From Gemmatimonadota bacterium (GTDB lineage Bacteria; Latescibacterota; UBA2968; UBA8231): 39,287 nucleotides of DNA. Under the pieces are notes generated by a model. The model saw nothing but the letters and a program-made list of their open reading frames with translations, did no database searches and was not told the DNA's origin. Numbering within the stretch: position 1 is the first letter of the stretch; the number at the start of each line of letters is the position of its first letter. Made by a program: the position numbers and the translations under genes. This document shows positions 1 to 39,287 of the stretch, piece after piece. Location of the stretch: NCBI GenBank assembly GCA_038128265.1, contig JAYPJE010000007.1:73121-112407 (forward strand), read 5' to 3'.

Positions 1-425
1 AGTTCACAGTGGGCGATTATCACTACAATAACCGCAACTACGAAGAGGCGCTCAAAGCCTATTCTGTGCTTATCGAGTCCTATGCCTCTACGCCGGAAAA
101 ACAGCGCGCGGAGGCACTTGTAGAAGAGTTAAGCGAAATCGAAGCGAGCTTGGATTACGCTCAGGTTATGGACAAATTCGAGTCGAAAGACTACGAGAAT
201 GCGATCAAGGGTTTCAAAGATATCATCGAGAAATACCCCGATACCTATACTCAGTTGGCAGCCTACTGCAATTTGGGACTCACCTACGAGATTCTCAGGC
301 AGTGGCCCCAGGCAGTTGAAAATTACGATCAAACCCTGGCGAGAGGGGAGGGCGATATCGAAAATTCAGACGTCGTCAATTTTGCTCGCCTGCATCGGGA
401 TTGGATCGTCGAAAACAGGCTATAA
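1..425 (+). CDS. Tetratricopeptide-repeat protein (BamD/YfiO/CpoB-like), 5'-truncated by the window edge
   Basis: Frame is open from the window start (..FTVGDYHYNNRNYEEALKAY..). TPR-like helices such as DYENAIKGFKDIIEKYPDT and AYCNLGLTYEILRQWPQAVENY. Confidence 0.8.
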   Translation, partial: FTVGDYHYNNRNYEEALKAYSVLIESYASTPEKQRAEALVEELSEIEASLDYAQVMDKFESKDYENAIKGFKDIIEKYPDTYTQLAAYCNLGLTYEILRQWPQAVENYDQTLARGEGDIENSDVVNFARLHRDWIVENRL

Positions 426-461
426 CACGCACCCTACAAGCGCTACAATGGGAGGTCTAAG

Positions 462-1130
462 ATGTCGGAAAATTTTATAGTCGGCCAGTTTCTCAAGGGC
501 GGTCCAATGATGTGGCCGCTGTTGATCTGTTCCCTCATTTCGATGGTCGTTGCCATCGACCGCCTATTGAGCTATATGCGTCTGCCTTCCGAGGAAGAAG
601 CCGAAGCACAATTATCGGAAGTGGAGTCGGTGCTGGAGAATGGCGGAGAAGCGGCCGCCGTAGAGCATTTTAAAGCGAATAAGGGCGTGCTTAATTTTGT
701 CTTTGCCGCGTTGCTTAAGCGCTATGACTCCCTCGTCTTAGAAAATAGGACCGACGTGGAGGATATGCGGCAGGAGCTGATTACGGTTACCGAGGAGGCC
801 GGTATTGACTATCTCGGTCGCTTGCTCAACGCCCTGGGAACAATCGGCGTGCTCGCTCCGCTTATGGGGTTGCTCGGAACGATCGTGGGTATGATCCGCG
901 CCTTTGACGCCATTGCCCAGGCCGGTGCCGGCGATCCGGCCGCCGTAGCCAGCGGTATTTCAGAAGCGCTGATTACAACCGCTTCGGGGCTGATCGTCGC
1001 CATTCCGACCATTGTATTTCACCGCTACCTGTCCGCTCGTGCCGACAAGGCATACAAGGAAATTGAACTCTACTGCCATGCGTTTGCCAATACGCTTATT
1101 GTCCGTTTTAGCAATCAGCGCGAGAGCTAG
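462..1130 (+). CDS. exbB: MotA/TolQ/ExbB proton-channel family protein
   Basis: GGPMMWPL N-terminal TM, LGTIGVLAPLMGLLGTIVGMIRAF and GISEALITTASGLIVAIP signatures; GGAGG RBS upstream. Confidence 0.93.
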   Translation: MSENFIVGQFLKGGPMMWPLLICSLISMVVAIDRLLSYMRLPSEEEAEAQLSEVESVLENGGEAAAVEHFKANKGVLNFVFAALLKRYDSLVLENRTDVEDMRQELITVTEEAGIDYLGRLLNALGTIGVLAPLMGLLGTIVGMIRAFDAIAQAGAGDPAAVASGISEALITTASGLIVAIPTIVFHRYLSARADKAYKEIELYCHAFANTLIVRFSNQRES

Positions 1131-1145
1131 GAGAGGAGAAGGGCC

Positions 1146-1592
1146 ATGCCCAAAAGGCCAGCGCTAGCTCGACGGATAAAGGGTAAGGCGCGCAAAAATT
1201 CGCGTTTTGCCACCAGTATGGATCCGGACATGACGCCGCTGATCAACTGCATCTTTCTGCTGTTGGTTTTCTTCATGGTGGCGACGACCTTTCTGAATAC
1301 GAAAGGGTTAAGCGTCGACTTGCCCGGGGGGCAGGGCGACGATTCGTCGCGCGCTAGCAAAGACATCAATATCGTTATCGAAAAGGACGGTGCGATACAG
1401 GTCAACGGCGAACTGACGACTACGGAGCAGCTTGCCGAGCGGATTGGCACGATTGTTCAGTCCGATAATATCAAAAATGTGATTATTGAAGCGCATCGCA
1501 CGGTTCGGCACCAAAAAGTGGTCCGCGTTGTCGATATTGCGCGCGGGCAGGGCATCCAAGCAGTCGCTTTTGCCAAGTCGGCGGAGGGCTAG
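1146..1592 (+). CDS. exbD: ExbD/TolR family protein (TM Asp replaced by Asn)
   Basis: DMTPLINCIFLLLVFFMV TM motif followed by VDLP and a periplasmic ExbD domain; follows exbB with a GAGGAG RBS. Confidence 0.88.
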   Translation: MPKRPALARRIKGKARKNSRFATSMDPDMTPLINCIFLLLVFFMVATTFLNTKGLSVDLPGGQGDDSSRASKDINIVIEKDGAIQVNGELTTTEQLAERIGTIVQSDNIKNVIIEAHRTVRHQKVVRVVDIARGQGIQAVAFAKSAEG

Positions 1593-1594
1593 CC

Positions 1595-2044
1595 ATGGCG
1601 CGCAGAATGCAGACAAACGATGCCAACAACAACGATCTCAACCTGACGCCCCTGATCGATGCGGTTTTTCTTCTGCTGGTCTTTTTTATGGTTACGTCCG
1701 TTTTCGTTCAGGCCACCCAGCTGAAGATCGAACTGCCTATAGCCGACAACTACGACAAGATCGATCAGGAAAAAAAGCTGAATCTGCTTATTTCAGCCGA
1801 AGGACAACTCGAGTTTAATAGCCAGTTGGTCACCATGGGCCAGTTGACCAGCGTCATCGAGAACGAGCGCTTGCGCTCAGGTTCAGGCACGCTGATCGTA
1901 ACGGCCGATGCGCAAACGCCGCACGGTTTTGTGCTTGATGCGATGGAAATGGCGGTAATGGCGGGTGTGAGCAAGATCGACCTCGAAACCGGCGAAGACA
2001 AGGTAGCCGGAGAGGCCGGCGCCGCGGCCGCAGCAAAGGAATAG
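1595..2044 (+). CDS. exbD: ExbD/TolR family protein
   Basis: NLTPLIDAVFLLLVFFMV TM motif, IELP, and TADAQTPHGFVLDAME C-terminal motif. Confidence 0.92.
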   Translation: MARRMQTNDANNNDLNLTPLIDAVFLLLVFFMVTSVFVQATQLKIELPIADNYDKIDQEKKLNLLISAEGQLEFNSQLVTMGQLTSVIENERLRSGSGTLIVTADAQTPHGFVLDAMEMAVMAGVSKIDLETGEDKVAGEAGAAAAAKE

Positions 2045-2047
2045 CGA

Positions 2048-2842
2048 ATGACGTCCCTTCGTTTGAGTTCAATTGCCCTGTGTATGACCATTATCGCCAC
2101 GCTGAGTGGGTGCGCCTATCTGGCGAGTCTCATCCCCAGAGAGATGTACTATGAGGTTTCTCTCAAGCCAGTGCTGCCAGAGGGAAGGGGCGAATATCAG
2201 ATCGACCCGGATGATCCCCAGGTGGTTACATTCAGCCACGAAGGTATGGTCGTGCGGGTGCGGCCCTACACCGACGACGAACTCAACGCGCTCTATCCGC
2301 CGCTCTTTGACGGACGCCATACCAATCCCTATACCACCGACCAGCTCAACGTGGATCTCGGCTACGTGCCCCCGATCTTTATGGTGTTTGATGTCACCGT
2401 GGTCAACCAGACCTATTCCAAGATCGAATTTGATCCAGCCAAAACCATGCTGACGACCAATACGGGGCGCAAGCTGCGCTACTATGATCCTGGTAGGGCC
2501 GGTGAAGGGGTCGATCCCTTGGGCGGCAACCGCTTTAGCACGTATTACCAGACAGAGCGGGGCCGTTCGGGTATCGACAAGGACATCAACCTGGAGCGCA
2601 TGGGGCTAATCTACAAAACGGCATTCCACCGCTTTCGCCCTGTCTTTCGCGGCGACGAGCGCAGCGGCACGCTGACCTTTGACAAGCTACCCTCTGACGC
2701 TACGGAAGTCGTGCTTTCAGTAGACGACTTTGTCCTCTCTTTCGATGCAAGCGGCAATCCCGAACGGACCATTGACTTTGAGTGTCGCTTTACGGTCAGC
2801 CAAGGCATCGTTGAAAGCGAAGTAGATCCACTATTAGAGTAG
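2048..2842 (+). CDS. Putative lipoprotein of unknown function (Ig-like beta fold possible)
   Basis: Signal peptide ending in lipobox LSGC; beta-rich segments FDVTVVNQ and RSGTLTF; starts 3 nt after exbD. Confidence 0.7.
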   Translation: MTSLRLSSIALCMTIIATLSGCAYLASLIPREMYYEVSLKPVLPEGRGEYQIDPDDPQVVTFSHEGMVVRVRPYTDDELNALYPPLFDGRHTNPYTTDQLNVDLGYVPPIFMVFDVTVVNQTYSKIEFDPAKTMLTTNTGRKLRYYDPGRAGEGVDPLGGNRFSTYYQTERGRSGIDKDINLERMGLIYKTAFHRFRPVFRGDERSGTLTFDKLPSDATEVVLSVDDFVLSFDASGNPERTIDFECRFTVSQGIVESEVDPLLE

Positions 2843-2849
2843 GGTGCCT

Positions 2850-2865
2850 GCCCCTCTGCAGGGGC
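2850..2865 (+). terminator. GC hairpin, possible weak terminator
   Basis: GCCCCT-ctgc-AGGGGC stem 7 nt after the lipoprotein stop; only a short T run (ccattt) follows. Confidence 0.3.
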
Positions 2866-2963
2866 CCATTTAACGAGGGTTAACTCACCTGGCTACACCG
2901 CACATCGTTCCATCCGTTACGCATCCGACCAGAGAATGCACCGCATCCGCACTCTCTGGTCGA

Positions 2964-4613
2964 ATGGTATTGTCGCGTTTGTCGCTGGCCCTGTGCTGGC
3001 TGCTAATAGCCTGCGGCGGCGATAGTCAAGAGCCGCCCTCTCTTTTGGCTCGCGTCGGGGAAAAATCCATCCACATAGATGATCTCAGGACATTTGGGCG
3101 CGCCATGGAGGGCGGCGATTCGCTGAGTATTGAAGCGCATCGTCAGAACCTCGAGACGCTCATTGATCGCGAAGTGTTGATCCTGGAAGCGCGCGCGTTG
3201 GGGTTGGAAAGCGATGCCGACTTTCAGGAAGTCCTGGCCGGCGATCTCGAGAGCCGACTGGCAGAGATGATGTTTAATAGGGAAGTAGCTGAGCGCTCTG
3301 AGCCGACTCCGGACGAGATTGAGGCGGCCTACGCCACGGGCGATTGGAATCAGCAGGTGGTCAGCATTGAATTATTCTTGCCCGATGAGGAAACGGCGCT
3401 GCGCGTGCGCGCAGAAATTCTCAACGGCATGGATATCTTCGAAGCCGGCAGGCTCTACTCGGTGGATCGCCTAATGCACATTCCGATGGGGGGCGCACAG
3501 CAGTTTGTCTACTCAAAACAGGATGGTCCGGCCGAAGTTGTACAGCGCGTTTTTCAGATTCCAGCCGGCAATATTTCGTCGCCGATACCGCTTTTTAAGG
3601 GTTTTGTCTTAGCCTACGTTGCGGAATATCGAGAAGTCGAACGGGCTGAAATTGCCGATGAGTTGGCGCGCTACGTTCGCAAGGAAAAGCGTCGCTTGCT
3701 GCGGGGTGCCTATTTACAGCACCTGAATAAGGCACTTAATCTGCAGTTTTCAACAGCTGGCCTAGCCCGCGCGGCGGACCATCTATCGCGTCTAAAAGAG
3801 GATGACTCGATGCCGCTGCCGGCCGACTCCAATGCGGTCGTCTATTCGTATGGAGATGTCTCGGTCGACCTTGGGGCCGTTGTCGGATTAATGCGCGGGC
3901 CTGCGCGGCGCTGGTCGGAAATCAACACCGAAGCCATTGTCGCAGAAATAAAGAATACCGTATTGCCAAACCTGCTGATGGCCGCCAATGCGCGCGAGCG
4001 CCAGATCGACACCTCGCCAGAATTTCTCGCGTGGAAGAACTGGCGCAGCGAGGATCTGCTGCTGTCGCTGCTGCGAAAAAACGTCTGCTCCGACATCCAA
4101 GTGTCCGAACAAGAGGTCGTTGCGCACTACCGAAAAGTGAAGCGGCGCTTTCGCATACCCGGCTACGCTCGGGTGCGCGATGTGCTAGTGGCAACGCTTG
4201 AGGAAGCCGATGCCCTGAAAGAAGCCGTTGAAGGTGGGGCGGATTTTGCGCAAATCATAGCGGAACGCTCGCTGCGCAAGGGAAGCAAGAAGGGCGTTTT
4301 CCGCGTCTTTGCTCTGCAGGCAAATAAGTACGGTGCCGGTTGGATGAATTACGTATTTAACGTGCCCGTAGGAACGCTCCAAGGGCCCGTGCAGGCTGAA
4401 GGGGGTTTTTCCCTGCTGGAAGTGGTAGAACGGGTGGAGGATGGCTATTATACGCTTGACGAGTCCAGGGTGCGCTCGGCGGTTACGCGCGATATGCAAA
4501 AAATAAAAGAGCGCACCGCGTTTAACGAATTTGTAAAGAGCGTGCGCGCAAAGCGCGCCGAGCAAATTACCCTTTACGCAGATAATCTGGCAGCCGTGGG
4601 GGCGCATCCGTAA
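2964..4613 (+). CDS. PrsA/SurA-like foldase lipoprotein with two degenerate parvulin domains
   Basis: Lipobox LIAC; LARVGEKSI..LETLIDREVLILEARALGL SurA-N-like segment; two repeats ..LNGMDIFEAGRLYSVD..ISSPI and ..GGADFAQIIAERS..QGPV..GFSLLEV. Confidence 0.8.
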   Translation: MVLSRLSLALCWLLIACGGDSQEPPSLLARVGEKSIHIDDLRTFGRAMEGGDSLSIEAHRQNLETLIDREVLILEARALGLESDADFQEVLAGDLESRLAEMMFNREVAERSEPTPDEIEAAYATGDWNQQVVSIELFLPDEETALRVRAEILNGMDIFEAGRLYSVDRLMHIPMGGAQQFVYSKQDGPAEVVQRVFQIPAGNISSPIPLFKGFVLAYVAEYREVERAEIADELARYVRKEKRRLLRGAYLQHLNKALNLQFSTAGLARAADHLSRLKEDDSMPLPADSNAVVYSYGDVSVDLGAVVGLMRGPARRWSEINTEAIVAEIKNTVLPNLLMAANARERQIDTSPEFLAWKNWRSEDLLLSLLRKNVCSDIQVSEQEVVAHYRKVKRRFRIPGYARVRDVLVATLEEADALKEAVEGGADFAQIIAERSLRKGSKKGVFRVFALQANKYGAGWMNYVFNVPVGTLQGPVQAEGGFSLLEVVERVEDGYYTLDESRVRSAVTRDMQKIKERTAFNEFVKSVRAKRAEQITLYADNLAAVGAHP

Positions 4614-4739
4614 AACTGCGGGCAGTGCGTTATTGGCCGAGGTTTAGCCGGCCCCATTCGATTGAGCATACCGAATACCTCTACGATTTGGGGTCGCGTG
4701 CGCTCAAAGCCCGTTCCTTTGGAGGGAAGTGATCTGACC

Positions 4740-6728
4740 GTGGCCGATGCAAAAGAGCAAGAGCGCTTTGAAATAATGCCCGAAGACGCGCCGTTTGAGC
4801 CGGGGTTCAATATCAAAACGCTCTGGGCGGCGCTCTTTGTGGGATTCGTCATGTTGCCTGGAGCCATTTACCTCGGTTTGGTGACGGGGCAGAGCATGGC
4901 CGGCGGCGCCGAGTGGGTGACGCTCATCCTCTTTATAGAGATTGCCAAGCGCACCTTTGTTCGTCTGCGCACGCAGGAGATTATCATTCTCTACTGGGTC
5001 GCTGGTGGCCTGGTGCTGATGGGGGGTAAGCTGGGCACGGGAGCCGACCTGTTTGGCGGTCCGTTTGGCGTGCTGATATGGGATCAGTACTTAATTCAAT
5101 CGCCTCAGGCCGATGGGTTGGCCGAGCACGTTCCGGATTGGGTGGTGCCGCCGCGCGGGTCGGACGCGCTGTTGGAGCGCAGTTTTCTGCACGCGGCCTG
5201 GATCAAGCCCATTTTCATACTGCTCGTGGCGGTGGTGCTGCAGCGCATCAACGCCCTCTCACTCGGCTATGCCCTCTTCCGCATTACGCACGATATAGAG
5301 CGTTTGCCTTATCCGATGGCCTACGTGCAGGCTGGGGGCGCTACGGCGCTGGCGGAGACCTCTTCGCAAAAGGAAGGCTGGCGCTGGCACGTATTTAGCA
5401 CGGGGACGTTTGTCGGGGCTGTTTGGGGGCTACTGTACGTCGTGGTGCCAACGCTGTCTTCCGTCTTCCTCACGGAGACGGTTTCCATCCTGCCCATTCC
5501 CTTCATCGACTTTACGGTGCCGATGAAGTCGGTGCTGCCGGCCGCAGTCATCGGTCTGGCGACCGATCTCATTCACGTACTCATCGGGTTGGTGCTGCCT
5601 TTTTGGGTCGTCGTGGGCGTCTTTTCCTCGTCTATACTGGTCAACCTGGTGGCCAATCCGCTGCTCTACGCGGGGGGGATATTGCATACCTGGGAACCGG
5701 GTATGTCGGCCATACCGACGATGATTGCCAACTCGTTTGACTTTTGGCTTAGCTTTTCCATTGGGGGAGCCATCGTCGTAGCTATCGTAGGTTTTAGCAC
5801 GGCATTTGTCTCACTGAGAGCGGCCCAGCGCTCGACGACCTCCGCGCTCGAGCGCGGCGGCCCCAGTCCGGAGCGCGGCGACATACGCATCGTTTATGCA
5901 TTGGGCATCTGGGCGCTGAGCACGCTTGCTTTTGTTGGTATGGTATACTATTTGGTGCCCCAATTCCCCTGGTGGATCACCGCATTCTTTGGCTTTGTGT
6001 GGACGCCTATTTACTCCTATATCGGCGCGCGTATGGTCGGTTTAACAGGCAGTCCACAGGGGGTCACGTTTCCCTATCTGCGCGAAGCTAGCTTTTACCT
6101 GTCCGGATATCAGGGCGCGGGTATTTGGTTTGCCCCCGTGCCGATTTTTCAGTGGGGTTATGAGGCGCAGACCTTTAAGCAACTCGAACTGACGCGCACT
6201 CGTTTTGGCTCGCTCATAAAAATGACGGCATTGACCCTCTTGGTCATGTTTGTTTGCTCGTTTTTGTTTTGGTCGCTTATTTGGAAGCTGGGGCCGATTC
6301 CCTCTTCGGCCTATCCCTATGTACAGAAGCTCTGGCCCTTTCACGCCACCATGCAGGCTTTTTGGGTTAAATCTACGCTGCCGGGCGCGGGTTCGAACCT
6401 GCTGACACAAATTATTCGCTGGGACTATATTGGCATCGGGCTGCTCTTTAGCGGCGTGCTCTACGCAGCGCTCCACGTGCTGCACGCACCCATGGCCATT
6501 TTCTACGGTTTCGTCGCCGGACTCGGCCAGTGGCCGCACTTTGTTATCCTGAACTTTATCGGGGCTATACTCGGGCGCTTCTATTTGCAAAAGCGCTTTG
6601 GCGAAGAGCGCTGGCGAGCCTATGCGCCGATCCTGCTGGCCGGTTATTCCTGCGGAGTTGGGCTTATTGGTATGAGTTCCATTGCCATCGCCCTGATTTC
6701 AAAAGCCGTTTCACAAGTCGTTTTTTAA
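4740..6728 (+). CDS. OPT/YSL-superfamily-like multi-pass membrane transporter
   Basis: Many TM helices; ERLPYPMA motif like the OPT E-x-L-x-[FY]-P motif. Start moved to GTG 4740 (GGAGGG upstream); the ORF track starts at TTG 4662. Confidence 0.7.
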   Translation: MADAKEQERFEIMPEDAPFEPGFNIKTLWAALFVGFVMLPGAIYLGLVTGQSMAGGAEWVTLILFIEIAKRTFVRLRTQEIIILYWVAGGLVLMGGKLGTGADLFGGPFGVLIWDQYLIQSPQADGLAEHVPDWVVPPRGSDALLERSFLHAAWIKPIFILLVAVVLQRINALSLGYALFRITHDIERLPYPMAYVQAGGATALAETSSQKEGWRWHVFSTGTFVGAVWGLLYVVVPTLSSVFLTETVSILPIPFIDFTVPMKSVLPAAVIGLATDLIHVLIGLVLPFWVVVGVFSSSILVNLVANPLLYAGGILHTWEPGMSAIPTMIANSFDFWLSFSIGGAIVVAIVGFSTAFVSLRAAQRSTTSALERGGPSPERGDIRIVYALGIWALSTLAFVGMVYYLVPQFPWWITAFFGFVWTPIYSYIGARMVGLTGSPQGVTFPYLREASFYLSGYQGAGIWFAPVPIFQWGYEAQTFKQLELTRTRFGSLIKMTALTLLVMFVCSFLFWSLIWKLGPIPSSAYPYVQKLWPFHATMQAFWVKSTLPGAGSNLLTQIIRWDYIGIGLLFSGVLYAALHVLHAPMAIFYGFVAGLGQWPHFVILNFIGAILGRFYLQKRFGEERWRAYAPILLAGYSCGVGLIGMSSIAIALISKAVSQVVF

Positions 6729-6851
6729 CGGGTTTGCAGGCCGATATTTCTTCGCGGCTTCTACGGCCCGACGCCGTTTTATTGATCCCCCAGAGATGCT
6801 TTGATGGAAATGAGAAGCGAGCCCAGCTGCGCACTATTCTGACGAAATGCC

Positions 6852-8756
6852 ATGACCTATAGATCGTTTATACTGGGCACCCTGGTGGTGCTGGCCGTGG
6901 TGTGTGGAGCACCCTATGCCATTTGGATGGTGCGCTCGTCGGAAATTACGTGGTCCTATTTCCCGACCAGCGTCGGCTTTTGTTTTGTCGCACTCTTTTT
7001 GCTCAATTCCCTGATACGGCGAGTGAGCGGTCGCTCCTTTCTTCGGCCAGCCGAATGGGCCGTTGTCGTAATCATGGGACTCGCCGCTACGGGTATCCCA
7101 ACCTTTATCGTCGGCACGCTGTTGGCTATAATCTCCAGTCCCTACTACGGCGCAACGCCCGAAAATGACTGGGAAGGCAATATTCACGCGTTCCTTCCGG
7201 ATTGGCTGGTGCCCAGTCCCGAAGGGGAGGCCATGCGCCACTTTTACGAGGGGCTACCCGCCGGACAGGACGTGCCCTTTGACGTCTGGGTCGGGCCCCT
7301 GTTCTGGTGGCTGAGCCTTATTTTTGCCGTTTACTTTATCTGCTTCTGTACCGTCGTGCTTTTTCGCCGTCAGTGGGTGGAAAATGAGCGGTTGGTTTTT
7401 CCGCTGATGGAAATGCCGCGGCTTCTTGTGGACGACGAGGGCCGTCATCTGCTGCACTCGAAGCTATTTTGGGCTGGGTGTGCTCTGCCGCTGTCCATGA
7501 TCCTGTTTAATGTGGTGGGTTTTTTCTACATCGGATTTCCGCAGATAAACTTTCACCATCCCGTTACGATCCAGCTGAGTCGCGATTTTCCCGCCCTTTC
7601 GCTCATGCTCTACTTTCCCGTCATCGGGTTTATGTATTTGGTGAGCACATCCGTCTCGCTCAGCATCGTCGTCTTTTACCTGATCGCCGTCCTACAGGAG
7701 GGCATTACCAATCGCATTGGCTACGACGTCACCCGTCCAGATGCCTTTGTCTGGGGAATGCAGTCGCTCTCTTGGCAAGCCTGGGGGGGCTTTACCGCGA
7801 TGGTGCTCATCAGCTTATGGATGGCGCGGAGACATCTGGCAGCGGTCGCAAGGCAGGTCTTTATCGGGCACAGGACCGTGGACGACAGCGAGGAGATGGT
7901 ATCCTATCGCACGGCGGTGTACGGTTTTCTTTTCGGTTTGCTCTACGTAGTGGGCTGGCTGTGGAAATCGGGCATGGACCTGCACGTCGCCCTGCTCTTT
8001 ATCGGTGCCGTATTGATTGCCTATTACGGCGTTACGCGTCTGGTGATCCAAGCGGGTATTTACTTTCTGACCCCACCGGTGGGTGCTCAGGCGTTTGCTC
8101 TAGCCATAACTGGGACGAGTATTGGCGGGCATAATTTAGTGGCCCTGGGACTTTCCTACGCATGGTTTGGTGACGTGCAGTCGCTCTTTATGCCGGCGGC
8201 AGCACACGGGGCTCGCCTGGCCGAAATCTATCGCGTGCGTCGCGGGATGGCCTGGGCCTTGGGGGCCGCCGTATTGATCGGCTTTGTCGCCAATATCTAT
8301 TTTGTTCTGACCCTTTGCTATAAGTTTGGCGCGGGCAATTTTGGCTCCTGGTACTTTGTCGCAGGCGGTGGTGCTGGAGGCATGGCCTTCAACGGAGTCA
8401 TTCGCCATTTCAACGATCCCTGGCCAACGGATCTAAACAAGCTGAGCTACTTTGCCATCGGTGCGTTTTCCTATGCGGTTCTGGCATTTTGTCAGTACCG
8501 CTTTTATTGGTGGCCGCTATCACCCGTTGGTATCGCCGTCGCGCCGCTGTGGATGACGCGCCTGATCGTATTTTCTGTGTTTTTGGCCTGGGTGAGTAAG
8601 AGCGCGATTATGCGCTATGGAGGCATTCGCGCCTACCGCACGGCGCGGCCATTTTTCATGGGGTTAATCGCGGGTTATTTTCTCGGCGTGGGCATCTCGT
8701 ACTGCGTCGATGCCATTTGGTTTATGGGGGATGGGCACGTTTACTTTCACGGGTAG
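6852..8756 (+). CDS. DUF6785/DUF6784-type multi-pass membrane protein (paralog 1)
   Basis: PYYGATPENDW, FYEGLP, RRQWVENERLVFP, WWPLSPVG and YRTARPFFMGLIAG motifs shared with two other ORFs in the window. DUF name is from recollection. Confidence 0.75.
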   Translation: MTYRSFILGTLVVLAVVCGAPYAIWMVRSSEITWSYFPTSVGFCFVALFLLNSLIRRVSGRSFLRPAEWAVVVIMGLAATGIPTFIVGTLLAIISSPYYGATPENDWEGNIHAFLPDWLVPSPEGEAMRHFYEGLPAGQDVPFDVWVGPLFWWLSLIFAVYFICFCTVVLFRRQWVENERLVFPLMEMPRLLVDDEGRHLLHSKLFWAGCALPLSMILFNVVGFFYIGFPQINFHHPVTIQLSRDFPALSLMLYFPVIGFMYLVSTSVSLSIVVFYLIAVLQEGITNRIGYDVTRPDAFVWGMQSLSWQAWGGFTAMVLISLWMARRHLAAVARQVFIGHRTVDDSEEMVSYRTAVYGFLFGLLYVVGWLWKSGMDLHVALLFIGAVLIAYYGVTRLVIQAGIYFLTPPVGAQAFALAITGTSIGGHNLVALGLSYAWFGDVQSLFMPAAAHGARLAEIYRVRRGMAWALGAAVLIGFVANIYFVLTLCYKFGAGNFGSWYFVAGGGAGGMAFNGVIRHFNDPWPTDLNKLSYFAIGAFSYAVLAFCQYRFYWWPLSPVGIAVAPLWMTRLIVFSVFLAWVSKSAIMRYGGIRAYRTARPFFMGLIAGYFLGVGISYCVDAIWFMGDGHVYFHG

Positions 8757-8814
8757 TGCGCCGTAGCCGTAAGGGCTCTTAGCCCTGTTTGGTGTGGTTA
8801 TAAGGGAGTTCGCT

Positions 8815-11800
8815 ATGAATAAACTGCTCAGTGGAGCCGCCTTGGTCTTTGCGCTGGGAATGGTGCTGGCGTTGGCCTCCGGCGATCCGCAGCGAATCAA
8901 CGCACGGGTGAATGCCTTTTTCGGCTGGCAGCCAACCGCTCCGCAGGCCGAGCGGCTGGTAGACGAAGAAGAGGCTGGAGCCCTGAGAGCGCTGGTTGCG
9001 GAGATTCGCCGCCAGGACGTGGCGGCCGAAATCGAGCGCTTTGCTTCTATGGGGTCGCGCGTTACAGGATATCCAGGAGAACGTCGCGCCTACGAGTATA
9101 TCAGTGATCGCTTCGCCCAACTGGGATTAGAAGATGTGCGCAGCGAGGCGTTTGAGGTCGCCGTGCCAATGGACAAGGGGGGGAGGCTATACCTCCCGGG
9201 CGGAATAGTAAAAGACCTCCACAGCTTGTGGCCCAATGGGGTGCGCACGCCTTCGCTTCCCGCAGGGGGAGTGGAAGGGCCGCTCGTCTACGGCGGCAAG
9301 GGCACGCTGGAAGAGGTCGATGGCAAGGTCTTGGATGGGGCGATTGTCCTGCTGGATTTCGACGGAGGACAAAACTATTTAAACCTGGCTACGCTGGGGG
9401 CGCGAGCGGTCGTCTTTTTCGACAACGGGGGGGTTAACCGCGAGCAGGCCGCCGACAAATTTCTCAAGGTATCGGTTGATGTGCCGCGGTTCTGGATCGA
9501 ACGCCAGGATGCACTGGAACTGGTAGAGAAGCTGCGGGAGGCCCCCGTTCCGGTGCGCGTTGAAGCGACGATGGATTGGGAAGCGGTGGAGGCGCGCAAT
9601 ATCTACGGCTGGCTCCCCGGCTCAGAGGCGATGATGCCACCCAAAAGCCGCGAGGGCGATCAGGCGTGGAAGGAGCAGGTCATCGTCGTGCAGGCCTATT
9701 ACGACGCGATGTCGGTCGTGCCTGCTCGCGCGCCGGGCGCGGAAAATGCAGCCGGTATAGTCGCCCTGCTCAAGCTGGTCGAAGCACTCAGGGAACAGCG
9801 ACCGCACTACTCGGTGCTCTTCCTGGCTACCTCGGGGCACTTTCAGGGGCTGGAGGGCATCAACGACTTTCTCTATCGGCACAGCCGCGGCAGCGAATAC
9901 TTTCGCGAGCGCATGGCCGATGCCGAGCGCATTGATTTTGACCTCATGCTCTCCCTCGATCTTTCGAGCCACGGGCAGCGCAGCGCTTCCTTTGGCATGG
10001 GAACCTTCTACAACCCCGAGTGGCAAACCGACAACTATGTCAAATACATGCTCACGCCCTATTCAAAGCGCCTGAGCCAGGCTGTCGAAGAGATTTTCGT
10101 TGACTCTACGCGCCACTATGAAGGAATTGCCCCCCCCAAGCGCACCTGGAAAAACTACATGCCGATCCCGCTGGCCTTTGCCAGCGAAGCGGCGGCCTTT
10201 GTCGGACAAAAAGCCCTAGCGCTGGCCACAGCGAACGATGCGCGCCGATCCATCGACACACCCCTAGACGTGCCCGAAGCAATGAATATGGGCAACCTCA
10301 CTCGGCAAATCCGCACGCTGGCCGCGATGCTGGCCTGGGCCGGGCGCGATGCCGAGTTGCTCAAGCCGGGCAAATTGGAGCTCGAAGACTACGGGCACAG
10401 TCTTGCCGGTTCGATTTACTGGTTTGATCGCGACGTAAACTTTGCCGTGCCCAAATCGCCCGTGGCCGGTGCGCTGGTAACCTACCAGCAGCAGGGGCCC
10501 AATTCCGTGGCTGGCGTGCGCACGCTGATGGTGCGCAAGGCCGACGACGAAGGGCGCTTCCGCTTTGACATCATGCGCAACCGCTATGAAAACACCATCA
10601 AAGCCTATGAGATTGACGCGCGCGGTCAGATTGTTTCGGCGCCCGATATGGGACAGGAGGGGGACGAGACCTATCCAATGGCCCATCCGTGGGGGTGGTG
10701 GGAAAACGAAATGCTGCAGGTCTTATTCAAATGCCGGGCCCTGAGCCTGTTTGAAACGGTGGACTCCCGTTACCTCTCGGTGCTCGATCACGTAACGGTG
10801 CTCGACGAGCGCGATGGCGTTCCGCAGTCGTGGGGGGCGGACTACGTCGAGCGCCAGAGCAACGAAGAAGGCAAAGTGACGCTGGCTTCCGTCGTCTATG
10901 CCCAGCCCGGCACGCGGGTAAAAGTGCTGATGAGCACCAGTCTGTTTGGCGTGCGCTATCTGCTGAGCGGGGCCCCGGATGCGCTTTTGGAACACCCGGT
11001 GCAGCCGGAAGAAGTCGATGAGGGCGTGATGAAGCGCGCGCTGGGCACGGGTTATCCGATCGATGCGGGTACTGTGCTGCGCCCGAGCTATGCGGCGGCG
11101 CGCGATATGTGGACGCTCGACGATGCGCGCATTAAGCAGCTGGCTCGCTACGGCGTGCGCAACGATAAGTTTATGCGCCTGCACGACGAGGCGCGCTCGG
11201 CGCTGGTGCGGGCGCGCGAACACCTCGAAGCGCTTCGCTATAGCCAGTTTAAAGCGAGCACGCGGGAGGCATGGGGTCTGGAAGGTCGCGGGTATCCAGA
11301 TATCAAAGCAACGGCCGATGACACCGTATACGGCGTGATTTTCTACTTTGCCCTGCTGCTGCCGTTCTCCTTCTGCTGCGAACGCCTCTTTTTTGGCTTT
11401 GCCGATGTGCGCAGACAGATGCTGGGAGCGGCGCTCTTCTTTCTCGGCATCTTTCTCATCATGCGCTTTATTCACCCGGCGTTTAAGCTGTCTTCCTCAC
11501 CGTATATCATTTTTCTCGCCTTTGTAATTTTTGCTATTGGTGGCACGGCGCTCATGATGATACTGGGCCGCTTTACGCGCGAGGTGAGCCAGCGCAAGCG
11601 GGCTTCGGCCGGCGTGCACGAAGCCGATATCGGACGCATAAGCGCGACGGCTGCGGCGGTCGCCTTAGGTATTTCGAACCTGCGCAAGCGCAAGGTGCGC
11701 ACCCTACTTACAGTTGTCACATTGACACTGTTAACATTTACGGCACAGGCATTTACATCTGTGCAAAGTTATTTGAAGTACTACCAAATTCCGCGACCCA

Positions 11801-13431
11801 ACGCCCCCAGTTACGAGGGGGCTCTGCTGCGCGATCGCGGCTGGAAGGGCATGCAGCTTTCGGTTCTCGACTACGCGCAGAGTGCCTTTGGCGAGCAGGG
11901 CCAGGTGCTGCCGCGTTCCTGGTTGTCGACCCACCTGATTGGTGAGCGTGCCTACATTGACGTGCAGCGCAGGGAGACGGGGGCCGAGAGCTTTGCCTTT
12001 GCCCTTATGGGGGTGGTGCCCGAAGAGCGCGATCTGATGGGCTTTGGCCAAATGCTGGTCGGTGCAGAAAGCCGCTTCTTTGCCGAAGGGGAGCGCGATG
12101 TATGTATTTTGCCCAAGGCGCTGGCCGATATACTCGGTATCGGGGCCCAGGACGTTGGCCGCGTCGAGGTGTGGATTATGGGGCAGGCCTACCGCGTCAT
12201 TGGGTTAATCGACGGCGAGCGGGTCGATGCCTTGCGCGATCTGGACAACGAGAGCCCCATGCCGGTCGATACGGTAGCCGAGGCGCAAAAGATGCAAGAA
12301 ATGGCCAATCTCGATCCGCGTCTGATGGACACGGCGGCCATCGAGACCTTTACGCACCTGCTGGCCAACAACGTCGTGCTGCTGCCCTATCAGAAAGTCG
12401 TCGATCTGGGGGGGACGCTGCGCTCAATCGCCCTTGCCGGCTTTTCCGATCGCCAGGTTTTGCTGGACGAGGTCGAGGATTTTGTTTCGCGAGTCGCCGT
12501 GCCGCTCTTTGTCGGCGCGGATGAGCAGGTGCGCGTCTATACGTCTATGGGCTCGGCTTCCCTGTCGGGGATGGGCAATCTATTCGTGCCGATGCTCATC
12601 GCCGCGCTCATCGTGCTCAATACGATGTTAGGCTCGGTCTACGAGCGCTCGGCTGAAATCGGCGTTTACAGCTCGGTGGGGCTGGCTCCAGGCCACATTT
12701 CATCGCTCTTTATCGCCGAGAGCCTAGTCTTTGCGATCGTCGGGGCGGTGCTGGGTTATCTGGTGGGCCAGTCTACTACGCTGCTGCTGACGCGCTACGA
12801 TCTGCTGGGGGGGATGTTTCTCAACTATTCCTCGCTGTCGGCCATCACATCGACGCTCATTGTCATGGCTACTGTAGTCCTTTCCACGCTCTATCCGGCG
12901 CGCAAAGCCGCGTCGATGTCCGTGCCCGATGTGACGCGGCGCTGGACGTTTCCCGAACCCGATGGGGATCGCTGGCAGTTTGATTTTCCCTTTACGCTGG
13001 CGCGCAACGATGCGCTGGGCAGCGGGGCTTATCTGCACCGGGTATTTTCCTCCTACGGCGAGGGTTCGGTGGGGGATTTCATGACCGAGGGGGTCTATTT
13101 TCGTCGGGAGCGCAGCGGCACCGATCCGGTCTACGCGCTCGAACTGATGGTCTGGCTCGCTCCGTACGATCTGGGGGTAAGCCAGCGCGTCGTGCTGCGC
13201 ATGCTGCCGACAGAGGATATTGCCGGCATCTACCGCATTGAAATGGAGCTCGAGCGGGTCAGCGGCGACGTGGCCTCATGGAAGCGCCTCAACACGGGTT
13301 TTCTCAACGTGCTGCGCAAGCGCTTTCTGGTGTGGCGCACGATTCCGCAGGAAATGCGCGAAGAATACCGCCTGCAGGGAGATGCACTGGCCGGAGCGGG
13401 CTCTCCTCAGGAGGCACCTGTCGGCAGTTAG
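8815..13431 (+). CDS. Large fusion protein: signal peptide, PA domain, degenerate M28 peptidase-like domain and MacB/FtsX-type ABC permease
   Basis: ATG 8815 with AAGGGAG RBS. SRVTGYPG, VEGPLVYGG (PA), AYYDAM..APGAENAAG (M28-like), NLRKRKVRTLLT, LNTMLGSVYERSAEIG and LYPARKAA (FtsX/MacB). Confidence 0.85.
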   Translation: MNKLLSGAALVFALGMVLALASGDPQRINARVNAFFGWQPTAPQAERLVDEEEAGALRALVAEIRRQDVAAEIERFASMGSRVTGYPGERRAYEYISDRFAQLGLEDVRSEAFEVAVPMDKGGRLYLPGGIVKDLHSLWPNGVRTPSLPAGGVEGPLVYGGKGTLEEVDGKVLDGAIVLLDFDGGQNYLNLATLGARAVVFFDNGGVNREQAADKFLKVSVDVPRFWIERQDALELVEKLREAPVPVRVEATMDWEAVEARNIYGWLPGSEAMMPPKSREGDQAWKEQVIVVQAYYDAMSVVPARAPGAENAAGIVALLKLVEALREQRPHYSVLFLATSGHFQGLEGINDFLYRHSRGSEYFRERMADAERIDFDLMLSLDLSSHGQRSASFGMGTFYNPEWQTDNYVKYMLTPYSKRLSQAVEEIFVDSTRHYEGIAPPKRTWKNYMPIPLAFASEAAAFVGQKALALATANDARRSIDTPLDVPEAMNMGNLTRQIRTLAAMLAWAGRDAELLKPGKLELEDYGHSLAGSIYWFDRDVNFAVPKSPVAGALVTYQQQGPNSVAGVRTLMVRKADDEGRFRFDIMRNRYENTIKAYEIDARGQIVSAPDMGQEGDETYPMAHPWGWWENEMLQVLFKCRALSLFETVDSRYLSVLDHVTVLDERDGVPQSWGADYVERQSNEEGKVTLASVVYAQPGTRVKVLMSTSLFGVRYLLSGAPDALLEHPVQPEEVDEGVMKRALGTGYPIDAGTVLRPSYAAARDMWTLDDARIKQLARYGVRNDKFMRLHDEARSALVRAREHLEALRYSQFKASTREAWGLEGRGYPDIKATADDTVYGVIFYFALLLPFSFCCERLFFGFADVRRQMLGAALFFLGIFLIMRFIHPAFKLSSSPYIIFLAFVIFAIGGTALMMILGRFTREVSQRKRASAGVHEADIGRISATAAAVALGISNLRKRKVRTLLTVVTLTLLTFTAQAFTSVQSYLKYYQIPRPNAPSYEGALLRDRGWKGMQLSVLDYAQSAFGEQGQVLPRSWLSTHLIGERAYIDVQRRETGAESFAFALMGVVPEERDLMGFGQMLVGAESRFFAEGERDVCILPKALADILGIGAQDVGRVEVWIMGQAYRVIGLIDGERVDALRDLDNESPMPVDTVAEAQKMQEMANLDPRLMDTAAIETFTHLLANNVVLLPYQKVVDLGGTLRSIALAGFSDRQVLLDEVEDFVSRVAVPLFVGADEQVRVYTSMGSASLSGMGNLFVPMLIAALIVLNTMLGSVYERSAEIGVYSSVGLAPGHISSLFIAESLVFAIVGAVLGYLVGQSTTLLLTRYDLLGGMFLNYSSLSAITSTLIVMATVVLSTLYPARKAASMSVPDVTRRWTFPEPDGDRWQFDFPFTLARNDALGSGAYLHRVFSSYGEGSVGDFMTEGVYFRRERSGTDPVYALELMVWLAPYDLGVSQRVVLRMLPTEDIAGIYRIEMELERVSGDVASWKRLNTGFLNVLRKRFLVWRTIPQEMREEYRLQGDALAGAGSPQEAPVGS

Positions 13432-14471
13432 AGGTGCACTTCGCGTCCGCTGCGGGCCGATTCGTAGCAGGCATCGATAACTTTTTGCAGGTTGAGCAGC
13501 TGGCGGGTGTCCTGCAGATCCCACCGTTCGCCGCGCAGCAGCTTGTCGACAAGTTCGGCATCCTGTGCGTGCACGCTTTTGGACCAGTTGTCGCCCGGCA
13601 GCTCGGGGGTGCGGTCGACGACTTCGCCCCCTTCGTCGACGAGCACTGAGAAGGGCGCCCCGGTGATCGTGCCCCTTTCGGCCGTGACCTGAAAGCTGTG
13701 AAAATCTGTCACTTCGCTGCACCAGTTTCCCTCGAGGGCCAAATAGCTGCCGTTATCAAAGCGCACAAAGGCCCCTAGGAGGTCTTCTGCATCGTAACGG
13801 GCGTGCACGTGCTCGCCGAGTTTGGGGCCGCGCTTGGTGGGAAAGAGGCGCGAGGTAGAGGCGCTAACGGATACGGGATTGGGCGAAAGGCTGACCCACA
13901 TAACCAGATCCAGCGTGTGCACTAGGGTCGAAGCCAACACGCCGCCGCCCGATGTGGCCAGGTGATAGTGCGGGGCCCAGGCCGGTGGGACGGTATGGCA
14001 GCCCCAGGCCTTCAAATACACGGGATCGCCCAGGGCGCCTTCGGCCATGAGCTTGCGCGCATGCTGGGAGGAGGGTAGGTGCCGCATATTGGTGCCTAGT
14101 TGGACCTGGCGACCCGCCTGCTCGGCCTTCTCAAGAACCTCTGTAGCTTCTTCAAGGTTCATCATGAATGGCTTCTCGCACAACACATTAGCGCCTGATT
14201 CAATGCTGGCAGTGGCCATGAGGCAGTGCGTGTTGGGCATGGTGGCAATAATGACCAGATCGAGCGGGTCGCCTTCGAGCATGGCTCGGTAATCGCTGGC
14301 TTTGCGCGCCTCGGGCCACTGTTGGCCGGCTGCTTCGAGCCGTTCGGTGTCGAGGTCGCATAGGGCGGTCACGGTGGCGCGATCTTCTCCGAGCGCTTTG
14401 AGGCCGCCGAAGTGGACGTTGGCCTGCGTGCCGCAGCCTATAACGCCGATGCGTATGGGGTGGTTTGCCAT
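13428..14471 (-). CDS. Gfo/Idh/MocA family oxidoreductase
   Basis: True start MANHPIRIGVIGCG at 14471; CEKPF and GGGVLAS..HTLD motifs. The upstream extension in the ORF track is a shadow of the rraA-like gene. Confidence 0.9.
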   Translation of the reverse strand: MANHPIRIGVIGCGTQANVHFGGLKALGEDRATVTALCDLDTERLEAAGQQWPEARKASDYRAMLEGDPLDLVIIATMPNTHCLMATASIESGANVLCEKPFMMNLEEATEVLEKAEQAGRQVQLGTNMRHLPSSQHARKLMAEGALGDPVYLKAWGCHTVPPAWAPHYHLATSGGGVLASTLVHTLDLVMWVSLSPNPVSVSASTSRLFPTKRGPKLGEHVHARYDAEDLLGAFVRFDNGSYLALEGNWCSEVTDFHSFQVTAERGTITGAPFSVLVDEGGEVVDRTPELPGDNWSKSVHAQDAELVDKLLRGERWDLQDTRQLLNLQKVIDACYESARSGREVHL

Positions 14472-14523
14472 GGTGCTATGCCTTCTTGGCGAGAGGGTGT
14501 TGGGATACGACGTAGGCCGTGCA

Positions 14524-14553
14524 ATTTTATGCAAGCAAATGGCACCTGCGCAA
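14524..14553 (-). promoter_or_regulatory. Putative sigma70 promoter for the Gfo/Idh/MocA gene
   Basis: Minus strand TTGCGC-18 nt-TAAAAT in the intergenic gap. Confidence 0.4.
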
Positions 14554-14566
14554 GGGGGTCCGCGAT

Positions 14567-15256
14567 CTAATCGACGTACTCCGTGCGATCGGAGTTGAGC
14601 AAGTCGCGCACTGCATCGATGTTGTCCTGGCCCAGGCGGACGCTGCGGGTCAGGTCCTCTTCGGCCTGGCGCACTGCGGGCAGTTTTTGGCAGACGGTCT
14701 CGATCTGATCGCGCGGGATAACGACGACGCCGTCGCGGTCGGCCACGGCGATCTCGCCCGAATCGACGCAGGTGCCTCCCATAACCACGGGTAACCCCGC
14801 GGTGCCGGGCCCGTTGCGGGTGCAGGAATTGGGGGTGATGCCCATGCAAAAGGTGGGGATGCCCACGGGGATGATTCCGTCTATATCGCGCATGAGTCCG
14901 TCGGTAACAAAGCCGACAATCCCCTTGTTGCGGGCCATGGAGAGCATGATGTCGCCAGCCACGCAAGTTTTGGTGAAGGTGTCGGTCGCGACGAAAATGG
15001 CGTCGCCTGGTTGGGCCAGTTCAAGTGCGGCAAAAACGGCCAGATTATCGCCCGGTCCCGGGTGGCAGGTAACGATGGGGGCGGTGAATTTGCAGTTGCC
15101 CGGATCGAGGGCCTTGATGCGGAAGTCGAGTGCGCCGCGGCCGTTCATACAGTCGACGATAAAACCAGTGGGTGTGTTGCGCAGTGAGCGCAGAATGTGG
15201 CCGTCGGGCCGCGGGATATGGCGGCGCACCGTCAGCAGGGGGGGATCTTTGATCAT
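14567..15256 (-). CDS. RraA family protein / 4-hydroxy-4-methyl-2-oxoglutarate aldolase-like
   Basis: PGDNLA, AGDIM, DGLMRD and ADRDGVVVIP motifs; GGAGA RBS. Confidence 0.88.
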   Translation of the reverse strand: MIKDPPLLTVRRHIPRPDGHILRSLRNTPTGFIVDCMNGRGALDFRIKALDPGNCKFTAPIVTCHPGPGDNLAVFAALELAQPGDAIFVATDTFTKTCVAGDIMLSMARNKGIVGFVTDGLMRDIDGIIPVGIPTFCMGITPNSCTRNGPGTAGLPVVMGGTCVDSGEIAVADRDGVVVIPRDQIETVCQKLPAVRQAEEDLTRSVRLGQDNIDAVRDLLNSDRTEYVD

Positions 15257-15400
15257 GGACTTTTCTCCGTGTGGACGATGCGGTTCAATGTAGAATCCGC
15301 AATAAAATAACGCTAGGTTGTAAGGGACGAAGGGCGATGGAGTAGCCTCAAAAAATAGGCCGATACATATTCAGTTCGGCCGTAGGACAGACCGGCCATA

Positions 15401-16492
15401 CTAGCGGGAAATCACCACCTGAGCCGGATTGATAGCTCCGAACTTACCCTTATTTGCAGTGATCTCAAAGGCCTCCGGGACCTTGTCGAGGCCCTCCAAT
15501 ACGTGGCGAATCGTTGGCTTCATAGAAATGCGGCCAGTAGCCACTAGCCGCACGGTGTATTCGAGGTGGGCCTGCGAACTAATATCGGGAAAGAGATAGC
15601 GCAGGCTGCGCTCGCGAAAGAGGTCAATATCCAATTCGAGCGGCGTGCCAAACCACGAAACGCCTACGAGTTTACCGCCCGACCGGACCGAGTACATGGC
15701 CTGTTTTAAGGCGCGATCGCCGGCTAGCCCCTGCTTGGGGCTGCCGCCGGCACACTCAAACACCACGTCGGCACCCTCGCCTCCCGTCAGATCGAGAATG
15801 GCCTCGACCGGATCGCAGCTGCTGGCGTCGATGGCGTGGTCTGCGCCCAATTCGCGCGAAAGCTGACAGGCCTCGGGTCGCACGTCGACGGTGATAATCT
15901 GACCTGCGCCGCAGGCTCTTGCCGCCTGCATGCTCTCTATGCCCATGCTGCCCTGGCCGAATACGGCGACGCTGTCACCGGGTCGTATTTGCGCGGTCTC
16001 GACCCCGGCGATGCTGTCGCTAAGTGACTGCAGCGTAGCCGCTTCACTGTCCGAGATGCGCTCGTCGACCTTTACTAGCGACAGGGCCGGTAGCAGGGCG
16101 CGCTCGGCAAAGCAGCCGGGGAGTTGAAAGCCGATGATAGGGCCTTTACGGCAGTCGTTGCCGCGCTCGGAGCGGCACATGGGACACTGTCCGCAGGGCA
16201 GTTTGGCGCGGGAAGCCACGCGGTCGCCGACGGCATAGCCCTCTACGCGTGCGCCGACCTCGAGGATGCGGGCGCAGAACTCGTGCCCGAATAGCTGGAG
16301 CGGCGCATCGCGTTCCAAGCGCCGTTTGGTCTGTTCGTAGGCCAGGGTCGGTATGCCGAAGGCCAGCTGAGCCTCAGTTACGCTCGGTTGCACTACGAGT
16401 GGTTCAACTAATACGTGATCTGCAGGACAGGCGGGCATGTCGATATCATCCAACCGCATATCGCTAAATGCGTAAAATCGCCATGCTTTCAT
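15401..16492 (-). CDS. Zinc-containing MDR alcohol dehydrogenase (sorbitol/threonine dehydrogenase-like)
   Basis: Start MKAWRFY with GGAG RBS; GHEF, CGQCPMC..C structural Zn site, GQGSMG, ADVVFECAG. Confidence 0.88.
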   Translation of the reverse strand: MKAWRFYAFSDMRLDDIDMPACPADHVLVEPLVVQPSVTEAQLAFGIPTLAYEQTKRRLERDAPLQLFGHEFCARILEVGARVEGYAVGDRVASRAKLPCGQCPMCRSERGNDCRKGPIIGFQLPGCFAERALLPALSLVKVDERISDSEAATLQSLSDSIAGVETAQIRPGDSVAVFGQGSMGIESMQAARACGAGQIITVDVRPEACQLSRELGADHAIDASSCDPVEAILDLTGGEGADVVFECAGGSPKQGLAGDRALKQAMYSVRSGGKLVGVSWFGTPLELDIDLFRERSLRYLFPDISSQAHLEYTVRLVATGRISMKPTIRHVLEGLDKVPEAFEITANKGKFGAINPAQVVISR

Positions 16493-16610
16493 TGCGCTTC
16501 TCCGGTGGAAGGGGTTGCAGCAAAGTATAGTGTATCCCAGCTGGCAACAAGGGGCTTGCTGCGCTTTCTGCAATGGAGGAAATTACAGCAAAATTCAAAG
16601 GAGGCGCGTC

Positions 16611-17426
16611 GTGCGAGTGCACCCAACCTTTAGTTCCGATCAGCGCGGAGAAATCATCGATTTTTTTCGGGGACAGCAATACGCCGTAGTCGGTGACGCT
16701 CTTTCTACAGCAGAAGTGGCTGCACTCAACCAATTTGTCGATCGCTCGAAGGGGCAATGCCCAGCGCTGTGGGGAGTAGGCAGCGCGGATATCCACACGC
16801 ACGGCCAGATTCTCGTCGATCATCCGGAAATGGATTCTTTTGCTCGTCATCCTCTGACATTGGGTTTAGTGGCAGAGATTTTGGGGCCACAGCCGCGCTT
16901 TGCACAAATTGATTTTCGCGACGTGCCGGCCGGCGTGGGCGATAGGGCGGCGCTGCCCTTCCACCGCGACCGCGGCTTTGTGCCTGCTGCGTATTGGGAA
17001 GAAAAGCAGGAGGAATGCGTTTACGTGTGCGCTATCTATTATTTGAGCGATGTGGGAGAGGGAGACACGTGTTTTTGCGTGGTGCCAAACAGCCACCCCT
17101 ACGCAACGCGAGAAGAAGCAGAGCAGCAAATGGGGCCTGCCTATGCGGAGATCCCCATTCGCGGTCCAGCGGGTACGATGGTGCTCTATAACATAGCCAT
17201 ATACCATACGCGGGTGCTTGGCCGGAGCGATGCCGGCCGCCGCACGATGCACCATTATTTTAGTCGCGAGGGCAATCCACCTCTGACCAATTGGGCGCTG
17301 GTGCCGCGGCGGTTAGCTGAGCACGAAGACCCTGAAACGCAGGCCTACTACAGCCAGTGGACGGAGGCGATGCGAGCCTATGCGGACGCGGGGTTTACGC
17401 GCGCAGATTCGGGGAAAAACACATAG
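16611..17426 (+). CDS. Phytanoyl-CoA dioxygenase (PhyH) family Fe(II)/2OG dioxygenase
   Basis: FHRD (HxD), YYLSDV, VVPNSH, GPAGTMVLY..IYH motifs; GTG start at 16611 after AGGAGG. Confidence 0.85.
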   Translation: MRVHPTFSSDQRGEIIDFFRGQQYAVVGDALSTAEVAALNQFVDRSKGQCPALWGVGSADIHTHGQILVDHPEMDSFARHPLTLGLVAEILGPQPRFAQIDFRDVPAGVGDRAALPFHRDRGFVPAAYWEEKQEECVYVCAIYYLSDVGEGDTCFCVVPNSHPYATREEAEQQMGPAYAEIPIRGPAGTMVLYNIAIYHTRVLGRSDAGRRTMHHYFSREGNPPLTNWALVPRRLAEHEDPETQAYYSQWTEAMRAYADAGFTRADSGKNT

Positions 17427-17433
17427 AGCGTCG

Positions 17434-19440
17434 CTACCCGTGCAGGATGGGATGGCCGTTACCGGGGAAAAAGATCATATCCACGATAAAGGATATGCCT
17501 ACGGCGCTAAAATGCCCGACGATAAGGCCGAGGAAAAAAGGGGCGGCCTTGCGATAGAGATCGATACCGCCAAAGCGCATAATGAGGCTTTTAGCCGCCC
17601 AGGCGATAAAGATGGCTGCGGCCTGGTTGCGAATCATCCACACGGACGATATGGCCAGGCCAACGGGGTGGAGCGGCCACCACGGAAAGCGGTACTGTAA
17701 AAAGGTCAGGACCGACATGGCCGCTGAGCCGATGGCAAAAAACGTCAGTTTCTGGGCGTGGAAATCGGCTGGACTCTTGATCTTGGCCATGACGTCGTCA
17801 AATGAGCGCACGCCAGCCCCAGAAGAGACGCGGAAAAACCACGAGTTGAAATTCGATGCGCCCTGATCATAGGCCATGATAATGACATAGGCCAGCGTGG
17901 AGAAAAAGCCAACGACAAGGGCGAGCACAATGGCCAATCCCAAGCCGCGTCGCGTCATGCGCATGGCGTCGTGCAGGCGTGCCGCGTGCGCGGCCGAAGG
18001 CATGAAGATCGACTGCACGTCCCCAAAAAAGGAGTAGCTCAGGCCGAGGGCGGCCAGGCCGCTGGGCGTTATAGAAGCCGTCCCCAGCGTCATCATGGTC
18101 ATCGCCTGGCTGACGATCGGGGTGGTCATATAGAACACGCCGGTCTGCACTACTAGCCGCGTTATCCCGAGGTAGGCGATGAGCACGCCGGCCAGAAAAA
18201 AGGCTGCTACGGAAAGCTCCATGCCCGCTCGAAAGAGCCAGGCGAGCATATAGGAAACGCCGAGAAGCAACCCGACGCTGGCGGCGCGATAGGACATCAA
18301 TTCGCGGGAGTCGTCGACCAACGCACTGCTGTTCCACGCCTTGCGTGCCACGTCTTTTAGATGGTCGCGCGCCATCCACAGACTCCACAGCACGAGCGTC
18401 ACAAAAGCGCCCCAGCACTGCCAGGACGTAGAGGGCAGGCCCCAGACAAAGGTGTCGCCCTCCGTTACGCCTAAGCCAAAGCGATTAAAGAGCCCTTCTT
18501 CAAGCATGGTTATGATAAAGAAAAACCATATGCTGAAGGTGATGTTCAGGTTGGCAAAATACATGAAGCCAACCACGGGAAAATAGTAGCGTATGTTAAT
18601 TGTCGGAAAACCGTGTGCGATCTGTATCGGATGTTCCCAGGCGATTGTGGGAAAAAAGTGGAAGAAGAAGCCGACGATATTCCACAGGGCAATAAAGAGG
18701 GGAATGGCGGCACCGGCCCAGAACACTTTGTTGCGCATGATAGCCGGTAGCAGAGAGGGGGAATCGGCGTCGGCGACGAGTGCCTGCGGCACTTCCATGA
18801 GCGGGTAGGCCAGTCGCTCTCGTTCGACCCACTGCTTGCGCAGGATAACGACGAGGCAGAAGCAGACAAAATAGAGCGTCCAGATAAAGCTCAGCCACCA
18901 AAATAGCGGCATGGTCCAGGCGTTGAGTAGGGTGCTCCACGGGATGGGCTCGCCGATGGGAAGGCCTTCAAAAAACCAGGTCATGGCCAGCCCCTCGTTG
19001 GATGGGAGGAGCCAGGCGGGTAAATGCGGCAGGACGTGGGTGCCCCACTGGTTTTCTGCCGAAGCGAAATAGTAGGGCGTTGTCGGAATGGACAGGACAA
19101 AGCCCATCATAAAAATGGGAATGCCCGTGGTAACTAACCCCATAACGACGACGGTAATTATCTCGGCCGGTCGCAGGGCCCAGCGCGGATTAAGGGCTTT
19201 GAGCAGGGCGTTGAGAGCGATGAGGCAAACAAAGAAAAAGCCGACGGCAATCGGAAAGAACGACCAAGTGATTTCCGACGAACCGAGCACCCAGATGGCA
19301 TAGGGCGCCCCCAGACACACGACGAGAACCTGCACCAAACCCAACAGCAGCGAGCGCAGCGTCAGTCCGCTGGCCAACACTGGCTGTGTGGATGACGCGT
19401 CGTCTGTTGTATCAGAGGTAGGCAAAGATGTATCGGGCAC
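17434..19440 (-). CDS. DUF6785/DUF6784-type multi-pass membrane protein (paralog 2)
   Basis: Close paralog of 6852-8756 (GAPYAIW..SSEITWS, FGDVQS.FMP.AAH, WWPLHPVG, YRKAAPFFLGL). Confidence 0.78.
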   Translation of the reverse strand: MPDTSLPTSDTTDDASSTQPVLASGLTLRSLLLGLVQVLVVCLGAPYAIWVLGSSEITWSFFPIAVGFFFVCLIALNALLKALNPRWALRPAEIITVVVMGLVTTGIPIFMMGFVLSIPTTPYYFASAENQWGTHVLPHLPAWLLPSNEGLAMTWFFEGLPIGEPIPWSTLLNAWTMPLFWWLSFIWTLYFVCFCLVVILRKQWVERERLAYPLMEVPQALVADADSPSLLPAIMRNKVFWAGAAIPLFIALWNIVGFFFHFFPTIAWEHPIQIAHGFPTINIRYYFPVVGFMYFANLNITFSIWFFFIITMLEEGLFNRFGLGVTEGDTFVWGLPSTSWQCWGAFVTLVLWSLWMARDHLKDVARKAWNSSALVDDSRELMSYRAASVGLLLGVSYMLAWLFRAGMELSVAAFFLAGVLIAYLGITRLVVQTGVFYMTTPIVSQAMTMMTLGTASITPSGLAALGLSYSFFGDVQSIFMPSAAHAARLHDAMRMTRRGLGLAIVLALVVGFFSTLAYVIIMAYDQGASNFNSWFFRVSSGAGVRSFDDVMAKIKSPADFHAQKLTFFAIGSAAMSVLTFLQYRFPWWPLHPVGLAISSVWMIRNQAAAIFIAWAAKSLIMRFGGIDLYRKAAPFFLGLIVGHFSAVGISFIVDMIFFPGNGHPILHG

Positions 19441-19466
19441 GGTGGACTCTCGGTTTGGGTCGCGTC

Positions 19467-19495
19467 AAGATATTTTGCACGCAGATGCGCGTCAA
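19467..19495 (-). promoter_or_regulatory. Putative sigma70 promoter for DUF6785 paralog 2
   Basis: Minus strand TTGACG-17 nt-TATCTT, 26 nt upstream of the GTG start. Confidence 0.55.
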
Positions 19496-19516
19496 TGCCG
19501 GCGGCGCAGGGGCAAT

Positions 19517-20329
19517 CTATTCGGGGAGTCGCCCCAGGGGCGCTTGTGGTCCGGTCAGCACGGCGTGGCCCCAGGTGCTGTCGTCGTCGCCGTTGCCATA
19601 AATCATAAAATGTCCTCCGTAGGCACCCCCGTCTGGATCGGTGTGGACGATTTCCATGCTGTATTCATCGCCGACCTGGGGCGGCTGCCAGCGCGGGTCG
19701 CTCTGACCAAAGGTTGACGCCATTTCGACCCGCGCTTCTAGGACAAAGTCCCCGGCGTTGCCGGTAAAGCGGACCTGCCATTCAACGGAGGGAATGGGCT
19801 CTTCTATGTAGGATTTTCCCGGGGCGCCGTGCCGCCACCAGGCGTGCGAGGGCTTCTGTTCGGTCGAAGCGGTAAAGCAAAAGGCATTGTCGCCCTGGGC
19901 AAAGAGTTCGGGGGCGCGATCCCTGGGCGCCTCCATAAACCAGCAGATTGCATCGCGGAAATACCAGCGCTTATCGGCCGGCTGCGGATCGTCAACGTCG
20001 TTTACGTTATCGCTGACTTCGGCGCCAAAATAAAAGTGGGTGGCATCCCAAGCGGCGTAGTAGCGCGCGCTGAGATCGTCTTCAATCGACCCTTCATCGC
20101 CGTGATCGGTGAGCCTGTTGCGCGCGCCGCGGTCGAGCGTATAAGGGGCCGAATGGCTAATGCGCCGCATGTCCCAGACGCCGTCGCTGTGCGCCCGATC
20201 TTTCCACTCGCTCAGATCGCCGTCGATCGACGGGGGTGAGAGCAGGAGGGGTATGCGCAGGGGAGAAGGGGATTCGAGCCCCCAAAGAGTGGCCGGTATG
20301 AGCAGTGCTGCGATCGCGATATTGATCAT
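19517..20329 (-). CDS. Secreted CBM9/DOMON-like sugar-binding protein
   Basis: Signal peptide; PSIDGDLSEW, YAAWDATHFYFGAEVSD, D.I and FVLEARV motifs typical of CBM9-like domains. Confidence 0.7.
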   Translation of the reverse strand: MINIAIAALLIPATLWGLESPSPLRIPLLLSPPSIDGDLSEWKDRAHSDGVWDMRRISHSAPYTLDRGARNRLTDHGDEGSIEDDLSARYYAAWDATHFYFGAEVSDNVNDVDDPQPADKRWYFRDAICWFMEAPRDRAPELFAQGDNAFCFTASTEQKPSHAWWRHGAPGKSYIEEPIPSVEWQVRFTGNAGDFVLEARVEMASTFGQSDPRWQPPQVGDEYSMEIVHTDPDGGAYGGHFMIYGNGDDDSTWGHAVLTGPQAPLGRLPE

Positions 20330-20507
20330 AAAGTTGACTCCGTTGTTGGCTTGATACTATACGCAAAAAAGGGAAATACGGCGAGTGAGCATTGACGTTG
20401 GGGGAGGGAAGGGAATACTAAATCAGCGCAAACTGCGCCGATTCGCCTTGCAAGCAATGCGGCCACTCGCTATATATAGCACCGTGAATGGATTGAGCAA
20501 AAACGCG

Positions 20508-21785
20508 ATGAGGGCGGTGGTCGCCAGGCGCTGGCTGTGGTGTGTTGCCCTGCTGTGCTTTGGCTGCAGTGCGCCCGAGCGCATCCGCCCGGGCGAACCC
20601 GTTCGGGTTGTGCTGTGGGAATTCGGCGGCGTGCCCGGGGTAATCGAGTGGAGCAAGGGGGCTGTCGAACGCTTTAATGCCGAACGGGACGACATTGAGA
20701 TCGAGTTGGAGTTTCGCGATTGGGCCACTCAGCGCGAGAGTTTGATTAGCACGACGATCCTTGGGGAAGGACCCGATATCATCCGGGTACACCACAAGTA
20801 CTCCGTCGAATTTGGCGAATTGGGCGGCCTCTATGCGCTGGAAAATTTTTCGGATTTTCCGGACGTTAAAGAGCGCATTCTAGACAACGTATGGGAGCCG
20901 GTGGCATACGGCGGCAAGCACTATGGGCTGCCGGTCACAATGCTTCCCTTTATCCTAGCAGTAAACAGAGATATCCTGGCCAAAAACGGCGCGCAGGTGC
21001 CGCAAACCTGGGAGGAAATGCGCGCCATGGGGCCCGGTCTTAAGAAGGCGGGCATCCACACCTTTACCATGCCTGGAGGGGTTAATTTAGACACGGCCTA
21101 TCGCTTCTTGCCGCTGCTGTTTCGTGCCGGAGGACGCGTGTTTAACAAGGACTGGACGGCGGCTGCCTTTAACGGCCCAGCCGGTGTGGCTGCGCTCAGC
21201 TTTCTGGTCGAAATGAAAGAAGCCGGCTATATGCCATCGGCCAGTGCGGCCTACCGCTTTGACGAGAATGCCGCCCATTGGGCAACGGGTAAAGCTGCAT
21301 TGTCCATCGAGGGGCCGTGGTGGCAAAATGCGATGTCCGGCAACTACGACTTTGATTTAGATAAGCTGCAGTTGGCACAGGTGCCCGGTCCGGTGCAGCG
21401 CTATGAAGAGCATCCGCCGGGTACGCTTCTCGACGTGGTTATGGTGGCTATAACCGGCTATAGTCCGGTTCCCGAGCACGCCTGGGAAGTGCTCAAAGCG
21501 CTCTACGTTGAAGATCCCGTGTGGCGCACGCCCAATCCAAATTTAGGGGGCATGCCCACGCAGAAAGCGGCCTATGCACCCGGCGTGCAAAGCGATTATA
21601 TCGGGCTGAATGAACTGGCAGAGGCCGGTCGCAGCGGCATAAGTTGGCCCGGCCATCCCGGCATAACGGAGATTCAACGCCACATCGCCGATGCGGTGAA
21701 TATGGCGCTAACGGGCACTCTGTCACCGCAAGAAGCACTCGACGGGGCCGCGGTGGAAGTCGACGAAATTCTGAGCGATTATTGA
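20508..21785 (+). CDS. Carbohydrate ABC transporter substrate-binding lipoprotein (CUT1)
   Basis: Lipobox CFGC; GEGPDII, GKHYGLP, PQTWEEM, GKAALSIEGPW and SPQEALD motifs. Start is uncertain (20508 or 20517). Confidence 0.88.
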   Translation: MRAVVARRWLWCVALLCFGCSAPERIRPGEPVRVVLWEFGGVPGVIEWSKGAVERFNAERDDIEIELEFRDWATQRESLISTTILGEGPDIIRVHHKYSVEFGELGGLYALENFSDFPDVKERILDNVWEPVAYGGKHYGLPVTMLPFILAVNRDILAKNGAQVPQTWEEMRAMGPGLKKAGIHTFTMPGGVNLDTAYRFLPLLFRAGGRVFNKDWTAAAFNGPAGVAALSFLVEMKEAGYMPSASAAYRFDENAAHWATGKAALSIEGPWWQNAMSGNYDFDLDKLQLAQVPGPVQRYEEHPPGTLLDVVMVAITGYSPVPEHAWEVLKALYVEDPVWRTPNPNLGGMPTQKAAYAPGVQSDYIGLNELAEAGRSGISWPGHPGITEIQRHIADAVNMALTGTLSPQEALDGAAVEVDEILSDY

Positions 21786-21786
21786 C

Positions 21787-22686
21787 ATGGATCCAAAGCG
21801 TAAAGGGCAGTTAACCCCCTATTACTTTCTCCTGCCGGCACTGATTGTGCTGGCAGTGGTCATTCTATATCCCGTTGTCAACAATCTGGCCATGAGCTTT
21901 TACAAGGTGCGTCTGCTCAAAGCCAGCGGCGGCGACGTGTTTATCGGCTTGGAGAACTACGCCAAGCTGGTGGGCAGCCGGTCTTTTGGCAATAGCGTAT
22001 GGGCTTCGCTGCGCTTTGCTCTTATCTCGCTGCCCCTGGCTTTTATTCTCGGCTTGGGGATGGCCCTCATCTTTAACGAGATTAAAAAATACCGTCCGGT
22101 CTTTACCGGCTTTCTGCTCGTTCCCTGGGCCATTGCTCCGGTTGTCACGGGGTATATGTGGCGCTGGCTCTTTCACGACAGCTTTGGGCTGGTCAACTAC
22201 AGCTTGTTGAATCTCGGCTTCATCGACGAGAACGTGGCGTGGTTGGCCGAACCGGATGCCGCTATGGGGGCGGTGATTGCAGCCAATATTTGGCGCTTTA
22301 TGCCCTATATAACCATCATGCTGCTGGCCGGTTTGCAGGGTGTTTCCAGCGAGCTATACGAAGCGGCTCAGGTCGATGGGGCCAATGTGTTTCAGCGTTT
22401 CTTCAGCGTTACGCTACCCCAGCTCCGGCACGTTATAGGCGTCGTATTTCTCTTTGCTACTATTTGGATGGTAAATGACTTCGCGCTGATTTTTATCATG
22501 ACGGAGGGGGGGCCAGCCAAGGCGACGGAAGTCGTTCCCATTACAATCTATCGCATTGCCTTTGAGCATCTGCGCTTAGGGCGTGGGGCGGCCGCCGGCC
22601 TCTTGCTGCTGGTATTTTTACTGGCGATGAGTCTGTTTTTTATTCGCATGCTGTTCGCAGACAGAAAGGCATCCGATGCGCATTAG
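21787..22686 (+). CDS. Carbohydrate ABC transporter permease (MalF-type)
   Basis: FLLPAL, FIGLENY, EAA motif ELYEAAQVDGAN, TEGGP. Confidence 0.93.
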   Translation: MDPKRKGQLTPYYFLLPALIVLAVVILYPVVNNLAMSFYKVRLLKASGGDVFIGLENYAKLVGSRSFGNSVWASLRFALISLPLAFILGLGMALIFNEIKKYRPVFTGFLLVPWAIAPVVTGYMWRWLFHDSFGLVNYSLLNLGFIDENVAWLAEPDAAMGAVIAANIWRFMPYITIMLLAGLQGVSSELYEAAQVDGANVFQRFFSVTLPQLRHVIGVVFLFATIWMVNDFALIFIMTEGGPAKATEVVPITIYRIAFEHLRLGRGAAAGLLLLVFLLAMSLFFIRMLFADRKASDAH

Positions 22687-23515
22687 AACGCAGGCGCGAT
22701 TGCGGGCAGCCATAGGGTATGGTCTGGGGTCAATTTTTGTTTTTGCGCTGGTGCTACCGCTTATATGGGTCGTGACCACATCGATTCGCCCGCTGGCCGA
22801 AGTGACCAGCACGCCGCCGGTTATTTTCCCGCGCTCGTTTACGTTTAACGCCTATGTCGAACTCTGGGATGCGGGCCCCTTTCTAAAATACTTTCTCAAC
22901 AGCGTTGTTATTTCGCTGAGCACGGCGATCATTGCCCTGGCCTTTAGCATCAGCGCGGCCTATGCCTTCGCCCGCTTTCGCTTTTGGGGAGGGACGGCGC
23001 TGCTGATGGTAGTGGTCATGTCGCAAATGCTGCCCGGATCCTCCATCCTCATACCGCTCTTTCAGGTGATTCGCGTGTTGGGTTTGCTCGATACGCATCC
23101 GGGTATGGTGCTGGTCTACACCGGTTTTGCCATTCCCTTTTGCACGTGGTTGCTCAACGGCTACTTTCGCGCGATTCCGGTCGACCTGGAACAGGCTGCT
23201 CTCATCGATGGGTGCAACCGCTTTGAGCTGCTCTATCGGATTATTCTGCCCCTAGCTGCGCCTGCCATCATTGCCGTGGGCACCTTTGCCTTTTTGCTGT
23301 CCTGGAATGAGTTCCTCTTTGCCTTTGTCTTCACCAAATCCAAAGCACAGACCATTGCCGTTGGGCTGCGCACCGCCTTTCTCGGTCAATACGTCAATAA
23401 GTACGATCAGCTCTTTGCCGCCTCCATCATATTTAGCCTGCCGCCCATTGCGATGTTCGTTGGTTTGCAGCGCTATTTTGTGCAGGGCCTTACGGCGGGA
23501 GCGGTTAAAGAATGA
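22676..23515 (+). CDS. Carbohydrate ABC transporter permease (MalG-type)
   Basis: AAYAFARFRF, IPVDLEQAALIDGC, SWNEFLFA, QRYFVQGLTAGAVK. Confidence 0.93.
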   Translation: MRIRTQARLRAAIGYGLGSIFVFALVLPLIWVVTTSIRPLAEVTSTPPVIFPRSFTFNAYVELWDAGPFLKYFLNSVVISLSTAIIALAFSISAAYAFARFRFWGGTALLMVVVMSQMLPGSSILIPLFQVIRVLGLLDTHPGMVLVYTGFAIPFCTWLLNGYFRAIPVDLEQAALIDGCNRFELLYRIILPLAAPAIIAVGTFAFLLSWNEFLFAFVFTKSKAQTIAVGLRTAFLGQYVNKYDQLFAASIIFSLPPIAMFVGLQRYFVQGLTAGAVKE

Positions 23516-23531
23516 GGAGACCATACGTCCG

Positions 23532-24524
23532 ATGCTAAAAAATGTATTCCGCCTCGTGGCCTGTGCACTGCTTTATACGGCGTGCGGCGAGGGCCAGCCG
23601 GAAACCGAATCGGGTGCGTTAAAAGTGGGCTACGTAGTCAACTTTATGTCGCACGAGTGGTACCAAAACATTTGCAAGGCGGCAGAGCGTCACGCTGCCG
23701 ACCAAGGCGTTGACTTGGTTATTGCCGATGCGAATATGGATGTGGCTGCACAGATTTCCAAAGCGGAAAATCTCTTGGCACAGGGAGTCGAGGTGCTCGT
23801 ACTTACGCCGGTTGATGCCAAGGCAATGGGACCCGTCGTCCAGCAGGCCAAAGCGGCCGGCGTGAAAGTTATCACCGAGTCGAATCCCGTTCCTGGAAGC
23901 GATACCTATGTGGGCATCGATAACGAAGCCAGCGGCTATAAAGCGGGCACGTGGTTTGCCCAATACGCCTCTGAAAATGACTTAGACCCGCGGATACTCG
24001 TTATTGGATTTCCCAACTTTGAGGACTGCAGGCAGCGCGTCGCCGGCTTTAAACGCGGCCTAGCCGAGAGCGGTATTGACTATTCAATCGTTCAAGAGGT
24101 CGATGGTCAGGGACTGAAGGAGAAGGCGTTCAAAGTGGCGCAAGATGCGTTGACGGCCAATCCGGATATTAACGTCGTTTTCGGGATTAACGACGATTCT
24201 ACCTCGGGCGGTATGGCAGCCTACAAAGCGGCGGGTCTCGATGAGAATGGCCTGACGGCGATCGGCTTTGGCTTTGAAGGAATCGTTGGTCAGACCGCGC
24301 TTATGGGCGATACCTCGTATCGCTCCGCACTGGGAATGTTTCCCGACTTTGTCGGTGTCTCCCTCGTCGATGCGGCGATCAAGCTACACGAGGGGCAGAA
24401 GCTACCCGATCACTACGAAACGCCCACGATCATGATTACAAGAGAAAACGTCGACCAGTTTTACGATCGCTCTGCGCAGCCCTTTGCCATGAAACTCGAC
24501 GCCGTGCGAAATCTCCTGCCGTGA
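23532..24524 (+). CDS. Monosaccharide ABC transporter substrate-binding lipoprotein (RbsB-like)
   Basis: Start MLKNV with lipobox YTAC; DANMDVAAQIS, YVGIDN, NPDINVVFGIND motifs. Confidence 0.9.
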   Translation: MLKNVFRLVACALLYTACGEGQPETESGALKVGYVVNFMSHEWYQNICKAAERHAADQGVDLVIADANMDVAAQISKAENLLAQGVEVLVLTPVDAKAMGPVVQQAKAAGVKVITESNPVPGSDTYVGIDNEASGYKAGTWFAQYASENDLDPRILVIGFPNFEDCRQRVAGFKRGLAESGIDYSIVQEVDGQGLKEKAFKVAQDALTANPDINVVFGINDDSTSGGMAAYKAAGLDENGLTAIGFGFEGIVGQTALMGDTSYRSALGMFPDFVGVSLVDAAIKLHEGQKLPDHYETPTIMITRENVDQFYDRSAQPFAMKLDAVRNLLP

Positions 24525-25492
24525 AGAAGTGGGCCGGTCGGGTAGTACAAAGCGAGCAGGCTGGTTTGCTGCTGGCACTGGTCCTGTTGTGTGTGGTCCT
24601 TTCTATGTTGAGCCCAGTTTTTTTTACAGCTATCAACATCAAGAACGTCCTGCGCGATGCCGCGCTAGTCGCCATCGCCGGAACCGGTATGGTCATGGTT
24701 ATTTTGCTGGGCGAGATCGACCTCAGTGTTGGCTCGACGCAGGCGGTAGCCGGCATTGTAGCCGTATCCGTGCTCAATGCATTCTCGAGCGTGATGGTGG
24801 CCATGGGGGCTGCGCTCGCGGTGGGGGCGGTCATTGGTTTGCTAAACGGCTTGCTCGTCACGCGTGCGCAGATTAACTCGCTTATTGCAACGCTCGGTAT
24901 GATGGCCATTCTGCGCGGCAGCGCAATGGTTTCTACCGGGGCCGTGTCGATTCAGGGTACGGTTGATGGGTTTATCGAAGTGGGTACAGGGCATATTGGT
25001 CCGATTCCCATTCCCGTCCTGATTGCCTTCACCCTGCTAATACTGTTCTTCTTGGTGCTGCATTACACCACGTTCGGGCGCTATGTCTACGCCATCGGCG
25101 GCAATCCACAGGCCGCGCGGCTGTCGGGTTTATCGGTCGACAAAACGCGGATTCTGGTTTTTGTCATCGCCGGTTCACTGGCGGCCCTGAGTGCCTTTAT
25201 TCTCGCATCGCGGCTCAATTCTGGGCAGCCCAACGCCGGTCTGGGTTTTGAATTACAAGTGATTGCGGCTGTCATTCTCGGCGGTATTAGCTTGACCGGA
25301 GGCGTGGGCACGCTAGCCGGGGCCGTTATTGGCATTCTCATACTCACCGTGCTGAGCAACGGGCTCGTGCTGCTCAATGTGTCCTCTTTTTACCACGACA
25401 TCGCCCGCGGGATAGTCATTATCCTGGCGGTTTATTTGGATACGCGGCGCAAGCAGAGCCTGCTGCGCCGCATGCTGCGTGAAAAACAATGA
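24521..25492 (+). CDS. Monosaccharide ABC transporter permease (RbsC-like)
   Basis: GEIDLSVGS, TTFGRYVYAIGGNPQAARLSG, ELQVIAAVILGG; GTGA overlap with the upstream gene. Confidence 0.93.
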   Translation: MKKWAGRVVQSEQAGLLLALVLLCVVLSMLSPVFFTAINIKNVLRDAALVAIAGTGMVMVILLGEIDLSVGSTQAVAGIVAVSVLNAFSSVMVAMGAALAVGAVIGLLNGLLVTRAQINSLIATLGMMAILRGSAMVSTGAVSIQGTVDGFIEVGTGHIGPIPIPVLIAFTLLILFFLVLHYTTFGRYVYAIGGNPQAARLSGLSVDKTRILVFVIAGSLAALSAFILASRLNSGQPNAGLGFELQVIAAVILGGISLTGGVGTLAGAVIGILILTVLSNGLVLLNVSSFYHDIARGIVIILAVYLDTRRKQSLLRRMLREKQ

Positions 25493-26976
25493 ATGCCCCG
25501 CTCCTATCGCTGAGGGGCATCGATAAGTTTTTCCCCGGTGTGCACGCGCTGCGCCGCGTCGATTTCGATCTGGATGAAGGTGAAGTCCATGCGCTGGTAG
25601 GAGAGAACGGGGCCGGCAAGTCGACCCTGATAAAAATCATTGCTGGAGTCTACGCCCCCGATGCTGGGAGCGTAGAAATCTCTGGTCAAGCGACCGTGTT
25701 GGCCAATCCGCGCCAGGCACAGGATCTCGGAATGGTCGTCGTCTACCAGGAGTTGGAATTGGTCCCGTCGCTATCGGTGGCGGAAAATCTCTTTTTTGGT
25801 CGGCTCCCTAATCGCGGTGGCCGCGTGCTGTGGGACGAACTCTACCGAGAGACTCGACGCCTGCTGAAAGAAGTGGGATTGGACGTAGATCCCAGAGACA
25901 AAGTCGGCTATCTAGGCATCGCCGCACAGCAGCTGGTGGAAATTGCCCGCGCCCTTTCCCAACGCGCCCGACTGATCGTAATGGACGAGCCCACTTCGGC
26001 GCTGAGCCCCCAAGAAATTGCGCGGCTATTGGATCTGGTGCGCGACCTGCGCGAGCGGGGTGTGTCCGTCCTATATGTATCGCATAAATTAGAAGAGGTG
26101 CTGGCCATCAGCGACCGAGTAACCGTGCTGCGAGACGGCGCAAAAGTGGCGTCTGAGCCCACGGCAACACTCGACGAGGGAGGCCTTATTGCGCTGATGG
26201 TGGGGCGCGAATTGGGTATGGGTTTTCCCGAACGCGCCGCCGACGTCGGCGAAGTCGCTCTCGAGGTAAACAATCTGAGCAGCGATGCGGTGCGCGACAT
26301 ATCCTTCTCCGTATGCGCAGGTGAAATAGTCGGTTTCTCGGGGTTAATGGGTGCGGGCCGCACCGAACTCGCCCGGGCGCTGATCGGCGCCGATAGGCGC
26401 CTGCAAGGGGAAGTGCGCATTGGAGGGGAGCGACTGCGACCTTCAAGTCCCCAGGCGGCGCGTGCGATGGGACTAGGTTTAGTGCCCGAAGATCGGCGAG
26501 AAGGAGGGATCTTTCCCCGCCGCAGCGTTTCCGACAATGCCAGCGTAGCTGCTCTGACTGCGCTGAGCCGAATGGGCTGGGTGCAGAAGAGGCGCGAACG
26601 GTCGCTGGTCGAGCAGCTTATCGCGAGACTGCAGGTGCGCACGCCGGATATCGACGTTCAGATCGCTAATTTGAGCGGAGGCAATCAGCAGAAGGTGCTG
26701 CTGGCGCGATGGATGATGGTCGAAAACCTGCGCGTCCTGCTGGTCGATGAACCGACCCGCGGAATCGACGTTGGAGCGAAGAGCGAAATATACCGGGTGC
26801 TCGACGAAATGGCGCGACAGGGCCTCGCGATTGTCGTGCTTTCGTCCGAAATGGAAGAAGTCTTGGGTCTCTGCGACCGGATATACGTCATGTGCGAAGG
26901 GCGGATTACGGACCACTACGCACGCGGAGAAGCCACGCCCGAAGCGCTGTTGTCCAGCGCCTTACCGAATGGATAA
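25489..26976 (+). CDS. Monosaccharide ABC transporter ATP-binding protein (RbsA-like, tandem NBDs)
   Basis: Walker A GENGAGKST, MDEPTSAL, LSGGNQQKV, DEPTRGIDVGAK. Confidence 0.95.
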   Translation: MNAPLLSLRGIDKFFPGVHALRRVDFDLDEGEVHALVGENGAGKSTLIKIIAGVYAPDAGSVEISGQATVLANPRQAQDLGMVVVYQELELVPSLSVAENLFFGRLPNRGGRVLWDELYRETRRLLKEVGLDVDPRDKVGYLGIAAQQLVEIARALSQRARLIVMDEPTSALSPQEIARLLDLVRDLRERGVSVLYVSHKLEEVLAISDRVTVLRDGAKVASEPTATLDEGGLIALMVGRELGMGFPERAADVGEVALEVNNLSSDAVRDISFSVCAGEIVGFSGLMGAGRTELARALIGADRRLQGEVRIGGERLRPSSPQAARAMGLGLVPEDRREGGIFPRRSVSDNASVAALTALSRMGWVQKRRERSLVEQLIARLQVRTPDIDVQIANLSGGNQQKVLLARWMMVENLRVLLVDEPTRGIDVGAKSEIYRVLDEMARQGLAIVVLSSEMEEVLGLCDRIYVMCEGRITDHYARGEATPEALLSSALPNG

Positions 26977-26992
26977 AGGGTGGTTTGAGCGC

Positions 26993-28033
26993 ATGCAATA
27001 TCTCTCTACACTAGTCTTTTTACTGGCGGTGAGTGGCTGTGCCCCGCTGACCTTGCCCGAGGAAATGTCCGAAGGGGGGGAAAGCGGATTGGCTGCGGGA
27101 GAGGTTGTCGAGCAGATCAGTCACTTCGAGGTGTACTTGCAGGCTAAGCGGGCGCGGGAAGCCAAAGCCGATGTCGCGCCCCAATACGTGGCCGTTTTGC
27201 CTTTCATCGACGAGTCCGGTTTTCGCAGGGATATATGGGATCTGGGCTGGGAAATGGCCCGTATGCTCAGCCAGGAGGCGGTGGCCAGCGCGCAGTGGCG
27301 GGTGGTGCCCTATGAGGCGGTTGACGAACTGCTGGGCAAGCGGCGCGTGCTCAGTATGGAGGCGCTGTTGGAACTGGGAGGTCAGCTGGAGGCCGATATC
27401 CTCTTTCTCGGTACGATAGACGATTACGATATGAAGCGGCTGTCGGTTGGAGATCCTATGCTGGGAGGGTATAAGTCCTATGTCGGCGTGGCGGTCATGC
27501 GCGTGGGGGCTCTGCGCGTGGTCGATGGCAAGGATTTAGGCATGGTGTTGAGCGAACGCGAAGCCAGCGATAGAGATTTAGGGTTAGACCTATTGGGCAA
27601 ACCCCGCGACCAGGACGTTCAGTTTGCCGACCTGCGGACGATGGAGTTTGGCAGCGCAGACTTTCGCGAGTCGCTATTGGGTCAGGCTACGCTCGCTGCT
27701 ATGGAAGAGATTATCAGCGGCATGGAGTCGCTCTTCGAGCCGGATGACCTAAAACTCGACGGCCATATGCCGGAAGTGCTTTCCGTGTACGGAGAAGATG
27801 TGTATATCAACATCGGCAGTGAAAATGGGCTTCATATAGGCTACCGGTTCTCAGTATTTCCCGGTTTCGGCCGCGTTGATGAAGGCGATCCCGAGGCTCT
27901 TGTGCGGCTGGGAGTCGTGGAAGTCAAGGAAGTGATTGGCAATCGCCTTTCCAGCGTGCGCATTATCGAGGGCGGGGAGGCCATCCGCGCAGGGGATCGG
28001 TTGAGTGCCTATCGACAGGAAGCCGGTGAATAG
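26993..28033 (+). CDS. Lipoprotein with CsgG/FlgT-like N-domain and FlgT-C-like beta domain
   Basis: Lipobox VSGC; VAVLPF..LGGQLEADILFLGTI; C-terminal VYINIGSENGLHIGYRFSV..G.V.VKEV..S. Start at 26969 or 26993. Confidence 0.6.
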   Translation: MQYLSTLVFLLAVSGCAPLTLPEEMSEGGESGLAAGEVVEQISHFEVYLQAKRAREAKADVAPQYVAVLPFIDESGFRRDIWDLGWEMARMLSQEAVASAQWRVVPYEAVDELLGKRRVLSMEALLELGGQLEADILFLGTIDDYDMKRLSVGDPMLGGYKSYVGVAVMRVGALRVVDGKDLGMVLSEREASDRDLGLDLLGKPRDQDVQFADLRTMEFGSADFRESLLGQATLAAMEEIISGMESLFEPDDLKLDGHMPEVLSVYGEDVYINIGSENGLHIGYRFSVFPGFGRVDEGDPEALVRLGVVEVKEVIGNRLSSVRIIEGGEAIRAGDRLSAYRQEAGE

Positions 28034-28068
28034 ATGACTCGTCTAACAATCGGAGAGAGTGGATACGC

Positions 28069-29109
28069 ATGATGCGAAAAGTCGGAGCTATTGATTACCG
28101 TGGGCGCGGAGTGTGTATAGAAGGAGACCTTCCCGAACTTGCTGCAGGGCAGGTGCAGGTCGAGGTGGCCGCGTCGCTCATCAGTCCGGGCACCGAGTTG
28201 GGCCGGGTTAAAAACATGCGCAGTGAACCGCAGCAGGAGCGACCACCGCGCCCCTTTGGCTACGCCAATGCAGGGGTGATCGAACGGGTTGGGGAAGGAG
28301 TCGAGCAGTTTTCCGTTGGGCAAAAAGTGGCTTGCATGGGTGGAGGCTATGCACTGCACGCCGATCGAGTATGCGTTCCGCAAAACCTGTGTGCGCCGGT
28401 GCCCGATGGCGTATCGCTGGAGGCAGCAGCTTCCGTGCACTTGGCAGCAACTGGGCTGCATGCCATTCGTCGTACGGCCCCACTTTTTGGCGAGAACGGC
28501 ATGGTTGTCGGCATGGGACTCGTCGGGCAGTTCAGCGCCCAATTTGGCCAACTGTCGGGCTGTCACATCCTTGCCGTCGACCGCGTTCCGATGCGTTTAG
28601 AAAAGGCACAGGGAGCCCGCATTGAAGGCTGGGTAAACGGGGCTGAGAGCGATCCGGTGGCGGCGGCAGACCAATTTTCGGCTGGATGCGGAATGGACTT
28701 CGGCATCATTGCCTTTGGCGGGGAGGCGACTTCTGCCTTCGAGCAACTGTACAGCAGTTTGAAGACGACGCCGGACGGCCACCGCATGGGGCGGATAACG
28801 ATCGTTGGCGGAGCCCATATCAGCCACGGTTTTGCCGCCGGTTTGGGCAATGTCGACGTGCGCAGCGCGGCGCGCACGGGGCCGGGTTATCACGACGAGG
28901 CCTACGAGCACGGAAGCAACTATCCGCCCGTATTTGTCGAATGGCCCACCCAGCGAAACCTGAATGAATGCCTGCGCGCCATGGCCAGCGGTGCCCTGCA
29001 GGTCGAATCGCTGTATACGCACGAATTCGCGCTGGGCGATATCGCCGACGCGGTCGATGTGCTGGTCGAAACCCCAGATCAGGCCCTGGGCGTAGTGCTA
29101 AAACCGTAG
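28069..29109 (+). CDS. MDR-family oxidoreductase lacking the canonical Zn-binding Cys residues
   Basis: SLISPGTE, PFGYANAG and GMGLVG motifs; no Cys4 loop. Confidence 0.82.
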   Translation: MMRKVGAIDYRGRGVCIEGDLPELAAGQVQVEVAASLISPGTELGRVKNMRSEPQQERPPRPFGYANAGVIERVGEGVEQFSVGQKVACMGGGYALHADRVCVPQNLCAPVPDGVSLEAAASVHLAATGLHAIRRTAPLFGENGMVVGMGLVGQFSAQFGQLSGCHILAVDRVPMRLEKAQGARIEGWVNGAESDPVAAADQFSAGCGMDFGIIAFGGEATSAFEQLYSSLKTTPDGHRMGRITIVGGAHISHGFAAGLGNVDVRSAARTGPGYHDEAYEHGSNYPPVFVEWPTQRNLNECLRAMASGALQVESLYTHEFALGDIADAVDVLVETPDQALGVVLKP

Positions 29110-29112
29110 CCT

Positions 29113-29856
29113 TTAAACGGGTTCACCGGTGACGAGGCTGCGTTTGCCTTCCGGATAAAAAGTCACAGTCGGCAGGTCGATCTCTTCGCCGGCGATCATT
29201 TGCTGTAGTAGCTTGGTCACTCCTTCGATGGCAGGGGCCACTAGTGCCTCCCCTTTCTCACGCGTGCCCAGCGCGGCCGACTCATTGTCAATGGCATCCA
29301 TTTGCACGCGCTCGGGCGCTAAATACAGCATGGTCGACGTCTCGTATTCGTCTGCGTGCCCTGGCAGGCGGCCATGCTCCATATACTGCTGAACCAGATC
29401 CGGGTCGTACACATCCCAGTACGATTGAAAGCGCAGGTTGACCTTTAGTTTCTCCCGATACTCGTCTATGCGGCGCATCATCGGTTTCACGTTCCCGCCG
29501 TGCCCGTTGAGGATAAGGATATGTTCGACGCCGGCGCGCGCCAGTGAGTTGCATACGTCGTACACGTATTCGCAGAAAATCTCTGGGCGCACCGTCAGCG
29601 TGCCAATGTGCTCCATCCAATGCTCCGATACGCCGATGGCTACCGGCGTGGCGACCACTACGTGCGGGAGTAGATTCCGCGCGGCGTTTTCCGCCATATG
29701 CGCCGCGTGTAAGGTGTCGTGAATCATGTGCAGATGTTCGTTGTGCTGTTCGGTCGCAGCAGTGGGAACAATGGCCGCCTTGATCGTGCCGGCCTGCATG
29801 CGCTCGCGAAATTCTTTGCGGGTTAGGTCGCCGATAAAAACGCGTTGGTCGCTCAT
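29113..29856 (-). CDS. Creatininase/creatinine amidohydrolase family protein
   Basis: EQH..HL..DT, GVSEHW, NGHGGN and HADEYETS motifs; AGGAG RBS. Confidence 0.9.
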   Translation of the reverse strand: MSDQRVFIGDLTRKEFRERMQAGTIKAAIVPTAATEQHNEHLHMIHDTLHAAHMAENAARNLLPHVVVATPVAIGVSEHWMEHIGTLTVRPEIFCEYVYDVCNSLARAGVEHILILNGHGGNVKPMMRRIDEYREKLKVNLRFQSYWDVYDPDLVQQYMEHGRLPGHADEYETSTMLYLAPERVQMDAIDNESAALGTREKGEALVAPAIEGVTKLLQQMIAGEEIDLPTVTFYPEGKRSLVTGEPV

Positions 29857-29930
29857 GATGGGCTCCTTTTAACTCGTATGAATAGTCCAGATTGATTTAC
29901 TCAACGAAAACAAATGAATGGTTGGTGCGG

Positions 29931-29959
29931 AAGGTAATGGGCTGGAATCGGATCGTCAA
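29931..29959 (-). promoter_or_regulatory. Putative sigma70 promoter for the creatininase-family gene
   Basis: Minus strand TTGACG-17 nt-TACCTT. Confidence 0.5.
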
Positions 29960-30359
29960 GAAAATGCTCACAGCGCAAAAAGTTGCCCAAAGAGCGGGAA
30001 GCAGGGAAGTAGAAAAGAAAGGCTCCATTGGCCGTGCTTTGATGGGTAGTTGATCTATCTTTCCACCTTTCCTACTTTCCCGCAGTACCCGTTTCGTCGG
30101 CCCATCTCTACGCTAGGTCGATGAGGGGATAAACCATGCAAAACGGGATCGACCGCGAGAGATGAAAGCCAAAAAAGCAGTCCGGATGAAGGGTGCTACG
30201 GGCCTATCCGCATCCACGGCGAAGCGGTACTCTATCGCGTTTCGATCGTCGTTCGCCGTTGAGGAGTACCGCAGAGCGCTATGAGTGCCGCCGTTTGTTG
30301 CCATGGTTTTCTGGGCGACGCAGTCCATCCGTTGGTGAACCCACTGCAAGCAGCGTGCT

Positions 30360-32306
30360 TTGGCCACACCCCCTCTTAGCGGTCATGTGAGTTATCGCGC
30401 CATTGCCGTAGGGGCGCTCTTGGCTGCGGTAGTGGGCGTTGGTGCTCCATACGAAAATTTGATTATCTCCGGTTCGCCGCTGCACCTAGATTACAGCACG
30501 CCAGCGGCCGTATTTGTTTTTTTCCTCTTTTACATTCTGGTTAATCCGCTGCTCGGGGCTGTGCGTAAAGACTGGGTATTCAACCGTGCCGAACTCGTTA
30601 CGATTTACATTATGGCAGCTGTTGCCTGCTCTGTTTCAACCATCGGCCTAGTCTGTGTGCTGATACCTCATATATCCGCTGGATCTTATTTTGCCACACC
30701 GGAAAACCAGTGGGGGAACCACGTGCTTCCCTACATAGCTCGTTGGCTGCGCGTGGGAGATGAGGAGGCCGTCCTGTTTTTTTACGAAGGGTTGCCCCGC
30801 GGCACAGCCCTTCCCTGGATGGCGTGGGTGGCCCCATTGGCTGGCTGGGGGGTGCTGATTGTATCCTTTTTTGCCTCCATGACGGCTGCGATGGTCATCG
30901 TGCGAAAACAGTGGATAGAAAACGAACGCTTGACGTTTCCTTTGGTGCAGGTGCCCATCGCGATGCTGGGGGACGAGCAAACAGATCGCGGCGTCATCAG
31001 TCCCTTCTTCAAGAATCCCATTGTTTGGCTTGGCATCGTAGTACCCATTGTTCTTTACAGTCAACGCGGTTTGCATAACTACTACCCCTTCATTCCCGAG
31101 GGCATGCCCATTTCAGAGTCGTGGTATTTCTTTAACGACAAGTTTCGCCTCCGCCTATCGCTGAGCTATGCCGTGCTGGGATTTGGGTATTTACTCAGCA
31201 CGAAGCTTGGGTTTAGTATGTGGTTTCTCGGTCTATTAACGATGTTTGAAAATGCCTTCCTACACTATGCCGGCTGGGGGGGGACGGACCGAGTCGTTGG
31301 CTCTTCACTTGGCACGCCTAACTTACTCTATCAGGGTTTTGGCGCTTTGGCGGTGCTCGTTTTCAGTTCGCTGTGGATCGGTCGCAGTCATTTGCTGCAG
31401 GTAGTGCGCGGTTTCTGCAGGCCAACGCTTAGCGATGAGGGCGAAATTATGTCCTATCGTCAAGCGGGTATTCTTTTTCTCTCCGGCGGGTTGTGTATGT
31501 CGATATGGTGCGTTCTGTCCGGTATGAGCTGGTGGCTGGCGCCGCTATTTTTACTCGTGGCCTTTCTGCTGATGTTTGCCATAACGCGCATTGTTGCAGA
31601 AGGGGGGTTAGCCGTGACTAAGCCAACGATGATGCCCAACGATGTAATGGTGGGTGCTCTCGGAAGCAGTGCGCTGGGTGCTGGAAATATTGGAGCCCTT
31701 GGAATGACCTACCCCTGGGTGGGGCAGATGCGCACGACGATGATGGCCGCTGTTATTCACGGCCTGAGGCTGGTGGAAAGCTACACTATCGGACATCGCA
31801 AGCGTCTGTTCTGGGGCATTATGCTGGCCGCGCTCGTGGCCACTTCATCTTCTATTGCGACGGTGTTGGTTGTGGGCTATCGCTACGGCGCGCTCAATCT
31901 AAGCGAGTGGTTTTTTGGGATTGGCTCGGCTACCGCTCCCTACAGCTATGTGGATTATCATTTGGCAAATCCAGCCGGGCCAAGCCAGGCTTTTTATATC
32001 ATGTCGGGCATCGGCGGCATTGTGCAGCTCATGCTAACGGTGGCCAATGCACGCTTTCTTTGGTGGCCGATTCATCCAGTCGCTTTTCCCGTTAGTGCCT
32101 ATTGGACAACGCATCATCTAATGCCGAGTATTTTTTTAGCCTGGGCTATAAAGAGCGTGGTGTTGCACTACGGGGGCGTCGTGCTCTATCGCAAAACCCG
32201 GCCCTTTTTTCTCGCTTTGATATTGGGCCATTATGTGGCGGGTGGCCTGTGGATTGTCATCGATGGATTTACCGGTATGACAGCGAATCATTTGTTCTAT
32301 TGGTAA
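30360..32306 (+). CDS. DUF6785/DUF6784-type multi-pass membrane protein (paralog 3, more divergent)
   Basis: YFATPENQW, FYEGLP, RKQWIENERLTFP, WWPIHPV and YRKTRPFFLALILG. Start may be GTG 30387 (MSYRA, matching MTYRS of paralog 1). Confidence 0.76.
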   Translation: MATPPLSGHVSYRAIAVGALLAAVVGVGAPYENLIISGSPLHLDYSTPAAVFVFFLFYILVNPLLGAVRKDWVFNRAELVTIYIMAAVACSVSTIGLVCVLIPHISAGSYFATPENQWGNHVLPYIARWLRVGDEEAVLFFYEGLPRGTALPWMAWVAPLAGWGVLIVSFFASMTAAMVIVRKQWIENERLTFPLVQVPIAMLGDEQTDRGVISPFFKNPIVWLGIVVPIVLYSQRGLHNYYPFIPEGMPISESWYFFNDKFRLRLSLSYAVLGFGYLLSTKLGFSMWFLGLLTMFENAFLHYAGWGGTDRVVGSSLGTPNLLYQGFGALAVLVFSSLWIGRSHLLQVVRGFCRPTLSDEGEIMSYRQAGILFLSGGLCMSIWCVLSGMSWWLAPLFLLVAFLLMFAITRIVAEGGLAVTKPTMMPNDVMVGALGSSALGAGNIGALGMTYPWVGQMRTTMMAAVIHGLRLVESYTIGHRKRLFWGIMLAALVATSSSIATVLVVGYRYGALNLSEWFFGIGSATAPYSYVDYHLANPAGPSQAFYIMSGIGGIVQLMLTVANARFLWWPIHPVAFPVSAYWTTHHLMPSIFLAWAIKSVVLHYGGVVLYRKTRPFFLALILGHYVAGGLWIVIDGFTGMTANHLFYW

Positions 32307-32394
32307 GAGGGTTAAGCGCTTAGTGCTTAGTGCGATAACCCGAGTCTATGATAGCGGGATGTGATCTATCGAACAAGATAAAGGAGGGTTACCC

Positions 32395-33588
32395 ATGAGA
32401 CAGATGGGAAATCCGTTTCAAGAATGGAGTCGCAATTTTGCCCTGCTGGCGCTCGCCGTAGCTGGCGTCGGCGTATTCTTTGGCGTGCAGCTGACGCTAT
32501 TTAATAATTTCATCGTTGACCGGCTAGGCATTGAGGCCCATGAATTGGGCTACGTGGAGGCCCTGCGCGAAGTGCCTGGTTTTCTCAACGTGCTCTTTAT
32601 GGCCCTGGTCATCCGCTTTGCCCCTTCCCGCGTCGCAAGTATATCGCTCGTAGTTATGGGTATTGGCATTGTCTTTTACTCTTATGCCTCGACGGTGTAT
32701 TTACTCGCGCTGTTTTCCCTTATATGGAGTCTTGGATTCCACTGCTGGATTCCGCTTGAACAGAGCATGGGGTTAACGTATGCGCCCAGCGCAGAGCGCG
32801 GCCGGTGGCTGGGACAGCTGCGCTCAGTCAATAGCGTGGCCTGGCTTCTTTCAATCGGTATGTGCATGATCCTAATCGACGTTTTGCACTATGAAGGCCT
32901 CTTTATCATGGCTGGTTTAGCTACGGTCCTGGGTGGAGGCGCCCTGCTTTTTGTAGATCGTACCGGTCCAAAGACAGCCGACAAAAGCATGGTGTTTAAG
33001 CGGCGCTATGCGCTCTACTACGCCCTAAATTTTCTGCAGGGGTTACGCAAGCAAATGTTTATAACCTTTGCCATTTTTGCACTGGTAAAGGTGCACGGTA
33101 TGCCGGTAAAGACGACGATGATATTGGTTATGATAAATCAGTTTCTCATCACGCTTACGGGCCCGTTAATGGGGCGGTTAGTCGACCGCCACGGCGAGCG
33201 CAAAATGCTTAGCATAAGCTATGTGGTGCTCTTTTTTGTCTTTCTGGGCTATGGTGTGATAGAGCATCGTCCCACGCTTTATGCGCTATTTTGCCTGGAT
33301 AATCTGATTTTCTTCGGTGGCATCGCATTGACTACCTATGCCCATAAGATTGCACCGCCCGACGAATTAAAACCCACGCTTTCTATGGGCGTTACCATGA
33401 ACCACGTCGCCGCCGTCGCCGCTCCACTTATTGGGGGCTTGGCATGGATGCACTTCGGGTATCAAATCATCTTTTTTGCCGGTGCCTTTCTGGCCCTCGT
33501 ATCGCTTGTGGTATCGCAGTGGATCGACCCGGACGAGCAGTGGACAGAGCCTGAAGGTGCTGTTGCGCTCAGGCCTGCAACGAGCTAG
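32395..33588 (+). CDS. Major facilitator superfamily transporter
   Basis: About 12 TMs; GRLVDRHGERK motif A in the C-terminal half; AGGAGG RBS. Confidence 0.88.
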   Translation: MRQMGNPFQEWSRNFALLALAVAGVGVFFGVQLTLFNNFIVDRLGIEAHELGYVEALREVPGFLNVLFMALVIRFAPSRVASISLVVMGIGIVFYSYASTVYLLALFSLIWSLGFHCWIPLEQSMGLTYAPSAERGRWLGQLRSVNSVAWLLSIGMCMILIDVLHYEGLFIMAGLATVLGGGALLFVDRTGPKTADKSMVFKRRYALYYALNFLQGLRKQMFITFAIFALVKVHGMPVKTTMILVMINQFLITLTGPLMGRLVDRHGERKMLSISYVVLFFVFLGYGVIEHRPTLYALFCLDNLIFFGGIALTTYAHKIAPPDELKPTLSMGVTMNHVAAVAAPLIGGLAWMHFGYQIIFFAGAFLALVSLVVSQWIDPDEQWTEPEGAVALRPATS

Positions 33589-33633
33589 TATATCGGCTGT
33601 GATCTCATGGCTCATTCACCTAGGAGAAATAAA

Positions 33634-34497
33634 ATGAAAATTGGAACGCGCATGCCGCCATTTGCTGGCAAAATCGGCTTTGATAGCTATGCTGAATGGC
33701 TCGCAGAAAATGGCTTTGACGCGATTGATACGCCCAAGTTGACCAAGGAAATGGCTAAGAAATGCAGGGATCTAGGGCTGGCCATTGGCACCTGCGACGC
33801 CGGCAGTGGGGGCTTGCTCAGCCGTGATGCTGCCAAGCGCAATAAGGCGCTTAGCGCGCTAAAAAAAGACCTCACGGCGATCGCAAAAAATGGCGGTCAT
33901 ACTTTTTTTACTGTGCTGGGTCCCGACGATCCGACAATGAAGCGCAGCGAGACCTTTGAAGTATTCAAGAAGGTGTATCCCAAAGTGGTTGCCCATGCCG
34001 AAAAGGTCGGCGTCCAAATAGCCATCGAGCCGTGGCCGGGCGGGGCTCCGTATTACGGCAACCTGGGATGCACGCCGGAAAGCCTGCGGCGTATATTTGA
34101 GGTCTGTCCTTCGCCCAATCTGGGCATTTGCTACGATCCGTCCCATTTCCTGCGCATCCAGGTCGACTACATTCGCCTGCTCGCCGAGTTTGGTGACCGC
34201 GTGCGCCACGTGCACCTAAAGGACACCGAAGTCATCGAAGAAAAGCTCTACGAATCGGGTATACTGGGCGAGAGCTATAGCAATACCTACGTTTGCGGCG
34301 AGGGCTGGTGGCGCTATACGATTCCAGGCGAGGGGCAGGTCGACTGGCAGCAGGTAATTCGGCGTTTGGAAGACTACGGTTACGACGGTGTGCTGAGCGT
34401 TGAATTGGAAGACCATCACTTCTGGAAAACAGCCGAACTACAGCAGGAGGGATTGCTGCGTTCGAAGGAGTATATCGCCCAATTTCTCAAGGGGTAA
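33634..34497 (+). CDS. Sugar phosphate isomerase/epimerase (xylose isomerase-like TIM barrel, AP endonuclease 2 family)
   Basis: IEP, YDPSH, HVHLKD, PGEGQVDW and GYDGVLSVELE motifs; AGGAG RBS before ATG 33634. Confidence 0.9.
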   Translation: MKIGTRMPPFAGKIGFDSYAEWLAENGFDAIDTPKLTKEMAKKCRDLGLAIGTCDAGSGGLLSRDAAKRNKALSALKKDLTAIAKNGGHTFFTVLGPDDPTMKRSETFEVFKKVYPKVVAHAEKVGVQIAIEPWPGGAPYYGNLGCTPESLRRIFEVCPSPNLGICYDPSHFLRIQVDYIRLLAEFGDRVRHVHLKDTEVIEEKLYESGILGESYSNTYVCGEGWWRYTIPGEGQVDWQQVIRRLEDYGYDGVLSVELEDHHFWKTAELQQEGLLRSKEYIAQFLKG

Positions 34498-34520
34498 TGC
34501 GGCAAAGGTCCGCAGTGTGT

Positions 34521-34556
34521 AAAGGGGGCGTTCTCTCTGTGAGCGCCCCCTTTCTC
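34521..34556 (+). terminator. Rho-independent terminator-like hairpin
   Basis: AAAGGGGGCGTTC-loop-GAGCGCCCCCTTT followed by CTC, 23 nt after the isomerase stop. Confidence 0.7.
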
Positions 34557-34573
34557 ATTGCAAAGAGGGTTGG

Positions 34574-34602
34574 TTGACAGCCCTTCGCAGCACATCTATT
34601 AT
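34574..34602 (+). promoter_or_regulatory. Near-consensus sigma70 promoter
   Basis: TTGACA-17 nt-TATTAT, just after the terminator and 31 nt before ATG 34634. Confidence 0.75.
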
Positions 34603-34633
34603 ACTGCCCAATTAAAGCTCAGGGGGGTGTTTT

Positions 34634-35629
34634 ATGGTAGGTTTCGCCGTAGTTGGGTTGGGGATGGGGCGCAACCGCGCGCGGCAAATAGCCGAGACAG
34701 AGGGCGCTGAACTCAAAGTCGTCGTCGACCTCAACGAGTCGCTGGCCAAAGAAGTCGCCGAAGAAATGGGCTGCGATGGATGCGCTGCGCTCGATGATGC
34801 GCTAGGAAGAGACGACGTGGACGCCGTAATGGTAATGACCCCGAGTGGGTTGCACGCCCAGATCGGCGTGGAAGTCGCGCGCGCCGGCAAGCATGTCATC
34901 ACCACCAAACCGATGGATGTCAGCACCGAGGCCTGCGATCGGCTAATCAACGCTGGCCAAGAAGCCGGTGTCCTGGTCGGCGTCGACTACCAAAGCCGCT
35001 ATGTCGACAATAACTATCGCATAGCAGAAGCGCTGAAACGCGGCGATTTGGGCGAGCCGCTTCTCGGCGAAGTCCGCTTCAAGTGGTTTCGCTCAGACGA
35101 CTACTTTAGCCACAATGGGAACTGGCGTGGGACTTGGGCAATGGACGGTGGGGGGTCGCTGGCCAATCAGGGGTCGCATTTAATCGACCTGCTGCTGTGG
35201 TTTATGGGCGATCCCGCTCGGGTGTACGGCGAGACGGCCATTCTCAACCACGATATTGAGACCGAAGATGTCGGCATGGCGCTTCTCACGTATCCAAGCG
35301 GGGCCAAGGGGGCGATTGTAGGTACGACCACGTTTCCCACAAATTCCTACTTTAGCGCCGAGGTGCACGGCCGCGAAGGTGGCGTGTTAATCGATGCGGT
35401 GCTCTCGGGCGAGATGCGCGTCTTTGGTGACGGCCTGGAAGAAAAGCTGCAGTCGGTTGATAATCCGCTCAAAAACGTAGTCGAGGATGTCGTTTCGGCG
35501 TTGGAAAAGGGGACCAACCTGCGGGTAGATGGCCGCGAAGGTCGGCGCACCGTAGCGCTCTTAGAGCATATCTACAACTCGGCCCGCGTGGGACACCCCG
35601 TAGCATACGGCAGTGTGCATGCCCGTTAG
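34634..35629 (+). CDS. Gfo/Idh/MocA family oxidoreductase
   Basis: VVGLGMG, TPSGLH, TKPM, WRGTWAMDGGGSLANQGSHLID, IETED. Confidence 0.92.
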   Translation: MVGFAVVGLGMGRNRARQIAETEGAELKVVVDLNESLAKEVAEEMGCDGCAALDDALGRDDVDAVMVMTPSGLHAQIGVEVARAGKHVITTKPMDVSTEACDRLINAGQEAGVLVGVDYQSRYVDNNYRIAEALKRGDLGEPLLGEVRFKWFRSDDYFSHNGNWRGTWAMDGGGSLANQGSHLIDLLLWFMGDPARVYGETAILNHDIETEDVGMALLTYPSGAKGAIVGTTTFPTNSYFSAEVHGREGGVLIDAVLSGEMRVFGDGLEEKLQSVDNPLKNVVEDVVSALEKGTNLRVDGREGRRTVALLEHIYNSARVGHPVAYGSVHAR

Positions 35630-36656
35630 AGCGGCTCTCGTAGGCGGAGATAATCCGCATGCAGGCGGTTGGCTAGAGACGCTGCGTCACGCACCCTCTA
35701 TATCCGAAGTGGGCCTGTGCGGTGAGTGGGATGGGCAGGACGAAGAATTCGAAGTCTACCCCAATGTTGACGCATTGCTGTCTAGTGGCGCGTGGGGCAT
35801 GGCCCTGGTGTGCACGCACAATGCGCTGGCCCCAATGCTCGCACATCGGTTGCTCGAAGCGGGTGTACCAACGCTTGTAGAGAAGCCGGTAGCGCGCACG
35901 GCGCGCGAAATCGCCGAGCTAAATAGGTTAGCGGAGCGGGTTGGCGTTCCGTGGAGCACGTGTTTTCTCAATCGCTACCATCCTGCCGTGCGCACGATGA
36001 AGAATTGGGTGCAAGAAGGGGCGATTGGGCGACTGCTCTCCGTGGAAGGGCGCATGGTCACCAGCACGGTAGCGCAGCGCAACCCCAGCCACTGGCTTTT
36101 TAGCCACAAGGAGGCCGGTGGGGGGATACTACACTGGCTTGGTGTGCACACGGTCGATCTCGTGCGCTTTATCAGCGGGTGCGAATTTAATCGAGTGAGT
36201 GCGGAGACGGCTACACTCGTAGAGCACATTGACGTTGAGGAAGTGGCCAGCGCCGCTTTTCGCCTCGATGGGGGGGCCATCGGCCATATCCACGCAGCCT
36301 ATGCCCTGCCGCGGCGCTATGGGGATATCTCGATGGTGCTGCGCGGCAGTGACGGCGATATCAGCTGGCAGAGCTGGGACTATGCAGGGCGCCAGGAGCG
36401 GCTCGTCGTTCAGAGTCGGGTGGGCAAATGGGCGGACCAGCCCTACTGCGAGGAGGTTTGCAACCCGCCGGTCGGCCCTGGTTACGGAGGGCAAATGGGC
36501 ATCGACTTTGTCGGTGATTTCATTGCCGCAGCGCAGCGCAACGAACCCTTTGTCTGCAGTGGGATGGATGCGCTGCGCGCTATGCAGTTTATCGAAGGGG
36601 CTTATCAATCGGCCGAAAGCGGCCAGCGAGTGGAGCTAATCTGTGAAAATAACTGA
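35619..36656 (+). CDS. Gfo/Idh/MocA family oxidoreductase
   Basis: VEKP, GAIGRL, GGGILHWLGVHTVD, AYQSAESG. Confidence 0.85.
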   Translation: MPVRAALVGGDNPHAGGWLETLRHAPSISEVGLCGEWDGQDEEFEVYPNVDALLSSGAWGMALVCTHNALAPMLAHRLLEAGVPTLVEKPVARTAREIAELNRLAERVGVPWSTCFLNRYHPAVRTMKNWVQEGAIGRLLSVEGRMVTSTVAQRNPSHWLFSHKEAGGGILHWLGVHTVDLVRFISGCEFNRVSAETATLVEHIDVEEVASAAFRLDGGAIGHIHAAYALPRRYGDISMVLRGSDGDISWQSWDYAGRQERLVVQSRVGKWADQPYCEEVCNPPVGPGYGGQMGIDFVGDFIAAAQRNEPFVCSGMDALRAMQFIEGAYQSAESGQRVELICENN

Positions 36657-37884
36657 AATCGACGTGCGCCTTATTGACGCCAACTTTCGCAATTTAATTA
36701 TAACGCAAATTCATACCGATGCGGGGATAACCGGTATATCGGAAGTGGTGACCAAGCGCTTTGACGACGCCACGCTCAACGGCGTGCGCAACCTGACGGA
36801 AAATATCGGTCTGATTGGCAAAGACCCGCGCCAGCCCAATTTGCACCTAGAGCGCATGTACCGCGACAACCAGTGGACCATTGGTACCGTATCGGTCTCG
36901 GCGATAAGCGCCATTGAGATGGCGATGTGGGATATTAAAGGCAAAGAGGTTGGCAAGCCGGTGTACGAGCTCTTTGGAGGGCCTACTTTTACGGAGCGCG
37001 TACCGGTCTACTGCCATGTGCCGGGCGGTTCTTCTCCGCAGGAATTTGCCGATAATGTGGCCGCCGCACGGGCGCGGGGCTACCGCGTGTGCAAGACGAC
37101 GCTGCCGGTCTATTACGGACAGGTGCAAAAAGTGTCCAGCGATGGTTCGGAGTACAAAATTGGCGGCAACGCCTACTCGGGTACCAAGGGCAAAGTCGAC
37201 GGCTCGTATAACGAGCATCAGTGGCTTGACCAGCGCATACTAAAAGAAGTGGTTGCATTTTTTGCCGAAGCGCGCAAGGTGCACGGGGACGAGATGGAAA
37301 TATGGGTTGATTGCCATGCCCGTTTGAGTGGGGCGCACGCCGCCCGATTGGTATACGAGCTGCGCGGATTAGCCGATTTGATTGAAGAGCCATTGCCCCC
37401 CGAAGACATCGATGGACTCAAGGCGCTGAAAGAGGCATCCTATGCCTGTGGTGGTCCCAAGATTGCCGCCGGTGAGCGCACGGCGACTATTTACGACCGC
37501 AACATGCTGCGTATGGTAACGGAGCAAATGGTCGATATCTTTCAGCCAGATATCGGTAACTGTGGTGGGTTTACCTCATTCTACGAGTTGGCTACGGTGG
37601 CCACGATGCACAATGTCGCCATGGCTCCGCACAATCCAAACGGCCCGATCTCCGTTGCGCAGGGATTGCAGGCCATCGCCTCCGTGCGCAACGGACATAT
37701 CCTCGAGACGGTAGGCAATGAGGCGGAGGAGGCGCTGGCCGCCGAACTGCTGCTCAATCCCGAAGCAGTGCGCAGCCAAGATGGCTATATCGAATTGCCC
37801 AAAGGCCCCGGTATTGGCGTCGAGCTCAATCTGGAGGGTTTGGAGCGCCGGCCGTTTAAACGCTATTACCAGACGACGCGTTAG
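36643..37884 (+). CDS. Mandelate racemase/enolase superfamily acid-sugar dehydratase (galactonate dehydratase-like)
   Basis: SAIEMAMWDIKGK..PVYELFGG, VDCH, IEEP, AGER, FQPD, HNPNGP, PKGPGIG. Confidence 0.85.
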   Translation: MKITEIDVRLIDANFRNLIITQIHTDAGITGISEVVTKRFDDATLNGVRNLTENIGLIGKDPRQPNLHLERMYRDNQWTIGTVSVSAISAIEMAMWDIKGKEVGKPVYELFGGPTFTERVPVYCHVPGGSSPQEFADNVAAARARGYRVCKTTLPVYYGQVQKVSSDGSEYKIGGNAYSGTKGKVDGSYNEHQWLDQRILKEVVAFFAEARKVHGDEMEIWVDCHARLSGAHAARLVYELRGLADLIEEPLPPEDIDGLKALKEASYACGGPKIAAGERTATIYDRNMLRMVTEQMVDIFQPDIGNCGGFTSFYELATVATMHNVAMAPHNPNGPISVAQGLQAIASVRNGHILETVGNEAEEALAAELLLNPEAVRSQDGYIELPKGPGIGVELNLEGLERRPFKRYYQTTR

Positions 37885-37914
37885 GCGTCTGTCCCACCCC
37901 TAGGAGATAGCCTT

Positions 37915-39201
37915 ATGAAAGTCGTAGACGTTGAGCGCATCATCGTCGATGTCCCCTTTACCAAGCGCCAGCAAAAGATCGCCGCGCGCGAAGTGTATAA
38001 TTGGGCCGTACTCGAACTGTGCCGCGTAGAAACAGATAGCGGACACGTTGGCTGGGGCGAAACCGTCATACACTATACTTGGGCTCGTGTTACGGATGCG
38101 GCCGTCGAGCGGGTTATGGGCAAGAGCCCTGCTGCCCTTATGAACGACGACAGCCTGGGAGCTGGTTTACAAATGGCGCTGTTTGACGTGGTGGGCAAGG
38201 CATTAGAAGTGCCAGTCTACGAACTACTCGGCAGCAAAGTGCGCGATTGGGTGCCCATCTCCTGGTGGTCGATTGATGCATCGCCGCGCGATTGGGCGGC
38301 CGAGGCCAAAGATGCTGTAAAAAAGGGATATACCAGTTTTAAGACCAAGCCGCGTCCGTGGTGGGATATTGTTGCTCAGGTCGACGCCATTTCAAAGGTG
38401 GTGCCTCCTCACTTTAAGCTCGACCTGGACCCCAATGGCACTTGGCAGGATGCGGCTACGGCGATTCCCATCATAAAGAAGCTAGAGCAGTACGAGCGGA
38501 TCGCTATGTATGAGACGCCTATTCCACAGCACGACGTGCTCGGTAATAGGCAGATTCGCGCCGTCAGCAGTCGGCCTATCGCCATGCATTTTGGTTCGCC
38601 CCCCTACATCACGCACGTGCGCGAAGAGGTATGCGACGGCTACGTTATATGCGCAGGCAAAAGCCAGGTTATGCGTCAGGGGTTGCTCAGCGCCGAAGCG
38701 CAAATGCCATTTTGGTTGCAGTTGGTCGGCAACGGACTAACCACGACGTGGGCGGCTCATCTCGGGGCCGTGCTGACCAATGCAACTTGGCCGACGATTA
38801 CCTGTATCAATCTCTACAGCCACCAATTGCTAAAACGGGATATTGAGGTCGTCGGTGGCTATCACAAGGTGCCCGATGGACCGGGCCTCGGCGTCGAGGT
38901 AGACGAGCGCGCGGTCGCGCGCTACCGCGTTCCGGATGCGACCTTAAAACAGTTTGCCAAGAAGGGGGAGCGCTACGATCGGCCCGACCCACGTATTATC
39001 AACAGCGTGGTATATCCGGACGGATCGTGTGTGCATATGGGTCGGGCTAGCCAGGGGTATGGTTATTATGGCTCGGGCAACGGGCCGGCCTACGTTGAAG
39101 GGGTGCGCCTGGTCGCCCAGCCGGACGATGGGTCGAAAGCGTGGAAGAAGCTTTATGAGCGCGCTCTGCAGCACCCGGTGCGCGACCGCTGGCAGCCTTG
39201 A
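37915..39201 (+). CDS. Enolase superfamily protein (MLE/MR-like) with C-terminal extension
   Basis: MALFDVVGKALEVPVYELLG, FKTK, LDPN, ETP, PDGPGLGVEVD; AGGAG RBS. Confidence 0.85.
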   Translation: MKVVDVERIIVDVPFTKRQQKIAAREVYNWAVLELCRVETDSGHVGWGETVIHYTWARVTDAAVERVMGKSPAALMNDDSLGAGLQMALFDVVGKALEVPVYELLGSKVRDWVPISWWSIDASPRDWAAEAKDAVKKGYTSFKTKPRPWWDIVAQVDAISKVVPPHFKLDLDPNGTWQDAATAIPIIKKLEQYERIAMYETPIPQHDVLGNRQIRAVSSRPIAMHFGSPPYITHVREEVCDGYVICAGKSQVMRQGLLSAEAQMPFWLQLVGNGLTTTWAAHLGAVLTNATWPTITCINLYSHQLLKRDIEVVGGYHKVPDGPGLGVEVDERAVARYRVPDATLKQFAKKGERYDRPDPRIINSVVYPDGSCVHMGRASQGYGYYGSGNGPAYVEGVRLVAQPDDGSKAWKKLYERALQHPVRDRWQP

Positions 39202-39233
39202 TGTAAAACGCGCTAATAGGGGGGAGAAGAGAT

Positions 39234-39287
39234 ATGCAGTTGCTCGATTACGGCCGCTCTTTTGTGACCTTTGTTACGCCGGGACGC
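39234..39287 (+). CDS. Start of a hypothetical protein, truncated by the window edge (MQLLDYGRSFVTFVTPGR)
   Basis: GGGGAGA RBS before ATG 39234; frame is open to the window end. Confidence 0.5.
   Translation, partial: MQLLDYGRSFVTFVTPGR

Follow-up and report, generated by a model that had tools for sequence, protein, structure and literature searches.

The window, by which we mean the whole 39,287-nucleotide stretch of DNA analyzed here, carries three membrane protein genes (P1, P2, and P3) that, together with three genes termed c2, c4, and c6, make up an undescribed, conserved, and repeatedly duplicated envelope module. P1 and P2 are related to the OPT superfamily of carriers, and P3 is a giant protein in which a PA/M28-like head precedes an FtsX permease. 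A preliminary description had proposed that the three proteins form a complex for the uptake of a peptide or chelate, an interpretation that proved right in part.

Three Co-oriented Membrane Genes and Their Upstream Neighbors

Open reading frame calls and homologue searches agree with that description in recognizing three co-oriented membrane genes, all of them real, between positions 4740 and 13431 (Table 1). The public record of P1 has 676 residues (P0004), and most orthologues have 662, which fits the GTG start at 4740 chosen in the preliminary description. For P3, the public record (P0124) has the 1538 residues originally claimed and places the start at the eighth codon of the longest frame. 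With 8000 scored candidates, 1454 homologues of P1 and 705 of P3 were found at E ≤ 1e-3.

TABLE 1. Genes of the window and domains of P3
Feature	Position	Strand	Basis or remark
C-terminal end of ~1090-aa TPR protein (cluster 8), before ExbB in type-A loci	3–425	+	TPR Pfam
ExbB/TolQ/MotA-type proton channel	462–1130	+	PF01618, E 8.7e-30
Two ExbD/TolR genes	1146–1592 and 1595–2044	+	PF02472, E 5e-26 and 1e-25
c4, 264-aa lipoprotein	2048–2842	+	Lipobox-like LSGC in translation
c2, SurA-like periplasmic chaperone lipoprotein with PPIase domain	2964–4613	+	Rotamase_2, E 4.4e-15
P1, divergent OPT-superfamily polytopic membrane protein (predicted)	4740–6728	+	Longest ORF 4662–6728, 688 aa
P2, DUF6785 + DUF6784 polytopic membrane protein, distant homologue of P1	6852–8756	+	634 aa
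P3, giant PA/M28-like head + FtsX permease	8815–13431	+	Longest ORF 8794–13431, 1545 aa
P3 aa ~60–525, PA-inserted M28 aminopeptidase fold, conserved non-canonical metal site	8971–10368	+	Foldseek, site residues
P3 aa 526–840, conserved periplasmic region, then helical region	10369–11313	+	Conservation 0.69 and 0.62
P3 aa 844–923, three extra TM helices before FtsX module	11323–11562	+	Hydrophobic segments; conservation 0.74
P3 aa 972–1366, MacB/LolC-type FtsX module: TM1, ~270-aa periplasmic domain, TM2–4	11707–12891	+	Pfam FtsX, Foldseek
P3 aa 1381–1535, conserved cytoplasmic C-terminal domain, beta-alpha-beta4-alpha	12934–13398	+	Model

The barrel-like gene and the two lipoprotein genes upstream of the trio had been overlooked, as had the existence of five sets and 21 DUF6785 genes in the genome and of a candidate ATPase in trans. 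The gene order c6-TPR-ExbB-ExbD is conserved in type-A loci, where a full-length TPR orthologue (L018:2581–5853) matches many TPR families, and ExbB precedes c4-c2-P1 in 22 loci, the window included; no TonB gene was identified beside ExbBD. Neither c4 nor c6 matches a Pfam family above threshold. A SlpA_C match (E 0.004) and the nearest named Atlas cluster (score 0.89) are weak evidence that c6 may be an outer-membrane-barrel-like protein, and a c4 paralogue upstream (G000:C7:63285–64001) comes directly after a c6-like barrel gene. The translation of c2 contains a lipobox-like IAC, and its type-B paralogue has weak SurA_N matches and lacks the PPIase domain. All three genes accompany both main paralogous sets (A and B), and a PorV-like barrel gene is found upstream of the set designated C1.

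Linkage Persists through Rearrangement, Fusion, and Duplication

Gene neighborhoods were compared in 57 loci where the P1 homologue has 8 kb or more of flanking sequence in each direction. P3 is present in 52 of these, a DUF6785 gene in 51, and both in 48, so that the trio indeed co-occurs in other genomes; c2, c4, and c6 are found in 50, 46, and 39, respectively. The trio is arranged in at least four different orders (P1-P2-P3, P3-P2-P1, P3-P1-P2, and P2-P1-P3), with the order c6-c2-c4-P3-P2-P1 seen in 16 loci and c2-c4-P3-P2-P1 in 7 more that have no c6 within the part fetched. Almost all of the related loci come from one lineage (uncultured Latescibacterota-type bacteria) and are not independent. 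In many type-A loci P1 is set apart from P2-P3 by two NHL-repeat genes on the opposite strand plus one or two further genes, which indicates that the trio is not always one transcript.

The source genome also encodes a single 2135-residue frame (G000:C13:16095–22499) in which a P3-like protein is followed by DUF6785/6784. Fused frames of 2123–2179 residues are present in four relatives (G001, G002, G004, and G016), and four public clusters of 2120–2135 residues combine FtsX, DUF6785, and DUF6784. The functional linkage that had been proposed for the trio is supported: it survives the shuffling of gene order, and P3 and DUF6785 exist as a natural fusion. P1, P2, and P3 are very probably physically associated.

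P3 is found in all 31 relatives, with 2–7 matches per genome, and the source genome has five paralogous P3 sets and 21 DUF6785 genes. The P3 paralogue of the C4 set is partnered only by a P1-like protein and that of the C13 set only by the fused DUF6785, which lends no support to an obligate form of the P1/P2 heterodimer of the preliminary description; it appears that P3 cannot do without an OPT-fold partner but does not require both. Literature searches yielded no paper on the trio or on its pairing of an FtsX-type protein with OPT-fold carriers, as the claim of an uncharacterized system had anticipated.

P1 and P2 Are Distant Relatives of OPT Transporters

P1, which has at least 12 strongly hydrophobic segments, has no Pfam or NCBIfam match of its own at E ≤ 0.1 (P0004, none at E ≤ 10). 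Its assignment as OPT-like is nevertheless borne out by homologues with 63–65% identity whose scores exceed Pfam's gathering threshold for OPT, 25.8 bits (P0106, 28.7; P0113, 39.6), with residues 186–650 of P0106 aligning to positions 132–619 of the 623 in the OPT profile. P2 matches DUF6785 (E 1.1e-100), as previously described, and DUF6784 (E 1.3e-21). The distant relationship between the two, which pairwise BLASTP barely detects (E 0.15), is confirmed by profile-profile alignment of the families with hhalign (probability 95.2%, E 2.5e-8, 307 columns). From these comparisons P1 is judged a divergent member of the OPT superfamily. Within the trio it is also the most conserved protein, with 71% identity between sets A and B, and NCBI names its relatives "peptide transporter."

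OPT-superfamily proteins are known as importers that act alone; the OPT/Yellow-Stripe-like transporters (PF03169) are presumably TCDB 2.A.67. P1 and its homologue DUF6785 resemble them through the close P1 homologues that match most of the profile, and differ in that P1 and P2 themselves score below the OPT model, that neither family has a sequence match among solved structures, and that both proteins are linked to a giant partner of the FtsX type.

P3 Joins an Altered M28 Head to an FtsX Permease

The join of a PA/M28-like region to a MacB/FtsX permease, as originally read, is recovered by both Pfam and Foldseek. Pfam matches to FtsX (54.9 bits, cut-off 25.5) and Peptidase_M28 (30.8 bits, cut-off 21.3) are significant, and that to PA (20.8 bits) lies under its cut-off of 23.9. 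Eight hydrophobic segments are present (aa 11–29, 844–862, 879–897, 905–923, 972–990, 1264–1282, 1306–1324, and 1348–1366). The head matches 2ek8 (E 8.5e-20) and the transferrin receptor TfR1 (1de4_C, E 1.7e-16), as well as BSAP, PaAP, and GCPII, and the FtsX module matches LolE (9xro_E, E 6.2e-8), MacB (5gko_A, E 7.8e-7), and the MacB periplasmic domain (3ftj, TM(target) 0.57). The best conserved parts of the protein are TM2–4 (0.78) and the linker plus TM1 (0.77). In the C-terminal domain, which contains many invariant aromatic residues, ten-residue blocks mostly have a mean pLDDT of 72–91 (two blocks, 63 and 68); Foldseek returned only weak START/SRPBCC-like matches (E 0.026–0.042). Where P3 and DUF6785 are fused, this domain forms the junction.

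The residues of the metal site were tallied over 124 family sequences. His replaces the catalytic Glu in all 124, Phe replaces the Glu ligand in 123, and Glu replaces the bridging Asp in 122; where the first His is expected, Tyr occurs in 67, His in 35, Phe in 21, and Asn in 1. The M28 site is thus non-canonical, in keeping with the term "pseudo-peptidase" used before, and the pattern argues against a canonical peptidase, though for a head that is under selection. It shares the PA-inserted M28 fold with the aminopeptidases (Aneurinibacillus 2ek8, BSAP, and PaAP) and, like TfR1, lacks the catalytic residues, but differs from all of these in its tether to a permease, in the invariance of the substituted residues themselves, and in a further conserved periplasmic region of ~200 residues for which the model is not usable (aa 526–721, pLDDT <50).

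A Candidate ATPase in Trans

No ABC ATPase frame was found in 80 related loci or in the five sets of the source genome with a query that recovers type-VII ATPases genome-wide. Each of the four ordinary FtsX permeases of this genome is accompanied by an ATPase gene of its own, at most 3 kb away. There is, however, an orphan LolD/MacB/DevA-type ATPase (G000:C3:54153–55004) that has unrelated neighbors and lies on a 125-kb contig devoid of permeases; orthologues of this ATPase (81–98% identity) have no FtsX frame within ~8 kb in any of the six genomes checked. Docking of P3 aa 940–1545 with this ATPase gave ipSAE values of 0.48, 0.48, and 0.45 (best of three controls, 0.00), a range (≤0.60) that in calibration held 18 of 157 solved complexes and both of the mismatched pairs that passed; the runs share at least 60% of their contacts, and the partner pLDDT is ≥72. 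Among the solved complexes, 116 of 157 attained the pass mark, as did 2 of the 215 mismatched pairs. The docking lends weak support to the pairing, and the pass may reflect the likeness of a textbook-like permease/nucleotide-binding-domain pair to solved complexes. Because P3 and ATPases of this kind occur together in every one of the 31 relatives, phylogenetic profiles do not discriminate. That this single ATPase, common to the paralogous sets, drives the FtsX module in trans is possible, though somewhat doubtful, and it could serve something else.

P3 resembles the type VII ABC family (MacB, LolCDE, FtsEX, YbbAP, and YtrEF) in its FtsX Pfam domain and in a membrane module of four helices, the first two separated by a large periplasmic domain, that superposes on LolE, LolC, and MacB. 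As with FtsX and LolC, its build appears suited to work with periplasmic partners. It differs in the lack of an ATPase in cis, in its three extra TM helices, in its ~840-residue periplasmic PA/M28-like head and ~155-residue conserved cytoplasmic tail, and in being obligately linked, and at times fused, to OPT-fold carriers, a pairing that we do not know from this family.

DISCUSSION

Our preferred reading, held tentatively at something close to an even chance, is that the trio makes up the inner-membrane core of a nutrient importer spanning the envelope, with P3 capturing substrate on behalf of the OPT-fold carriers. P3, probably dimeric like other MacB-type permeases, would sit in the inner membrane with its head in the periplasm. 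This head, having lost the di-zinc catalytic site and kept a strictly conserved pocket, would bind or present the substrate, and the membrane part and cytoplasmic tail would bind one or two secondary carriers (P1 and/or P2) through which the captured oligomeric substrate crosses the membrane. The barrel-like c6, the lipoprotein c4, and the SurA-like c2 would provide the outer-membrane and periplasmic leg, joined in type-A loci such as the window by the TPR protein and ExbB/ExbD. To our knowledge, MacB/Lol/FtsEX modules come only from outward-acting or non-transporting systems, never importers, which counts against this reading; the SurA-like chaperone, the lipoproteins, and the barrel are equally compatible with an export or biogenesis route.

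Such a route would make P3 a LolCDE/MacB-like machine whose cargo, a lipoprotein, glycolipid, surface polymer, or other lipid-anchored or amphipathic molecule, is driven out of the inner membrane's outer leaflet, with the OPT-fold proteins as flippases or feeders and the SurA-like lipoprotein ferrying cargo to the c6 barrel. The closest folds to the FtsX module (LolE, LolC, and MacB) are all outward-acting, two lipoproteins and a barrel-like gene travel along, and the C1 set has a PorV-like barrel upstream, but the carriers belong to a superfamily of importers, the genome already has ordinary FtsX permease/ATPase pairs, and five sets amid catabolic enzymes and sugar transporters suit nutrient acquisition better than housekeeping biogenesis; we regard export as unlikely. 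In another picture, close in essence to that of the preliminary description, P3 would be an ATP-independent accessory: its FtsX module would have lost the motor permanently, which would leave a static receptor or scaffold, a membrane-tethered binding protein for OPT-fold proton symporters. The loci devoid of ATPase genes speak for it, as does the conserved cytoplasmic domain, which offers a docking place for partners and runs straight into DUF6785 in the fused forms. It appears improbable in view of the conserved orphan ATPase and of the conservation within P3, which peaks in TM2–4 and the linker plus TM1.

We give little credence to a sensor or regulated-processing module, in which the head, possibly a rewired single-metal hydrolase, would bind or process an extracellular cue and the FtsX module would control the carriers or an enzyme of the periplasm, in the way that FtsEX governs EnvC or PcsB. 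FtsEX-type regulation of periplasmic partners is established, and the invariant His and Phe with the retained Glu and Asp of the former metal site could bind one metal; the module nevertheless contains no conserved regulator or hydrolase partner, and its multiplicity and catabolic context favor transport. That the three proteins are independent neighbors with shared regulation only is hardly credible: the separation of P1 from P2-P3 in many type-A loci would allow it, but the linkage outlasts at least four rearrangements and duplication of whole sets, and P3 is covalently fused to DUF6785 in several genomes.

The importer that we favor would resemble TRAP, TTT, and SusCD/TonB-dependent loci by functional analogy only; no sequence relationship was found. 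The features in common would be a periplasmic capture element that works with a secondary carrier, an outer-membrane barrel plus lipoprotein (energized by ExbBD in the TonB-dependent case), and the presence of several paralogous sets amid catabolic genes. Pfam scans of the genes around the paralogous sets identified sulfatase, PhyH, FG-GAP/ASPIC, MR_MLE, ROK, MFS_2, SSF, and GFO/IDH/MocA families and no peptidase or siderophore family, and the peptide, glycopeptide, or chelate substrate proposed earlier finds no backing among these enzymes of sugar and sulfated-glycan metabolism. The multiple sets and their catabolic context fit nutrient uptake, and the genes nearby make sugars or sulfated glycans likelier candidates for the substrate than peptides.

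RESULTS

P1 and P2 as Divergent OPT-superfamily Proteins

The trio is encoded by three long co-oriented ORFs that occupy positions 4662–13431 of the + strand, with gaps of 123 nt between P1 and P2 and 37–58 nt between P2 and P3. A consensus scan of this region found promoter-like sites (5 against 6.9 ± 3.0 in shuffles) and terminator-like sites (24 against 18.1 ± 4.7) at the level of shuffled sequence. P2 exceeds the gathering thresholds of both DUF6785 (PF20581; E 1.1e-100, 338 bits, threshold 25 bits) and DUF6784 (PF20580; E 1.3e-21, 77 bits, threshold 26.4 bits), which bears out the preliminary description of it as a DUF6785-type protein. In the Atlas it falls among DUF6785 clusters from Armatimonadota, Latescibacterota and Bathyarchaeota; 11% of the members of one such cluster carry OPT as well. 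The OPT family has the OPT/YSL fold and carries out proton-coupled import of peptides or metal chelates.

P1 had been called OPT-like. It has no Pfam match at E ≤ 0.1 and does not reach the OPT (PF03169) gathering threshold of 25.8 bits, and P0004, its public record, has no match at E ≤ 10. Four P1 homologues were rescanned against OPT and three, at 63–65% identity to P1, exceed the threshold (P0106, 28.7 bits; P0113, 39.6 bits; P0115, 26.5 bits), the alignment of P0106 spanning positions 132–619 of the 623 in the profile. Among 8000 scored candidates 1454 are homologous to P1 at E ≤ 1e-3; the best 120 listed are 59–100% identical and 503–861 aa long, several bear the NCBI label "peptide transporter," and 4 carry a precomputed PF03169 match. 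OPT is matched by 2 of the 13 members of the P1 alignment (A1). BLASTP of P1 against P2 gives an insignificant but collinear match (E 0.15), whereas A1 and a DUF6785 alignment of 10 sequences (A2), compared by hhalign, align over 307 columns with a probability of 95.2% (E 2.5e-8). No PDB chain was matched at E ≤ 10 when P1, A1 and A2 were used as sequence and profile queries. Because P1 falls below a threshold that its 63–65%-identical homologues exceed, we regard it as a relative within the OPT superfamily and not as a model-level member; the relatedness in the earlier claim stands, but P1 itself stays outside the OPT model. On profile comparison, then, P1 and P2 are predicted to be divergent OPT-superfamily proteins.

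Location of the trio and of associated genes (C, contigs of the window's genome, G000; L, fetched loci)
Feature	Location	Strand	Description
P1	window 4662/4740–6728	+	688 aa as longest ORF; 662 aa from GTG 4740, the length of most orthologues
P2	window 6852–8756	+	634 aa; DUF6785+DUF6784
P3	window 8794/8815–13431	+	1545 aa as longest ORF; 1538 aa in public record P0124
c4	window 2048–2842	+	lipoprotein, 264 aa, no known family
c2	window 2964–4613	+	lipoprotein with parvulin PPIase domain
PhyH dioxygenase	window 16515–17426		adjoins lone DUF6785 gene
Lone DUF6785+DUF6784 gene	window 17434–19440	−	without P3; beside PhyH dioxygenase and CBM9-like gene
Region of sugar-type ABC importers	window 20385–29109		two importers
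ORF without Pfam match	window 26747–28033		after the importers
ADH_N protein	window 28069–29109		follows the preceding ORF
Lone DUF6785+DUF6784 gene	window 30360–32306	+	without P3; MFS gene after
Second c6-like gene with c4-like gene	C7:60118–64013		c4-like gene directly after
Orphan LolD/MacB-type ABC ATPase	C3:54153–55004 (L085:6154–7005, −)		283 aa, N-terminal extension of ~40 aa
P3-DUF6785 fusion	C13:16095–22499		2135-aa frame
PorV-like small barrel gene	C1:1265–2305 (L101:1265–2305)		PF19572, E 1.7e-7
Type-A insert	L018:12061–15981		~4 kb, between P1 and P2
PIN-domain (VapC-like) gene	L046:7557–7937		cluster 20
PhyH dioxygenase, examples	L046:18457–19272; L103:8054–8935
Giant P3 loci	L077:783–9893; L078:1–9231		MAGs labelled Planctomycetota

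P3 Joins a Substituted M28-like Head to a MacB-type Permease

P3 scores above the Pfam cut-offs for FtsX (PF02687; 54.9 bits, cut-off 25.5) and Peptidase_M28 (PF04389; 30.8 bits, cut-off 21.3), with a sub-threshold score for the PA domain. Eight hydrophobic segments stand out in a crude hydropathy scan; we interpret them as an N-terminal anchor, three additional helices and the four helices of the FtsX part. The protein was modelled in two parts, both of moderate confidence: residues 31–872 (alignment A4, 20 sequences, mean pLDDT 66.8) and 862–1545 (A3, 22 sequences, mean pLDDT 69.0). In the first, residues ~60–525 are confidently modelled and superpose on the PA-inserted M28 aminopeptidases (Foldseek 2ek8, E 8.5e-20; BSAP; PaAP) and also on transferrin receptor 1 and GCPII; residues 526–721 are unmodelled and residues ~730–840 helical. 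The FtsX part is of the MacB/LolC type (Foldseek LolE 9xro_E, E 6.2e-8; MacB 5gko_A, E 7.8e-7; isolated MacB periplasmic domain 3ftj, TM(target) 0.57) and has the make-up of a type VII permease, with an FtsX domain and a module of four TM helices in which a periplasmic domain separates TM1 from TM2. These scores and folds agree with the earlier view of P3 as a PA/M28-like region joined to a MacB/FtsX permease. Its C-terminal cytoplasmic domain (beta-alpha-beta4-alpha) is well predicted and found no convincing match among structures with Foldseek, the weak ones being START/SRPBCC-like (E 0.026–0.042). Family conservation is highest in TM2–4 (0.78), the linker and TM1 (0.77) and the three extra helices (0.74). 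A profile of the C-terminal half retrieves 1393 representative clusters (50% identity) at E ≤ 1e-30, the best 150 of which are all close full-length matches.

In M28 enzymes the co-catalytic di-zinc ligands are His, Asp, Glu, Asp/Glu and His, and a Glu acts as general base. HMMER alignments to 2ek8 and to the Aeromonas aminopeptidase 2anp, read with this ligand scheme, place Tyr302 of P3 at the first His, Glu317 at the bridging Asp, His349 at the catalytic Glu and Phe350 at the ligand Glu, with Asp389 kept. Across 124 family sequences (120 public and 4 paralogues from the same genome), His349 is found in 124, Phe350 in 123 and Glu317 in 122, and position 302 is Tyr in 67, His in 35, Phe in 21 and Asn in 1. 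Asp488, present in 123 of the 124, probably replaces the last His of the site, the motif having been aligned by eye. P3 thus has the M28 fold but not the M28 set of di-zinc ligands and general base. Since the canonical residues are substituted, the head is no di-zinc aminopeptidase, but most of the replacements are near-invariant, a mark of strong selection on the pocket; the term "pseudo-peptidase," used for it previously, is a fair one. The same residues could conceivably form a rewired single-metal site.

The Trio Stays Linked through Rearrangement, Duplication and Fusion

A profile search with A1 over contigs representing one genome per species gave 336 confirmed relatives. The best 80 were taken and are, as deposited, mostly Latescibacterota MAGs or chromosomes, with some Gemmatimonadota MAGs and three Planctomycetota. 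As judged by tblastn and ORF clustering, in which ORF calling and clustering were simple heuristics, the trio is present almost wherever the contig allows. In 57 loci the DNA extends 8 kb or more to either side of P1; of these, 52 have P3, 51 a DUF6785 gene and 48 both, counts that overstate independence because the loci are kin. Within these loci the neighborhood conservation on which the proposed association had been staked is there. Three of the five loci without P3 (L013, L015 and L023) are of type A, the window-like set with ExbB/ExbD upstream, and in these the fetched DNA stops with no P3 match, where elsewhere P3 follows P2; L026 has neither P3 nor P2 in its shorter flanks, and L031 lacks all of them.

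The retention of the three genes through rearrangement and duplication is a stronger argument for linkage than the counts. The order is P1-P2-P3 in the window, L001–L003 and L028; P1, inserted genes, P2-P3 in L005–L025; P3-P2-P1 in L032–L067, which form a second paralogous set (type B); P3-P1-P2 in L068 and L074; and P2-P1-P3 in L069. Identity between the two sets is ~71% for P1, ~51% for P3 and ~38% for P2. In the type-A insert between P1 and P2 (L018, with equivalents across L005–L025), two NHL-repeat beta-propeller genes lie on the opposite strand, accompanied by one or two more genes that include an LRR-like ORF on the + strand; no such insert is present in the window. A PIN-domain gene lies between P3 and P2 in ~10 type-B loci, and other small genes, those of clusters 25 and 27, occupy this gap in other loci. 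The P3 versions of L077 and L078 are 3036–3076 aa long, with an added Big_5 Ig-like domain and ~1300 extra N-terminal residues, and are followed by a P1-like gene (an 858-aa ORF in L078, a tblastn match in L077); neither locus has a DUF6785 gene.

P3 and the DUF6785 protein are also found as one polypeptide. On contig C13 of the window's genome a single uninterrupted frame runs from a P3-like protein that keeps its cytoplasmic tail through a short linker into DUF6785/DUF6784. Open frames of 2123–2179 aa surround P3 matches in four relatives from two genera (G001, G002, G004 and G016), and among P2 relatives of greater length there are four public clusters, of 2120–2135 aa, that carry FtsX, DUF6785 and DUF6784. 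The junction fits the predicted topology, in which the P3 C terminus and the DUF6785 N terminus would both be cytoplasmic.

The Trio Belongs to a Six-gene Unit

Three further genes travel with the trio, namely c6 (outer-membrane-barrel-like protein), c4 and c2 (putatively SurA-like lipoprotein), so that the unit is one of six genes with a putative outer-membrane leg. The order c6-c2-c4-P3-P2-P1 occurs in 16 loci, and c2-c4-P3-P2-P1 in 7 more with no c6 in the fetched part. The order ExbB-ExbD-(ExbD)-c4-c2-P1 occurs in 22 loci including the window, and such loci have c6 and a 1090-aa TPR protein upstream of ExbB where the DNA reaches that far. From this gene order, the upstream barrel/ExbBD cluster and the trio appear to belong together.

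The sole Pfam trace of c6 (~800–1000 aa) is the SlpA_C barrel at E 0.004, below the cut-off, and it matches none of the TonB-dependent-receptor Pfam families. Its Atlas family is unnamed, the nearest named neighbor being a TonB-dependent-receptor-like cluster (score 0.89, a lead only). TonB-dependent and SusC-like transporters have plug and 22-strand barrel domains and a TonB box, and c6 does not classify with them; these traces hint weakly at a barrel. SurA-type periplasmic chaperones combine a SurA N-terminal domain with a parvulin PPIase domain. The window c2 matches Rotamase_2 (E 4.4e-15) with no SurA_N match, and its type-B paralogue has weak SurA_N_2/3 matches below the cut-off and no PPIase domain. 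The position of c4 after ExbB-ExbD-ExbD raised the idea that it is TonB, which is ruled out: c4 is a lipoprotein and matches neither TonB nor any other Pfam family. Elsewhere on C7 a c4-like gene directly follows a second c6-like gene, which suggests barrel-lipoprotein pairs.

Five P3 Sets and One Orphan ATPase

The genome (4.29 Mb in 102 contigs, 84% complete) has 21 DUF6785 matches above the cut-off, against none in 14 control genomes, and five P3 sets. Besides the window set on C7, these are c6-c2-c4-P3-P2-P1 on C65, P3-P2-P1 on C1, P3 with only a P1-like gene on C4, and the fusion on C13 with no P1 nearby. All five have at least one OPT-fold partner and three have both. The PorV-like barrel gene lies directly upstream of the C1 P3. 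P3 genes were found in 31 of the 31 relatives searched, with 2–7 matches each.

Type VII ABC permeases have a cognate ABC ATPase fused to them or encoded beside them. BLAST of the 1083 ORFs of the 80 loci and the window, with a query that recovers the type VII ATPases of G000, found no ABC ATPase except that of the window's ribose-type importer (signature motif LSGGN). Around the five sets, the closest ABC ATPase lies at a distance of 12 kb to 94 kb or is missing from the contig, and is part of other transporters. Searched iteratively for FtsX, G000 yields the five P3 paralogues and four ordinary permeases, each of the latter with an ATPase within 3 kb. A version of P3 that serves as a motorless scaffold would suit these empty neighborhoods; we consider it unlikely, given an ATPase encoded elsewhere in the genome.

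This orphan ATPase has all canonical motifs and scores best with LolD (E 1.6e-66, 224 bits, below the equivalog cut-off of 307.75), followed by the MacB nucleotide-binding domain, DarD, DevA, YbbA and FtsE. Its 125-kb contig has no FtsX gene and its neighbors are unrelated (PDH E1, SDR, response regulator, PQQ dehydrogenase, UvrB and DnaK); orthologues in the relatives are 81–98% identical, and in 6 of the 6 genomes checked no FtsX ORF lies within ~8 kb. One orphan motor and five motorless permeases in one genome is a suggestive pairing. Docking of P3 residues 940–1545 with the ATPase gave ipSAE values of 0.48, 0.48 and 0.45, while the highest of three controls reached 0.00; this rates as weak support, and it may reflect mere likeness to solved complexes since the pair is textbook-like. 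The phylogenetic profile is uninformative because 31 of the 31 relatives have both proteins. We tentatively propose that P3 might be driven by ATP in trans, with somewhat more doubt than confidence.

Gene Neighborhoods Point to Sugar-type Substrates

The genes around the P3 sets and the free-standing DUF6785 genes encode a sulfatase, PhyH dioxygenases, FG-GAP/ASPIC proteins, MR_MLE dehydratases and a ROK kinase, as well as MFS_2 and SSF carriers, BKACE, Ldh_2 and GFO/IDH/MocA oxidoreductases, and Pfam scans found no peptidase family among them. Next to the sets, the genes that can be recognized serve the breakdown of sugars and sulfated glycans. These families, and the missing peptidases, make sugar or sulfated-glycan products the candidate substrate more than peptides, which were considered and are disfavored on the latter ground. 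In the window, on C13 and in ~12 type-B loci (where cluster 17 immediately precedes cluster 0), a PhyH gene is the neighbor of a DUF6785 gene or of the fusion, and this recurrent pairing may hint at the substrate class of DUF6785.

Both lone DUF6785 genes of the window lie among sugar-type genes, and the second is followed by MFS, xylose-isomerase-like TIM barrel, GFO/IDH/MocA and MR_MLE genes. Of the two ABC importers in the window, the first comprises an SBP_bac_1 binding protein and two BPD_transp_1 permeases, and the second, of ribose type, Peripla_BP_4, BPD_transp_2 and a duplicated ATPase.

DISCUSSION

We tentatively favor, at a little under even confidence, the view that the trio and c6, c4 and c2 form a candidate trans-envelope uptake system, in which capture and coupling would fall to P3, the part of carriers to the OPT-fold P1 and P2, and that of an outer leg to c6, c4 and c2. 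To our knowledge the fold of MacB, Lol and FtsEX is known only from outward-acting ABC machines, and on that precedent the module could be an outward-acting, Lol/MacB-like biogenesis route; as OPT-superfamily proteins are known as importers, we think this improbable. The uptake reading can be drawn further, into a dual-energised importer that we hold to be doubtful in its full form. An ExbBD-linked giant outer-membrane barrel and lipoprotein would hand an oligomeric substrate to the inner-membrane machine, where a MacB-type mechanotransmission module, driven by one LolD-like ATPase encoded in trans and shared by all five paralogous permeases, would let the dead-peptidase head load the substrate into OPT-fold proton symporters. 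If real, such an importer would give type VII ABC modules their first import role and would be without precedent as an ABC/secondary-carrier hybrid of this type.

Current annotation of the module proteins is limited to "FtsX-like permease," "peptide transporter" or "hypothetical." We found no publication on DUF6785, DUF6784 or a combination of FtsX, M28 and OPT, and the publications retrieved on Latescibacter, oligopeptide transporters and FtsX do not, by their titles and the start of their abstracts, concern the module; within that coverage the trio still matches no characterised system, as first supposed. To the trio are now added the six-gene unit, the link to the upstream barrel/ExbBD cluster, the census of five sets and a named orphan ATPase, which is a concrete, testable candidate for the missing motor of the P3 sets. 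With 1393 representative clusters at E ≤ 1e-30 and a negative literature, the P3 family is both large and unstudied. If the uptake reading is true, secondary importers would have co-opted a fold of outward-acting ABC machines as their capture subunit, and with five sets and 21 DUF6785 genes in ~4.3 Mb the module could be one of the main nutrient-uptake routes of the organism.
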